This document shows, in pieces, positions 1 through 64,000 of a stretch of 64,000 nt of DNA. The stretch is from Desulfatiglandales bacterium. GTDB taxonomy: Bacteria; Desulfobacterota; DSM-4660; Desulfatiglandales; Desulfatiglandaceae. The notes under the pieces are model-generated. The model was given only the letters and a program-made list of their open reading frames with translations. It was not told where the DNA came from and did not search any database. The translations under genes and the position numbers were made by a program. Where the stretch lies: the NCBI GenBank assembly GCA_963666345.1, contig OY762721.1, positions 2,816,001-2,880,000 on the forward strand. Direction: 5' to 3'. Position 1 is the stretch's first letter. The number at the start of each line of letters is the position of its first letter.

Positions 1-2
1 TG

Positions 3-200
3 GATATGGGCAGGCATTTCGCGGCCGGTGTGGGCGAGGATGATCAGATCGAAAGCGGCAAGGTATATTATAAAAGCCTTCAGGTGACATGCCTTGACTG
101 CCATTCCAACAAGTCCAAGTTCTGCGATCAGTGCCACAATTATATGGGTGTCGCGCCCTATTGTTGGGATTGCCATATCGAGCCGAAGGAGAAAGAATAA
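3..200 (+). CDS. dsrJ: DsrJ triheme cytochrome c, C-terminal part (5' end outside the window)
   Basis: Frame is open from the window edge; CLDCH, CDQCH and CWDCH heme-binding motifs; lies directly upstream of dsrO-dsrP. Confidence 0.85.
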   Translation, partial: DMGRHFAAGVGEDDQIESGKVYYKSLQVTCLDCHSNKSKFCDQCHNYMGVAPYCWDCHIEPKEKE

Positions 201-994
201 TGGCCATAGACAGAAGGAAATTTCTGAAAATAGCCGGGCTTTCCACGCTTTTTGGTATGAGTGCGAAAGCGGCTGTTGATATATTCGCCCCAGGGGAAAT
301 TGAAGCCGCATTGCCCCCTCTGACTGAGGGCAAAAGGTGGGCCATGGTAGTTGATATGACAAAGATTAACGATGAGATAATGGAAAGCTGTGTCAAGGCC
401 TGCCATCAGGAACATAATGTCCCCGATTTCGGGGATCCCAAAGTGGAAATCAAGTGGCTCTGGGAAGAGACCTATGAACACACCTTTCCCGGCCAGAAAC
501 ATGATTACATAGGAGAGAAATACAAACACAGGAATTTCCTGCTGATGTGCAATCACTGTTCCAACCCGCCCTGCTGCAGGGTCTGCCCGACGAAATCAAC
601 CTGGCAGAGGGAGGACGGCATAGTAATGATGGACCAGCACCGCTGCATAGGATGCAGGTTCTGTATGGCGGCCTGTCCTTTCGGGGCGAGGAGTTTCAAC
701 TGGGGAGACCCGAGAAAGGCTCCCAAGGAACTCAATGACGGGTTCCCGGTCAATCTGGAGTATCCGACCAGGTCCAAGGGTGTGGTGGAAAAATGTACCT
801 TCTGCGCGGAAAGGCTTGCAAAGGGCCTGCTGCCCGCCTGTGTGGAGGCGGCCAACAAGATTGAGGAGGGATCCCTTGTCTTCGGAGACCTGGAGGATCC
901 CGACTCAGAGGTCAGGGAAGTACTAAGAAATCACTATACAATCAGACGTAAACCTGAACTCGGATCAAACCCGAACGTCTACTATATCGTGTGA
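200..994 (+). CDS. dsrO: DsrO periplasmic Fe-S subunit of the DsrMKJOP complex
   Basis: ATG at 200 overlaps the dsrJ stop; Tat signal DRRKFLK; NrfC-like motifs CNHCSNPPCCRVCP, CIGCRFCMAACP and KCTFC. Confidence 0.9.
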   Translation: MAIDRRKFLKIAGLSTLFGMSAKAAVDIFAPGEIEAALPPLTEGKRWAMVVDMTKINDEIMESCVKACHQEHNVPDFGDPKVEIKWLWEETYEHTFPGQKHDYIGEKYKHRNFLLMCNHCSNPPCCRVCPTKSTWQREDGIVMMDQHRCIGCRFCMAACPFGARSFNWGDPRKAPKELNDGFPVNLEYPTRSKGVVEKCTFCAERLAKGLLPACVEAANKIEEGSLVFGDLEDPDSEVREVLRNHYTIRRKPELGSNPNVYYIV

Positions 995-1001
995 GGTTGT
1001 T

Positions 1002-2159
1002 ATGCTTGACAGGGCTTTAAGCGGCAGTCAGAAATATTGGGGGTGGTTGGCCTTTTTATTCGTCCTTATGGCGGTAGGCTTTTTTTGTTATCTTTATCAG
1101 TTCAAAATGGGCCTCAAAGTCACGGGCATGAGCAGGGACGTATCCTGGGGTTTCTATATCGCCCAGTTCACATACCTGGTCGGTGTTGCGGCCGGTGGGG
1201 TCATGGTCGTGCTTCCCTGCTATATGCATGATTACAAGGCCTTTGGAAGGATTACCATCTTGGGTGAATTCCTTGCCGTGGCCGCTGTTACAATGTGTCT
1301 GCTCTTCATATTCGTAGACCTGGGAAATCCGGTCAGGATTATGAATGTCATCATGTACCCTTCACCCAATTCAATCCTTTTCTGGGACATGATCGTCCTC
1401 AACGGATATCTTTTTCTCAATATTATCATAGGCTGGAACGTGCTGAGCGCTGAAAGAAAAGGGGTGCATTATCAGGGCTGGGTTAAGACCCTGATTTATA
1501 TCTCCATACCTTGGGCCTTCAGTATCCATACGGTAACGGCATTTCTCTACGCGGGACTTCCCGGAAGGCACTACTGGCTGACGGCCATAATGGCCGCCCG
1601 GTTTCTGGCCTCGGCATTCGCCGCCGGTCCGGCGCTGCTTATAATACTCTGTCTGATCGTGCGAAAGCTCACCAAGTTTGATCCGGGAAAGGAACAGATC
1701 AGGACCCTTTCCGGTATCGTGGCCTACGCGTTCATCCTGAATGTCTTTTTTCTGCTTTTGGAGGTTTTTACAGCTTTCTACAGCCAGATTCCGGGTCATA
1801 TGCACTCATTCGTTTATCTGTTCGTGGGTCTTGAGGGTCATGGGAAACTGGTTCCCTGGATGTGGGCTTCCGTGCTGTTCGCGGTGGTGGCACTTATACT
1901 GCTGATCGTACCTGGCACCAGAAGAAAGCTGGATACCCTGCTTATCGGGTGCATAGCGGTATTCCTTTCAACATTGATAGACAAGGGGCTGGGGCTTGTC
2001 GTAGGCGGTTTTGTCCCCAATCCATTTGACAGGGTATTTGAATACTGGCCAACCGCAATTGAGCTCTTAATCGCTCTGGGCGTGTGGGCGACAGGTTTCT
2101 TTGTGCTAACCATCCTCTATAAGATAGCGGTTTCGGTTAAAGAAGAGGTGGGTGCGTAG
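1002..2159 (+). CDS. dsrP: DsrP, NrfD/PsrC-family membrane protein
   Basis: Polytopic hydrophobic protein with TGMSRDVSWGFYIAQF and DLGNP motifs; follows dsrO. Confidence 0.9.
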   Translation: MLDRALSGSQKYWGWLAFLFVLMAVGFFCYLYQFKMGLKVTGMSRDVSWGFYIAQFTYLVGVAAGGVMVVLPCYMHDYKAFGRITILGEFLAVAAVTMCLLFIFVDLGNPVRIMNVIMYPSPNSILFWDMIVLNGYLFLNIIIGWNVLSAERKGVHYQGWVKTLIYISIPWAFSIHTVTAFLYAGLPGRHYWLTAIMAARFLASAFAAGPALLIILCLIVRKLTKFDPGKEQIRTLSGIVAYAFILNVFFLLLEVFTAFYSQIPGHMHSFVYLFVGLEGHGKLVPWMWASVLFAVVALILLIVPGTRRKLDTLLIGCIAVFLSTLIDKGLGLVVGGFVPNPFDRVFEYWPTAIELLIALGVWATGFFVLTILYKIAVSVKEEVGA

Positions 2160-2381
2160 AGTTAACGGATGAAATTGCCTATTTTTCATGTTTTACAGGC
2201 CTTTGCGTTTAAGATAAAAATGCTTGACAGGGCTATTCAGGCTCTGCTAAATATCGCGCTGCCCGGCTTTTTAAATACAGAAGCCGATTGCCCGCGATAT
2301 GTAGTTAAAATATGATTCAGTTATCTGGGTCTTATAGATGGGTGGTAAAAAATATATCTATAAATGAGGAGGGTCATACAA

Positions 2382-2570
2382 ATGGGTTACGAAGTAGTCG
2401 TTGATCATGACAAATGTGAAGGATGTGAAGAATGCGTAGAGGTTTGCCCTGTAGACGTCTATGAAATGCAAGATGGAAAGTCAGTACCTGTAAATGCTGA
2501 AGAGTGCCTGGGATGTGAAAGCTGCATAGAGGTATGTGACGCAGAGGCAATTACCGTTACAGAGGTCTAG
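2382..2570 (+). CDS. 2x[4Fe-4S] ferredoxin
   Basis: CEGCEECVEVCP and CLGCESCIEVC motifs; GAGGAGG ribosome-binding site before ATG 2382. Confidence 0.9.
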   Translation: MGYEVVVDHDKCEGCEECVEVCPVDVYEMQDGKSVPVNAEECLGCESCIEVCDAEAITVTEV

Positions 2571-2592
2571 ACACGTATCGCTCATTATAACG

Positions 2593-2633
2593 CAAAAAAG
2601 CGCCTTCTTTTAAAAGTGAAGGCGCTTTTTTTG
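2593..2633. terminator. Bidirectional intrinsic terminator
   Basis: AAAAAAGCGCCTTC...GAAGGCGCTTTTTTT inverted repeat with A/T tracts on both sides, between convergent genes. Confidence 0.85.
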
Positions 2634-2667
2634 TACCTTAATTTAAACTGGCAAAATTCTGGAAGTC

Positions 2668-3084
2668 CTATTTCTTGTTTCTCTTGTGACAGAAGTTGCA
2701 GGAGCCCATCTTTTTGTCCATTTTTCCCGCCTTTACCAGATCGCGGTGGCATTTCCTGCAATTGTCATGGTATGCATCCTCAAGACCGCCTTTTTTCAGT
2801 TCCGCCTTGTGGCATTCGTTGCATTTTTTGACCTGATCACACTCCTTCCAGATATTTTTGCCATCCTTGTATTCGTGGTGGCATTCGGTGCATCCGATCT
2901 TGTATTCTTCGCTGTGTTTCTTGTGATGAAAATCGGCAGGCCCGAACTTGTCATTCTCGTATCCGGGGTTTTCTATCACAATCTCTTCAGGCACCTCGGC
3001 TGCTGTAAGGGCTCCAACCGTCAGAAACATGACACAGGCAAAAGATGCCGCGGCTAAGGTTATAAACTTTTTCCTGATAGGCAT
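2668..3084 (-). CDS. Tetraheme cytochrome c3 (class III)
   Basis: Signal peptide, FHHKKH motif and four CxxCH motifs (CTECH, CNECH, CRKCH, CNFCH). Confidence 0.9.
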   Translation of the reverse strand: MPIRKKFITLAAASFACVMFLTVGALTAAEVPEEIVIENPGYENDKFGPADFHHKKHSEEYKIGCTECHHEYKDGKNIWKECDQVKKCNECHKAELKKGGLEDAYHDNCRKCHRDLVKAGKMDKKMGSCNFCHKRNKK

Positions 3085-3219
3085 TTCCGTCCTCCTTTCG
3101 AATAAAATTCAGCAAAAATCAAATTATAGCAAAAAAGGTCATTTTTTACGGATACCAGCATAAACTATAGAAAAAACGGGCTTCCAAAGTCAAGGGAATT
3201 GAAATGGTTTTTCCGATTA

Positions 3220-6200
3220 TCATGCCTGGTTTATCATCGACATTATCTGGCATTGGTCGAATCCCTTGAGTCTGACCGCCCCTGATCTGCATGAGGACAC
3301 ACAAAGGCCGCACCCCTTGCATAGTACCGGGTTTATTTCAGCGGTGCCCTCAAGATGGCCGTTTTCTATCAAGGCGGGGGCGGAATAAGGGCATATGTCA
3401 GCGCATACCCCGCAACCGCTGCATCTAACAGCGTCAACTTCAGCCACGATTCCGCTGGCCATGATGCTGTCCTTGGCGAGCAGTGAGCCCGCCCGGGAGG
3501 CGGCTGAGAGTGCATGAGCCACAGATTCGTCTATTGATTTGGGATAGTGGCACATGCCGCAGAGAAACACCCCGTCTGTGGCGCATTCGGAAGGTCCAAG
3601 CTTCGCGTGTCGTTCAATGAAAAATCCGTCTTCATTTAAGGGGGCCTTGAAGAATCTTGCGATTTTCTCGTTACCCCTAGGGGCAATCGCCGATGCCAGG
3701 CAGAGAATATCCGCATCCAGGGAGATGCCCTCCTTTAGTATTTGATCAAAAAATTCGATACGAAGGGAGTCAGGCCCTTTAAATACACGTGGTTTAGCGG
3801 CCAGGGTATAGGGTATGAAAATTATTCCCTTGAGCCTTGCCTCTCTGTATAGATATTCCCGTTCTCCATATGTCCTTATATCCCTGAAAAAAATAAAGAT
3901 ATCCATGTCAGGATTAATCTCCTTGAGTTTGAGTGCCGTCTTGATGGAATGCGTACAACAAACCCTGGAGCAATAAGGCCTTGCAGGTTCGCGGGAACCC
4001 ACGCACTGAATAAAGGCCATGGTCTTCAGATTACCGATGGTGCTGTCTTGACTGATTATCATCCGGTCGAACTCGAGATGTGTCATTACCCGGTGGTCTT
4101 CGCCGTAAAGGTACTCGGAGGGTCGGGTCTCCTCGGCTCCGGTTGCCAGAATAGCTACGCCGTGATCTATGGTTTCCAACCCCCCCTTTTTTTCAAGGGT
4201 GGTGGTAAAATTACCTACAAACCCCTCGACCTTCGAGATAGTTGATTCCAGATGGATGCGTATGTTTCTGTCCGACTCTACTTGAGATATCATACCTTCC
4301 AGCCCCTGCCTGATATCTTCTCCCTGCCATGTGGTCAAAAGGCCCCTGGCCTGTCCTCCCAGTTGCGGCAGCCTTTCCACAATATTAACACTGTAACCCT
4401 GGGAGGATAGATTCCTGGCCGCGGCCATGCCAGCCACTCCACCTCCTACTATAAGGACGTCCTTGTTTATCCGTATCTTCGTCTCCTCAAGGGGCTCCAG
4501 AAGCGCAACCTTTGAAACGGCCATTCTAACGAGGTCCTTGGCCTTTTCAGTCGCAGCCTCAGGGTCATCCCGGTGGACCCATGAATCCTGATTGCGTATG
4601 TTTGCCATTTCAAATAGATAACGGTTGAGGCCCGCTTCAATAAGGGTATCCTGAAACAGGGCCTCGTGGGTCTTTGGAGTGCACGCTGCAACAACGATGC
4701 GGTTGAGGGCATTTTCACTTATCTCCCGGGCCATCGTCTCCTGAGTATCCTGAGAGCAGGTATAGAGGTTGTCTGTTACATATTCCACAAAAGGGAGTGC
4801 CTTTGCATATTCCCTGACCTTCGGGACATCTACCACCCCTCCGATATTTATGCCGCATTGACAGACAAATACCCCGATTCGAGGCCGTTGTCCCCCGACC
4901 TGCCTCTCTACGGGGGGCCTTTTTCCCCTTGTGAGGGTCCCTCTGGCCTCCATAAGCAGGGCGCTTGCCTCTGCTGCTGCGGATCCGGCCTCTATTACGG
5001 ACTGCGGTATATCCTTGGGACCACAAAAGGTCCCGCAGGCATATATGCCGTCGGCAGATGTCGAAACCGGATGAAATGCCCCGGTTTTACAGAATTTACC
5101 CTCTGTCAGATCGATATCCAGCCTTTTTGCGAGATCCAAGGTTTCAGAAGATGTCTCAAGCCCTACCGATAGTATGACCATGTCGAAATCTTCCTGTGCG
5201 GCCCTTTCATCTTCACCGGTATAGGAGACAGTGATCTGCCGGCTTTTGTCCAGAACCTCCACGGCCGGAGCCCTTGAGCGGATGAAACGGATTTTGTGCC
5301 TTTCCCTGGCCTCCTCGTAATATTTCTCGAAATCCTTTCCATGGGTTCTCATATCCATGAAAAAAATAGTGCATTCAAGATGTTTCCCCGCATGCTCCCT
5401 GGCGATGACGGCCTGCTTCATCGCGTACATGCAGCAGACGGATGAGCAGAATCCATTGGCTAAGGCATGAGAGTCCCTTGAACCTACGCACTGTATCCAT
5501 GCTATCTTATCCGGTTCTTTACTGTCGGAAGGTCTTATAAGATGCCCCATCGTAGGGCCTGAGGCGGACAGTATCCTCTCAAATTCCAGGGATGTCATTA
5601 TATCCCGACTCTTACCATAGCTGTAGGCGCTCAATTTTAGAGGATCAAACACGTCTGATCCGGGCGCAAGTATAAGCGCGCCGACATCAAGCTCTATGGA
5701 CCGGGGAAGTTGTGAATGCGTTTCAAGGGTTACCGCCCCAGCCTTGCAAGCCTCGACACATTGAAAACATTCCGAGCAGATTCCGCAGGAGATACATCTT
5801 TCAGCCTCGGCATGAGCCTGCTCCTCTGATAGGCCCAACTGAACTTCCTTGAAATTTTCCACCCTTTCAAAAGGGTCAAGCCTCGGCATGGCGACCCTTT
5901 TTTTAATCCTGTGGACATCAAGATCTATATCTTTAGCCGGGTCCCACAATTTATCACGGCCCTCAAACAGGTTTTGTCCATGTATATACCTGTCAATCGA
6001 TATGGCTGCCTGTTTTCCCGCCTCAATAGCCTCTACGACGGTCGCGGGACCCGTAACCGCGTCTCCTCCCGCAAAGATGTCGGGATCATCGCTTTGAAGC
6101 GTGATCTTATCTACTTTCAAGGTCCCCCATTCGGTGAGATTGCAGGCGCACTCTGGTCCGAGACAGGACCAATCCGCTTCCTGCCCTATCGCCTGTATTA

Positions 6201-7656
6201 CGCTGTCCACCTCAATAGTAAATTCCGAGCCCTCAACAGGAACGGGGCGCCTTCGCCCGCTTGAATCAGGTTCACCCAATTCCATCTTTACGCATTTGAC
6301 GGCCTTTACTCTCCCTGCTTCTCCAATAAAGCGGACCGGATTTGTAAGGGTGTGAATCTCTATACCTTCTTCATTGCATTCTTCGATTTCCTCCTGGTTC
6401 GCCGGCATTTCTTCAAGGCCTCTGCGATATATTATGAAGGCATTTCCGGATCCCGTCCTTCGAGCGGAACGAACAGCGTCCATTGCAACATTGCCTCCTC
6501 CCACGACTGCGACCCTGTCGCCCAGAAAGGGCTTTTCCCCCAGATTGATATGTCTAAGGAATTCCACTCCGGAGAAGACACCTTTCAGGTCCTCCCCCTC
6601 GATATTGAGGTTTTTGCATGCCTGAGAGCCGATACCGAGAAAGATGGCCTCATAGCCTTTATCACGAAGCCTCCGGATAGACAGGTCCTTTCCCACATCC
6701 ACTCCTGTTTCAATCTTTACGCCCATATTCGTGATAATCCGGATCTCGGCGTCTATGATGTTTCTGGGGAGGCGGTAGTCAGGAATGCCGAATGTGAGCA
6801 TGCCTCCGGGGATCGGGAGTTTTTCAAATATGGTCGTCTCATATCCCCTTTTTTTGAGAAAGTAGGCACACGACAGCCCCGCAGGTCCGCTTCCTATTAT
6901 GGCGACCCTGTGTCCATTCGGCTCTGAAACATCAGGCAGATAAATCTGCGCCGAGTTAAGATCCAGGTCGGCCACATAGCGTTTTAGAAAATTGATGGCC
7001 ACTGGTTGATCCAGTTTTCCCCGAGTGCAAACAGATTCGCACGGATGATGGCATACCCTCCCGCACACTGCGGGAAGAGGGTTTTCCTCCTTTATCAATC
7101 TCAGCGCGTCCATGAATCTTCCCTGAGCAATAAGGGCGATATAGCCTTGAACACTTATATGCGCCGGGCATGCGGCCCTGCATGGGGCGGTGCCGCTTTT
7201 GGAAATCGCAAAGGAACTCGGGATTGCCTGGGCGTATCTCTTATAGACCGCCTTTCTCTTTGTCATTCCCAGTTCGTATTCAGAGGGAAGAGAAACAGGA
7301 CATACCTCAATGCAATCGCCGCAGGAGGTGCACTTTGCCGGGTCTATGAACCTGGGATGCTGAGTCAGACTAACGTGAAAATTTCCTTTTTCACCCTCGA
7401 CCCTTTCCAGGCGGGCGGATGTGATCAGATTTATGTTCATGTGCCGGCCGACCTCGACCAGTTTGGGTGAAATAATTCACATTGCACAATCATTGGTAGG
7501 AAATGTCTTGTCAAGTTCGCTCATTACCCCGCCGATAGCCGAATCCCTCTCAATCAGATGGACATAATAGCCTGATTCAGCCAGATCAAGGGCTGCCTGC
7601 ATTCCGGCAATTCCTCCTCCAACGACCAGTATCGATCCATTCACTTTCTGTTTCAT
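3220..7656 (-). CDS. hdrA: HdrA/HdrL-type multidomain flavoprotein, predicted selenoprotein (about 1478 aa, in-frame UGA at codon 60)
   Basis: True start is ATG at 7656 (RBS AGAGGAG), reading MKQKVNGSILVVGGGIAGMQAALDLA...LDKTFPTNDCAM-UGA-IISPKLVEVGRH in frame into the 1406-aa ORF; two IQCVGSR/CSxVCC HdrA modules and an inserted GltD-like NAD(P)H/FAD domain. Confidence 0.88.
7444..7461 (-). promoter_or_regulatory. Putative bacterial SECIS hairpin
   Basis: Starts 15 nt 3' of the UGA (7477-7479): CUGGUCG-AGGU-CGGCCGG, a 7-bp stem with a G-containing tetraloop. Confidence 0.7.
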
Positions 7657-7866
7657 CTGGATTCTCCTCTGAAATAAGTGGCTTCACCTTGAGCAGGCCG
7701 CTAGTGTGATTGCGGTGCTTTGCTGTAAACCCACTCTTGATCCGATCCCGGGACGAACTCCGGTGCTTCATTATATGAAGGTGTTTCTGGAATCTTCACC
7801 GGCCGCTCATCTGCACCTTGGTCGAGCGGTAGCGGTTTATGCAAACACCGGGCACCCTGTTTTCTA

Positions 7867-7910
7867 TTGATTAGTGGCTATATTATAATTATAATATAGT
7901 TATTGGGCAA
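7867..7910. promoter_or_regulatory. Overlapping divergent sigma70-type promoters around a 22-bp perfect palindrome
   Basis: Plus strand TTGATT(7867)-17 bp-TATAAT(7890); minus strand TTGCCC(7910)-17 bp-TATAAT(7887); palindrome CTATATTATAATTATAATATAG at 7878-7899. Confidence 0.6.
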
Positions 7911-7937
7911 TGATTTTATATTAAAATGAGGGGCCTA

Positions 7938-8420
7938 ATGGGCGAAGCAGCGCACAGAAAGATAGATACTCAGTTTATAAAGGAGCTTGCCGAGCTTCCT
8001 GGCGGTAATAAGATCAGGGCCTGCTTTACCTGTCGCACCTGCACGGCCAGCTGTCCCGTAAACGAGGTGAACGAGGCTTTCAATCCTCTTAGGATAATAC
8101 GAAAGACACTCTACGGTTTTAAAAAAGAGGTGCTTTCAGAGGGTTTTATCTGGTTATGTACAAGCTGCTACGCTTGCCAGGAGCGGTGCCCTCAGGGTGT
8201 GAATATCGCCGATTTTATGACCCTGCTAAAGAACATGGCGGTTGAAGAAGGTTTTATGCCTCAGGGAATCAGGGCGCAGAGGGATCTTGTCAAGGGGCAA
8301 GGCAGGATATATCCTATTGATGATTTTGATAACAAAAAGAGGGTAAAGGCGGAGTTGCCCGAGCTTCCGACAGGCTGCGGCGCGGTTAAGAAACTTTTTC
8401 CCCATGAGACGGGGAATTAG
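7938..8420 (+). CDS. hdrC: Heterodisulfide reductase subunit C
   Basis: CFTCRTCTASCP and WLCTSCYACQERCP motifs; upstream of hdrB; start may instead be 7926. Confidence 0.9.
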   Translation: MGEAAHRKIDTQFIKELAELPGGNKIRACFTCRTCTASCPVNEVNEAFNPLRIIRKTLYGFKKEVLSEGFIWLCTSCYACQERCPQGVNIADFMTLLKNMAVEEGFMPQGIRAQRDLVKGQGRIYPIDDFDNKKRVKAELPELPTGCGAVKKLFPHETGN

Positions 8421-8500
8421 TATTTAGAAGGGGTATGAGCGGCCTCTTCGTTGACAAACTATCCGGAACATGATTTTCAGATCGGGGTTGAATCAGATAA

Positions 8501-9376
8501 ATGGAGTATGCCTTTTTTCTGGGATGTACCATCCCTGCAAGAGCAAGAAACTATGAGATGTCCGCCAGGAGGATATGTGACCTCCTTGGTATCAGACTCG
8601 TTAACATAAAGGAATTCATGTGCTGCGGTTTCCCTATAAGGGCCAGTGACATGGCCGCCTCTGAAGTCATGGCGGCGTACAATATGTGCCTTGCCCAGGA
8701 TATGAATCTGGAGATACTGACGTTATGCAGCTCTTGCGCCTCGGCTTTAACCGAAGCAGGGCAAAGAATTGAAAATGACCCTGTCTTAAGACGAAAGGTC
8801 AATGAACATCTTGGAGGGGCCGGCCTTAAATACAGGGGAGGAGCCAAGGTCAGGCATCTAGCAAGGGTACTGTATGAGAATTTTGATGAAAATGCTATTC
8901 GTAAATACCTGAAAAGAGATCTGGGTGACCTGAAGATCGCAGTTCACTATGGCTGTCACTATCTAAAACCATCAGAAATTTATGAGGGTTTTGATGATGT
9001 GGAGGATCCTGTTTCAATAGAAAGACTAGTTGAATATACCGGTGCGCAAGTTGTAGACTATAAAAACAAAAAGAAGTGCTGCGGCGGCCCGGTACTCCCA
9101 GTTGATGAAGAAGTCGCCCTTTCAGTGGCAAAGGAAAAACTGGACAATGTCAAAGATGCGGGGGCAGACGCTCTTTGCCTCGTGTGCCCCTTCTGTTCGG
9201 TAATGTACGATGGAAATCAGAAAGGAATAGAGGCCGGCAGCGGCGAAAGCTATAACATTCCGGTACTCTATCTTACCCAGGTATTGGGCATTGCAATGGG
9301 TTTTGACAGGAAGGAGCTCGGCCTCAACATGAACGTTGTGAAGACAAAGAAACTCCTTTGCAGATATTTCGATTGA
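8501..9376 (+). CDS. hdrB: Heterodisulfide reductase subunit B
   Basis: Two CCG domains (FLGC...CCG...CSSC; HYGCH...CCG...CPFC). Confidence 0.9.
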   Translation: MEYAFFLGCTIPARARNYEMSARRICDLLGIRLVNIKEFMCCGFPIRASDMAASEVMAAYNMCLAQDMNLEILTLCSSCASALTEAGQRIENDPVLRRKVNEHLGGAGLKYRGGAKVRHLARVLYENFDENAIRKYLKRDLGDLKIAVHYGCHYLKPSEIYEGFDDVEDPVSIERLVEYTGAQVVDYKNKKKCCGGPVLPVDEEVALSVAKEKLDNVKDAGADALCLVCPFCSVMYDGNQKGIEAGSGESYNIPVLYLTQVLGIAMGFDRKELGLNMNVVKTKKLLCRYFD

Positions 9377-9422
9377 TTCCAATTTTGAGGAGGGCCGATC
9401 GTTTTGCAATCGGAAAGATTTA

Positions 9423-12400
9423 TCAAAGTCGGCTAATTCGCCCTATGGCCTCATCAAATTTTCCGGCAATGAGCATCTCAAATTCCTTCCCAAAATAGGT
9501 CCTGTTGACTTTTAGAAAGGACTTTGTACTTTCCCAGTATTTTGCTATGGCTTTACTGTCATCAAGTTTCAGCAGGAAGTTGTCTATTTCAATTATCTTT
9601 TCATTTTTCAATGTTTCCTTCCTCAACTCAAAGAGATCTGTCAACCTGTTTATTTGTTCTCCAGACAGGCCAAGCTCCAGAGATTCTGTCAGAAAGGTTT
9701 TTACCAGCCGGTGAAGTTCTATGACATCCGTAATTGATTCCATTTCCCTTTTTGCCCGATCTAAAAGCCTGTCGTTGATTTCAACCATCTTTTTTTCAAA
9801 GGCATTTTCAAGTAAAAGTTCATAATCCTCTGTGTGATAGGTATGTTTTCTGAGAGATCTGAGCGTGCGATGAAAATAATTCTTTAACCGCTCCGGATCG
9901 TTGATTTTTTCCATGTAGGCGATCTTTTGCGGTATGTTAAACCTGTCCTGAAAATCAACTAAAATAACGTTGTGTCTTTTATCATACCGAAGAATAATTC
10001 CCCTTCTCACCTTGAAGAATCTTCGCAGGGAAGAATCGTCATTCCAGAGATTTTCAAGGGCAAGGTCGCTCAGTTCGGCGTTAATCGCTTCGTAACGCCT
10101 TTCTATCTTTTTACACATTTCCAGAAAATTGACAAATGTCGGGATATTTTGACTGCAGACCTTGTCCACACCCTTCAGGGCAAGAAGTATGAGTTTAATC
10201 TGATTTTCATAGTTAAGGTAGCCACAAACTTTTTCGTACCCGAATATCCTAACCTTATCGTCGGTTAGACAATTTAGAAGAAAATGCCTCTTTTCTTCTT
10301 CAAGCTCGTTGAGGGTATTGTAAATCCTGAAGGCCTCAAATAGTTCCTTTTCGAATGTGGAGTAGCCTATATTGGAAAAACTGCGCTTTTTGTATATGAA
10401 CTTCAGCGGGGTCTTCATGATAAAATCAGCAATTTCGGAAAACTCAATGTAATTAATGCCGCACAGTTTGAAGAAACGTTCCATTGAAAAGATCATTTTG
10501 CCTGAAGCGATTATGTCAGCCTGGGAGGGCTTTTTCCATTCAGGTGATTCAAGGAGTTCTGATTCGGAGACCCTCTTTTCAAGCCCTTTTTCCGTGTATA
10601 GGTCCAAAGCAAAATAAAGATAGCCTTTTTGTAAAAAAATTCGGCTCAAATGTTCATCAAGATCTGTTTCCTTTTTTATGACCCTGTGACACAGATGCAT
10701 GAGCGCAAATAATCGCTTTGCAAGATCCTCCATGATCAAGTCCTCTTTTATCGCGGAAAGCATTATAAAAGAGATAAGGAAGAAGGCCTCGCAAAGTTCA
10801 ATGTCCTCGGGGTCGGTTACTTCGCGGAGCGCGCACTGGCATATCTCTCCCCGTATTATGTGAAGGAGCAGGCTGTGATATCTGACCATGAAAATCAAGG
10901 CGTTTCCGCCTACAGGCCCCAGCCCGCATTTTGCTGCAATTTGTTCCTTTTCGATTATTACGGCGCCTGCATGGGCCATGTCAGCCGGGTTTATCGCACG
11001 GCTGTATTTTTTTCTCAGGCCTTCAATCCTGCCGATATCCTGATACACTAAGGCTCTGACAAATGCATCAAAAAGCTCCCTGTTATCTCTTAGCTTGGAT
11101 GTAATGTCTTCCAGTTTTTCTATCTGACTTTCACTAACTCCAACTATTCCGGTTGCCATCGGACCGAATTCTTTTTGGGCGATTTTGTGCAGGAAATGAA
11201 TGTTCTGGAAAGTTCTTCGCTCTTTATTCACAAGGGCCTGTAGCTTTTTAGTAGAGGTCAATATGTATTCAGTCGGTGAGCCTGTCATATATTTATGCCA
11301 TCTCAAATCGTATTCTTTCATCGCCATGAATTCGGGAATAATGAATTCCAGCAGGGAAGGCGCCTTTTCATAAAGAAGAGATAGGTTGGAGAATATTTTT
11401 TCCGGCACAAAGATAATTTGATATAATATTGATTTTAGTTTGGTTCTTAAGTTCCCCGCTCTTTTGAACCACTGTTTTTGCCTTTTAGGCATCTGAAAAT
11501 CAAATCTCTTCTGTTCCAGTATCAAAAGATGACTTTGATAGAAACTCTCCAGATCGGGAAAAAGCAGCGCAATGTTTTCGAGCTTTTCAGGCGGAATCGA
11601 TGGGCTGAGCCAGTCTTCGGATTTGTCCAGTAATGTGTTCAGCCGGTCTATTATTTTTTCCATATCCAGACAATCAATTTCCAGGGCATTTATTTCTTTG
11701 TTGAGCCTGAACTGAAAACCCGTTCCAACAATAAATGAAGAACCGTTTTGGAGCAGTTGCTGCCTGAACTGCTCCAGAAAGAGGCGTTCAAGATGCTGGA
11801 TGCTGATTTCCTCAGCCTCGAATTCAATTTTTGTGATTCTATCATTTATTTCGGATTGTTCGGTTTCCGCAAGAACAGGATTGAAATTAACCACTTCGCA
11901 AGGGGCGACATTTATCGCTATCCAAAGCAAGATAAATACATGCTTGCTGTTCATTTTTTCAAATAAGTGCCCTGTACCATGAAATTCCAGAGCAAGAAAT
12001 TTCCGGTAAAACGTAGGAAACTGAATGGGGTCGGAATGGAGATAGGTCCTTTCAAATCGATCAAGGGTGTTGAGAAGTCTTATTATATTTTCGATTCTTT
12101 CGAGGTTAAGTTTATCGTAGTCGGAGAGTGCCTCCTTTTCCATCGCCCCCTTCTCTTTCAATTCGCTCCAGTTGTCAAGAAACTCGAAGTGATTTATCAT
12201 CATGAGAAGTTTTCTGATAATTTTATTTTGGACGCCTCCGATTGCCGAAGTTTCTTCATCATGAATTCGGTCCCAGTCAAGGTTACAATTGGTAACAACT
12301 CTTATGGCGGATTCATATAATCGGAATAGTTCTCCCATTTCTTCCTGTGACAGTTCTGAACCTCTGGCCGCTTCTGTTTCGGCCATCGTCATGAGAAGAC

Positions 12401-14135
12401 AATAGCGAAGAATATTGGTGGCATCCTGGGTGTTGTAGGTCTTTGCGAGATCACAGGCCGCCCCCAGTGCCTTTTCGGACATCTTCCCCGAAATTATGCG
12501 ACCCATGGGGGTGTGGCCCAATATAATAAGAAAAATTTCCCGTAATTCTCCGTGAGTGAAACCGAAGAAGGGAAGGACCTCGAATTTTTCAAAAATACTG
12601 GTCCTTGTTCCCTCAATCATTTCAGGATTAAAGAGAGCTTTTATTCTTTCAAGAAGCCTTACTTTGCTTTTGAGGCTTAAGACATCATCTATTGCATAAA
12701 ATCTTTGTAATTTATTCTCAAAAGGTTGTCTAATACGATCGATAAAATATTTTGGCAAATTGTGATAATTGCCTTTTTCAAGCCTGTCAAGGGTTTTAAG
12801 GGTATCTATGACATATTCAAAGGAGTTTCTGTATTCAGCCAGAAGTTCAAAAGGGCACCCGGTCAATTTGGATTCTACAAGCTCATGAATAATTTCATGC
12901 AAAGTTACCTTGAGAGGTTTTTTTCTCCCCAGAAAGGTAAGCATATATTTGGGAGTGTATTCGGAAAAAGAATATTTTTGTTCCCATTCGTCCCTTATGT
13001 TTTGGGGAATTACGGGCCTCAGCAATATTTCATTAAAATAGGTGTGAAGAAGCCTTGACCAGTTTTTCTTCTGTTCCCCCAGAAAGGACAAAAGATTCAG
13101 TGGGAAATTGAGATATGAAAGCGAATTTAAATCTTCAAGGGTCAGGCCGTTAAGATCTTTTCCTTTTAACAATCGGTCAACTACTTCCTGCTCAATGTAA
13201 AAGCCCCCCAGATATTTCTGGAAATCAAAGATATTCACATCCAGGGTATTTTGCTCAAATTTGTACTTAAATTTTGTCCTGAAGATATGAGTAAAGAGGG
13301 CGAACTTTTTCTCCTCCTCGACAGAATTAAAGGTCACTCTGGCGGTTTTGTCGCCTTTTGGGGTGTGATGATCTGAAATAATGAATATCTCTCCATCCGG
13401 TTGGAGCAGGTTGTAGATTTTCCAGAAAAGATACATCGCATAATGGTTGATTACAGTCGTGGATGGTTTGCGTTGCGAAGGGGTCCTGAAGCGTTCCATG
13501 ATCATGATTTCAAAAGGGTCGGTGGTAAGGATGGCAAGATCAACTTTATCCTTTTCCGCTCTCAATCTTTCGATCGAGTCTATCAGCAGGAACTGGTGCT
13601 CTTTGAAGCGCAGGGAGAGCTCTTGAAGTATTAGATCGTCCTGATGAGATATGACGGCAATTTTCTGCTGTTCTTTGAGATATTTTTTACGGTGGGAAAT
13701 AATGACTTTGCTGATCTGATCAACCTTGGCCATTATATGTGTGAATGTATTTGATATGAGATGCCTGGGAATCAGATAGTAGATTTTTCCAAGTTTTGAA
13801 AATCTTATTAAAAGACCGATTTTTTTAAATATCGTGTTAAGCTCTTTGTAATTTTTTTTCAGTCCTTCCGCATCTTCTGCAGGAATATTGTAGAGCATTC
13901 CCAGATCCTTGGGGGAGAGTCTCTCTGATACCTCAAAAAGCCCGAGGCCGTAGGCGTTGCCCCCGAATCGGCTTTGAAGTTGAGAGGGGTGTTTCGATGC
14001 CGCTATCGTACCGACCGGGATGTCTGACGGGTCTATGCCGAATTTTTCGAAATTTTCAGGCTTGATGAATGCAAAGGGATCTTGCTGCCAGTAGGTCTTT
14101 GACGGGAGAAACGAAAGAAGGTCGGATTCAGACAA
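9423..14135 (-). CDS. Large hypothetical protein (1570 aa) with possible degenerate HD-fold segments
   Basis: Uninterrupted 4.7-kb ORF, TTG start preceded by AGGAAG; no recognisable family over most of its length. Confidence 0.8.
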   Translation of the reverse strand: MSESDLLSFLPSKTYWQQDPFAFIKPENFEKFGIDPSDIPVGTIAASKHPSQLQSRFGGNAYGLGLFEVSERLSPKDLGMLYNIPAEDAEGLKKNYKELNTIFKKIGLLIRFSKLGKIYYLIPRHLISNTFTHIMAKVDQISKVIISHRKKYLKEQQKIAVISHQDDLILQELSLRFKEHQFLLIDSIERLRAEKDKVDLAILTTDPFEIMIMERFRTPSQRKPSTTVINHYAMYLFWKIYNLLQPDGEIFIISDHHTPKGDKTARVTFNSVEEEKKFALFTHIFRTKFKYKFEQNTLDVNIFDFQKYLGGFYIEQEVVDRLLKGKDLNGLTLEDLNSLSYLNFPLNLLSFLGEQKKNWSRLLHTYFNEILLRPVIPQNIRDEWEQKYSFSEYTPKYMLTFLGRKKPLKVTLHEIIHELVESKLTGCPFELLAEYRNSFEYVIDTLKTLDRLEKGNYHNLPKYFIDRIRQPFENKLQRFYAIDDVLSLKSKVRLLERIKALFNPEMIEGTRTSIFEKFEVLPFFGFTHGELREIFLIILGHTPMGRIISGKMSEKALGAACDLAKTYNTQDATNILRYCLLMTMAETEAARGSELSQEEMGELFRLYESAIRVVTNCNLDWDRIHDEETSAIGGVQNKIIRKLLMMINHFEFLDNWSELKEKGAMEKEALSDYDKLNLERIENIIRLLNTLDRFERTYLHSDPIQFPTFYRKFLALEFHGTGHLFEKMNSKHVFILLWIAINVAPCEVVNFNPVLAETEQSEINDRITKIEFEAEEISIQHLERLFLEQFRQQLLQNGSSFIVGTGFQFRLNKEINALEIDCLDMEKIIDRLNTLLDKSEDWLSPSIPPEKLENIALLFPDLESFYQSHLLILEQKRFDFQMPKRQKQWFKRAGNLRTKLKSILYQIIFVPEKIFSNLSLLYEKAPSLLEFIIPEFMAMKEYDLRWHKYMTGSPTEYILTSTKKLQALVNKERRTFQNIHFLHKIAQKEFGPMATGIVGVSESQIEKLEDITSKLRDNRELFDAFVRALVYQDIGRIEGLRKKYSRAINPADMAHAGAVIIEKEQIAAKCGLGPVGGNALIFMVRYHSLLLHIIRGEICQCALREVTDPEDIELCEAFFLISFIMLSAIKEDLIMEDLAKRLFALMHLCHRVIKKETDLDEHLSRIFLQKGYLYFALDLYTEKGLEKRVSESELLESPEWKKPSQADIIASGKMIFSMERFFKLCGINYIEFSEIADFIMKTPLKFIYKKRSFSNIGYSTFEKELFEAFRIYNTLNELEEEKRHFLLNCLTDDKVRIFGYEKVCGYLNYENQIKLILLALKGVDKVCSQNIPTFVNFLEMCKKIERRYEAINAELSDLALENLWNDDSSLRRFFKVRRGIILRYDKRHNVILVDFQDRFNIPQKIAYMEKINDPERLKNYFHRTLRSLRKHTYHTEDYELLLENAFEKKMVEINDRLLDRAKREMESITDVIELHRLVKTFLTESLELGLSGEQINRLTDLFELRKETLKNEKIIEIDNFLLKLDDSKAIAKYWESTKSFLKVNRTYFGKEFEMLIAGKFDEAIGRISRL

Positions 14136-14151
14136 TTGCTTCCTATTATAC

Positions 14152-14955
14152 CTACAACCAACGTTTCCTGCGTTTGTAGGATTTTACGTCTTTATAAGAT
14201 TTAAGTTGTCCCGAGGCGGCGGTCCCGAGGTAAAATTCTTTCACATCAGGATTTTCCCTCAAGTCCTCGGCTGTATTTTCCATGACTATTTTGCCGTTTT
14301 CCATGACATAGCCGTAGTGAGCGATCTGCAGGGCCATGTTGGCATTTTGCTCCACTACCATTAGCGTTGTTTTCTGTTCCTCGTTGATTCTCCTGATAAT
14401 TTGAAAAATTTCTTTTACCAAGAGAGGCGCGAGACCCAGGGAAGGTTCATCCAGAAGCAACAGGCTTGGATGGGCCATGAGTGCCCTGCCTATAACCAGC
14501 ATCTGAAGTTCACCACCACTGCAGTAGCCTGCCATTGCTTTCTTCCTGGCAAGTAAAGCCGGAAAATAATCATATACCATTTCCAGATCTTTTTTAAAAG
14601 GTTTACCCCATCTTGTTGCGGTTCCTACCCTGAGGTTTTCTTCAACGGTTAGGTATTTGAATTCCTGCCTTCCTTCCAGTACCTGGATTATCCCTTTTCT
14701 GGTAATCTGTTCAGGGGATGAATTTTGAATTGATTTGCCGTCATAATGTATAGACCCCTCGGTTACCTTGCCGTTTTCAGGCTTCAGCAGGCCCGAAATC
14801 GCCTTTAGCGTAGTAGTCTTGCCGGCGCCGTTACTGCCGAGCAGTGATACTATTTGGCCTTTTGGTATGGTTAGAGAAACTCCCTTCAGGACCTGTATCA
14901 CGTCAGAATATACAACGCTTATGTTATTTATGAGCAATCTGATATTATCTTCCAT
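14152..14955 (-). CDS. livF: Branched-chain-amino-acid-type ABC transporter ATPase (LivF-like)
   Basis: Walker A GSNGAGKT, signature CSGGE, LLLLDEPSLGLAP. Confidence 0.88.
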   Translation of the reverse strand: MEDNIRLLINNISVVYSDVIQVLKGVSLTIPKGQIVSLLGSNGAGKTTTLKAISGLLKPENGKVTEGSIHYDGKSIQNSSPEQITRKGIIQVLEGRQEFKYLTVEENLRVGTATRWGKPFKKDLEMVYDYFPALLARKKAMAGYCSGGELQMLVIGRALMAHPSLLLLDEPSLGLAPLLVKEIFQIIRRINEEQKTTLMVVEQNANMALQIAHYGYVMENGKIVMENTAEDLRENPDVKEFYLGTAASGQLKSYKDVKSYKRRKRWL

Positions 14956-14969
14956 AATCCGGAAACCTC

Positions 14970-16040
14970 TCAATATGAGAAAGGCCACAGTCTGAAACTT
15001 GATCGTACAATCCTCCAGACCTCTGCCAAGCCTTTTGGTTCAAATATAATAAATAAAACAATGGCCAGACCGAAGATGAATTCTCTCAAGGGGGCTATCG
15101 TAATAGCAACACCTGAGGAGGCCCCCACATTCATAAGAAATTCAGTAGCCAGACCGAGCAATTCGTTCAAGAGTACTATGAATGATGCGCCGAATACGGC
15201 CCCGGGGATACTTCCAAGGCCGCCTATGATTATCATGGCAATGAATTCGATTGAAAGCCAGAGGTTGAAAGGTTCCGGCGTAATACTCATCATGTAATGG
15301 GCGTAAAGTGCACCAGCGAATCCGGCATAAAAGGAACTTATTGCAAATGAAATGAGTTTATATCCGAAAACAGGTATTCCCATCCCTTCCGCCGCCCTGT
15401 CATTGTCCCTTATAGCTATGAATGCTCTGCCGAAACGAGTCCTTACAATATTTACCGCCATCCATGTCAGGATGACAAAACATATAAATATTACATAAAA
15501 AAAACGTTTGTCCGTTCCCAGGTCGAGTCCGAAAAAGTTCACCTCGGACACGATTATTCCCTCGGCTCCACCTGTAAGGCTCTCCCATTGAACGAAGACA
15601 TATTCGATGATGAACTGACCAGCAAGAGTTGCGATAAGAAGATATAGATGTTTGAGCCTGGCGGAGGGTAGTCCGAATATTATCCCGACAGCAGCGGTAA
15701 CTAATCCGGCAGCCGGCACCGCTAATATAAAAGGAAATCCTGCTTTCGTAGCAAGGATCGCGCCGGCGTAGGCGCCTACACCGAAAAATGCGCCGTGACC
15801 AAGTGAGATTTGTCCTGTGTATCCTATGAGTAGATTCAATCCAATTGCAGAAATAGAGAAAATTCCGATTGTATTTAAGATATATAAGATATACGGGCTG
15901 CTGATAAAAGGAATTATACCAAAAAGAGCTACCAAGCCTATGAGTGTCCAAAAACGACCGAAATCCGTTTCAAAAACCGTCAGTTCTTCGCGGTAGGATT
16001 CTTTGAAATTTCCGCAAGGGTGTAACTGGAACTTTCGCAT
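14970..16040 (-). CDS. livM: ABC transporter permease (LivM-like)
   Basis: GYTGQISLGHGAFFGVGAY and AIRDNDRAAEGMGI motifs. Confidence 0.88.
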   Translation of the reverse strand: MRKFQLHPCGNFKESYREELTVFETDFGRFWTLIGLVALFGIIPFISSPYILYILNTIGIFSISAIGLNLLIGYTGQISLGHGAFFGVGAYAGAILATKAGFPFILAVPAAGLVTAAVGIIFGLPSARLKHLYLLIATLAGQFIIEYVFVQWESLTGGAEGIIVSEVNFFGLDLGTDKRFFYVIFICFVILTWMAVNIVRTRFGRAFIAIRDNDRAAEGMGIPVFGYKLISFAISSFYAGFAGALYAHYMMSITPEPFNLWLSIEFIAMIIIGGLGSIPGAVFGASFIVLLNELLGLATEFLMNVGASSGVAITIAPLREFIFGLAIVLFIIFEPKGLAEVWRIVRSSFRLWPFSY

Positions 16041-16065
16041 CTGATATCTGCCCTCCCTATATAGT

Positions 16066-16944
16066 CTAGACCCGCTCAATTTCTACAAGGCCAAAAAGTC
16101 CATAGGGCTTTATCATAAGTATAAGGACCAAGACAATGTATGGCACGACCTCTCTCAGGGAGGTTGAAATATATCCTCCTGTAAAGGTCTCCAGTAATCC
16201 TATTATTACTCCTCCAAGTATGGCTCCCCCGATACTGTCCAGACCGCCGAGAATTACAACGGGAAATACCTTCAGGCCGATTGAACTCAATTCGTGAACG
16301 TTTATTCCATTTATGATCCCGAGGACTATGCCGCTTATGGCCGCAACTATAAATGCAATAGCCCATGACAGGGCGAAGACCCTTCTTACATGGACACCGA
16401 GAGACAGGGCCGCAGGCTGATTATCGGCAACCGACCTCATGTATATACCCTGAGAGGAGTATTTGAAAAAAAAGCCGAATATGACAAGGAAAATAATCCC
16501 GATTATAAATGACGCTACATACACCGAAGGGATTTGGATGTAGCCCATGCTTACGGACAGCCCCTCAGGTAGAAACTTCGGATAATCGTGGATATCCCCT
16601 CCAAAGATGAATAGAAGCAGCCCTTTGAACATGATCCCCAGTCCCAGGGTAAGCATTATGACTTCGATCAGATTTTCACCTATCAGGGGCCTGAGAAAAA
16701 ATTTTTCAACAACAAATCCCAACGCGAACGTGCCGACCAGTGTAAGAGCAAAAGCCAGGATTATCGGAAGGTTAGCCCATGAGGATAAAGCAAGAAAAAG
16801 AAATGCGCCGATAGCAAGGAGTTCGCCATGGGCGAGATTAAGGACACTACTGGATTTGAATATCATTACAAACCCCAGTGCCGACAGGGCATAAAGAAAA
16901 CCCAAAGACAATCCGTTTACAAGCAATTGGAGAAAAAATTCCAT
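16066..16944 (-). CDS. livH: ABC transporter permease (LivH-like)
   Basis: YALSALGFVMIF...NLAHGE and VILGGLDSIGGA motifs. Confidence 0.88.
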   Translation of the reverse strand: MEFFLQLLVNGLSLGFLYALSALGFVMIFKSSSVLNLAHGELLAIGAFLFLALSSWANLPIILAFALTLVGTFALGFVVEKFFLRPLIGENLIEVIMLTLGLGIMFKGLLLFIFGGDIHDYPKFLPEGLSVSMGYIQIPSVYVASFIIGIIFLVIFGFFFKYSSQGIYMRSVADNQPAALSLGVHVRRVFALSWAIAFIVAAISGIVLGIINGINVHELSSIGLKVFPVVILGGLDSIGGAILGGVIIGLLETFTGGYISTSLREVVPYIVLVLILMIKPYGLFGLVEIERV

Positions 16945-16963
16945 TCCCGTCTACTCCTTGTTA

Positions 16964-18913
16964 TTATACTGTCAATATCCTCACGAATGTTTCAATCGTA
17001 CCGACGTGTCCGTCTCTGTACCTGATCTGGCCTTTTACAGGCAGTTCCTTTTTGTCCGAGTACATCGCCTGTATAAGGTCTTTATACTGCTCAAAGACAA
17101 ATTTTCTTCTTACTTTTCCTGTCCTTGTCAGTTCTTCGTCATCCGCGTCGAGCAGTTTATATAAGATAATGATCTTGACAAGCTGCATCGGTTTCGGGAG
17201 TTGAGTATTAACCTCCTTTGTTTCATCTATGATAAGCCCTTCCACTTGAGTTTGCTGTGATAAATCGGTATAGGTGGTATAGGGTATTTTTCTATCCTCG
17301 GCCCAGTTTCCCACATTGCCGAAATCGATATTTATAAAGGCTGTAAGATATGGCTGCCCTTCTCCCCAGACTACCGCCTCTTTGATATAAGGACTGAATT
17401 TCAGCCTTGTTTCTATGAAGTCGGGAGAAAACGCTTCCCCCTCCTTCGTCCTTATTATATCTTCTTTTCTCCCGATAATAAGCAGATGCCCGTCTTCGTC
17501 AAAATATCCGGCATCTCCGGTATAAAACCATCCATCCCTTAAAGCCTCGGAGGTTGCTGCAGGATTTTCATAGTAACCCACAAAGTTGGATTTGCTTAGA
17601 ACGATTACTTCCTGATCTTCCAAGATTTTTACTTCAGTTCGCGGAAGCGGCGTTCCCACGGTTTCCGGTTTTACCTCGTCATCCGGCTGCACCTGAAAAA
17701 TCCCTGCAGATTCGGTTAGTCCGTAACATTGCTTTAAGTTAAGACCGTTCCCCCGGAAAAACCTTATCACGTCGGGACTGATGGGGTGACCGCCTGTATA
17801 GGCCGCCCTGAAATTAAAGCAGCCAATCCTGTCCATAAGGGGCCGTGATACGAGCCATTCTGTCATCCAGCTTTTTAATTTGAGGCTGAAAGGCGGGGGT
17901 TTTTTCACTGATTCCAGCTCGACAACCTGGGCACCTATTTTTTGAGACACCGCATAGAGTTTCCGTTTTATAAATCCGGCGTCAGCGATCTTCACCCTTA
18001 TCTTTGAGGCAAGATCCTCCCAGAACCTTGAGGATGTGACTATGACGGTAGGACCGATTTCCCTGAAATCCTCTGTCGCTGTTTCAAAGGTTTCAGGAAA
18101 ATTCATTATCATACCCCCGCACAGGGTTATCCCCACACCCCATATCTGGTCCACGATCCATGCAGTTGGGGTTATGGAGATCCAATTGTCACCGATGCCT
18201 ACGGGAGCTGTTTCCAGCCACTTGTGAGACATCTCGGTGAAGTTTTCATAGCTGAGCATGACAAGCTTGGGAAGTCCTGTTGTGCCGGATGTCATAAGCA
18301 TCAGGGCGATGTCTTCAGGCCTGCCCTCCCACAGTTCCTTGATGAACAGGTCGGGTTGCTCCTTATCCAGTTCCTCTCCAATCTCAAGAAGCTGCCTAAA
18401 GCTGATCAACCATGGATCGTCTCCATAGTTTCTCATGCCCGTGGGGTCGATATAAATCAAGCGCTGAATATGAGACAGTTCATCGCGGCGGGAGAGGAGT
18501 TTATCCACCTGTTCCTGGTCCTGTGCAAAGGCAAAGCTCGCTTTCATCCTGTTCAATCCGTAGACAAGCTCCTTAGCAACGGCAGAGGTGAACAGGTTTA
18601 GTGTCTCGCTGCCTATCGCCTGGGCACCCAACTCACTGAAAAGCCATTCAGGATGGTTATCTACAACCAAACCCACCTTTTGACCTCTCTTGAGTCCAAG
18701 TGAAATAAGCCCCAATGCCACACGTCTGGTATAAGTCAGATAGTCTTTCCAGCTGAAGGTCTGCCAGACACCGTAGGCTTTTTCTCTTATGGCGATATTA
18801 TCGTCACCCAACCTCTCCGCCTGTTTTGCAAGTATCTGCGGAAATGTAAATTTGGTCAGAGAGGATAGGGTTTCAGCATCAATACGATTGATTTTTGCGC
18901 TAATTGAATTCAT
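16964..18913 (-). CDS. Long-chain acyl-CoA synthetase (AMP-forming)
   Basis: MTSGTTGLPK, YGLTE, YTGDAG and GRKED adenylate-forming motifs. Confidence 0.85.
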   Translation of the reverse strand: MNSISAKINRIDAETLSSLTKFTFPQILAKQAERLGDDNIAIREKAYGVWQTFSWKDYLTYTRRVALGLISLGLKRGQKVGLVVDNHPEWLFSELGAQAIGSETLNLFTSAVAKELVYGLNRMKASFAFAQDQEQVDKLLSRRDELSHIQRLIYIDPTGMRNYGDDPWLISFRQLLEIGEELDKEQPDLFIKELWEGRPEDIALMLMTSGTTGLPKLVMLSYENFTEMSHKWLETAPVGIGDNWISITPTAWIVDQIWGVGITLCGGMIMNFPETFETATEDFREIGPTVIVTSSRFWEDLASKIRVKIADAGFIKRKLYAVSQKIGAQVVELESVKKPPPFSLKLKSWMTEWLVSRPLMDRIGCFNFRAAYTGGHPISPDVIRFFRGNGLNLKQCYGLTESAGIFQVQPDDEVKPETVGTPLPRTEVKILEDQEVIVLSKSNFVGYYENPAATSEALRDGWFYTGDAGYFDEDGHLLIIGRKEDIIRTKEGEAFSPDFIETRLKFSPYIKEAVVWGEGQPYLTAFINIDFGNVGNWAEDRKIPYTTYTDLSQQTQVEGLIIDETKEVNTQLPKPMQLVKIIILYKLLDADDEELTRTGKVRRKFVFEQYKDLIQAMYSDKKELPVKGQIRYRDGHVGTIETFVRILTV

Positions 18914-18935
18914 TTTCTATCTGGAGAATTAAAGG

Positions 18936-19766
18936 TTAGTCAATTTTGGAGGTATCTCCCAGATATGCCTTGATCACCTGGGGGTGGTTTTGTACGAAAT
19001 CTGGAGAACCTTCAGCGATTTTTACTCCGAAGTCCAAAACTGCAACTCTCTTGGATATGCTCATCACAATAGACATGTCATGTTCTACAAGGAGTATCGT
19101 CTGTTTCCACGCCTCATTAAGCTCAAGCAGGAATCGAACCATATCCTCTTTTTCCTCGAGGGTCATCCCCGCGAAGGGTTCATCCAGAACAAGCAGCTTT
19201 GGTTCAAGCGCGAGAGCACGTCCGAGTTCAACTCGTTTTCTCATCCCATAGGGAAGCGATCCAACCAAGCTTTTTCTGATTGACTGCATTTCGAGGAAAT
19301 CGATTAGTTCTTCCAGAACTTCTCTGTGCCGTACTTCCTCGTCTTTGACCTTTTTGGAAAAGATCGACGCCCGCCCAAGATCGTATTTACAGTGAACATG
19401 CCTTGCCAGAAGCATGTTGGAAAGAACGGTCATGCCTGGAAACAGTTCAATGTTTTGATAAGTTCTGCCTATGCCTGTTTTGGTAAGATGATGAGTAGAT
19501 AAGTGAGTGACATCTTCTCCATTGAAAAATATCTGGCCTTCCTGCGGCTTATAATACCCGGTAATACAATTCAGGAGGCTCGTCTTTCCTGCGCCGTTTG
19601 GTCCAATCAGAGCTACTAACTCCCCTGAGTGAACAGCCAGGTCGATCTTGTTAAGGGCGGTTATTCCGCCAAACATTAATGTCAGTCTCTTCACCTCCAG
19701 TTCCGCCCGTTTTTCTTCGGGTGAAACCGAGGCGAAGATGCTTGGTTCCCCTCGGAAGGCCTTCAT
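18936..19766 (-). CDS. livG: ABC transporter ATPase (LivG-like)
   Basis: GPNGAGKT, LPYG, LDEPFAG and C-terminal VIKAYLG motifs. Confidence 0.88.
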   Translation of the reverse strand: MKAFRGEPSIFASVSPEEKRAELEVKRLTLMFGGITALNKIDLAVHSGELVALIGPNGAGKTSLLNCITGYYKPQEGQIFFNGEDVTHLSTHHLTKTGIGRTYQNIELFPGMTVLSNMLLARHVHCKYDLGRASIFSKKVKDEEVRHREVLEELIDFLEMQSIRKSLVGSLPYGMRKRVELGRALALEPKLLVLDEPFAGMTLEEKEDMVRFLLELNEAWKQTILLVEHDMSIVMSISKRVAVLDFGVKIAEGSPDFVQNHPQVIKAYLGDTSKID

Positions 19767-20971
19767 TTTAGAATTTTAACCTTTTCTTTTCCCGGTTTCC
19801 AGAAGCTGGTGAGAGGTGTAAAAGTCTGATCTTCGTTAATCTTAACAATTCTTGCGGTAAAGGATGCGCTGTGGTCGGTTTCGGTGTAGGTGATGTTTGG
19901 TACAAGCCCTCCGAAGCTTTCATCCCTGAATGTTTCAAGGGCCTTATTTATTGTTTCGCTATCTACCTTGCCGAATTTTTCGTGTGCCCTGAGAAAGGCC
20001 TTTTCCATTATAGCGGCTATGGTTACACCCTCCCAGTAGGCGGTATCAAATTTTGACACGGTCTTGTATCTTTTCCATAATTCCTGAATCAGCTCCATCC
20101 CGGGCGTATTATCGGCGGGAAGACAACCGGGAAACTGCATATGCATGCGGTCCCTTATAGTGCCTTTACCCCTTTTGAAGAAATCGGGGTCAGTGGATGT
20201 CCAGGTGCCGAAAAAGGGAACGTCATATTTAGCCCTGTCAGAGGCTTGGAGTGCCATGATAATGGCGGAAGGCAGGCATTGCATAAAAATATACTCTGCT
20301 CCGGCATCCTTGAGCTTCAGAAGTTCTGTGTTGAGGTCAAGGGTTTTAGGGGGAAACTGTTCGATGCTTACTATGTTAATCCCGTGGGATCCCGCATATT
20401 CCTTGCTGGGGTCGTGGATGGATTTGCCATAGGCGTTATTGTAGGTCAAAAGCCCCACTTTTGGTGGGTTGCTGCCCTTGTGGATATTCTTAATATATTC
20501 CAGTACGGCGTAGCAATCCATGACGTAACTTCCGAAAGGCAGATAGGCGTAATTAACCGGAGGTTTTAGGATTCCTTGATAAGTGGAGTAATTTATATTC
20601 GGAATTTTGTACTTCTGGATTATGGGTTTGACCATTATTCCCGAGCCTGCGTCCCAGGTGGCTATCATGTCCATGTTGTCCTGAGTACAAAACTTTTTGA
20701 CATACTTAATTGCTTCAGGGACTTTGTAGGCGTGATCGACGACTGTCAGATCAATCTTCATCCCCGCAATTCCGCCCTTTACATCGTTGACATAGCGAAA
20801 ATAGTCCTGATGTCCTTTGGCATGGAACTGTCCCCATGTTGAGGCCGGACCGGTTAGATTAATCACTGCACCTACTTTTATGTCTTTCGCAGCGGTTCCG
20901 GTAACAGATCCTATAATGACCATCCCTACTACGGCTAACGAGACTGTTGCCAAAATACATAGCTTTCGCAT
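19763..20971 (-). CDS. ABC transporter substrate-binding protein (LivK-like, type I periplasmic)
   Basis: Signal peptide, IKVGAVINLTGP and NAYG motifs; first gene of the Liv-type operon. Confidence 0.85.
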   Translation of the reverse strand: MRKLCILATVSLAVVGMVIIGSVTGTAAKDIKVGAVINLTGPASTWGQFHAKGHQDYFRYVNDVKGGIAGMKIDLTVVDHAYKVPEAIKYVKKFCTQDNMDMIATWDAGSGIMVKPIIQKYKIPNINYSTYQGILKPPVNYAYLPFGSYVMDCYAVLEYIKNIHKGSNPPKVGLLTYNNAYGKSIHDPSKEYAGSHGINIVSIEQFPPKTLDLNTELLKLKDAGAEYIFMQCLPSAIIMALQASDRAKYDVPFFGTWTSTDPDFFKRGKGTIRDRMHMQFPGCLPADNTPGMELIQELWKRYKTVSKFDTAYWEGVTIAAIMEKAFLRAHEKFGKVDSETINKALETFRDESFGGLVPNITYTETDHSASFTARIVKINEDQTFTPLTSFWKPGKEKVKILK

Positions 20972-21180
20972 TGCCTCTCCTCCTTTAATAAAGAGTTAAT
21001 TGCTTTTCCCCGAGGCCTATCTTCATTTATCACCTTCCTTTCCATAGTGGTTTAATTCCGATTGAATCTAGTTCAATATGACATTTTTTGTCAAGAGATA
21101 TTAAGCTATTTGTCGGCTATTTTTTTTATTTGCTACTAAAAAACCTTGACACATGCCAAATGGGGTGGTAATTCTTTCTT

Positions 21181-21200
21181 ATGAATGAATAGTCATTCAT
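21181..21200. promoter_or_regulatory. TetR/FadR(YsiA)-type operator palindrome
   Basis: ATGAATGA-ATAG-TCATTCAT, downstream of TTGACA (21146) and upstream of the TetR gene. Confidence 0.75.
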
Positions 21201-21224
21201 TATTACTTATATTGATAAAATAAA

Positions 21225-21815
21225 ATGAGTAAAAGAAAGAATAACATAAAGTATTTCAAAATAATAGATGCAGCCACTAAGGTTTTCGCAAAAAGAGGCT
21301 TTTATCAGGCAAAGATATCGGAGATTGCCAAAGAAGCCGGAATAGCCGATGGGACTGTGTATATTTATTTTGAAAACAAGGATGATATCCTGATTTCCCT
21401 GTTTGAGGAACAGATGAAATCTGTTCTGAATAATATGGTTTCCCGGATTTCCGAGGAGGATGACCCTGTTAGGAAGTTTGAGATATTTGCGCTGACCCAC
21501 CTCAGGTTGATCGAAGAACACAAGGATATGGCTGAGATCATACAGGTCGAATTGAGGCAGAGCAGCAAATTTATGAAAGAGTACCGCAACGAGAAATTCG
21601 CCCAGTATCTTGACATAATAGGTGAGATTATACTGGAAGGTCAAAAGGAGGGGACCTTTAAAAGGGATGTCGTTCCCGGTATAGCCAAAAGGGCTTTTTT
21701 CGGGGCTCTAGACGAGATGTCACGATTCTGGGTATTGTCAAGCAGAAAACAGTATGATATTAGGACTGCTGCAAGGCAGATAACCAGCTTTTTTTTAGAG
21801 GGAATCAGGGCATAG
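21225..21815 (+). CDS. TetR-family regulator, resembling Bacillus FadR (YsiA)
   Basis: N-terminal HTH IAKEAGIADGTVYIYFENKDDIL; QVELRQS and FGALDE motifs of the YsiA-type C-terminal domain. Confidence 0.85.
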   Translation: MSKRKNNIKYFKIIDAATKVFAKRGFYQAKISEIAKEAGIADGTVYIYFENKDDILISLFEEQMKSVLNNMVSRISEEDDPVRKFEIFALTHLRLIEEHKDMAEIIQVELRQSSKFMKEYRNEKFAQYLDIIGEIILEGQKEGTFKRDVVPGIAKRAFFGALDEMSRFWVLSSRKQYDIRTAARQITSFFLEGIRA

Positions 21816-22117
21816 ATCATTTGCAGACCAAAGGGTCAATCTGCTCTCTATTTTTTATCGCACCTGCGCGAATTATACTTCTTGAAATAAGCGATCGCCA
21901 TCTATAATGTCGGTTTGATCCGAACCTAATCCGGTTTTCTATCCTAAAGGTCTGCATGAGAGTCTCCCGTGTTACAGCCGTTTGCCGGCAATGCCCCTTT
22001 ACATTTTGTAAAAATGATTGACAGTTCTGCCAGATAAATAATGTGTTACGCAGCATTAAATCCTTGAATCTTGGCTGTTCTCTTTAAGATAAAGGCCTTT
22101 TTGAATGTTCCATCCTT

Positions 22118-22281
22118 TGATGGTAAGTTAAAAAGGCAAGATTGAGACGGCACGGTAAGAGGTTCTAATGCAAATATTGAGAGCAATGATAAATAGTTAT
22201 CCCGCTTCCAGCGGGATTGCTGTGATGAAAGATCAAGCATACCGCTTGAGGCGGGACAGTCGGACTTTTACGAAGCCGTCA
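22118..22281. repeat. Degenerate inverted-repeat (MITE/REP-like) element
   Basis: GACGGCnnnGTAAnAG (22146) is inverted relative to CTTTTACGAAGCCGTC (22265-22280); internal hairpins CCCGCTTCCAGCGGG and CCGCTTGAGGCGG. Confidence 0.4.
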
Positions 22282-22286
22282 GCCTT

Positions 22287-22302
22287 TGGCATATCATTTG
22301 CT
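22287..22302 (+). promoter_or_regulatory. Sigma54 -24/-12 promoter upstream of etfBA
   Basis: TGGCAT-ATCAT-TTGCT with canonical GG-N10-GC spacing. Confidence 0.55.
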
Positions 22303-22503
22303 GTATAATAGGGATATCAAAGGGGGAAAGGGTTTCTGCTGCAGTAAAAATTAAAACATTTTGACAAGGGGTGCTCTTGGTATTGGCCATTGGTATTTTG
22401 GTGGAAATTATGTCGGTGGGCCTGAATTCTTTTGCAATTTTATTGGCTCAATTGAATGTTGACGAAGGTTTTTAGAACTGATGCATGATGAAAGGAGGCT
22501 AAA

Positions 22504-23298
22504 GTGAATATTATTGTATGCTTGAAACAGGTGCCGGATACGGAAACCCAGATCAAAATTGCTTCTGACGGTAAGAGTATTGTTTCAGATGACATAAAAT
22601 GGGTAATGAACCCCTATGATGAATATGGAGTGGAAGAGGCCCTTCGGCTCAAGGAAAAATTCGGAGGCGAGGTGACGGTTGTAGGGCTGGGTCCGAAGCG
22701 GGTGACCGAGTCGATCAGGACGGCCCTGGCCATGGGAGCGGACAAGGGGGTTCTGATAAGCGAAGAGGCTCTGGAGGGAAGCGATTCCACTGCTACGGCC
22801 AAGGCGATTGGGGCGGCGATAAAAGATCTCGAATATGATCTTATTTTCACAGGTCAGAGAGGCGTGGATGATGATTCTGGTGTTGTGGGAGCGACTATTG
22901 CCGAATACTTGGGGATTCCTCAGGCCTCTATAATAACGAAGGTGGAGGTTGCGGAAGACGGTAAGTCAGTAAAGGTAACGAGGCCTGTGGAGGGAGAATC
23001 TCTCGTAATCGAATCGAGCCTTCCCTGTGTCATTACTGCGCAGAAGGGACTTAACGAACCGAGGTATGCATCATTGCCCGGCATTATGAAGGCGAAGAAG
23101 AAACCACTTGAAGAAAAGACCCTGGCGGATCTCGGATTGGATTCCTCGGAATTTGGTGAAAGCGCGCGCAAGTTGAAAATCCTTGAATTGATACCACCTC
23201 CGCAGAGGGAGGCCGGTAAGATCGTGGAGGGTGAGACACCCGAGGAAAAGGCCTCTGAATTGGCGAGATTGCTAAGGGAAGAGGCAAAGGTGATCTAA
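22504..23298 (+). CDS. etfB: Electron transfer flavoprotein beta subunit
   Basis: IIVCLKQVPDT, NPYDEYGVEEAL and NEPRYASLPGIMKAKKKP motifs. Confidence 0.95.
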   Translation: MNIIVCLKQVPDTETQIKIASDGKSIVSDDIKWVMNPYDEYGVEEALRLKEKFGGEVTVVGLGPKRVTESIRTALAMGADKGVLISEEALEGSDSTATAKAIGAAIKDLEYDLIFTGQRGVDDDSGVVGATIAEYLGIPQASIITKVEVAEDGKSVKVTRPVEGESLVIESSLPCVITAQKGLNEPRYASLPGIMKAKKKPLEEKTLADLGLDSSEFGESARKLKILELIPPPQREAGKIVEGETPEEKASELARLLREEAKVI

Positions 23299-23391
23299 AT
23301 GTAGGCGGTGAGGTTAACCCTCAGATATTTCAAGCAGGAATGCGCAGGATCAGCTGAATGAAACCCAATTAATGTCGAGGAGATATACGAT

Positions 23392-24375
23392 ATGGCACAG
23401 GGAGTTTGGACAGTAGCGGAACAAAGAGACGGAGAGATAAGAAAGCTTACATATGAAATTGTGAGTGAAGGCCGACGTCTGGCAGATGCGATGGGCCAGG
23501 AACTGACAGTCCTTTTGCTTGGATCAAACATCAGGGAGAAGGCCTCTGAGTTGGGGAAATACGGGGCAGACAAGGTAATAGTAGCTGATGATCCGAGACT
23601 TGAAGTCTATACGACGGATGCATATGTCTCGGTCGTAGCCGAGCTGGCGGAGGCAGGCGAGCCCGCCTTTTTGCTCTTCGGCGCGTCGGTTCAGGGAAAA
23701 GACCTGTCGGCAAGAGTGTCCGCAAGGCTGGGAGTGGCAGTGGCACAGGACTGTACCGAGTTTTCAACCGAGGAAGGCAGACTGGTTGCGGTCAGACCTA
23801 TCTATGCGGGCAAAGCGTATGCAAGGGTTACCTTTGAGAACAGCTGGCCCAACATGGCTACGGCAAGGCCGAATGTGATGAGCATAGGCGAACCCGATAC
23901 ATCAAGGAGCGCTGAAGTAGTTGATGGGAGTTTCAGCCTGGACGACGGTGCGTTAAAGACCAGGGTGGTGGAGCGGCTCAAGGATGAAAGCGGTAAACTG
24001 GACCTTACAGAGGCTGACAAGATCGTGTCAGGCGGAAGGGGCATGAAAGGCCCTGAAAACTATGCGATACTTGAAGAACTGGCGGATCAGATAGGCGCCA
24101 CGGTGGGTGCCTCCCGTTCAGCCGTTGATGCGGGGTGGAGACCTCATTCGGATCAGGTGGGTCAAACAGGCAAGGTGGTTTCACCCAATCTCTATATCGC
24201 CTGCGGGATTTCAGGCGCAATTCAGCATCTGGCAGGCATGAGTACTTCCAAGGTAATAGTGGCGATTAACAAGGATCCGGACGCCCCTATCTTCCAGAAG
24301 GCCGACTATGGAGTCGTGGGTGATCTTTTTAATGTTGTTCCCGCCCTTAAAGAGGCTATAATCAAGATGCAATGA
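23392..24375 (+). CDS. etfA: Electron transfer flavoprotein alpha subunit
   Basis: VSGGRG, QVGQTGK, GISGAIQHLAGM and AINKD motifs. Confidence 0.95.
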   Translation: MAQGVWTVAEQRDGEIRKLTYEIVSEGRRLADAMGQELTVLLLGSNIREKASELGKYGADKVIVADDPRLEVYTTDAYVSVVAELAEAGEPAFLLFGASVQGKDLSARVSARLGVAVAQDCTEFSTEEGRLVAVRPIYAGKAYARVTFENSWPNMATARPNVMSIGEPDTSRSAEVVDGSFSLDDGALKTRVVERLKDESGKLDLTEADKIVSGGRGMKGPENYAILEELADQIGATVGASRSAVDAGWRPHSDQVGQTGKVVSPNLYIACGISGAIQHLAGMSTSKVIVAINKDPDAPIFQKADYGVVGDLFNVVPALKEAIIKMQ

Positions 24376-24760
24376 TGAAGGGGAGGGCTTCGATGGTCCA
24401 ATGTTCCGCCCCTGACCGGTTTATGCCTTGTCATGGGTAGTTGCGGACCGTTTAAGTTGGTCAACCAGCCATAAGGCTTTTGGTGCCGTGCTCATGAGGC
24501 CTTTTTGCCCCAAGCGCAGCGATTTACGGATGAGTCAATAATATCGAGCAACTTCTATAAAAGGCCCGGCCGCCCGTTATGAATCAATGCGGGCTGCAGG
24601 GCTTTTCTTTTTTCAGCGTGATTTTTGGGCCTTATCTTGCCTTTTGAGGGCATTTCTCCTTTAGCTGGAGATCGTACCGGTATTTTGTTAATATTATGCG
24701 GCATTATTTGATTGACAAAACAGAAGATTTTTATAGGATTGCACCTGTTATCCCTTTAAC

Positions 24761-24837
24761 GGCGGTGTAGCTCAGATGGTCAGAGCATGCGGCTCATATC
24801 CGCAGAGTCACTGGTTCAAATCCAGTCACCGCCACCA
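24761..24837 (+). tRNA. tRNA-Met (CAT), probably elongator
   Basis: Acceptor stem GGCGGTG/CACCGCC, anticodon arm TGCGG-CTCATAT-CCGCA, T-loop GGTTCAAATCC, encoded CCA; upstream TTGACA-16 bp-TAGGAT. Confidence 0.95.
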
Positions 24838-24923
24838 TTGAAAAATCTGGTCTCATCTATTGACATTTATCCCGGGGACCTTAATTTCTGCACGTGAGCC
24901 TTTCTGGTATATGAGGTACGACT

Positions 24924-25460
24924 GTGCAGTCATTTACTCCTAGTGAAATAAACGCTGTCAGTGACGCCTTGGAGGTCGCAGAAGAGGTGACAGCCAATTT
25001 TTATAAATTTTCCGGCGGCCAGTGGAAAAGGTTCCATTACGATATCAAAACGCTTCTTTCCCTCAAGGGGGAGGAGATTACAAATGACGCATTTGCCCTA
25101 TTGAACAAGGGCATAAGAGTAATCGACGAATTTGAATCAATAACAAAAAAGAGGGATTTTTATTATATATGCCTCCAGGATCATCAGATTTTGAAGGCAT
25201 TGAACAGAGATAATTATTTGGGGCTGTTTCCGCTTCTTGTCTATATATTGACTCATGAACTGGTCCATGTGGTGAGGTTCTGTAGCTATCTTCAGCGATT
25301 TGGACTTTCCAGCGAAGAGCGGGAAAAGGAGGAGCGTGTTGTTCATGCGACTACTTTTGATATTCTGAACGGTCTTCCGATGAACCGCTTGGGCTATGTC
25401 CTTGAATCTTATAAAGACCACAGATTATGCTCTTTCGGTTCCTGCAGCAACCCTAATTGA
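24924..25460 (+). CDS. Hypothetical protein with HExxH motif
   Basis: LTHELVHVV motif; GAGG ribosome-binding site before GTG. Confidence 0.7.
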
Positions 25461-25483
25461 TATACCATGGAGGCGAATTTCAA

Positions 25484-25771
25484 ATGCCGGTTTATGAATA
25501 TGAATGTACAAAATGCGGAAGTCACAAAGAGGCTATACAGAAATTTTCCGATGAACCTCTCACTGAATGCGAATTTTGCGGAGGGGAACTTAAAAAATTA
25601 ATTTCCCAAAGCACCTTCCATCTAAAAGGCACCGGTTGGTATGTAACCGATTATGCCTCTAAATCTTCTTCAAATCAGACGGGCCTTTCAAAGGCTAAAG
25701 AACCTTCCAAGGTCGAGACAAAGACGCCTTCCCAAAAGAGCGCCAAGAAGGAGACGAAAGATTCCCAGTAA
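25484..25771 (+). CDS. FmdB-family zinc-ribbon protein
   Basis: [12 protein letters not shown]...CEFCGG...[13 protein letters not shown]. Confidence 0.9.
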
Positions 25772-25809
25772 TGGGATGGAAGACATTTAATTGAATGTAA
25801 GGATTTTTT

Positions 25810-26355
25810 ATGCAACCACGAGATACGGGTAGGGTTCAGGAAAAAATACTCAGACAACTGGAAAGGCAGGAGAAAAAACTTGCTTTTCAAAGGGACCGAT
25901 TCTTCAAGTTCAAACTACCGGAAATTCACAGCAAACTGACTCAGACGATCTTGATGAAAAAGGTGATTGAGACAGAAAACCCTGCTCTGTTATCCGATGC
26001 GATCAAAAAGGGTCTCAAAAAGGCCTTAAACAGCTCACAATTTGATTTTGATTATTTCATCGCCCCCCTCAGGAAAATCGTAACCCGTCCAAATCCCTAT
26101 TCACTCTATATGACCCAGTACATAGTGGAGATCCTGGTCGATGACCCGAACGTAATTGACGTATACGGGACAGATGAAGAGATATACCATATCGTAAACG
26201 AGGTATTCAGCCAGATCAATATCCAGTTCGAAAGGGCTGAGGAAGAGATAATCGGGAATCTGGCTCGAAACAAATCTCTTATGCCGGGAACAAGAGAGTA
26301 TGACATAGCCTTGGATGAACTTACCCGTAAAGCCTTTGGTAATCCGCAAAAATAA
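25810..26355 (+). CDS. Hypothetical protein (possibly DUF507-like)
   Basis: Clean ORF in operon-like position; the family guess rests on weak resemblance only. Confidence 0.6.
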   Translation: MQPRDTGRVQEKILRQLERQEKKLAFQRDRFFKFKLPEIHSKLTQTILMKKVIETENPALLSDAIKKGLKKALNSSQFDFDYFIAPLRKIVTRPNPYSLYMTQYIVEILVDDPNVIDVYGTDEEIYHIVNEVFSQINIQFERAEEEIIGNLARNKSLMPGTREYDIALDELTRKAFGNPQK

Positions 26356-26382
26356 TACGGATATTAGAGATAGGAATTTTCC

Positions 26383-27330
26383 ATGAAAGAAAAAATCGCA
26401 TTTCTGTTTCCCGGACAGGGTTCTCAAGAAGTAGGCATGGGCCGGGACCTGTATGATAATTATTCTTCTTCAAAAGAGATCTTCCAGCAGGTGGACGAGA
26501 TCTGTAATAGGCCTATTTCAAGGATATGCTTCGAAGGTCCCATGGACAAATTGACTGTCACAGATACGCTCCAACCGGCTATAACCGCTGTAAGCGTCTC
26601 CTGCCTCACTGCCTTAAGGGAGTCGGGGGTGGAGGCGGATATTTCCGCCGGGCACAGCGTCGGCGAATACCCTGCGCTTGTTTCGGCCGGAGTAATAAGT
26701 GCCCGTGACTCTCTCAGGCTTGCACAAAAAAGGGGCGAGCTTATGAATCGGGAGGCCGTAAATAATCCGGGCGGAATGGCCGCAATAATAGGTATGGACA
26801 TGAAGGCCGTAATGGAGATAGTTGCCGAGGCCCGGGCCAGAGGTATTATCGATGTGGCAAACCATAATACGGCTCAACAGATAGTGATTACCGGGGAGAA
26901 AGAGGCCCTTGGCTATGCGGTTGAACTTGTCAAGGCAAGAAAGGCGAGGGCTATCCCACTGAAGGTAAGCGGTGCCTGGCACTCAAGATTGATGAAAGCG
27001 GCCTACAAGGATTTTGTTGATTTTTTAAAGGATATACCATTTTCAAGGCCGAAATCCCCGATGTTTTTCAATGCAACCGCCCAGGCGGAATCAGATCCTG
27101 AAACCATAAAAGGGATAATGGCAAAGCAGCTTCTCAGTCCGGTCAGGTGGTATGAAATAATTGTAAATATGCTTGAAGCGGGAGTCGTCACCTTTATTGA
27201 GGTAGGCCCCAAAAAGGTCCTTTCAGGTCTTGTGGGCAAGATAGTGCCCGATGATAAGAATGTGAAAATATACAACGTAAGTGGCTTGGAAGGCCTTGAA
27301 AATTTTTTGGCGGAATTCAAGAAGTCCTAG
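26383..27330 (+). CDS. fabD: Malonyl-CoA:ACP transacylase
   Basis: FPGQGSQ, GHSVGEY, VSGAWHS and EVGP motifs. Confidence 0.95.
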   Translation: MKEKIAFLFPGQGSQEVGMGRDLYDNYSSSKEIFQQVDEICNRPISRICFEGPMDKLTVTDTLQPAITAVSVSCLTALRESGVEADISAGHSVGEYPALVSAGVISARDSLRLAQKRGELMNREAVNNPGGMAAIIGMDMKAVMEIVAEARARGIIDVANHNTAQQIVITGEKEALGYAVELVKARKARAIPLKVSGAWHSRLMKAAYKDFVDFLKDIPFSRPKSPMFFNATAQAESDPETIKGIMAKQLLSPVRWYEIIVNMLEAGVVTFIEVGPKKVLSGLVGKIVPDDKNVKIYNVSGLEGLENFLAEFKKS

Positions 27331-27449
27331 ACTCTAAAAAAGATTACCCGTTAGTGAACGGACAAGCACTTTTCTCTTTCCAGGAGATATCTCTTTATCC
27401 TTATGCCACTTTTTTGTATGGGGCCGTATGATTTCTAGGCGTTCTCTTT

Positions 27450-28379
27450 TTATCCGCCGCTAGAAGATTTCCTGTAAAGCCTTCCCTGCCATGTGTCTCT
27501 CTTTTCAAGCATCTGTTCTATCAGTTTGAGGGTACCGTTTTTATCATTTGCCCAGCATGGAGCCAAAAGTTCCGATTTCAAGGGATCCCCGGTCAGCCTT
27601 TGAATAACCATGTCAGGCGGAATCAATTCCAGAAAATCCACCACGAGGCGTGCAAATTCATCCTGCTCAAGACATCTGAAATCCCCCTTTTTGTACATTT
27701 CGGCGAGCTCTGTCCCTTTTACCACATAGAGAAGATGCAGCTTTAAACCATGAATCGGAAGCCCAGCTATGAACCGTGCCGTTTCAAGCATCATCTGCCT
27801 TGTCTCGCCGGGCAGCCCTAGGATGACATGGGCGCACAGTGGTAGGCCGGATCGTTCAATCATGAGCGCGGCCCTTTCAAAGCATTTGACATCATGCCCC
27901 CTGTTGATAAGTTTCAAGGTTCGATCATGCGATGATTGAAGGCCCAGCTCGATCCAGGTCAGATAGTTTTCCTTATAGCCCTTAAGGATTTTCATGACAG
28001 GTTCACTTATGCAGTCAGGTCTTGTGGCTACTGAGAGTCCGACGATGTCATCGTGGCAAAGTGCCCTTTCGTAGAGTAACTTTAGTGCCGGTGGAGGGGC
28101 GTAGGTGTTGGAAAAGGACTGAAAATAGGCAATAAATTTGTGTGCCCCGTAGCGCTTTTTGATAAATGTCTTTGACCTTTCAATCTGTTCTTCAATGCTT
28201 AGGCCGTTTTTAATTAAGGCACCTGAACCGGAGCCCAGGCTGTTACAGAATATGCATCCCCGGCAAGAGATGGTGCCGTCCCTGTTCGGGCACCCAAGGC
28301 CTGCGTCAAGAGAAATCTTATGCACCCTCTGACCGAAATGTTCTCTCAAATAACCGCTGTAAGTCCTGAATCTTTTCAA
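27450..28379 (-). CDS. Radical SAM protein, TIGR01212 (YhcC/YtqA) type
   Basis: CPNRDG...GCIFC, YFQSFSNTY, TRPDC and ELGLQS motifs. Confidence 0.9.
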   Translation of the reverse strand: MKRFRTYSGYLREHFGQRVHKISLDAGLGCPNRDGTISCRGCIFCNSLGSGSGALIKNGLSIEEQIERSKTFIKKRYGAHKFIAYFQSFSNTYAPPPALKLLYERALCHDDIVGLSVATRPDCISEPVMKILKGYKENYLTWIELGLQSSHDRTLKLINRGHDVKCFERAALMIERSGLPLCAHVILGLPGETRQMMLETARFIAGLPIHGLKLHLLYVVKGTELAEMYKKGDFRCLEQDEFARLVVDFLELIPPDMVIQRLTGDPLKSELLAPCWANDKNGTLKLIEQMLEKRDTWQGRLYRKSSSGG

Positions 28380-28696
28380 GTTTGATGCCTTTCAAAAATA
28401 GCATTGATATCCGAATTCATAATATGTAACCCATCAGAAGATAAGCTGTTGAATCCTTGTATCCTTAAGTTTTTTCTTCAGACAAGTTTTAGAAAAACCG
28501 GAAATATTTATAGGGGTGTAATTTTAACCGCTCCGGTCAGCTTTGCTCTTGATTAAAAGGGTCTTTCTGATACTATCAAATCCGCCTTTGAACGCAAACC
28601 GTTTTCATCCCGAGCCTTCGAGCCGATTGAGCCTGCAATATTTCTGAAGGTCTTTGCCTGTATTGAGGCTTTGACCTGCATAGGGGGTTGATTTTT

Positions 28697-30205
28697 ATGG
28701 AAATCTCTCAAAGTCAAACAGAGTTCCAGGGCCTGCCGTTTAAGTCCGCTTTCAGACCCGAATCGGTCGCCGTTATAGGTGCCTCTCCAACATTTTTAAA
28801 ATGGGGGCACATGATCCTGACCAACATCCTTGCCGGAGGGTATGAGGGCAGGGTGTTTCCCGTAAATCAAAAAGAGGATCTGATTTGCGGACTTTCCGTG
28901 TACAAAGAGATCGGTGATATTCCGGGTGCGGTTGATCTGGCCTTTATTACCATTCCGGCCGGGAAAGTGGCTGCCGCCCTTGAGCAGTGCGGCAGGAAGG
29001 GCGTAAAGGGGATCGTGCTTATTACCTCCGGATTCAGCGAGGCGGATGATGAAGGAAGGCGGCTCGAGGAGCGGATAGTAAAGATCTGCCGGCAATGGAA
29101 CATGCTCCTTATCGGTCCAAACACAATGGGGGTCATACTTCCGCACTCAAAACTCTTTGCAACCGCAACTCATGCAAGGCCGAGAAAGGGATCGGTCGCC
29201 TTTATCTCTCAGTCGGGAAATCTGGGAAATCAGCTTATCCTGTGGGCTCAGCAGCAGGGCATAGGTATTTCAGCTTTCGTGGGCTCCGGCAATGAGGCAA
29301 TGATAAACTGTATAGACTATCTCGAGTATCTTGAAAAAGATCCTTACACCAGGACCATCCTTCTCTATATAGAAAGCGTTGGTGACGGAAGGAAATTTCT
29401 TGAAGCAGCCAGGAGAATTAACAGAAAAAAACCTATTATTGTTCTTAAGGGAGGGCGGACCGAGGCGGGTAACAATGCCGCCGCCTCTCATACAGGCTCA
29501 CTGGGAGGTGAAGCAAACATTACTGAGGCGGCCTTCAGACAGGCCGGAATACTTACTTCCAAAGTTCCCTCCGAGCTGCTTGATTTTTCGATCGGGTTTT
29601 CTTGCCTCCCTCTTCCAAGGGGTAATCGGGTCGGTATCGTAACTCTGGGGGGCGGCTGGGGGGTGGTTACGGCTGACGGGTGCAATGAAAAAGGCCTTGT
29701 TGTCCCTCGTCTGCCCGAGCATATTATAGCAACGATCGGGAAATATCTTCCGTCGTTCTGGAGCAGGGGAAACCCGGTTGATCTTGTGGGCACAAGAGAT
29801 ATCGAGGTCCCTGTCGTGGCGGTTGAGGAACTGCTGAAGTGGGAAGGGATTGATGCGGTCATATGTCTGGGAATAGTAGGCAGGCATGAGCTTGTTCGTC
29901 TTATGATTGATTCGGCCCGAAGGAGCGATGAAAGGGCTGATTCCAAATTTCTGAACCAGGTGGAATCGATCAGCAGCGGATTTGAAAATGACTACATCGA
30001 ACGTGTGACGGAATTAATGGAGAAATATGAAAAACCGGTGATCGGAGTCTCTTTGGCCAGGTCAGACAAGGGCACCATCAGTCGCGTGGAAGGAAAACGG
30101 TACAAAGGAGTTTTTTACCAGACGCCTGAGGATGCGGTAAATGTGCTGGCAGGCATGGTCGGTTATAATTCTTTTTTGAGAAAGCGATCTTTTTACCCCT
30201 TATAG
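28697..30205 (+). CDS. ADP-forming acyl-CoA ligase alpha subunit
   Basis: CoA-binding VAVIGAS, GPNTMG, SQSG, phospho-His motif ASHTGSL and NPVDL. Confidence 0.85.
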   Translation: MEISQSQTEFQGLPFKSAFRPESVAVIGASPTFLKWGHMILTNILAGGYEGRVFPVNQKEDLICGLSVYKEIGDIPGAVDLAFITIPAGKVAAALEQCGRKGVKGIVLITSGFSEADDEGRRLEERIVKICRQWNMLLIGPNTMGVILPHSKLFATATHARPRKGSVAFISQSGNLGNQLILWAQQQGIGISAFVGSGNEAMINCIDYLEYLEKDPYTRTILLYIESVGDGRKFLEAARRINRKKPIIVLKGGRTEAGNNAAASHTGSLGGEANITEAAFRQAGILTSKVPSELLDFSIGFSCLPLPRGNRVGIVTLGGGWGVVTADGCNEKGLVVPRLPEHIIATIGKYLPSFWSRGNPVDLVGTRDIEVPVVAVEELLKWEGIDAVICLGIVGRHELVRLMIDSARRSDERADSKFLNQVESISSGFENDYIERVTELMEKYEKPVIGVSLARSDKGTISRVEGKRYKGVFYQTPEDAVNVLAGMVGYNSFLRKRSFYPL

Positions 30206-30287
30206 GTTACTGAGGGGCACGAACCTGTATGCCGGGCGAAATGGTTATGACATAAAAAATGCTTGACAGATGAAAAAGCTTTCGGCA

Positions 30288-30309
30288 TGGTAAGACCCTG
30301 GTAAGACCA
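30288..30309 (+). promoter_or_regulatory. Tandem GntR/FadR-subfamily operator repeats
   Basis: TGGTAAGACCC followed by TGGTAAGACCA, overlapping the -10 region of a TTGACA (30263) promoter. Confidence 0.65.
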
Positions 30310-30433
30310 GCATGAAGAAAATGAACTGTAAAGGGGCCCATTTCCTGCAGACAGGCAGGGGCCTGCGAAAATCTCTGATATTATTAGCCACTATTTATGT
30401 CTTTGATGGAAAAGGAAAAATGAGAGGTTCTAA

Positions 30434-31270
30434 ATGATAATTACCCTTACAACATTGTGTGAAAACACTGCCGTTGCCCCGGGTTTTTTTTCCGAATGGG
30501 GCTGGAGTGTGCTGATTGATATCGATGGAGAGAAGATACTTCTGGATACCGGAGCTGGTCGCTCCGCGATTTCAAATGCCGATAAAATGGGCATAAACCT
30601 TTCGTCAATTCAAAAAATCGTTCTCAGTCATGCCCATGCCGACCATACAGGGGGGCTCAGGGATATGCTCGTAAGGACTGGTGAGGTGGAGGTGATGGCC
30701 CATCCTGCAATCTGGGACAAAAAGTGCAAGATAATAAAGGAGGGCTCGCCGCCGGTCTATAATGGCGTGCCCTTTGCCAGGGAGGAGCTTGAAAAGGCAG
30801 CATCTTTCACCCTTAGCAGTGAGCCGGCAGAGGTCTCAAAATACGTAATTACAACCGGGGAGGTTCCCATGACCACCTCCTTTGAAAAACCTGAGCCCAA
30901 TTTTATGGTCATGAAAGACGGTTCTTTGACCAAGGACACCTTCCCGGATGATCTTGCCCTGATAATCAGGACTGAAAAGGGGCTTGTTATCGTTCTTGGC
31001 TGCGCCCACAGGGGGATGATAAATACGATACTTCATGCGCAGAGGCTTACGGGCGATGAGAGGGTCCATGCGGTAATCGGAGGCACGCATCTTTACCCTA
31101 AGTCAAGGGCCGATGTTGAAAATGCCGTTTATGCCCTGAAGGAAATAGGAGTCGAGAGGGTGGGGGTTTCTCACTGTACCGGTATAGAGGCAGCCATGCT
31201 TCTCAAGGAGGCCTTGGGGGATCGCTTTTTTATTAATAACAGTGGGAATTCTGTATCTATTGAGGCTTAA
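30434..31270 (+). CDS. MBL-fold metallo-hydrolase (COG1237-like)
   Basis: LSHAHADHTGG, GCAHRG, GGTHL and HCTG motifs. Confidence 0.88.
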   Translation: MIITLTTLCENTAVAPGFFSEWGWSVLIDIDGEKILLDTGAGRSAISNADKMGINLSSIQKIVLSHAHADHTGGLRDMLVRTGEVEVMAHPAIWDKKCKIIKEGSPPVYNGVPFAREELEKAASFTLSSEPAEVSKYVITTGEVPMTTSFEKPEPNFMVMKDGSLTKDTFPDDLALIIRTEKGLVIVLGCAHRGMINTILHAQRLTGDERVHAVIGGTHLYPKSRADVENAVYALKEIGVERVGVSHCTGIEAAMLLKEALGDRFFINNSGNSVSIEA

Positions 31271-31363
31271 ACAGAACATCAAGAAATGCCTTACATAAAA
31301 AAAGATATGGTAAGGCCGAAATAGACAGGAAAACTGCTGAGGAAGGATTAACCTCATGTCCTA

Positions 31364-31385
31364 TGGTCAGACCGCGGACATACCA
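31364..31385 (+). promoter_or_regulatory. Second tandem GntR-type operator, upstream of the regulator
   Basis: TGGTCAGACCG followed by CGGACATACCA; a further copy TGGTAAGGCCG lies at 31308-31318. Confidence 0.55.
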
Positions 31386-31408
31386 GCATTCCAAAGGGGT
31401 ACGTCGAT

Positions 31409-32143
31409 ATGGAGAGAAACAGATCTCCTCTGGCACCTTCGCAAACGAGAATATTTGATAAAATTATCTCCTTTTTCAAAGAGATAATGGAGGCCGGAGA
31501 GCTGATGCCGGGCGACAGGCTTCTGTCCGAAAGAGAACTGTCCTCCAGGCTGGGTGTAAGCCGCGCCAGCTTGAGAGAGGCATTAAGGGCGCTTGAACTG
31601 TTCGGCCTTATCTCGGTTATTCCGGGTCAGGGCTCTTTTATCACACCGCCCAATTTCAAATCCCTATCCTCTGTATTCGAGCTGATGCTGACGCTGAAGC
31701 CCTCGATTTCAGAAAATGTCCTGGAAGTAAGAGTTCTCCTTGAAGTGGAGGCGGTGCGCCTTGCCACTAAGAGGGCGACTCCCGAAGAGTTAGCATTGAT
31801 AAAAGGCGTGCTTGAGAGGATGCCTCCAAGCCTGGACGGGGAGGACTTCGGAGCCCAGTCTGACTTTGAATTTCATAAGGCAATCCTTACTGCTACCCAC
31901 AATGATATCCTCATATTTATTTCAGATACGATTGAAGGACTCCTTAGAAAAAGTCATTACGAACGAAGAATATCCCTTTTTAACATAATCGATGAAAGGG
32001 AGAAACTGGTTCAGTGTCATAGAGAAATATACGAAGCCATGGATGCAAGAGACGCTGATGCGGCAGCAAACAGCATGCGCGATCACTTCAGGTATACAAA
32101 CAGACTTATAGCAAAGAGCGTAAATAGTAAAACCGATGATTAA
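31409..32143 (+). CDS. GntR-family regulator (FadR/FCD subfamily)
   Basis: Winged HTH PGDRLLSERELSSRLGVSRASLREAL; FCD domain DFEFH...HN...H...MRDH. Confidence 0.92.
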   Translation: MERNRSPLAPSQTRIFDKIISFFKEIMEAGELMPGDRLLSERELSSRLGVSRASLREALRALELFGLISVIPGQGSFITPPNFKSLSSVFELMLTLKPSISENVLEVRVLLEVEAVRLATKRATPEELALIKGVLERMPPSLDGEDFGAQSDFEFHKAILTATHNDILIFISDTIEGLLRKSHYERRISLFNIIDEREKLVQCHREIYEAMDARDADAAANSMRDHFRYTNRLIAKSVNSKTDD

Positions 32144-32201
32144 CAAAATAAAGTATCAAAAGCGTTATTTGAACAATATCTAACAGGAAGGGGGAGTGTT
32201 T

Positions 32202-32957
32202 ATGAAGGCAGATAAAGACAAATGTATTGCGTGCAAGCGGTGCTTCGCATATTGCCCGATGGGCAGGATACAGTCCGTTCACAGGCATGATGCAATTCCG
32301 GGCAGATGCTATATCGAAATTGACCAGGATGCATGCACTGATTGCGGGATGTGCCTCAGGGCGGGCGTATGCCCGGTAAATGCCCTTTACCAGCCAACGG
32401 AGACATGGCCGAGGGAGGTAAGGGGAATCCTTAGCAATCCGATGGTTGAATTTCTGGGGTCCCAGACGCCTGGTCGAGGTACTGAGGAGATGAAGACCAA
32501 CGATGTGAAGGGGACCTTCCTGCCCGGCGAGGCAGGTGTAGGGGTAGAACTGGGCAGGCCGGGTATCGGCGCATATTTCAGGGATGTGGAAAAGGTTGCA
32601 ATGGCACTGGCTCCACTAGGATACTACTTCGCAGCTGAAAACCCTGTTACCCATTTTATGGAAGACAAGAATACGGGAAAATTGAGGGAGGATGTTCTCG
32701 GCGAGAAGGCAACATCGGCTATTATTGAAGGTAAATGCAAGCTTGAGGTGCTCCCCGAAGTATTGATGACCTTGAAAAAGGTGGCCAAAGAGGTGGATAC
32801 CGTTTTTACCGTTGAGGTAATAACAAAGGTAACTCCGGAAGGGGATGTGCCGATCAAATCGGTGCTCGAAGATATGGGCATCTGGTATTCTCTGAACAGC
32901 AAGAACAACTGCGGTTTAGGGGAACCTTATTTTAATTTCTACCCCGAAGCTAATTAG
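32202..32957 (+). CDS. Dicluster ferredoxin domain fused to a domain of unknown function
   Basis: CIACKRCFAYCP and CTDCGMCLRAGVCP, followed by about 190 unassigned residues. Confidence 0.8.
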   Translation: MKADKDKCIACKRCFAYCPMGRIQSVHRHDAIPGRCYIEIDQDACTDCGMCLRAGVCPVNALYQPTETWPREVRGILSNPMVEFLGSQTPGRGTEEMKTNDVKGTFLPGEAGVGVELGRPGIGAYFRDVEKVAMALAPLGYYFAAENPVTHFMEDKNTGKLREDVLGEKATSAIIEGKCKLEVLPEVLMTLKKVAKEVDTVFTVEVITKVTPEGDVPIKSVLEDMGIWYSLNSKNNCGLGEPYFNFYPEAN

Positions 32958-32969
32958 AGGAGGGAAATC

Positions 32970-33617
32970 ATGACCCATAGTCTGCATAGAAGGGGTAACT
33001 ATGAAAATCTCAAAGAAGACTTTGTAGTTCTAGGTTGCCCTGCAACAGGTGTTAATAAGGTAGGTTCGGCACCAAAGACAAGGAAATTTCTGCAAATATG
33101 TTATAAGCACGGTCCCGTAAATCTGGGTGATATGAAAACCGGAAATATCTATACCACTAACATGGAGACCATAATAAACAAGTGTACCGACGGGACAATT
33201 GTAGAGTGTACCTTCGATAATAAAGACAAGGTTGTCGAACTTCTGAAAGAACTCAAGAACGACAAGGCGGGTATTTCCGTCATTATTTCCGGAGTAACCG
33301 ATGTGGTTCAGGAGATTATGAATGAGGCGGGGCTGGGATATATCCATTCCCTTGAATATTCCCTTGGGACCTGGGGCCAGACCGAGCGACTTCCTGACTT
33401 TGAGGTCCTTGAACTGACTACAATGTGCGGGCATGCAATGATTGCTACGGATCTTGTAGGAAAACTGGCCCGGGATATCAAGCGAGGCCGCCGCACTTTG
33501 CACGATGCAGCAGTTGAAATCGCAAAATGCTGTACCTGCGGAAACCTGAATCTCACAAGAGCTATGAGTCTATTTAAAAAGTTGCTCCCCCTCTATACCA
33601 TTCATTCTCTATATTAA
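32970..33617 (+). CDS. Hypothetical Cys-containing protein
   Basis: Strong RBS GAGGAGG; TMCGH and CCTCG motifs. Confidence 0.8.
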   Translation: MTHSLHRRGNYENLKEDFVVLGCPATGVNKVGSAPKTRKFLQICYKHGPVNLGDMKTGNIYTTNMETIINKCTDGTIVECTFDNKDKVVELLKELKNDKAGISVIISGVTDVVQEIMNEAGLGYIHSLEYSLGTWGQTERLPDFEVLELTTMCGHAMIATDLVGKLARDIKRGRRTLHDAAVEIAKCCTCGNLNLTRAMSLFKKLLPLYTIHSLY

Positions 33618-33700
33618 AAAGAGAAATAAGTATGGCGGGTTTCTAAAGAGTAACTGCAAAACAGTGCCGGTGACATTGGATTTAAGGAAGGAGATAAAAA

Positions 33701-35011
33701 ATGAAATACATCATTATCGGAGGGAGCGCTGCTGCAATCAGTGCAATCGAGGCGATTCGATCAATCGACGCCACCTCGAAGATTGATCTTTTCAGTGACG
33801 AATCCACCCCTCTCTTCTCCAGAGTTCTTCTACCCTATTATGTGGCGGAAGAGCTTTCAAAACAACTGCTGAATTTCAGGCCGTTGACTTTTTTTGAAGA
33901 CAATAACGTGAATGCCCATATGGGCACCAGGATAGTAGATGTTTCTGCTGATTCAAAAACGGTAAAGACCGCAGAGGGCGTCAGCTACGAGTTCGACCGC
34001 CTGCTCATGGCTACAGGTGGCAATGCCATTGTTCCGCCTATCCCCGGAATCGAGATGGAAGGGGTTTCAACTCTGAAAACGATGGAAGATGCCGAGCGTG
34101 TCTACTCGATGAAGGGGAAAAAGGCCGTGGTCATAGGAGCGGGAAGTATAGGTGTCGAGTCATGCATAAGCCTTAAGCGAAGAGGCATGGAGGTGACTCT
34201 TATTGAGCAACTGGGCAGGGTCCTTCCGACGGTATTCGATGATGAGGCCTCCGGTATCATCCAGCGGCGAATGGAAGGCCTGGGTATCAGGGTTTTAACC
34301 GGTGAAAGAGCCAATAAATTTATCGGCAACGGCCATGTCGCCGGTGTTGTCGCCGATTCCGGGGAAATTCCCTGCGACATGGTGGTGCTGGCAATAGGTG
34401 TTAAGCCCTCTGTTGAGCTTGCAACAAAAGCCGGAGCCGAGGTGGGTGAACTCGGCGGGATCAAGGTGGATGACAGGATGATGACCACGACTCACAATAT
34501 CTATGCCGCAGGTGATGTTGCAGAGACCAGGGACATAGCGAGCGGGTCTATGGCGGTAAATGCGATCTGGCCCTGCGCGATGGAGCAGGGAAAGGTGGCC
34601 GGCCTTAACATGGCAGGGGAATCAACAGTCTATCCGGGTTCTCTCAGGACGAATTCGATAGGAAATTTCATAGGGCAACCCGCCATATCCATCGGCATGG
34701 TTAATGCCCCCGTTGAAGTGGCCGGGGCCGAGGCTGGCGAAAGCTATCAGGAAATCAAGAGAAGATCGAAGGATACCTATAGAAAACTTGTCCTGAAAGG
34801 AGACAGAATCGTAGGGGCCATTCTTGTCGGAGATACTCAGAAAGCGGGTATCATGACCCTTCTGATAAAGAAGAAAATACCCCTGGGCGAATTTGTTCCT
34901 GTCATTATGGGCAGCAGACTCAATTTTATGGATATCCTGCCTCTGATGAGGAGGTATGGCGAAAAGTTCAGTGAACTTGAATTCAAGGAACTCATGGACA
35001 CCGGCATTTGA
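33701..35011 (+). CDS. FAD-dependent NAD(P)H oxidoreductase (NirB-N/FNOR-like)
   Basis: IIGGSAA, ATGG, VIGAGSIG and IYAAGDVAE motifs. Confidence 0.9.
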   Translation: MKYIIIGGSAAAISAIEAIRSIDATSKIDLFSDESTPLFSRVLLPYYVAEELSKQLLNFRPLTFFEDNNVNAHMGTRIVDVSADSKTVKTAEGVSYEFDRLLMATGGNAIVPPIPGIEMEGVSTLKTMEDAERVYSMKGKKAVVIGAGSIGVESCISLKRRGMEVTLIEQLGRVLPTVFDDEASGIIQRRMEGLGIRVLTGERANKFIGNGHVAGVVADSGEIPCDMVVLAIGVKPSVELATKAGAEVGELGGIKVDDRMMTTTHNIYAAGDVAETRDIASGSMAVNAIWPCAMEQGKVAGLNMAGESTVYPGSLRTNSIGNFIGQPAISIGMVNAPVEVAGAEAGESYQEIKRRSKDTYRKLVLKGDRIVGAILVGDTQKAGIMTLLIKKKIPLGEFVPVIMGSRLNFMDILPLMRRYGEKFSELEFKELMDTGI

Positions 35012-35058
35012 TAAACGGTAGCCGATAAGTTTAAAGAAAAGAATATGAGGAGACTAAA

Positions 35059-35499
35059 ATGCAGATAATAATGGTAGATCCTGAAAAATGCACGGGATGC
35101 CATCAGTGCGAGCTGTGGTGCGCCAATGAGATTGCTTCCGAGTCCAAGGATATGCCTCTTTCTTTCACAGACGACCCTCAACCTGTACCAAGGGTCTTTG
35201 TAGAGGGAAAGGCATTTGCACTGCAGTGCAGGCACTGTCCCGATGCACCCTGTATCGAGGCCTGCCCGAACGGGACAATGAGGAGGAATCCCGAGACGGG
35301 AATGGTCTTTGTTAATGAACCGACCTGCATAGCCTGCTGGATGTGTGTGATGGTTTGTCCCTTTGGGGTGATAAATCCGTCATCAACCATGAAGGTCGCT
35401 GTAAAGTGTGACCGCTGTCAGCACATGGGTTTTCCCATCTGTGTCGAGGCCTGTCCCACTGACGCTCTTTATCTTACCGAACGTAAGGAAAGCGCTTAG
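35059..35499 (+). CDS. cooF: CooF-like 4x[4Fe-4S] protein
   Basis: CTGCHQCELWC, CRHCPDAPCIEACP, CIACWMCVMVCP and KCDRC...CVEACP motifs. Confidence 0.8.
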   Translation: MQIIMVDPEKCTGCHQCELWCANEIASESKDMPLSFTDDPQPVPRVFVEGKAFALQCRHCPDAPCIEACPNGTMRRNPETGMVFVNEPTCIACWMCVMVCPFGVINPSSTMKVAVKCDRCQHMGFPICVEACPTDALYLTERKESA

Positions 35500-35552
35500 T
35501 TTAAACACAAAATTTATACCGGTTATGTATAGATGGGAGAAAGGAGAATAAA

Positions 35553-37268
35553 ATGGAGTTTATCCAAAAAAGATCACAAGACAGTGCCGTTGATCCGTTT
35601 CTTTTAAAGGCGGCAGATGAGGGTGTAGCCCTTGTGTGGGATCGCTATGAGGGACAGCTTCCTGAATGCGGTTTCTGTGAGGCGGGAATGAGCTGCAGGG
35701 ACTGTTTGCAGGGACCTTGCATCAGTCATCCCTTTAAGGGCGAAATAAACAAATCAGGAATTTGCGGAAAAGATAACGATACCCTTGCGGCCCACAGCCT
35801 TCTGAGGCTGGCGTTGAAGGGAACCATGGGTTATCTGGATCAGTTAAATGATCTATTGGAAGATCTTGAAAAAGGAAACATTGAGCCTGCCGACAAGGCT
35901 CAGACTGAAAAACTTGTCTCCCGGGCGAGGGACCTTTACAGGGTCGCGGGAAGTGAGGTGATCGATGCATTTCCGGAAACGATGTCCGAAAATTGGAGGA
36001 CTTCCGGAGTAGTTCCCCAGGGAGTTGCCAGGGATGTTATTAAGGCCTCTCAGAAACTTGAGGGTGGGATTGCCGATCTTAACGAGCTTGTGCTCTGGTC
36101 CTTTAAATGCTCCCTTCTGGGTGCGGTAGCCCAAAGGGCCGCAATAGCCCTTAAAAAGGCCGTTTTTGGAGATGTGACTCCTACCGAATTGTGCTTAAAC
36201 CTGGGTTGTCTGGCGGAAGAAAAACCGACGGTCCTTTTCTTCGGGAATGTTCCGACCGCATTGATCAGCAAGGTCTGTTCCCAGGCCGAGTCTGAAAATA
36301 TCGAAGTCGGGGGAGTTTGCACGGATACGCTTATATCCTCATACAAGATCTCACCGGTAACCAATTACGGGTCCCAGGAAGTTGCACTTATGACTGGTGC
36401 CGTGGATGTGATTGTTGTGGGGGATCAGTTTGTAAATCCCTCTCTTTCGGAGTTTGCTGAAAGATGGGAGGTAAAGATAATCAAGGCTCAGTCCATCAAG
36501 GGGCTCGGTAGTTATGATGTCGAGGCAAGCTCGATCATCGAGACGGCAAAAAGGGCCTTCGATACCCGCTCCAATGTTAAAAAGACTATCCCGGCGGCAA
36601 AAGACAGTGCCCTTATGGGTTATACCTCCGGACAGATCGATGCCGGAAAGATAATCAAGGCCCTTGATGAAGGTAAGATCAAGGGGGTGGCGCTTCTTTG
36701 CGGAAGCAATAATGTGAAATATTCTCAGGATAATGAGACGGTCGTCATGGCCGAGCATTTCCTGGAAAACGATATCCTCTGTTTTGCCGACGGTGAGGCG
36801 AGCATCACCCTGGCAAAAAAGGGATTTCTTAAGGCAGGGGAAAAGGGCGTATGCGGTGAAGGGCTTTCAAACGTTCTCGCAAGCCTGGGTGATGAAATCC
36901 CTGCGGTTATTGATATTACCTGCTACGGGGTAACCGATCTTCTGATTGATCTGGCAGGAGCCGCAGGAAAAGCGCTTTCCGAGTATCCTGTTTTCGCATG
37001 TTACCCGGAGGCCAACAGGACCATGGAGGTAACCAAGGCCCTGTGGACCGTGGCCATGGGAGTCCCAGTCTATTTCTGGCCGGCTCTGCCTGTAACCGGC
37101 AGTGCCAAGATGGTAAAGGCACTGAGCGAATTCTGCACGGAAACCTTCGGGGCAGGATTCAATATCATTGCAAGAAAGCGCCTTACCGCACTTGTGAAGG
37201 CCGGGAATATCGTGCAGGAAATGACAGGTGGCGAGAAAAAGAAGATGAGCGGCTACGAGTGGAGATAA
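35553..37268 (+). CDS. Divergent CooS (Ni-CODH/HCP superfamily) homologue lacking most C-cluster ligands
   Basis: VWDRYE...CGFCEAGMSCRDCLQGPC...GICG N-terminus, SQEVALMTGAVD and GSNNVK; catalytic ligands are substituted. Confidence 0.85.
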   Translation: MEFIQKRSQDSAVDPFLLKAADEGVALVWDRYEGQLPECGFCEAGMSCRDCLQGPCISHPFKGEINKSGICGKDNDTLAAHSLLRLALKGTMGYLDQLNDLLEDLEKGNIEPADKAQTEKLVSRARDLYRVAGSEVIDAFPETMSENWRTSGVVPQGVARDVIKASQKLEGGIADLNELVLWSFKCSLLGAVAQRAAIALKKAVFGDVTPTELCLNLGCLAEEKPTVLFFGNVPTALISKVCSQAESENIEVGGVCTDTLISSYKISPVTNYGSQEVALMTGAVDVIVVGDQFVNPSLSEFAERWEVKIIKAQSIKGLGSYDVEASSIIETAKRAFDTRSNVKKTIPAAKDSALMGYTSGQIDAGKIIKALDEGKIKGVALLCGSNNVKYSQDNETVVMAEHFLENDILCFADGEASITLAKKGFLKAGEKGVCGEGLSNVLASLGDEIPAVIDITCYGVTDLLIDLAGAAGKALSEYPVFACYPEANRTMEVTKALWTVAMGVPVYFWPALPVTGSAKMVKALSEFCTETFGAGFNIIARKRLTALVKAGNIVQEMTGGEKKKMSGYEWR

Positions 37269-37301
37269 TTCTCAGGCACAAATAGGATTTAATCCGTCAT
37301 A

Positions 37302-37324
37302 CCCCCACCTGTAACAGGTGGGGG
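37302..37324 (+). terminator. GC-rich hairpin (terminator or mRNA stabiliser)
   Basis: CCCCCACCTG-TAA-CAGGTGGGGG. Confidence 0.55.
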
Positions 37325-37435
37325 CTGTGACTCATTTTTAAAGGGGGTGATATCGAAATAAAGAGAAACCGGCTGAATTGAATCACTAAATTGTTCGGTC
37401 CTTTGCTAAAATTTTTCTACCAAGGAGGGTGACTT

Positions 37436-38476
37436 ATGGGAAAAAAAAGTGTATCGATCACAGCATTGTTTGTAGCACTGCTGTTTGCTTTCGGTCTGAT
37501 GAGCGCCGTGACGGCTGCTGCGGCTGATATCAAAAAACCTAATGACTTCCCCACAAGAAAAATTGAATGGAACCTCTGGTATGGACCGGGAGGCGGGACG
37601 GATATCTTTTCAAGGACTATCGGAATACCGGCCAGACGGTATCTCAAACCCGCACCCCTCGTAATAGTAAATATTCCCGGTGCATCCGGTGCAAACGGAA
37701 TGATCTACACTATGGAACAGCCGGCCGACGGATATTCGATAACCTCAATAGGAAACGATCTGCCCATAAACGATGTGCAGAAACGTGCCAAATTCGAAGG
37801 GAAGGCCCTTACTATTGACGATTTTGAGCCGATTATCCGTTGCCAGTACGATACTGCGACCATCCAGGTAAACAGCAAAAAGAGCAAGACCAAAGGCTCG
37901 GCATTCAAGGATGTAAAGGAATTTGTCGACTACGCAAAGAAAAATCCAAACAAGGTAATTATAGGAATCACCGGTTCTGCGGGATATGACGAGGTAGTCC
38001 TTTCCATGTGGCTCAATGCGGCAGGTATTACTGCCAAGGTCGTGCCTTATGATTCTGCGGGAAAGTGCCATGCAGCGTTGCTGGGCGGGCATGTCGATGC
38101 CATGTTTGAAGAGTTCGGCCCTACCGTTTCCCTCCTTGAGGGGGGACAGCTAAAGGCAATCCTTGTCTTCAAAGAAGAAAGGGTCAAGGATAAACGATTT
38201 GCCGACGTGCCCTGTTCCGTGGAACTCGGTTGGGATGTCACCATCGGCAGGTGGCGCGGTGTAGGCTGCAAAAAGGGGACCCCGCCAGAAAGAATCGAGT
38301 TCCTCCACCAGGTTTTCAAAAAGGCCATGGACCATTCAATATACAAAAACCTGGAAAAGGCTAATCTCCTTGATATCCGAGTAGGCTACATGGGACCGGC
38401 AGAACTTAAAGAGGCAATCAAGAAGGAGAAGGTGGTTTTTGAAAAGGTCCTCAAACAACTGGGTTATGTGAAATAA
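37436..38476 (+). CDS. tctC: Tripartite tricarboxylate transporter substrate-binding protein (TctC/Bug)
   Basis: Signal peptide; FPTRKI...GPGGGTD, NIPGASG, ADGY and LLGGHVD motifs. Confidence 0.88.
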   Translation: MGKKSVSITALFVALLFAFGLMSAVTAAAADIKKPNDFPTRKIEWNLWYGPGGGTDIFSRTIGIPARRYLKPAPLVIVNIPGASGANGMIYTMEQPADGYSITSIGNDLPINDVQKRAKFEGKALTIDDFEPIIRCQYDTATIQVNSKKSKTKGSAFKDVKEFVDYAKKNPNKVIIGITGSAGYDEVVLSMWLNAAGITAKVVPYDSAGKCHAALLGGHVDAMFEEFGPTVSLLEGGQLKAILVFKEERVKDKRFADVPCSVELGWDVTIGRWRGVGCKKGTPPERIEFLHQVFKKAMDHSIYKNLEKANLLDIRVGYMGPAELKEAIKKEKVVFEKVLKQLGYVK

Positions 38477-38510
38477 TCCGGCATAGTCCTGTTTGTTAAA
38501 TCCAATCAGA

Positions 38511-38535
38511 TCCTGAGGGCCAGGCGCCCTCAGGA
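38511..38535 (+). other. Intra-operon hairpin after tctC
   Basis: TCCTGAGGGC-CAGGC-GCCCTCAGGA, with no U-tract. Confidence 0.55.
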
Positions 38536-38553
38536 CCCTAAAAGGGAACAGTT

Positions 38554-39072
38554 ATGTTTGGAAATCTATTGATGAGTCTTTCCGTGCTGGCAGGGTCTAT
38601 TTTCATGTATTACAAGGCCACCCAGCTCAGACAAATGCAGACGCAGGGCTATGAGTCGGTAGGGCCCGATTCCTGGCCGAAACTTATCTTGATATGCCTT
38701 ATCGCCCTGGGTGGTTATCTGAGTATCAAATATGCAGTGAAATTAGCGAAAAGCAGGGGTTCTTCAGAAAACGAAATCCCCAATCCTCCGGAACAGGGTG
38801 AAGGGAAGGAGGGTTGGATAAGGATAGGTATTACGACCCTTTTCATCGTGCTCTATATCTACCTCCTTAAGCCCCTGGGATTTATTGTTGCAAGCCCGCT
38901 TTTTATCATCGCAATGATGCTCTATATCAATCCCAATAAAAAGAGGATCATACCTGCAAGTGTCTTGGGTATCATGGTAATTATCTATCTGCTTTTCGGA
39001 AAACTTCTTTATATCCCCCTTCCCAAGGGAAGCGGTGTTTTTAGGCAGGTAAGCATTCTGCTTGGACTTTAG
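38554..39072 (+). CDS. tctB: TTT transporter small membrane subunit
   Basis: Four to five hydrophobic segments, GPDSWP, LGF and LYIPLPKG. Confidence 0.85.
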   Translation: MFGNLLMSLSVLAGSIFMYYKATQLRQMQTQGYESVGPDSWPKLILICLIALGGYLSIKYAVKLAKSRGSSENEIPNPPEQGEGKEGWIRIGITTLFIVLYIYLLKPLGFIVASPLFIIAMMLYINPNKKRIIPASVLGIMVIIYLLFGKLLYIPLPKGSGVFRQVSILLGL

Positions 39073-39217
39073 TTTGTTGAAAAATCTGCTTTCTTCGACT
39101 GTTGAAACGTCTGGAAATATTAGTATGAAAATATACCCGTCAAGAATCTTAAGAGATTCCATCATTATGGGGAGATAGAGACGGAAAGGTGTTAACTTCC
39201 GTATGTAAGGAGATACG

Positions 39218-40714
39218 ATGTTAGACTACTGGGTAAGTGGTTTGTTTACAGCTATACAGCCGGGCAATCTTCTAGTCCTTGCCATTGGGACCTCTCTTGG
39301 GATACTATCAGGTGGTATCCCTGGGATAAGCGGGACAATGGCCATTGCTCTTGCCGTGCCGGTTACTTATACGATGGGTCCGGACAAGGCCTTGTTTCTT
39401 CTTGTATCACTTTATGCATCCTCTGTATATGCAGGATCCATAAGTGGAATCCTGTTCAGGACACCAGGCGCGCCGGAAGGAGCCGCTGCGACCCTGGACG
39501 GTCATATGATGACCAAAAAAGGTCTGGCCGGTGAGGCCTTGGGATGGGATATTGCAAGTTCGGTAACAGGGGGTATCTTCGGCACTATTGTGCTGGCCCT
39601 CGTTGCACCGCAGCTTGCCAAGGTTGCCCTTCAATTCGGTCCTCCCGAATATTTTGCCCTGGCATTCCTGGGTTTGAGCGTTGTCAGCAGCCTCGGTACA
39701 AAAAATACTGCCAAGGCCCTTGTCTCCGTTCTTATCGGTCTTATGGTTGCAACCGTTGGGATTGACAAAATTTCAGGCTTCAACCGATTTACCTTCGGTA
39801 CCAACACCCTTCTCGGGGGGATAAATTTTATTCCTACCATAATTGGACTTTTTGCTGTTGCCGAAGTTTTAAACAGGCTCAAGGAACAGCGGCAGATGGA
39901 GGGCATTCGGGCAAAGGCAAGGGCAAAACTTCCCAAATTAAAGGCCATGTGGAAACGGAAATGGCTGTATGCCAGATCGGCATGTATCGGCGCCTTTATC
40001 GGGATCCTTCCCGGTGTGGGTGCGACAACTGCTTCCTTTGTGGGTTTAAGTGAGGCGGTGCGATGGTCCAAGGAGCCGGAGAAATACGGCACAGGCATTC
40101 CTGAAGGGATAGCAGCGCCCGAAACGGCCAACAATGCCGCCTGCAGTGGCGCCATGGTGCCGCTTCTTACTATGGGCATCCCCGGAAGTGCCGCGACGGC
40201 ACTGATGCTGGGGGCTCTTTTAATCCACGGTCTGAAACCGGGGCCGCTACTTTTTCTTCAGCAGCCAAAACTGGTTTATTCTATATTCGTTGCCATGTTC
40301 CTAGCTAATGTACTTATCATATTCTTTGCCAAGGGTTTTATAAGGTATTTTTCAAAGATAATAGAGCTTCCCTACAACATACTGGGGCCGGGAATCATCA
40401 TCTTCTGCATAGGCGGCGTGTTTGCCATAAGGAACAACTTCGGCGATATCTGGATTATGATGGCGTTTGCCGTAGCCGGGGTCTTCATGGAAAAATATGA
40501 CTATCCTCTCGCCCCCCTTATCCTGGGCGTAGTGCTCGGCCCCATTGCCGAGGAAAACCTTCGCCAGGCCATGATTATCTCGGGAGGTGATTATTCGGTC
40601 TTTTTCAGCACCCCCATATCTATCTCTCTCATGGTGGTTGGAATAATGTCGTTATTTTCCCAGCAGATCAGGTTTCTCTTTAAGATGTCGTTCAAGAGAG
40701 GGAAAAGTGCGTGA
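39218..40714 (+). CDS. tctA: TTT transporter large membrane subunit
   Basis: GGIPGISGT, FRTPG, GPPEYF, APETANNA and LTMGIPGS motifs. Confidence 0.92.
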   Translation: MLDYWVSGLFTAIQPGNLLVLAIGTSLGILSGGIPGISGTMAIALAVPVTYTMGPDKALFLLVSLYASSVYAGSISGILFRTPGAPEGAAATLDGHMMTKKGLAGEALGWDIASSVTGGIFGTIVLALVAPQLAKVALQFGPPEYFALAFLGLSVVSSLGTKNTAKALVSVLIGLMVATVGIDKISGFNRFTFGTNTLLGGINFIPTIIGLFAVAEVLNRLKEQRQMEGIRAKARAKLPKLKAMWKRKWLYARSACIGAFIGILPGVGATTASFVGLSEAVRWSKEPEKYGTGIPEGIAAPETANNAACSGAMVPLLTMGIPGSAATALMLGALLIHGLKPGPLLFLQQPKLVYSIFVAMFLANVLIIFFAKGFIRYFSKIIELPYNILGPGIIIFCIGGVFAIRNNFGDIWIMMAFAVAGVFMEKYDYPLAPLILGVVLGPIAEENLRQAMIISGGDYSVFFSTPISISLMVVGIMSLFSQQIRFLFKMSFKRGKSA

Positions 40715-40786
40715 ATACCTTTTAAATGGGCAAAAATATAGACGGGGATCAGCTCGTTAATGTGAAACGGAAATTAAGGGGATATT

Positions 40787-41941
40787 ATGAATCTGTCACA
40801 CAGGGAAAGGGTCCTTAAAGCGGTAAACCACCAAAAACCGGACAGGGTCCCAAGGGATCTGGGAGGGGCGTTTACATCGAGTATTGCAAGTGTGGCCTAT
40901 GAAAACCTAGCCGATTTTCTTGGCCTTGATCTTGAAACAAGACTGATGCGAAAATGGGCACGTGTAGTTCATCCGGATGAGAAGATCCTCCGGCATTTTG
41001 ATATTGACACAAGGATGGTCGTTCCCAGATATGATGAAGGTTGGAACGAATACTGGAAAATTGCGCCGGTTGAAAATGAAGATGCATACATCGATGAGTG
41101 GGGCATCAAATGGAGCAGGCCGGAATCAAAGATGGGCCCGTATTTTATGACCACTCATCCGTTGGCTGATATCGAAAGTGTTGATGAACTGGAGAATTTC
41201 ATCTGGCCTGATCCTGAAGACCCGGCCCGCTATGAAGGTCTTGAGGAACAGGCTAGACGGCTTAAAAACGAGACTGATTATGCCGTAATAGGGGTTTTTC
41301 CACGGCCCATAGTGTCTCTGAGTCAGTTTATGAGAGGGTATGAAAAATGGTTTCTTGATTTTATGATGAATCGGGAACTCCTAGAGGCAATCATGGATAT
41401 CATAGTGGAGACCAATCTCAGAATAGGGAAAAATATCCTCGACAGAATAGGGAAATACATAGATCTTGCTTTTTTCCATGACGATCTGGCTACCCAGCAA
41501 AGCCTTATGGTCTCACCGGAGCACTATCGGGAGATAATAAAACCTCGTCATAAGAAACTCTTCGACCTTGTAAAAACCCATAGTGATGCTAAGATTATAT
41601 ACCATACGGACGGTGCGGTATTTCCGATCCTTGAGGATTTTATCGAAATAGGGGTAGACGCCCTCAATCCGGTGCAGACATCGGCCCAGGGCATGGATGG
41701 GAAGGCCCTGAGCAGTAGTTTCGGGGACAGGCTTTGCTTCTGGGGGGCGATTGAAAGCCAAAAGGTGCTGCCAACAGGCACACCCGAGGAAGTGTTTGAG
41801 GAGGTAAAAAGACAGATTTCCGATCTGGGAAAAAATGGCAATTACGTTCTCGGTGCCTGCCACAATATCCAGGACGATGTGTCGCCCGAAAATGTTATCG
41901 CCATGTTTGAGGCTGCAGATAGATTCGGTATCTATGATTGA
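40787..41941 (+). CDS. Uroporphyrinogen decarboxylase / MtaA-CmuA superfamily protein of unknown function
   Basis: SHRERV...PDRVP, DEWG, DDLATQ, YHTDG, LNPVQ and CHNIQ motifs. Confidence 0.8.
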   Translation: MNLSHRERVLKAVNHQKPDRVPRDLGGAFTSSIASVAYENLADFLGLDLETRLMRKWARVVHPDEKILRHFDIDTRMVVPRYDEGWNEYWKIAPVENEDAYIDEWGIKWSRPESKMGPYFMTTHPLADIESVDELENFIWPDPEDPARYEGLEEQARRLKNETDYAVIGVFPRPIVSLSQFMRGYEKWFLDFMMNRELLEAIMDIIVETNLRIGKNILDRIGKYIDLAFFHDDLATQQSLMVSPEHYREIIKPRHKKLFDLVKTHSDAKIIYHTDGAVFPILEDFIEIGVDALNPVQTSAQGMDGKALSSSFGDRLCFWGAIESQKVLPTGTPEEVFEEVKRQISDLGKNGNYVLGACHNIQDDVSPENVIAMFEAADRFGIYD

Positions 41942-41974
41942 GCCTATTATAAATAAGGAGGATTACCTGTTTAA

Positions 41975-42232
41975 ATGGCTTTTATTCCCACTGTTGATAA
42001 AGAAAAGTGCAAAGGCTGTGAAGAGTGTGTTGATATATGCAGCCCAGAGGTGTTCGAGATGCGCGGCGGAAAGGCCGAGGCGGTGAATAAGGACAGATGC
42101 GTCGGCTGTGAAAGCTGTGTGGAGGTGTGTGAAAACGACGCCATTACCGTGACCGATACGAGACATAAATTGTCTGACCAGTGTGCCTTCCTGTTCAGGG
42201 AGATCCTTGCAGAGGACGAGATGACCGGGTGA
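41975..42232 (+). CDS. 2x[4Fe-4S] ferredoxin with C-terminal extension
   Basis: CKGCEECVDIC and CVGCESCVEVC; paralogue of the ferredoxin at 2382. Confidence 0.88.
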   Translation: MAFIPTVDKEKCKGCEECVDICSPEVFEMRGGKAEAVNKDRCVGCESCVEVCENDAITVTDTRHKLSDQCAFLFREILAEDEMTG

Positions 42233-42294
42233 GGGCAGGTCCTGTCCCGGCAGAGCCCGAACAAAAAGCATGTAAGACGAAGACGGAAAAGGGA

Positions 42295-43455
42295 TTACCT
42301 CCCGTATTCATCAACCAGCCCCTTGAATATATCAAGCACCCTCTGAAGGTCCCTTCTGCTGGTGCCGAAGGTGGATATCTTCATTGATTTGGTAAGTCCA
42401 TGTTTTAGGCCGAAGATGTCGTTTTTTTTAAGCTCATTGTAAAGGAAGGCCCTCTTTTTGGGATGCACCTTTGAGATTTCATAGAATATATCCGTAATGA
42501 ACATCATGAGGTCGTGGTTGTGGGGCTTTTCCCCCATCTGGACGCAGCCCAAATTTTCGAGTTCCGATGAAAACCACCTGGCCTTTTCCACCTCCCCGTC
42601 CCAGTGCCTTACCCTTTCCACGACATCCGGAAAAGATGCCATGAGCGTAATCAGAGGGGTTCCCCTTACGGAACATCCCAGGCACTCAAGTTCCTTTCCC
42701 TTATTGGTGGGAGACTCCTGGCAGACAAGGTCTTCCCACTTCTTGTTGAGGCCCAGAACACCTATTGGACCGGCTGACGCCATGCTCTTGTGTCCGCTGC
42801 AGACAATGAAATCGGCGCCTATTTCGTTCATGTTTACAGGCATCCTGCCTACCGCATACGCGGCGTTCAGAAGAAAGGGAACCTCGTACTCCTGTGCAAT
42901 TTCACCAAGGCGACGGGCATTTGGAAGATTGCCCACATTCCCGTCCGGGTAGGTCAGCAAAAGAAGAGAGGGGCGGTGTTCCTTTATCAGTGGTATGTAA
43001 TCCTCCACGTCGATCAATCTTCTGTCATCATCTGAATTGGGAACCTTTACGATCTCAAGCCCTGCCCGCTGCGCGGCCACATCGGTTGAATAATGTCTGT
43101 TTCTGTCAACGACAATAACATCACCCGGTTTTGTAACGGAATGAATGACCATGAATTTTCCTTCACGGGCCCCATGGGTTATGCGGGTGGTGTCGGCGCC
43201 TATGAAGGCAGGCAGATCATTGAAGACAAATTCAGAGATAGGGGGATTCGATATCTTTTCAAGTGTACCTTTACAGTGATCACACACGGAGTAGCCGTCC
43301 CCGAATTCCTCAAGCGCCCTTCGGGCGGAAGGAGTGAGACGGGAGCCGGTCTGAAGCGGGTTTATGATTATACTTTCCCTGTGCTTTCTGGTGAGGTTTC
43401 CATATTTGTTCCTGAGTTTTTCCACATCGAGTGTTTTTTCAACTGCGTCTGCCAT
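42295..43455 (-). CDS. pscS: Sep-tRNA:Cys-tRNA synthase (SepCysS)
   Basis: INPLQTG, GDGYSVCDHC, THGAREGKF, PDGNVGN, NAAYAVGRMP, PLP-lysine motif SGHKS and LGCSVRG. Confidence 0.93.
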   Translation of the reverse strand: MADAVEKTLDVEKLRNKYGNLTRKHRESIIINPLQTGSRLTPSARRALEEFGDGYSVCDHCKGTLEKISNPPISEFVFNDLPAFIGADTTRITHGAREGKFMVIHSVTKPGDVIVVDRNRHYSTDVAAQRAGLEIVKVPNSDDDRRLIDVEDYIPLIKEHRPSLLLLTYPDGNVGNLPNARRLGEIAQEYEVPFLLNAAYAVGRMPVNMNEIGADFIVCSGHKSMASAGPIGVLGLNKKWEDLVCQESPTNKGKELECLGCSVRGTPLITLMASFPDVVERVRHWDGEVEKARWFSSELENLGCVQMGEKPHNHDLMMFITDIFYEISKVHPKKRAFLYNELKKNDIFGLKHGLTKSMKISTFGTSRRDLQRVLDIFKGLVDEYGR

Positions 43456-43475
43456 CTCTGCGTCCCTTCTAATAC

Positions 43476-44996
43476 CTATTTCCTCTCGTATGTCACGCTC
43501 AGAAATATAGGTCCTTTTACCATGGTTTTCTTGTGTTCTCCCGTCATGTGCTCCTTTATCTTCCTGGGCAACTGCAGGTTTATGTCGCCCAAGGTCTTTG
43601 CCATCCTCGTCCGGAACAGCTCGCTTTTTTGGCCTTTTTCAAATGCCTCTTCAATCTTTGCCGCCATTCCGTGTGAGATTCCCTGAATATAGCTGAAAAG
43701 CGCGTTGTTCTCCCCGCCTTCAAGTTGACTGAGGATGTTTCCGTCTTCAATATAGACCTCATTGAATGTGGCCGGGCCAACCAGCCTTTTGTTTTCCTCT
43801 TTTTCAATTACCTTGATAACCATCTCATCATCCTCGTAAGCGATGAATTCGCATGGTGAAGCCGCGTCTCTGTTCTTGCGGACCGAAGCCTCAATCGCCC
43901 CGGCTATATTTTTCCCTCTTTCAGTGGTGGGAAAATCGATATATATGAGCGATTCTTCGGCAGATTCATCAGAGTAGTTGAGTGCCCCGAATTGAGGGAA
44001 GACAAGTTCTCTTATGTCGGAGTAACCTTTTGTGACCATCGTAAGCCTTTCGATTCCGAACCCCGCATTGAATACGGGATATTTGATTCCGAAGTTGGCC
44101 AGGGAAATGGGAGAATACATGCCTATGTCTCCAATTTCGAGCCATTCGCCTTTCCACTCGGCAAAGACCTCTTCCTCAAGGTCCTTGGCGTAATACTTGG
44201 ATGTGGCCTTTTTCCGCTCGAACCTGGCATCGCTGAATCCGAGTTCAAGAAGGAACCGGCGGGTTATCTTTTTCCCAGCCTCAAGTGACATGTTAGGGTC
44301 CATCACTACCATTGAGGCCGAATTATGAACCCTGAGATGTCCTTTGTCCTCCCGCTGTTCGTTCCTGTACCTGAGACCTGCGGAGAAAAGGGCGATGGGA
44401 TAGTTGGACGTGTCCTGCAGGGCCGCCAGCGTATGGTACCATGTGCCTGTCATATGTGTCCTCAGGGTCATGTTTGTCGGCTGCGGGGTCAACTGCTTGA
44501 ATTCGGGAAAACAGCTTGAGAGAATCTGGGTGGCCTGTTCCATCTCGATGTCTAACTGTTTGACGAGCTCCTCAATGAAATCGTCTCCCTCTATCTCACC
44601 CTTTTTATATGATCTCAGGATATCTTGCAGTATTTCAGAATCAAATTCGCCTATGATGGATTCAATCTGATGTATTTTATCATAGCTTAGTCCAATATCG
44701 GGTCTGGGCAGCTTTGCCAGATAAAATGCCCTGTCCAGGATGACGGGGGATTCCGGACCGTACTGTTTGTATACATCCTCATCAGATATTATGGTCCTGT
44801 TCTCCATTTCTGAAAAGCCCATTTTGGAGAGGATTTCTCTGCACTCCTGAACGCATTCCCTTAACGGGTGCAAGGTTCCCTTCTGCTTTATGTTGACAGA
44901 GGTGTTGCGTGGGATAAGATCTGCTGTCTCAATCCAAGCCTTCTCAAAGTTTCCCTTTGATTTTTTTATTATCGTCTTAATAGGTAGTTCAGCCAC
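43476..44996 (-). CDS. sepS: O-phosphoseryl-tRNA(Cys) synthetase (SepRS)
   Basis: FEKAWIET, YKQYGPE..VILDRAFYLAKLPRPDIG, YKKGEIEGDD, TLRTHMT, REDKGHL..H.SAS, SKYY, GIERL, GDINL and KGPIF; GTG start. Confidence 0.93.
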   Translation of the reverse strand: MAELPIKTIIKKSKGNFEKAWIETADLIPRNTSVNIKQKGTLHPLRECVQECREILSKMGFSEMENRTIISDEDVYKQYGPESPVILDRAFYLAKLPRPDIGLSYDKIHQIESIIGEFDSEILQDILRSYKKGEIEGDDFIEELVKQLDIEMEQATQILSSCFPEFKQLTPQPTNMTLRTHMTGTWYHTLAALQDTSNYPIALFSAGLRYRNEQREDKGHLRVHNSASMVVMDPNMSLEAGKKITRRFLLELGFSDARFERKKATSKYYAKDLEEEVFAEWKGEWLEIGDIGMYSPISLANFGIKYPVFNAGFGIERLTMVTKGYSDIRELVFPQFGALNYSDESAEESLIYIDFPTTERGKNIAGAIEASVRKNRDAASPCEFIAYEDDEMVIKVIEKEENKRLVGPATFNEVYIEDGNILSQLEGGENNALFSYIQGISHGMAAKIEEAFEKGQKSELFRTRMAKTLGDINLQLPRKIKEHMTGEHKKTMVKGPIFLSVTYERK

Positions 44997-45469
44997 TTTA
45001 TGTTACCTTTCCGTTAATTGATGAATGTAACCGGATTCTGTTTTGAAAACCTCATATGAATATTCTTTTAATGTGTTTGTCTTATGTAAAAATCAGTATG
45101 CATAAAAAGCTGGTATTCAACATCATCGGAAAAATTTCATCAGGATATTTTCATTACATTGAAAAATTGTCAACAGCCCCGGATAGTTTTTTAAAAAAAG
45201 TGATGATCTTTTTCGTCTCGATAGATCTAGAAAATAAGGTGAAATAATGTGCCGTGTCAAGGAATATAGGATAACCCTGATCCTTCATTAATTTATCGTC
45301 TTTTCATATTATGGCATGTCTCAGAGATTTTATCGCAACAGGGCAAAAAACCTCATCGGTTCTGAAAAAAGGCCTGAATGATGAAACGGATCTTACGTCA
45401 ATTGAATGTGTTAACCGGCCGGTAAGGATATCGTAATCGGCTTTACCGGTGAAACGGATATCCCGGAAA

Positions 45470-46759
45470 TCAAATCATTTCCCTCTGCTGGCCTGTCGAC
45501 TCGATTACACTGTTCCACAATCTTCCTCTCGGATCTATCTTTTTCCTCTTTGATACTGCCAGCGGGATGGGGACATGGGTATAGTGACCGCTCCAATATC
45601 CCACCACCATGTTGGTTCTTCCGGCCATGCCCGCGTGTACCGCATTGTGCCCCAGTAATAGACAGAACACGGAGTCATGCGGGTTGGCGGGCATGCTTCT
45701 GATGGTGTAGCTGGGATCGATATACTTAAGATCCACCTTTATATCCAGACTCCGGAAATATGCCTTGATTTTGTCCCTGAGAAATATCCCTATATCCTGA
45801 AGCCTGATATTTCCGGAAGGGTCGTGACCTGAATCCTTTCCGACCATGTCCTGCCCCGCGCCTTCCGCAACAACAATCACCGCGTGCTTTCTGAGGAACA
45901 GCCGCTCTCTCAGTTGTTCAAACAGGATATCCAGGCTGAAGGGGACCTCGGGGATGAGACAGAAATTTACCTCACTGTTTGCAAGTGTGGCATTTGCGGC
46001 GATAAAACCCGATTCCCTGCCCATGAGTTTGACCAGGCCGATTCCGTTTCTGGCTGCAACCGCCTCGGCATGGGCACAGTAGATTGATGTCTTGGCCTCT
46101 GCTACTGCCGTTTCAAAGCCGAAGGACTTGTTCAGAAAAGATATGTCATTGTCAATGGTTTTTGGAATTCCTATCACGGAGATTTTCAGATTTCTTTCCC
46201 TGATCTCATCGGATATCGCCTGTGCCCCTCTCAGGGTGCCGTCCCCTCCGATGGCGAAAAGGATGCCGATATTCATCCTTTCAAGCGTATCCACCATCTC
46301 CGGGATATCCTGGGGGCCCCTTGAAGTCCCAAGTATGGTTCCTCCCTGCTGGTGAATATCCAAAACCTCGGAGGGTGTAAGTTCCAGGGGTTCGTGGCTG
46401 TACTTCGGAGACAGCCCCTCATAGCCGTAGCGGAAACCGAACACTGTCTTTACCCTATAATGGTACAAGAGACTGAGGACTATCGATCTGATCACGTCGT
46501 TTAGTCCCGGGCAAAGCCCTCCGCAGGTTACTATCCCGCATTTGAGCTTTGAGGCGTCAAAATAGATATGGCGCCTGGGGCCTGCCATTTCAAAAGAGGG
46601 GAGCGGCTTCCCATTACCGATGATTCGCTTCAAATCTTTTAGATTCGAGTAGTATAATACACGCTCATCTTCGTCTACAAACTGGGCTCCCTGCATGGGC
46701 GAGTCTATACGGCATGGTCCGAGTGTCTGTATCTCAAAATCCAGGCTCTCTGTTTTCAT
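45470..46759 (-). CDS. pfkA: 6-phosphofructokinase (probably ATP-dependent)
   Basis: TCGGLCPGLN, GGDGT, PKTIDND, MGRESG and YIDPSY motifs. Confidence 0.92.
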   Translation of the reverse strand: MKTESLDFEIQTLGPCRIDSPMQGAQFVDEDERVLYYSNLKDLKRIIGNGKPLPSFEMAGPRRHIYFDASKLKCGIVTCGGLCPGLNDVIRSIVLSLLYHYRVKTVFGFRYGYEGLSPKYSHEPLELTPSEVLDIHQQGGTILGTSRGPQDIPEMVDTLERMNIGILFAIGGDGTLRGAQAISDEIRERNLKISVIGIPKTIDNDISFLNKSFGFETAVAEAKTSIYCAHAEAVAARNGIGLVKLMGRESGFIAANATLANSEVNFCLIPEVPFSLDILFEQLRERLFLRKHAVIVVAEGAGQDMVGKDSGHDPSGNIRLQDIGIFLRDKIKAYFRSLDIKVDLKYIDPSYTIRSMPANPHDSVFCLLLGHNAVHAGMAGRTNMVVGYWSGHYTHVPIPLAVSKRKKIDPRGRLWNSVIESTGQQREMI

Positions 46760-47040
46760 GAAAAGGCCCCCTAGATCCGGTTTAGTTTTTTGAAAGGTAA
46801 TGTCTTCGATTCTTTCTGTCTGGAAAATGCGTCTCAAGCCGGTTAAATCAAAATTGAACTCATATTTGACGCGAAATTTACATCCCTGTTATCTGATATC
46901 GCCTATTGGAGAAGAATAGGCAAAGGTGCCTCCGGTGTCAAGAATCCGGTATCGCCCGGTTTTGACTTTTTCCCTGTCAATAAGTTATCCTTACGGATAG
47001 CTGTGAATCTAATCTTTTAAGAGAGGTTCGAAATCAGAAT

Positions 47041-48456
47041 ATGAGATATCTGGACATAAAGACAAAGATTATATGCACGATAGGTCCTTCCTGTGAAACC
47101 CCCGAAGCCATAAGAGAACTTATAGTCAACGGCATGAGTATGGCAAGGCTCAATTTTTCTCACGGGAAAAGAGAGGAGCATGCCAGCAAGATTTCCATAA
47201 TCAGGGATAGCGCAAAAAGGCTTGGAAGGCCTGTGGCGATACTCCAGGATCTGGCAGGGCCGAAGATAAGGGTGGGAACGATACCCAAGCCCGGGATAAA
47301 GCTTGATCCCGGAAAAGAACTTGTACTCACCACCGAAGATATCATAGGGGATAAAGACAGGGTGCATGTAAATTATAAGCCGCTTCCTGAAGAAGTGAGT
47401 CAGGGGGACAGGGTGCTACTTGCAGACGGCCTCATGGAACTCAGGGTAAGGGATGTAAAGGCCGGTGAGATCTATTGTGAGGTGATTACGGGCGGTGTGC
47501 TTACGTCCCACAAGGGGTTGAATCTTCCTTCCGGCACCATAAAGGCGCCTTCCATGACGGAAAAGGATAAGGTGGATCTTCTTTTCGGCCTGGCTCACGA
47601 CGTAGATTATGTGGGTGTTTCATTCGTTCGACAGGCGGATGATATTATACGGGTTCGCCGAATAATAAAAGAGGGGGGGAAAGATATCCCTATTATCGCG
47701 AAGATTGAAAAACATGAGGCGATAAAGAACCTTGATGATTTAATGGAGGCGGCCGACGGAATAATGGTCGCAAGGGGGGATCTTGGCGTGGAGATCCCGC
47801 TTGAGGAAGTCCCTCTTCTTCAAAAGACTCTGATCAGAAAGGCCAACTATATGGGAAAACCGGTAATTACGGCTACCCAGATGTTGAGGTCGATGGTCGA
47901 TTCGCCCAGACCGACCAGGGCGGAGGCCAATGATGTGGCCAACGCCGTTTTGGACGGAACTGACGCGGTGATGCTTTCGGAGGAAACCGCCATCGGCAGG
48001 TATCCGGTAGAGGCTGTCGGATTTATGGCCAAAATAATAAGAAACGCTGAAAAAGGATTCCCCCACCGGAAGTATCTTGAGATGACACCGAGAAAAGATG
48101 TGGCCGAATCGGTGGCTCACGCTGCCTGTATGCTTGCGGATCATCTTGATGCCGAGGCGATCGTTCCCACGACCGAGTCTGGAACAACCGCCATACATGT
48201 GTCGAGATTCAGGCCGAAAAGTACCGTTCTGGCCCTTTCGCCCAATGAGGAAATAGTCAGGCGCCTGTGCCTTTTCTGGGGATGCATCCCCATGCTGCTT
48301 CAGGACACCAAGGATACCGATGATATGATAGAAAAGGTCTCAAGCGCTGCAATCGCATCAGAGCTGGTCTCTAAAGGTGATACCGTTGTTATAACCGCAG
48401 GTCATCCGATATGGGTCGCCGGCACTACCAATATGGTACGCGTGAAACGCCTATAG
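47041..48456 (+). CDS. pyk: Pyruvate kinase
   Basis: TKIICTIGP, RLNFSHG, MVARGDLGVE and ATQML motifs. Confidence 0.97.
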   Translation: MRYLDIKTKIICTIGPSCETPEAIRELIVNGMSMARLNFSHGKREEHASKISIIRDSAKRLGRPVAILQDLAGPKIRVGTIPKPGIKLDPGKELVLTTEDIIGDKDRVHVNYKPLPEEVSQGDRVLLADGLMELRVRDVKAGEIYCEVITGGVLTSHKGLNLPSGTIKAPSMTEKDKVDLLFGLAHDVDYVGVSFVRQADDIIRVRRIIKEGGKDIPIIAKIEKHEAIKNLDDLMEAADGIMVARGDLGVEIPLEEVPLLQKTLIRKANYMGKPVITATQMLRSMVDSPRPTRAEANDVANAVLDGTDAVMLSEETAIGRYPVEAVGFMAKIIRNAEKGFPHRKYLEMTPRKDVAESVAHAACMLADHLDAEAIVPTTESGTTAIHVSRFRPKSTVLALSPNEEIVRRLCLFWGCIPMLLQDTKDTDDMIEKVSSAAIASELVSKGDTVVITAGHPIWVAGTTNMVRVKRL

Positions 48457-48465
48457 TTAGTGATC

Positions 48466-48516
48466 GTCCATGAATCAAGATTTATGGACTCACGCTATCA
48501 GCTGTCAGCTGTCAGC
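48466..48516. repeat. Hairpin plus heptamer tandem repeat between convergent pyk and argF
   Basis: GTCCATGAATC-AA-GATTTATGGAC, then GCTATCA-GCTGTCA-GCTGTCA. Confidence 0.45.
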
Positions 48517-48625
48517 AAAACATTCGGAATATCAATTTATTTGCTGCTTGCTGAAAGCAGTATCCGGGTGTGAGCACTGGATTGGCACTAGTTATATGTA
48601 AAGCATCCAGGATGCAGAGGACCTA

Positions 48626-49603
48626 TTAAACCCTGCCCAGAGTGGAAATCATGACCGCCTTTATTGTGTGTACCCTGTTTTCCGCCTGCTCAAATACAAG
48701 GGAATTCTTCCCCTCGAACACCTCCTCGGCTGTTTCACATATATCAGGAAACTGCCTTGCCATGGACGTATCCCGATTGTGAAAACTCGGCAGGCAGTGA
48801 AGGAATATACAATCCGGATTTCCGGTATTATCAAGGGTTTCCCGGGTCACTCGAAACGGCTTTAGCAGTGCGATCCTTTCGGCGATTTTATCCTCCTCAC
48901 CCATCGAGGCCCATACGTCGGTATAGATGACATCGGCATCTTTTATCCCCTGATTTATCTGAGAGGTTATGAGGATTTTACCACCGCTTTTTTCTGCAAA
49001 CCGATCGGCGCTTTCTATTATATCACTTTCAGGTTGAAGCTCTTTCGCTGAGACCAGCCTGAAGTCCATTCCCATCTTTGCGGCACCGATAAGAAGAGAG
49101 TTTGCCATGTTGCTCCTGCCGTCTCCCATGTAGGCCAGTCTGATACCTTTTATGCGGCCTTTCGCCTCAAGGATTGTCATAAGATCGGCAAGCGCCTGCG
49201 TGGGGTGGAACCTGTCGGTAAGCCCGTTCCATACGGGCACTCCGGCAAACGCAGCCAGTTCTTCAACCGTGGAATGCTGGTAGCCCCTGAATTCAATGCC
49301 GTCAAACATCCTGCCGAGGACCCTTGCAGTGTCTTTGACCGATTCCTTTTTGCCCAGCTGGATGTCTCCTTTTCCAAGGTACTCGGCATGAGCGCCTTCA
49401 TCGTTGCTTGCTATGATAAAGGCACATCTGGTTCTGGTGGACGGTTTTTCAAAGATAAGGGAGATATTCAAGCCCTGCAGCCTGTTTTTCCTTATGCCCG
49501 CCTTTTTTTCCTTTTTAAGAGAAATGGAAAGATCAAGCAGAAATCTTATCTCCTCCTGGCTGTAATCAATAAGGGTCAATAAATTCTTGTTTTTTAAGTC
49601 CAT
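48626..49603 (-). CDS. argF: Ornithine carbamoyltransferase
   Basis: STRTR, HPTQ, DVWASMG and HCLP motifs. Confidence 0.93.
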   Translation of the reverse strand: MDLKNKNLLTLIDYSQEEIRFLLDLSISLKKEKKAGIRKNRLQGLNISLIFEKPSTRTRCAFIIASNDEGAHAEYLGKGDIQLGKKESVKDTARVLGRMFDGIEFRGYQHSTVEELAAFAGVPVWNGLTDRFHPTQALADLMTILEAKGRIKGIRLAYMGDGRSNMANSLLIGAAKMGMDFRLVSAKELQPESDIIESADRFAEKSGGKILITSQINQGIKDADVIYTDVWASMGEEDKIAERIALLKPFRVTRETLDNTGNPDCIFLHCLPSFHNRDTSMARQFPDICETAEEVFEGKNSLVFEQAENRVHTIKAVMISTLGRV

Positions 49604-49663
49604 GTTGTTTTGTCTCCTTGAGCAAAGGGAACCGGGGCTTGGACATTTTTCCGGAAAAGGGGC

Positions 49664-50893
49664 TTACTCCTCCGTGTCCATTTCGATCCGGCCCTGAGCC
49701 TCTTCAGGAAATTGTTTCAAAGGGATATGCCTGGCCTTTCTCAATTCCTCAATCTTGTTTAACGGCCTGTCCAGCTGCCGCCTTCTTGTGGAAGTCAGAA
49801 TTTCATATTCCTTGAGTGAGTCCCTTATCCTGTTGCCAAGGACCTCCATCTTTTTTGTAAATGTCTCCCACTGTTTTCGGAATGCCCCCAACAGGGAAAG
49901 TATCTCGTTTGATGTCTGTTCAAGCGCAAAATTTTCAACTGCCTGCCGTATCACCGCAAGAATGGCAAAAAGCGTGAAAGGAGAGCAGATTATTACCCTC
50001 ATTTTCATCCCTAAATCGATAATGGAACTGTCCTGTTCGTTTATAAAAGTATATACCTGTTCATTGGGTATGAAAAGCAATACATAGTCGAGCGTATTCT
50101 GCTCGGGATTTATGTATTCCCGCGTTGTGACCTCCTTTATCCTCGCTTTTACGTCCTTGAAGAAGTTGTTGAGAAGCGTCATTTTTTGATGGGGTGAAGT
50201 TTCGTCCAGATATTTCAAGTAGTTGTCAAGAGGAAACTTCACGTCCATATTCAGTTTATGGTCTTTCGGAAGAAAAAAGGTGAAATCGGGTCTCGTGCCT
50301 ATCCCCTCGATGGTCCTCTGTTTCTGATAGTTTATATTTTCAATGAATCCGCAGATCCTTAATACGTCCTCCGCCATCCTCTCTCCCCACTGCCCACGGT
50401 ACTTGCTGCTGGCGAAGGCCTCCCGGAGGGCGTTTGTGGTTTTCATGAGCGATGTGGTCTGTTCATTCGTATTTTTCAACTGGTTTGAAAGTTCCCCGAA
50501 TTTATTGACCCTGTCCCTTTCAAGCTCCTTGACCAGTAGTGAGATATTCTCGAATTCCGATGCCATGCGTTTGAGTTGTTCATCTATGAGCCCCTTTTTT
50601 GCCTCCATATCCTTGGTGCTGATTTCTCTTTCAGATTCAAATTTCTCCTTGGCAAGCTTCAGGAATTCCTCCGTGGATTTGGAAAGGGCATCAAGGGACA
50701 AATTGCCGAATATATCCTTTATATTGGAGGTGATCGCCTCCAGGTTTTCCCTGCGCTGTGATTCGGTTTCATTCAGCATTTCCCTGGCGATTTGGTAGGA
50801 GGCCTTTGAATGAAAAAGCCTGAATATGAAAGCAACGCCTATGCCGATCAAAAAACCGGCCAGAAAAGGGAAAAAGGTATTAACCCAACCCAT
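49664..50893 (-). CDS. rmuC: RmuC-family protein
   Basis: N-terminal TM helix, coiled coil, RGQWGE, RPD, DVKFP and FIPNE motifs. Confidence 0.9.
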   Translation of the reverse strand: MGWVNTFFPFLAGFLIGIGVAFIFRLFHSKASYQIAREMLNETESQRRENLEAITSNIKDIFGNLSLDALSKSTEEFLKLAKEKFESEREISTKDMEAKKGLIDEQLKRMASEFENISLLVKELERDRVNKFGELSNQLKNTNEQTTSLMKTTNALREAFASSKYRGQWGERMAEDVLRICGFIENINYQKQRTIEGIGTRPDFTFFLPKDHKLNMDVKFPLDNYLKYLDETSPHQKMTLLNNFFKDVKARIKEVTTREYINPEQNTLDYVLLFIPNEQVYTFINEQDSSIIDLGMKMRVIICSPFTLFAILAVIRQAVENFALEQTSNEILSLLGAFRKQWETFTKKMEVLGNRIRDSLKEYEILTSTRRRQLDRPLNKIEELRKARHIPLKQFPEEAQGRIEMDTEE

Positions 50894-51263
50894 AAAACTC
50901 TCCGATTTGTTTCATCATAGAAGACCTGGTTTACTTAGCCGGCCGACGGCCGAGCGCCGGCAGCGTAAATACGGAAAAAGGCCATTGCCGGATGAGCCTC
51001 AATCCGGTCCCGAGTGCAGTAAATTTATTAGAGCAGTGCTGCCTTGTCAACGTAAATGGGATCAAAGGTGACTTGACCTGCAATTTCAAATGCCTTAATC
51101 ATAACGTTAAGCCATACGATGTGAACATGCGCTGTTAACGATTCAACCTGTAAGGGGAAATGCGTTCTTCCCTTTCTGTTCCGTCTTTTACCATACAAGA
51201 CATAAACTGTCCGATTGTTTCAAGTGCGGGCCCTTTTCCTGGATTTTTATCAAGGGGGTGATT

Positions 51264-52406
51264 ATGCGTCCACTGGATGGCATCAAGGTTGTTGAGATGG
51301 CGGGTCTTGCCCCATCTCCATACTGCGGAATGATCCTGGGTGATTTTGGCGCCGATGTGATTGTCGTTGACAGGCTTTCGGGTGCGGCTCCCGAGGTCCC
51401 CAACGTTATGAAAAAAAATCCTTTTGACCGGGGGAAAAGATCGATGCGGATCGACCTCAAAAAGGGCCCGGGAGTAAAGATCTTGAAAAGGATCGTCCGT
51501 GATTCAGATGTCCTGCTTGAGGGATACAGACCGGGCGTGATGGAGGCCATCGGTCTGGGGCCGAAAGAGGCGCATGAGACAAATCCGGGCCTTGTCTATG
51601 CCAGACTGACAGGCTGGGGACAGTCCGGACCCTATTCAGGCATGGCGGGTCATGACATAAACTACATTGCCGTGTCCGGGGCCTTGTCCCTTTTCAGGAG
51701 AAAAGGTGAAAGGCCTCTGCCGCCATGCAATCTCCTGGGTGATTTTGCCGGGGGCGGATTGCTATGCAGCCTCGGAATAGTGTTGGCGATCCTTGAAAAA
51801 AACAGGTCAGGCAAGGGACAGGTAATCGATTCAGCCATGGTGGAGGGGGCTGCGAATCTCTCCACTTTTTTTTACGGCCTTACGGCAAACGGGCTTATGT
51901 CTCTCGATATAGGAACGAACATGCTGGACAGCGGCGCCCCGTATTACCAGGTATACGAAACTGCGGACGGAAAATATATGTCAGTGGGAGCAATAGAGAC
52001 CAGGTTTTACGAAAACCTGCTTCAAGGCCTGGGATTGGAATCAACCTGCCTGCCGGAAAAGAACGACAAGAAAAAATGGCCGGAGGTCAAAGAGCTTTTC
52101 TCACGTGTATTCAAGACAAAAACTAGGCGGCAATGGGAAGGCATCTTTATCGGAAAGGATGCATGCGTAGCTCCGGTTCTGGAGTTAAGCGAGGTGAATG
52201 ATGACAAGCACAACCGCGAGAGAAACACCTTCGTAGATGTTGATGGATCTGTGCAGCCGTCGCCTGCGCCGAGGCTTTCAAGGACTCCCGCCGTGGCTTC
52301 AGACACCAATTTGCCCAGAGGCGCTCATACCGAAGAGATCCTCCTGGAGCTGGGGTACAAGGATGAGGAGCTGAAGGAGTTGTTTGAAACCGGGATCGTT
52401 GAATAA
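51264..52406 (+). CDS. CaiB/BaiF class III CoA-transferase (alpha-methylacyl-CoA racemase-like)
   Basis: RGKRS, EGYRPGVME, GHDINY and NLLGDFAGGG motifs. Confidence 0.88.
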   Translation: MRPLDGIKVVEMAGLAPSPYCGMILGDFGADVIVVDRLSGAAPEVPNVMKKNPFDRGKRSMRIDLKKGPGVKILKRIVRDSDVLLEGYRPGVMEAIGLGPKEAHETNPGLVYARLTGWGQSGPYSGMAGHDINYIAVSGALSLFRRKGERPLPPCNLLGDFAGGGLLCSLGIVLAILEKNRSGKGQVIDSAMVEGAANLSTFFYGLTANGLMSLDIGTNMLDSGAPYYQVYETADGKYMSVGAIETRFYENLLQGLGLESTCLPEKNDKKKWPEVKELFSRVFKTKTRRQWEGIFIGKDACVAPVLELSEVNDDKHNRERNTFVDVDGSVQPSPAPRLSRTPAVASDTNLPRGAHTEEILLELGYKDEELKELFETGIVE

Positions 52407-52421
52407 GGTGCCGGCCCTCTT

Positions 52422-52919
52422 TTATCCGTTGTCAATCGCGCAGTCTGAAGTATCTCCGGACAGTTTGTGAACTGCGTGATAAAGGGCCGGAAGCACTACC
52501 GCCAGATTGTCCCTTACCCCGCCCGGACTTCCAGGCAGATTGATTATGAGGCAGCTCTTTCTTACCCCCGCCATTGCTCTTGATATCATGGCATGGGGCG
52601 TTATTTTAAGACTTGCAGCCCGCATGGCTTCAGCCATGCCGGGGATCTCATAGTCGATTACTTCCATCATGGCCTGGGGCGTGACATCGGTGGGGCTGAG
52701 GCCCGTTCCCCCTGTAGTTACTATCAGAGAAAGCCCCTCATGGTCCACCCATCCTTTAAGGGTGTCTTCAATAATAGCCTGATCATCAGGCACGATTTCC
52801 TGTTTTACAACAGGAAATCGATTTTCCTCCAGGATGCCACAGGCGATCTTTCCGCTTTCATCAGGCCGAAGACCCCTTGATCCTTTGTCACTTATGGTCA
52901 AAACCCCGGATTTTGTCAT
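52422..52919 (-). CDS. mog: Molybdopterin adenylyltransferase (Mog/MoaB)
   Basis: LTISD, TTGGTG, DVTP, SRA and NLPGSP motifs. Confidence 0.9.
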   Translation of the reverse strand: MTKSGVLTISDKGSRGLRPDESGKIACGILEENRFPVVKQEIVPDDQAIIEDTLKGWVDHEGLSLIVTTGGTGLSPTDVTPQAMMEVIDYEIPGMAEAMRAASLKITPHAMISRAMAGVRKSCLIINLPGSPGGVRDNLAVVLPALYHAVHKLSGDTSDCAIDNG

Positions 52920-53105
52920 TTGAATCCAAAAAAGATTATATGTTGGCAGGGAGCCTTTTAAAAAAAACAAAGCGACTGAAGTGAATTAAATTAAGGCCAC
53001 TTCAAATTGAGATGTCGTCCAATTATCCTTAAAAGCAGAGGCCTTTCACGCTGGTGAACTTTTTTAAGGTATTCCAGATCCCGGTGCCCTCTATACAGAG
53101 GGGTA

Positions 53106-53139
53106 AATAAATGCCCGGTAATATCTCCGGGCATTTATT
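53106..53139 (-). terminator. Intrinsic terminator after the EF-G gene
   Basis: AATAAATGCCCGG...CCGGGCATTTATT inverted repeat. Confidence 0.7.
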
Positions 53140-53147
53140 ATTGAGTG

Positions 53148-55226
53148 CTATTCCTTTTGTTGTGCCGCGGTTACAATCTTTTCCGCCAGCTGCGCCGGGA
53201 CTTCCTCGTAGTGGGAGTTCTCCATGGTGAACACGCCGCGACCACCGCTGAGGGAATTAAGATCCAGGGCGTAGTTCAGGACTTCCGACATGGGGACCTG
53301 GGCCTTGATTATCTGGTATCTGCCCTGACTGTCCATGCCCAGGACCCGACCTCTTCTGCCGTTTAGATCGCCCATAACGTCTCCCATAACGTCTTCCGGC
53401 ACGGTTATTTCAAGCTTCATGATCGGTTCGAGCAGGATGGGATTGGCCTCCTGAAGGGCCTTTTTAAAGCACATGCTGGCGGCAATCTTGAAGGCCATTT
53501 CAGAGGAGTCTACATCATGGGACTTTCCGTCAAAAAAACGCACCTTCAGATCCACAACCGGATAGCCAGCAAGAGACCCGCTGTTTAACGATTCCTGAAG
53601 GCCTTTTTCAACGGCCGGAACAAAGTTGCGGGGAACGTTCATCCCGACCAACGCCTCTTCAAATTCAAAGCCGGCGTCTCTTTCCTTGGGAGACAGATCA
53701 AAATGCACCTCGGCGAATTGCCCGCGTCCTCCGGACTGCTTCTTGTGCCTGTAAACCACGCCTTTGACCTCTTTTTTTATGGTTTCCCTGTAAGGCACGG
53801 TGACGGGACTCAGGGTTACCTCAACACCGAATTTTCTGGCAAGTTTTTCGCAGGTGGTTTCAAGATGTATCTGTCCCGTACCGGAGATAATAATTTCAGC
53901 CGTTGTCTGGTCCCTGCCCAGCCGCAATGTGGGATCTTCGGCAAGCAGCTTGGAAAGAGAGGAAAAGACCTTGTCTTCATTTCCCTGGACCTTCGCTCCT
54001 GCGGCATATGAGATAACCGTAGGCAGCGGCTCCGCAGGTGTAAAAATGATAGGATCATTAGGAGCGGAAAAGGTATCTCCTGTCTCTGATTCCTTCAGCT
54101 TTGCTATGGCCACAATGTCACCTGGTCCGGCTTCATCTATGTGCTGCTGCTTTTTCCCTTCCATAATAAGAAGCTGGCCGGCCTTTTCCTTTGTCTGCTT
54201 ACCCGTATTAAGAAAGATCGTGTCCGACTTGAGTGAACCGCTGAATATCCGGAAAATTGTAAGTTTTCCTGCAAATGGATCCGCAACGGTCTTGAAAACG
54301 AGCGCTGAAAAAGGCTCTTCCGGTGAGGGATTCCTTACAATCTCCTCATCGGTTCCCGGTTTAATACCCTTTTTCGGTCCCCTTTCAGAGGGTGAGGGAA
54401 GTCCGTCCACTATCAGATTCATAAGCTGAGGAACACCTATGTTAAGAAGCGCGGAACCACACATGATGGGGGTTATGAGGCCTGATTTAATCCCCTGGAT
54501 GAGGGTGTCTTCAATGTCGCTGTCCGAAAGCTCTTCGCCTTCCAGGTATTTTTCCATGAGGTCGTCATTTACTTCGACGATATTCTCTATCATTTTTTCC
54601 CGCCATTCACTTACCAACTCTTCCATGTCCGACGGTATGTCGCCGCTTTCAAATTTCCCGCTTCCGTCTTTAGTGAAGTTGTAGGCCTTCATCTTTATCA
54701 GGTCTACCACCCCGCTGAAACTGTCTTCAGAACCTATGGGAAGGCAGACAGGCGTAGCCTTTATCTGAAAGGCGTTTGTCGTTTCATCGAGTACCTTGAA
54801 AAAGTCGGACCTTTCCCTGTCCAGTTTGTTTATGAAGATGATTCTGGGAAGTTCCTGTTCATCCGCAAAGGACCATACCTTTTCAGTTCCTACCTTTACT
54901 CCTGCTGTCGCATCAATAAGGACGACTGTACCATCGGCGGCCTGGAGAGAAAACCTGGTGTCAGAGAGAAAATTATAATCACCGGGTGTATCCAGAAGAT
55001 TGATCGTGTGTTTTTTCCATGAGCAGTGGTGAAAAGATGTCCCTATTGATATCTTTCTTTTTATCTCTTCCGGCTCATAATCCAGATTGGACGAGCCTTC
55101 ATCAACTTTTCCAAGCCTTGAGGTGGCCTTTCCGTTCAGCAGTATGGCTTCGGCCAAAGATGTTTTGCCTGAGCCCACATGTGCGATGAAGGCCACGTTT
55201 TTCAGTTGGTCGGTTCTTTTTTCCAT
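53148..55226 (-). CDS. fusA: Elongation factor G paralogue (EF-G II type)
   Basis: AHVGSGKT, DTPG, NKLD, KKQSGGRGQF and HDVDSSEMAF motifs; not in an rpsL-rpsG-tuf context. Confidence 0.88.
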   Translation of the reverse strand: MEKRTDQLKNVAFIAHVGSGKTSLAEAILLNGKATSRLGKVDEGSSNLDYEPEEIKRKISIGTSFHHCSWKKHTINLLDTPGDYNFLSDTRFSLQAADGTVVLIDATAGVKVGTEKVWSFADEQELPRIIFINKLDRERSDFFKVLDETTNAFQIKATPVCLPIGSEDSFSGVVDLIKMKAYNFTKDGSGKFESGDIPSDMEELVSEWREKMIENIVEVNDDLMEKYLEGEELSDSDIEDTLIQGIKSGLITPIMCGSALLNIGVPQLMNLIVDGLPSPSERGPKKGIKPGTDEEIVRNPSPEEPFSALVFKTVADPFAGKLTIFRIFSGSLKSDTIFLNTGKQTKEKAGQLLIMEGKKQQHIDEAGPGDIVAIAKLKESETGDTFSAPNDPIIFTPAEPLPTVISYAAGAKVQGNEDKVFSSLSKLLAEDPTLRLGRDQTTAEIIISGTGQIHLETTCEKLARKFGVEVTLSPVTVPYRETIKKEVKGVVYRHKKQSGGRGQFAEVHFDLSPKERDAGFEFEEALVGMNVPRNFVPAVEKGLQESLNSGSLAGYPVVDLKVRFFDGKSHDVDSSEMAFKIAASMCFKKALQEANPILLEPIMKLEITVPEDVMGDVMGDLNGRRGRVLGMDSQGRYQIIKAQVPMSEVLNYALDLNSLSGGRGVFTMENSHYEEVPAQLAEKIVTAAQQKE

Positions 55227-55581
55227 GCTTACACCCTTTCCTGAAAAGACTGAGATTTTGTTTTGCAGAATTTTGTTGTAAAAAGACTCATGCCGGCATT
55301 TTCAACAAGGCACCCTCTGAAACCAGCAAAATTCAGGTAAAGCCCGGGCTCATGTCGCTCAGTGATGTCTTAAGAGAACATGCAGGCATTATTTCCAAAA
55401 GGCCGGTAGGCCTGACAGTCAGGTAGAGCTGAAAAAATAAACTAAATCACAAACGTATATCAATAACAAAATCAAAGTCAAGATAAGAAAAAGGCGCCAT
55501 ATTTTTTAATTGCCAATTCCGGTAAAAGTGATAAAGTCAAAACCTTTTTAAAATTAGGTCATGGAGTGACAGGATAGCGGT

Positions 55582-56535
55582 TTGATATGGGAGAGGCTTG
55601 TTTTGTTTCTAAGTGAGCTCATAGCGGTCTTTATCAGTTATCTTAAGTATCAGAGGGGATTTTCCCTTCACACGCTCAGAAACTATCAGACAGACCTGAA
55701 ACAGTTTCAGTTGTTTCTTGAAGGGGGCATGGAAAACGGGCAAGGAAAAAAACATGCTGAAATCAGGATAGAATCCATTGATGCCGATAAGATAAGGGAA
55801 TATCTGGGAGGACTATACGGATACCTGAGCAAGTCCACTATTTCCAGGAAACTATCCTCTCTGAGGTCCTTTTTTCATTTTCTTGAGAAAAAAGGACTTA
55901 ACGGTGGAAACCCGGCAGCCGAAGTCTTATCAACCAAGATCGATAAAAAGGTGCCCAATTATCTGCCTGTCGATGATGTTTTCAGACTCCTGGATAGACC
56001 TGACAGGAATGACCCCCTCGGTCTCAGAGATCTGGCGATTTTGGAAGTTCTATATTCTTGTGGTATAAGGGTAAGTGAGCTTGAATCGCTTGACTTATCA
56101 AGCGTGGATATGGAGGAGCGTGTTGTAAAGGTGCTGGGCAAGGGTAATAAGGAAAGAATCGTGCCGATAGGAAAACGCGCCCTGGATGCTGTAAGGCGGT
56201 ATCTTGATGGAACCGGACATTTGCGGAACCGGCCGAAAAACGGGGAAAGGACGGCAGATGCCCTTTTTATAAACTTTCGGGGAGGAAGGCTGTCGGCCCG
56301 CAGCATAAACCGGATGATCAAAAGATATGCCCTGGAATGCGGTCTGAGTCCTGAAGTCAGCCCTCATTCGATGAGGCATTCCTTTGCCACTCATCTGCTG
56401 GACGGTGGTGCCGACCTGCGTTCGGTTCAGGAATTACTAGGCCATTCAAGCCTTTCCACCACTCAGAAATATACCCACGTAAGCCTTGACAGGCTTATGG
56501 AGGTTTATGACAAGGCGCATCCCAGAAGCAAATAA
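55582..56535 (+). CDS. xerC: Tyrosine recombinase XerC
   Basis: GIRVSEL, GKGNKER, HSMRHSFATHLL and LGH...TTQKY motifs; upstream of hslVU; start uncertain. Confidence 0.9.
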   Translation: MIWERLVLFLSELIAVFISYLKYQRGFSLHTLRNYQTDLKQFQLFLEGGMENGQGKKHAEIRIESIDADKIREYLGGLYGYLSKSTISRKLSSLRSFFHFLEKKGLNGGNPAAEVLSTKIDKKVPNYLPVDDVFRLLDRPDRNDPLGLRDLAILEVLYSCGIRVSELESLDLSSVDMEERVVKVLGKGNKERIVPIGKRALDAVRRYLDGTGHLRNRPKNGERTADALFINFRGGRLSARSINRMIKRYALECGLSPEVSPHSMRHSFATHLLDGGADLRSVQELLGHSSLSTTQKYTHVSLDRLMEVYDKAHPRSK

Positions 56536-56601
56536 CCTTTTATGGAGCGAGGCTTGGGGGTGCGCTCTAATTTAACCGGATTGGAGAAAAACTTGATTAT
56601 A

Positions 56602-57153
56602 ATGGACGATAAAGAGAGAAGAAAGATAAGGGCGACAACGATCCTTTCAGTCAGAAAGGATGGAAAGACCGTCATGGCGGGGGACGGCCAGGTTACGCTG
56701 GGGGATACGATCATGAAGCACAAGGCCACCAAGGTTCGATACATGTTCAATGACCAGGTGCTTGTAGGATTTGCCGGCGCGGCCGCAGATGCCTTTAATC
56801 TTTTCGAGAGGCTGGAGGCCAAGCTTGAAAGTTTTAACGGGAACCTCACAAGGTCTGCGGTTGAACTGGCAAAGGACTGGAGGACGGATAAGATATTGAG
56901 AAGGCTGGAGGCACTCCTGCTTGCCGCGGACAAGGAGCATACCCTGATAATCTCAGGAACGGGGGATGTCATAGAACCTGATGAATCGGTTGCCGCAATA
57001 GGTTCGGGAGGCCCCTATGCTTTCGCGGCTGCCAGAGCGATGGTTGAACACTCAAGCCTGGACAGCGTTACCATAGCAATGGAGGCGATGAAGATCGCGG
57101 CATCTATTTGTCTTTATACGAACGATGAAATAATGGTCCATGAACTTGACTGA
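56602..57153 (+). CDS. hslV: HslV protease subunit
   Basis: [18 protein letters not shown] and AIGSGG motifs. Confidence 0.95.
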
Positions 57154-57211
57154 CATGCTGATCCGGATCAAGTCTTGAGGGCATCGGAGTTACCGGGAGA
57201 ATAAACCGAAC

Positions 57212-59466
<2,255 letters not shown>

Positions 59467-59600
59467 CCATGTTATAGGCCCTTTACCAAAATTTATTTGT
59501 GCTTTTTGAATCATAAATATCCTTAAGGGGATGTTTTTTTATATCACCTGAAAGGATCTTGCTGAATCTAAATCTGATGGAAATATGAAAGGATAATATT

Positions 59601-60803
59601 ATGGAACTGGAGGATAAAAGCGAAAATACCATACGGCTTGCCGACAAATATATGTTTCCCACATATGCAAGATTCCCGGTCTCTATTATCAAGGGAGAAG
59701 GATGCAGGGTCTGGGACGAACAGGGGAAGGAGTATCTCGATTTTGTCGGCGGAATAGCCGTTTGCGCGCTCGGGCACTGTTCACCTGTCGTAAGCAGGGC
59801 GCTTGAAAAACAGGCAAAAACCCTTGTGCATGTGTCAAATCTTTATTACACGAGGCCTCAGGCCGAACTGGCAAGGCTGCTGGTTGAAAATTCCTTTGCA
59901 GACCGGGTATTTTTCTGTAACAGCGGCGCGGAGGCCAACGAGGCCGCGATAAAACTTGCCAGAAGATACATCAACGACACACGGGGACCCCAAAGGCAGA
60001 ATATCCTGTCGATGGAAAACTCTTTCCACGGCAGGACCATGGCAACCCTTTCCGCCACAGGGCAATACAAGGTACGGAAAGGCTATGATCCTCTTCTTCA
60101 GGGATTCAAATTTGTCCCGTTCAACGATCTTGAGAGCCTTGACAACGCACTGGACGAAACGGTATGCGCTGTGATGCTTGAGCCTATTCAGGGGGAGGGA
60201 GGCGTTGTCTGCCCTGATCCTGAATACCTGAAAGGCGTAAGGAAGATCTGCACGGAACGTGACGCCCTGTTGATCTTTGATGAAGTTCAGGTCGGAATGG
60301 GACGTACGGGGAGCCTTTTTGCCTATGAAAATTTCGGTGTGGAGCCTGACATAATGTCGCTCGCAAAGGCTCTTGGAAACGGACTGCCGATAGGCGCCAT
60401 GCTTTCAAAGGAAAAGTACAGCTCCTCGTTCGGGCCGGGAAGTCACGCGACCACCTTTGGTGGAACCCCGCTCGTTACGGCGGCTGCAACCGCGGTTGTG
60501 GAAAGTCTGTTAAACGACGGCTGGCTCAAAAACTGCAGAGAGATGGGGCAATACTTCAGGTCAAGGCTCGATGAACTGGTTTCGAGATATGATTTTGTAA
60601 AGGAAACAAGAGGTATGGGGTTGATTGTCGGGCTGAATCTGGACCGGCCCTGCGGGGATATCGTAAATGAATGCCTTAAGAGGGGATTCCTGATAAACTG
60701 CGCCCATGAGACGGTTTTAAGATTTGTGCCGCCTCTTATAGTGGGAAAGGCAGAGATTGATTCTCTCGTGGACACCCTTACCGATATCTTGGATAATATA
60801 TAA
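59601..60803 (+). CDS. argD: Acetylornithine aminotransferase
   Basis: NSGAEANE, FHGRT, DEVQ and AKALGNG motifs. Confidence 0.93.
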   Translation: MELEDKSENTIRLADKYMFPTYARFPVSIIKGEGCRVWDEQGKEYLDFVGGIAVCALGHCSPVVSRALEKQAKTLVHVSNLYYTRPQAELARLLVENSFADRVFFCNSGAEANEAAIKLARRYINDTRGPQRQNILSMENSFHGRTMATLSATGQYKVRKGYDPLLQGFKFVPFNDLESLDNALDETVCAVMLEPIQGEGGVVCPDPEYLKGVRKICTERDALLIFDEVQVGMGRTGSLFAYENFGVEPDIMSLAKALGNGLPIGAMLSKEKYSSSFGPGSHATTFGGTPLVTAAATAVVESLLNDGWLKNCREMGQYFRSRLDELVSRYDFVKETRGMGLIVGLNLDRPCGDIVNECLKRGFLINCAHETVLRFVPPLIVGKAEIDSLVDTLTDILDNI

Positions 60804-60899
60804 ATCCGGTCTATAGCTTGAATCCATTGATTTGTGTGTGGGCATTAATTTGAAGGCCTTTGGATATGAGCCTGAGGCCTGAAAAAAAGGAGTTATAAA

Positions 60900-62114
60900 T
60901 TGAAAGAAGATATAAAAAAGATTGTTCTGGCCTATTCCGGGGGATTGGACACATCCGTCATCCTGACCTGGCTAAAGGAGACCTACGGATGTCAGGTCAT
61001 CGCCTATGCCGCCGACGTGGGACAGGGTGCGGAGCTTGAGGGGATAAGGGAAAAAGCCCTGGCTACCGGGGCGGATGACGCCATAGTTGAAGATCTTAAA
61101 GAGGAATTCGTGGGTGATTTCGTGTGGCCCGCAATGAGGGCGAATGCGATTTATGAATCAAGCTATCTTCTGGGCACGTCTCTGGCAAGGCCCCCCATAG
61201 CAAGGGGCCAGGTTGAGGTTGCACGGAGGCTCGGTGCGGATGCGGTATGCCACGGTTCAACCGGAAAGGGCAATGACCAGGTAAGATTTGAACTGGTGTA
61301 TATGGGCCTTGAGCCTGGTCTTAAGATTATCGCCCCCTGGAGAATCTGGAATTTCAGCGGGAGGGAGGACCTTATAGATTACGCCCGATCACGGGGCATC
61401 CCTGTTCCGGTTACAAAAGAGAAACCCTATTCAAGCGACCGGAATCTCCTTCATATAAGCTTTGAGGGAGGGGTCCTGGAAGATACCTGGAATGAACCGC
61501 CGGAAGATATGTTCGTCCTTTCCGTTTCACCCGAAAGGGCGCCTGATGAACCTACCTTCTGTGAAATAGCGTTCAGACAGGGCAATCCAGTTTCCATCGA
61601 CGGCGAAGACATGTCTCCTGCCGGGCTTCTTGAGACACTAAACGATATGGGCGGGAAAAACGGCATAGGCAGGGTCGATATGGTGGAAAACAGATTCGTG
61701 GGAATGAAGTCAAGAGGGGTTTACGAGACCCCGGGAGGAACCATCATCAGACAGGCGCACATGGCGATCGAGACCCTGACCATGGATAGAGAGGTGGCCC
61801 ATATACGTGACGGCCTTATCCAGCGCTACGCCGAGATGATTTATTATGGTTACTGGTTTTCCCCTGAAAGAAGAATGCTTCAGGCCCTTATTGATGAAAC
61901 ACAGAGGAATGTGAACGGGGTGGCAAGGTTGAAGCTCTACAAGGGGAACTGTACGGTCGTGGGCCTGAAATCCGACAATTCCCTTTATGACCCGAGGTTC
62001 GCCACCTTCGAGGGTGATGATGTGTATAATCAGAAAGATGCCGAGGGCTTCATAAGGTTGAGCGGTCTGAGACTTAAGATAGCCAGGCTTCTTGAACAGA
62101 ATAAAGGATATTGA
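60900..62114 (+). CDS. argG: Argininosuccinate synthase
   Basis: [18 protein letters not shown] and KSRGVYETP motifs. Confidence 0.97.
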
Positions 62115-62130
62115 AGAGGTTTATAAAGGT

Positions 62131-63507
62131 ATGTCCCAGAAATTGTGGGGAGGACGTTTTCGAGAAGAGACCGACTCTCTGGTAAATGACCTGAACGCCT
62201 CCATAGGCTTTGACAGAAGACTCTACTCCCAGGATATCGAAGGAAGCATAGCCCATTGCGGCATGCTGGCGAAACAGGGAATAATCGCCCGGGAGGAGGC
62301 GTCAAAGATAATCGAGGCGCTTGGTGAGATCAGAAGGGCACTCGACAGAGGAGAACTGCCTTTTGAAGGCTATGAGGATATCCACAGCCTGGTTGAGTCT
62401 GCCCTTATAGAAAAGGTGGGGGCATCGGGTGAAAAGCTTCACACGGGAAGGAGCAGAAACGACCAGGTAGCCCTGGATGTAAGGCTTTTTGTTCGTGATG
62501 CCGCTTCATCCGTAATAAGGCTTATAAAAAATGCCCAGCGCACGATCGTGGCCCTGGCAGAGGATAATCAAGGCCTGATGATGCCCGGTTATACCCATAT
62601 GCAGCGCGCGCAACCGGTTTTGCTGGCCCATCACCTCATGGCCTACTATGAAATGCTCAAAAGAGACGGAGAGCGTTTTACGGAATGCCGCTGCCGCACG
62701 AACGTGCTTCCGCTCGGCAGTGCGGCGCTTGCAGGTTCTACATTCGATCTGGACAGGCAGATGGTTGCCGAGGAACTGGGCTTTGATTCCGTAAGCGCAA
62801 ACAGCATGGACGCGGTAAGCGACAGGGATTTTGTCCTTGATTTCCTGTTCGCCTCCTCCGTCCTTATGATGCATTTGAGCAGGATCAGCGAGGAACTGGT
62901 CATATGGTCGACCCGGGAATTCGGTTTTGTAAATATCCCTGACAGCTACTGCACCGGAAGCAGTATCATGCCTCAGAAAAAAAACCCTGATCTTCCAGAA
63001 TTGCTGAGGGGAAAAACAGGCAGGGTTTACGGTGATTTAATGGCCCTTCTTACTACCATGAAAGGATTGCCCTTAAGCTATAACAAGGATATGCAGGAAG
63101 ATAAGGAGGGGCTTTTCGACGCGGTAGATACGGTCGAAATCTCCCTTGAGGTTATAGCAAGGCTGCTTGGAGAGGTCACATTTAACGGTGACAGGATGAG
63201 GAATGCCTCAAAGACCGGTTTTTTGGTGGCTACGGATCTGGCTGATTATCTTGTAAGAAAAGGCGTCACCTTCAGGGAGGCCCACGAGATTGTGGGAAAG
63301 ATGGTCCTTTTCGCAATCGATGAGGGAAGGGAACTGCACGATCTGAAGATGGATGAGATGAGAGGGTTTTCAAGGCAGATCGAGGACGATGTCTACGGCT
63401 GGCTCGACCCTGAGGCATCCTTGAAAAAGCGGAACATAAAGGGAGGCACGGGGCCTGACAGCGTAATGCTGGAGATAGCGGCGGCAAAAGGGGAGCTTGA
63501 AGATTGA
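62131..63507 (+). CDS. argH: Argininosuccinate lyase
   Basis: KLWGGRF, HTGRSRNDQ and GSSIMPQKKNPD motifs. Confidence 0.97.
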   Translation: MSQKLWGGRFREETDSLVNDLNASIGFDRRLYSQDIEGSIAHCGMLAKQGIIAREEASKIIEALGEIRRALDRGELPFEGYEDIHSLVESALIEKVGASGEKLHTGRSRNDQVALDVRLFVRDAASSVIRLIKNAQRTIVALAEDNQGLMMPGYTHMQRAQPVLLAHHLMAYYEMLKRDGERFTECRCRTNVLPLGSAALAGSTFDLDRQMVAEELGFDSVSANSMDAVSDRDFVLDFLFASSVLMMHLSRISEELVIWSTREFGFVNIPDSYCTGSSIMPQKKNPDLPELLRGKTGRVYGDLMALLTTMKGLPLSYNKDMQEDKEGLFDAVDTVEISLEVIARLLGEVTFNGDRMRNASKTGFLVATDLADYLVRKGVTFREAHEIVGKMVLFAIDEGRELHDLKMDEMRGFSRQIEDDVYGWLDPEASLKKRNIKGGTGPDSVMLEIAAAKGELED

Positions 63508-63935
63508 AAAAGGGAAATATTTTCTTTCTGGTTGTTATGATTATGGCGCCTTTGTTCCTTTTTTCCTGCGGGAAAAAGGCCCCGCCTTTTCTTCCTTCAC
63601 AGGTGACGGACCTTACGGTTGAGCATCTTGAGGCTGAATGGCGGGATGATGTCCTGGTGCTCAAGGGAGACGTAAAAGGGGCCTTATCTTCAGTAAAGGG
63701 TTGCAGACTCTATCATGCCGGATACGCCATAGAGGACAGTCCCTGCAGGGGTTGTCCGGTAAACTTTGCGCCGGTCAGGGAGGTCGAAGGCAAGGTTGTA
63801 TCTGAAAACGGCTTTTACTGCGAATTTGCCTTTCCCAGGGAAAAGGGGGTGCATTTTTTCAGTGTGGCGCTTCTGGACGGAAAAGGCGGCGCAGGTCCCC
63901 TTTCCGAAAGGACGGATATAATATTAGACGATTAA
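63504..63935 (+). CDS. Putative lipoprotein
   Basis: Lipobox LFSC followed by GKKAPPFLP; lies upstream of lysA. Confidence 0.75.
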   Translation: MKKGNIFFLVVMIMAPLFLFSCGKKAPPFLPSQVTDLTVEHLEAEWRDDVLVLKGDVKGALSSVKGCRLYHAGYAIEDSPCRGCPVNFAPVREVEGKVVSENGFYCEFAFPREKGVHFFSVALLDGKGGAGPLSERTDIILDD

Positions 63936-63959
63936 ATAAAGTTTTTTCAAGAGGTTTTC

Positions 63960-64000
63960 ATGCATCATTTTCAATACAAAGGAAAGGCCCTCTACTGTGA
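63960..64000 (+). CDS. lysA: Probable diaminopimelate decarboxylase, N-terminus only (truncated by the window edge)
   Basis: GAGG RBS then MHHFQYKGKALYC, resembling LysA N-termini; argH-lipoprotein-lysA gene order. Confidence 0.6.
   Translation, partial: MHHFQYKGKALYC

Follow-up and report, generated by a model that had tools for sequence, protein, structure and literature searches.

The window analysed here, a stretch of 64,000 nucleotides, belongs to a bacterial genome assembled as one contig (G000; 4,162,108 bp, 48% GC) and carries on its minus strand the genes for SepRS, an O-phosphoseryl-tRNA synthetase, and for SepCysS, a Sep-tRNA:Cys-tRNA synthase. The explanation favoured in this study, with a probability of about 0.8, is that the genus-level lineage of the host gained a 'bacterial/DPANN'-type operon and that its two CysRS genes disappeared afterwards, which would leave the two-step route as its sole source of Cys-tRNA(Cys). 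Bacteria normally all have CysRS, and making Cys-tRNA by the indirect route is regarded as an archaeal trait. To our knowledge, none of the few bacterial carriers of the indirect route has been cultured, and each is represented by draft genomes alone. The SepRS-SepCysS system is itself known, and the literature searched does not report a Desulfobacterota host; what is described here is thus a new host for a known mechanism and not a new mechanism. It is somewhat more probable than not that G000 represents the first closed-genome bacterium to have captured a DPANN-type operon and then lost its two CysRS paralogues while keeping CysE and CysK.

Identity of the two genes

The gene at 43476-44996 (minus strand; 506 aa, GTG start) is confirmed as sepS, predicted to encode a full-length SepRS. 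The protein scored 431.9 bits against the NCBIfam profile TIGR00470 (sepS; cut-off 380.65), with residues 8-503 of 506 covered. Its residues 5-504 align with residues 14-547 of the Methanocaldococcus jannaschii SepRS (2DU7/5X6C; E 4.5e-107), and comparison with these structures gives the full-length architecture of N-terminal extension, class II core with an insertion and C-terminal anticodon-binding domain. PheRS-alpha was rejected as an identity for this gene, the PheS model TIGR00468 giving 102.8 bits against a cut-off of 237.45.

The second gene, at 42295-43455 (minus strand; 386 aa, ATG start), is likewise confirmed by homology as a putative SepCysS gene (pscS). It reached 481.8 bits on TIGR02539 (NCBIfam; cut-off 365.25), and residues 23-384 of its product align with Archaeoglobus fulgidus SepCysS1 (2E7I/2E7J; E 2.7e-125). 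C58, C61 and C261 match A. fulgidus cysteines 39, 42 and 247 in the alignment; these are the three conserved active-site residues that we take to be catalytic. Lysine K223 aligns with the PLP lysine at A. fulgidus position 209 and at position 254 of the 3WKR chain; in M. jannaschii SepCysS this lysine is Lys234 (PMC5688128). Cysteine desulfurase was rejected as an identity (SufS, NifS and IscS models at 48 bits or less), as was SepSecS, since the specific SepCysS equivalog is far ahead of the Pfam SepSecS match (124.5 bits). The earlier note on this DNA had named both proteins from signature motifs, all of which are found in the translations, and its assignment stands: both proteins exceed their NCBIfam cut-offs, and the PheS and desulfurase models fall far below theirs.

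In another reading, the first protein would be a SepRS homologue with a changed substrate, no longer a phosphoserine ligase, and Cys-tRNA would be made in another way. Such proteins have been attributed to the same former class as the host of G000: White Oak River metagenomes contain SepRS-like genes, on contigs with deltaproteobacterial neighbours, that have Tyr-Leu-Ser in place of Asn-X-Gly, and their products were considered unlikely to ligate phosphoserine (Mukai et al., 2022, PMC8762117). The G000 protein, in contrast, keeps the motif intact as N310-A311-G312, aligned with N-L-G of M. jannaschii; N310 and G312 are invariant across an alignment of 12 sequences (A1), and the protein exceeds the sepS equivalog cut-off. 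It also clusters with canonical operon-type SepRS, and 20 bp beyond its gene comes one for a SepCysS in which every catalytic residue is present. A change of substrate is accordingly regarded as very improbable.

Absence of CysRS and the supply of Cys-tRNA(Cys)

A TIGR00435 profile search (cut-off 340) of the one-contig genome did not find CysRS, the best score being 36.6 bits. In a control of 14 genomes the same profile matched in every one, 13 of them over the cut-off, and CysRS was over the cut-off in all of the 40 relatives searched. When G000 was searched by tblastn with CysRS from two relatives, only class I synthetases of about 23% identity were returned (best E 3e-6). The syntenic site is also informative. 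In genomes G003 and G008, cysS sits between a 681-aa gene and a gene of 169/197 aa; the G000 orthologues of these flanking genes (77% and 64-66% identity) are only 231 bp apart, and no cysS remnant was found in that spacer. On this evidence G000 is without a CysRS homologue, homology searches being blind to a non-homologous or highly divergent Cys-tRNA-forming activity. The gain of the operon would have come first and the loss of CysRS after it. The earlier note had left it undecided whether the operon replaces or supplements CysRS; replacement is the part that holds, as there is no CysRS to supplement and cysS has gone from its syntenic site.

The other components that the route would need are present. 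SerC (477 bits) and two SerA proteins (663 and 617 bits) are all over their cut-offs, and a single tRNA-Cys, with a GCA anticodon, discriminator U73 and A37, was found at G000 2888408-2888483 among 47 tRNA genes; the earlier note had pointed to serA/serC and tRNA-Cys as genes to look for. In the proposed scheme, O-phosphoserine would be made by SerA and SerC and loaded by SepRS onto this single tRNA-Cys, and SepCysS, as a PLP enzyme with three conserved cysteines, would then exchange the phosphate for sulfur to give Cys-tRNA(Cys). We infer that the pair is enzymatically active and essential to the host, and that SepCysS is served by a sulfur donor in the cell. Bacterial enzymes encoded by operons of this type have been reported to work in vitro, SepRS charging tRNA-Cys with A37 and the route yielding Cys-tRNA (PMC5424206).

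Free cysteine can still be made in G000, given that a nifS-cysE-cysK cluster has been kept, with a cysE-like gene at 156 bits (NF041874, cut-off 150) and cysK at 449.7 bits; the SepRS-SepCysS pathway is therefore not needed for making cysteine. Of the earlier suggestion that the operon replaces or supplements CysE/CysK, replacement has to be dropped and supplementation is the most that can be retained. This cluster also bears on another explanation, in which the pair is kept mainly for cysteine biosynthesis, as in methanogens, an unrecognised enzyme also charges tRNA-Cys, and the operon supplements that charging. Organisms with both SepRS and CysRS are thought to use the indirect route mainly for biosynthesis (PMC8762117), the nearest named carrier, a Woesearchaeota archaeon, has the operon together with a CysRS of 444.6 bits, and G000 itself has a methanogen-type HcyBio homocysteine gene (514.9 bits). 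The need for cysteine is, however, already met by cysE-cysK and nifS, neither the HMM search nor tblastn detects a CysRS homologue, and cysS has been cleanly lost from its syntenic site. A mainly biosynthetic role is therefore considered unlikely, and the SepRS-SepCysS pair is most likely the only route to Cys-tRNA(Cys) and not to cysteine.

Were this so, every cysteine codon would be translated with cysteine derived from phosphoserine, CysE and CysK would go on supplying free cysteine to the rest of metabolism, and translation would no longer depend on the pool of cysteine in the cell. This state would differ from that of methanogens, where the route is also the sole source of cysteine. The M. 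jannaschii transsulfursome (SepRS-SepCysE-SepCysS; PDB 2DU7, 3WKR, 5X6B/5X6C) is the clearest comparison: its proteins align over their full length with those of G000, and M. jannaschii, as proposed here for G000, has no CysRS and uses the two-step route as its sole Cys-tRNA source (PMC8762117). It differs in depending on the route for all of its cysteine, in having the SepCysE scaffold, which bacteria are described as lacking (PMC8762117), and in its m1G37 tRNA-Cys, whereas G000 has kept CysE/CysK and has A37. An archaeal-type system would thus be able to displace a core bacterial synthetase fully, without being required for cysteine synthesis. If the proposal is right, a bacterium in enrichment or culture would become available as a system in which to study why CysRS can be outcompeted by the indirect route in sulfidic, Fe-S-rich cells. 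The naturally bacterial-adapted SepRS and tRNA-Cys(A37) may also be of interest as parts for phosphoserine genetic-code expansion.

Distribution and origin of the operon

Among 41 genomes (the relatives plus G000 itself), SepRS was over the cut-off in one; the corresponding figures were 1 of 209 for the class and 2 of 401 in a sample of the phylum. In two trees, the SepRS and SepCysS of G000 branch with DPANN sequences (Woesearchaeota/Nanoarchaeia), apart from the Chloroflexi clade, and both trees place G000 in one clade with the Woesearchaeota locus L028 (a 12-row clade with SH-aLRT 100 and a 29-row clade also with 100). P0002, at 64% identity, was among the closest SepRS matches, as were P0003 and P0009. 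A single-protein search of genome contigs for related loci returned seven, all archaeal, and the genes flanking loci L040 and L042, when scanned against protein families, carried no signal of taxonomy. The rarity within the class and the placement among DPANN archaeal sequences support the view that the operon is foreign to the host lineage, as the earlier note had proposed in calling it horizontally acquired, and suggest that a major group of marine sulfate reducers has been reached by gene transfer in which DPANN-like archaea took part.

The nearest named carrier, Candidatus Woesearchaeota archaeon CG_4_10_14_0_2_um_filter_33_13 (L028), has the same operon order, with 59% identity in SepRS and 67% in SepCysS. 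This genome is that of a DPANN archaeon, has a GC content of 0.34 and has kept CysRS, whereas G000 is a bacterium of 48% GC without it. The order of sepRS followed by sepCysS was found in 64 of 65 related loci with both genes, and in 62 of the 65 the two matches are separated by 300 bp or less.

The same order is shared with the operon described from Chloroflexi (Dehalococcoidia) and 'Ca. Parcubacteria' (Mukai et al., 2017, mBio, PMC5424206). According to that study, SepCysS of the bacterial type is without the loop at A. fulgidus 144-147 and without an 8-residue insertion between 234 and 235, and SepRS of the bacterial type is without the helix that recognises m1G37 and has a hydrophilic residue in place of A. 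fulgidus Ile444. The G000 proteins resemble this type. In the alignment with 2E7I, four residues are missing from SepCysS at about A. fulgidus 145-148, in keeping with the loop deletion; there is no gap at 234/235, and nothing is inserted after 234. The anticodon-binding domain of SepRS is shortened (3 + 14 residues shorter than in M. jannaschii), the 14-residue gap being compatible with loss of the helix, and the tRNA-Cys has A37. Identity to the Dehalococcoidia proteins is only 51-54% for SepRS and 57-60% for SepCysS, however, and G000 differs in its separate well-supported clade, in its host phylum and in a CysRS loss that can be demonstrated in a closed genome; the CysRS status of bacterial carriers is not discussed in the available part of PMC5424206.

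Parcubacteria and Chloroflexi, the bacterial carriers named in the earlier note, form an incomplete list, as Mukai et al. (2022, PMC8762117) recognise four bacterial SepRS clades, among whose members are Desantisbacteria-like bacteria and one bacterium of the Nitrospirae. In one of these other clades (Desantisbacteria-like bacteria and Nitrospirae HyVt-268; PMC8762117), SepRS is fused to an N-terminal tRNA-Thr-ED editing domain, an extension of a type that the G000 SepRS does not have. A Desulfobacterota MAG, G111, contains a 656-aa SepRS open frame with about 150 extra N-terminal residues that are ED-like by eye only; on account of this extension it may belong to the fusion clade, and in the tree it lies far from the G000 SepRS. 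Since SepRS is absent from G073, the sole other genome of the order of G111, a second Desulfobacterota carrier is not established.

Chromosomal setting

The host is a Desulfobacterales-like sulfate reducer, as indicated by DsrO and DsrP in the window (131-2159) and by the named neighbours of its EF-G, all of which are Deltaproteobacteria or Desulfobacterales. Marker genes gave 96.7% completeness and 3.4% contamination, though the genome is one contig. The bacterial character of the flanks described in the earlier note is borne out by DsrO, DsrP, EF-G, XerC, HslV and HslU, with weak matches to a c3-type cytochrome and an RmuC-like protein. The orthologues of pfk in G003 and G177 (71-72% identity) have neighbours wholly different from those in G000, and the MtaA-like left neighbour of the operon had no match in five relatives.

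Given its archaeal affinities, the operon has to be considered as a possible assembly chimera or DPANN archaeal contaminant outside the bacterial chromosome. The closest named homologues are from DPANN archaea, the only 'deltaproteobacterial' SepRS contig in print was withdrawn as such in 2022 and reassigned to a Woesearchaeon (PMC8762117 supplement), and the Logan contigs of run X1 break at 42068-42097, 200 bp downstream of sepCysS, with depth changing from 9.6 on the left to 21.8 on the right. This break, however, falls at a cassette of 3.6 kb that varies between strains and lies left of the operon, and not at the operon, and together with the change in depth it points to more than one left-flank variant in the X1 sample. 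In three independent assemblies (X1, X3 and JGI) the operon is continuous with pfk, pyk, argF, EF-G and sequence past them, and two of the three also join it to the left flank with the same gene order. The marine-sediment contig X3 (29 kb) and an X1 contig (24 kb) run from the operon through to pfk and pyk. The JGI contig L038 (98.6 kb) has its genes arranged as in G000, with 99.9% identity over 41970-54996 and 95% over 33406-38340. The GC content of both genes (0.47-0.50) is host-like, compared with 0.30-0.34 for DPANN contigs, and in GC, GC3 and codon fit they deviate from the long ORFs of the host by no more than about 1.2 sd. Independent metagenome contigs therefore rule out a chimeric join at the operon edges, the concern raised in the earlier note, and an origin outside the chromosome is exceedingly improbable; the operon is contiguous with the chromosome of the sulfate reducer that is proposed to depend on it.

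As had been described, the operon is intact, with two full, co-oriented genes separated by a 20-bp spacer (43456-43475); both lie on the minus strand, which the earlier note had not specified. Direct reading of this spacer gives GAAGGGA, a ribosome-binding site rich in purines, upstream of the ATG of sepCysS. On the same strand, the composition profile reveals an AT-rich region upstream of sepS (44997-45469; GC about 0.38), in which sigma-70-like hexamers (TTGACA-18-TATTTT, 45260-45231) were recognised by consensus match only. A consensus scan found a terminator-like hairpin overlapping the sepCysS stop codon (42283-42305, minus strand); it is the sole such site in 41900-45600, a weak signal given that shuffled sequence averages 4.5. 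An HgcB-like ferredoxin ORF convergent with sepCysS was rejected as a partner of the system, as it recurs at only 1 of 82 loci, on the same-species contig L038. Portions of sepS and of sepCysS are matched, at about 95-99% identity, by contigs from an RNA library (X8), which hints weakly at transcription but could also reflect DNA carry-over or another strain.

The gene pair and its products

The sepS-sepCysS pair is a real, intact and chromosomally embedded operon of the bacterial/DPANN type in the source genome (G000), a single contig of 4,162,108 bp in which the window spans G000:C1:2816001-2880000. On the minus strand, sepS (43476-44996; 506 aa, GTG start) encodes SepRS, an O-phosphoseryl-tRNA synthetase, and is followed, after a 20-bp spacer with a purine-rich ribosome-binding site, by the gene (42295-43455; 386 aa) for SepCysS, a Sep-tRNA:Cys-tRNA synthase. 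The identities proposed in the earlier note for these two neighbouring genes were borne out by NCBIfam, in which the products scored 431.9 bits against TIGR00470 (cut-off 380.65) and 481.8 bits against TIGR02539 (cut-off 365.25) respectively. That note had also allowed for PheRS-alpha or SepSecS/cysteine desulfurase as the best matches, and Pfam recognized only a generic class II core and SepSecS/aminotransferase folds in the two proteins. Both nevertheless fell far under the cut-offs of the NCBIfam models for PheRS-alpha, PylRS and cysteine desulfurase, and since the equivalog cut-offs for SepRS and SepCysS are passed, these alternative identities are excluded.

Residues 5-504 of SepRS align with the Methanocaldococcus jannaschii enzyme (2DU7, 5X6C; E 4.5e-107). 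The Asn-X-Gly motif, which Mukai et al. (2022, PMC8762117) describe as invariant in true SepRS and as changed in proteins that are only SepRS-like, is present as N310-A-G312. The anticodon-binding domain is 3+14 residues shorter than that of the methanogen (M. jannaschii) enzyme, a deletion that would agree with the description of bacterial SepRS as lacking the helix that recognizes m1G37 (PMC5424206). For SepCysS, residues 23-384 align with Archaeoglobus fulgidus SepCysS1 (2E7I/2E7J; E 2.7e-125). Residues C58, C61 and C261 coincide with the A. fulgidus cysteines at positions 39, 42 and 247, which we take to be catalytic. K223 coincides with the position of the PLP lysine, which is Lys234 in M. 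jannaschii SepCysS (PMC5688128). The protein also has a 4-residue loop deletion and lacks an 8-residue insertion, the two features by which Mukai et al. (2017, PMC5424206) characterize the bacterial operon lineage.

Loss of CysRS and retention of cysteine synthesis

No ordinary cysteinyl-tRNA synthetase (CysRS) was detected in G000, where the best match to TIGR00435 reached 36.6 bits (cut-off 340). The same model found a match in 14 of 14 control genomes, above the cut-off in 13, and CysRS was above the cut-off in all 40 relatives surveyed (24 from the same family and 16 from the same order). In most of these relatives CysRS is present twice, in a canonical form of ~490-520 aa and as a longer frame of ~770-865 aa. 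The long frame in the comparison genome G003 (L026:5625-7994, on G003:C2) has a PALP (CysK-like) domain at residues 29-307 fused to CysRS, the latter part comprising a catalytic and a DALR domain (residues 339-733). This fusion is absent from G000. When CysRS of G003 and G008 (a second comparison genome) and the G003 fusion were searched against G000 by tblastn, only class I synthetases of ~23% identity were recovered (best E 3e-6), apart from G000's own CysK, which matched the N-terminal half of the fusion.

In G003 and G008, cysS is flanked on one side by a gene of 681 aa and on the other by one of 169/197 aa. Orthologues of both neighbours are present in G000 (77% and 64-66% identity) and lie 231 bp apart, with no cysS remnant in the spacer between them. 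An assembly gap is rejected as the cause of the missing gene; cysS has been lost at a conserved locus of a closed genome.

The other components named in the earlier note for a genome-wide check, tRNA-Cys, serA/serC and cysE/cysK, are all present. ARAGORN identified 47 tRNA genes, including a tRNA-Sec and one tRNA-Cys (GCA, A37, U73) at G000:C1:2888408-2888483, ~8.4 kb past the window end. This tRNA-Cys shares 86-95% identity with its counterparts in 29 relatives that use CysRS and retains G15, A13, A22, U73 and A37, whereas two D-loop columns are unlike all 29 (TTGGT against TGGCT in most). A constraint that was loosened or changed by the synthetase switch could explain the D-loop difference, although it is a single case. 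For the supply of O-phosphoserine (Sep), SerC passed its cut-off with 477.1 bits, as did two SerA copies with 663.2 and 617.1 bits.

For free cysteine, a nifS-serine O-acetyltransferase-cysK cluster is located at G000 ~1516219-1519201. NifS (550.6 bits, cut-off 530.75) and CysK (449.7 bits, cut-off 350.95) passed their models, and the acetyltransferase was under the cut-off of TIGR01172 (162.5 bits, cut-off 210.65) and over that of NF041874 (156 bits, cut-off 150). A methanogen-type homocysteine biosynthesis gene (Pfam HcyBio, 514.9 bits) lies on the minus strand at G000:C1:2923094-2924164, ~43 kb past the window end; Mukai et al. (2017, PMC5424206) note that some deltaproteobacteria and Chloroflexi have both SepCysS and genes of this type.

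The operon had been proposed as a possible replacement for, or supplement to, CysRS and CysE/CysK. The first part holds, as CysRS has been replaced and the cysS site is empty, but CysE/CysK have been kept. Retention of the free-cysteine genes argues that the operon would be needed for charging tRNA and not for making cysteine, and in keeping free cysteine synthesis G000 differs from the CysRS-less methanogens. The operon most likely provides all Cys-tRNA(Cys) in this sulfate reducer, from which both CysRS genes have been lost while CysE/CysK were retained.

Host and chromosomal setting

The host is a deep-branching Desulfobacterales-like sulfate reducer, a reading that follows from the neighbouring genes. 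Encoded at the window start are DsrO, at 304.7 bits against a cut-off of 200, and DsrP, at 494.6 bits against one of 350. The closest non-self relatives of the window EF-G are 77-78% identical, and among the 120 matches listed, most of them nameless, all names are Desulfobacteraceae, Desulfobacterales, Deltaproteobacteria or 'Proteobacteria'. The right flank of the operon also carries pfk, pyk, argF, an RmuC-like gene, moaB, xerC, hslVU and argBDGH. Downstream of dsrOP, a 1406-aa protein with GltD-like and HdrA-like parts (3220-7440, minus strand) adjoins HdrC-/HdrB-like genes. A 1570-aa ORF (9423-14135, minus strand) matched none of the NCBIfam models at E <= 1e-15.

A chimeric join at the operon edges, raised in the earlier note for ~42230 and 45000-45470, is rejected, as three assemblies link the operon to core chromosomal genes. 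In sequencing run X1, which probably represents the source sample, a 24-kb contig (depth 21.8) runs from 42068 across the operon to beyond 48500 with zero differences, and overlaps by 30 bases a second contig covering 39000-42097 (depth 9.6). Run X3, an independent marine-sediment metagenome, yielded one 29-kb contig with 12 differences over 41970-48500; to the left it goes on through a ~1.4-kb replaced stretch and through pieces of the left-flank transporter gene that are ~80% identical and keep their order. The JGI contig L038 (98.6 kb) is 99.9% identical over 41970-54996 and 95% over 33406-38340, with no blastn-level match to the 3.6 kb between (38341-41969). The latter stretch, which contains an ORF of 172 aa and genes for a membrane protein of 498 aa and an MtaA/CmuA-like methyltransferase, is replaced or strongly diverged (~80% identity or no blastn match) in the otherwise 95-99.9% identical L038 and X3, and the X1 break at 42068-42097 is the edge of this strain-variable cassette left of the operon. 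The unequal depths at this edge suggest two co-occurring strain variants in X1. The 472-bp upstream region (45000-45470) is spanned unchanged by all three assemblies.

Within the 99.9%-conserved block, an 85-aa ferredoxin-like ORF (41975-42232, plus strand) is convergent with sepCysS. Among NCBIfam models it comes closest to HgcB (47.7 bits, under the 99-bit cut-off), and such an ORF adjoins SepCysS in none of 81 other related loci.

Distribution, origin and transcription

SepRS was above the cut-off in one of 41 genomes (G000 and the 40 relatives), in one of 209 of the class (including 104 others of G000's family) and in two of 401 sampled evenly across the phylum. The second carrier, G111, is a Desulfobacterota MAG of a different family whose 656-aa SepRS frame has ~150 extra N-terminal residues, ED-like by eye, and lies far from G000 SepRS in the tree. 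G111 also encodes SepCysS (392 bits; L149, G111:C48), and no CysRS was found at E <= 1e-20 in this 90% complete MAG. Contamination is possible as the source of its SepRS, because the MAG is 6% contaminated, the SepRS contig (L035, G111:C242, one of 590) is 2.9 kb long and the one-contig G073, its sole order-mate, lacks SepRS.

A 98%-identical SepRS-SepCysS pair was found on one 14.9-kb Logan contig, and the best non-self matches in the large protein collection were 64% (SepRS) and 73% (SepCysS) identical. The named neighbours were Woesearchaeota, Nanoarchaeia and Nanobdellota (53-59% and 61-64%), followed by Dehalococcoidia/Chloroflexota (52-54% and 57-59%). In a quick IQ-TREE analysis of SepRS (56 rows picked from 120 listed matches plus three loci, many nameless), G000 and match P0001 grouped with P0002 within a 12-row clade (SH-aLRT 100) including Woesearchaeota CG and Nanoarchaeia. 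This clade is separate from that of the Dehalococcoidia and from a small one with P0025, a partial SepRS in NCBI from a 'Desulfobacterales bacterium' MAG. The equally quick SepCysS tree (51 rows, many nameless) placed G000 in a 29-row clade (SH-aLRT 100) with named DPANN sequences, separate from Chloroflexi. The two trees agree.

Both genes occur in 65 of 82 related loci, on the same strand in all 65, with sepRS first in 64 and matches <= 300 bp apart in 62; the two genes have evidently travelled together. Those JGI contigs whose SepRS is closest (57-61% identity) have a GC content of 0.30-0.42 and flanks only 30-43% identical to G000 proteins, whereas the G000 operon genes have a GC of 0.47-0.50, a GC3 of 0.57 and a codon-usage fit in the 82nd-91st percentile of host long ORFs. 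This host-like composition would argue for a transfer old enough for amelioration, or one via a host of similar composition.

The SepRS-SepCysS system is already established, bacterial versions included, and both genes would already be named by automatic annotation. Mukai et al. (2017, PMC5424206) showed that enzymes from Chloroflexi and Parcubacteria act on A37 tRNA-Cys, and the carriers they list include 'a putative deltaproteobacterium (CG bacterium no. 3)'. The later work (Mukai et al., 2022, PMC8762117) describes four bacterial SepRS clades as well as SepRS-like genes of deltaproteobacteria in which the Sep pocket is altered, and its supplement reassigns the CG bacterium no. 3 contig, which bears part of a deltaproteobacterial transposon, to a Woesearchaeon. 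In the open literature searchable in full text, no bona fide Desulfobacterota SepRS-SepCysS operon with CysRS loss was found, and the accessible portion of a 2022 archaeal review yielded no link between SepRS and Desulfobacterota. G000 is instructive in that a core synthetase has given way to a system gained by horizontal transfer.

Metatranscriptome contigs from run X8, each with 1-7 differences, partly cover sepCysS, sepRS and the upstream region, a hint of operon transcription from a type of library that can contain DNA. Consensus matching gave two candidate signals, a sigma-70-like site (45260-45231) and, at the stop codon of sepCysS, a hairpin.
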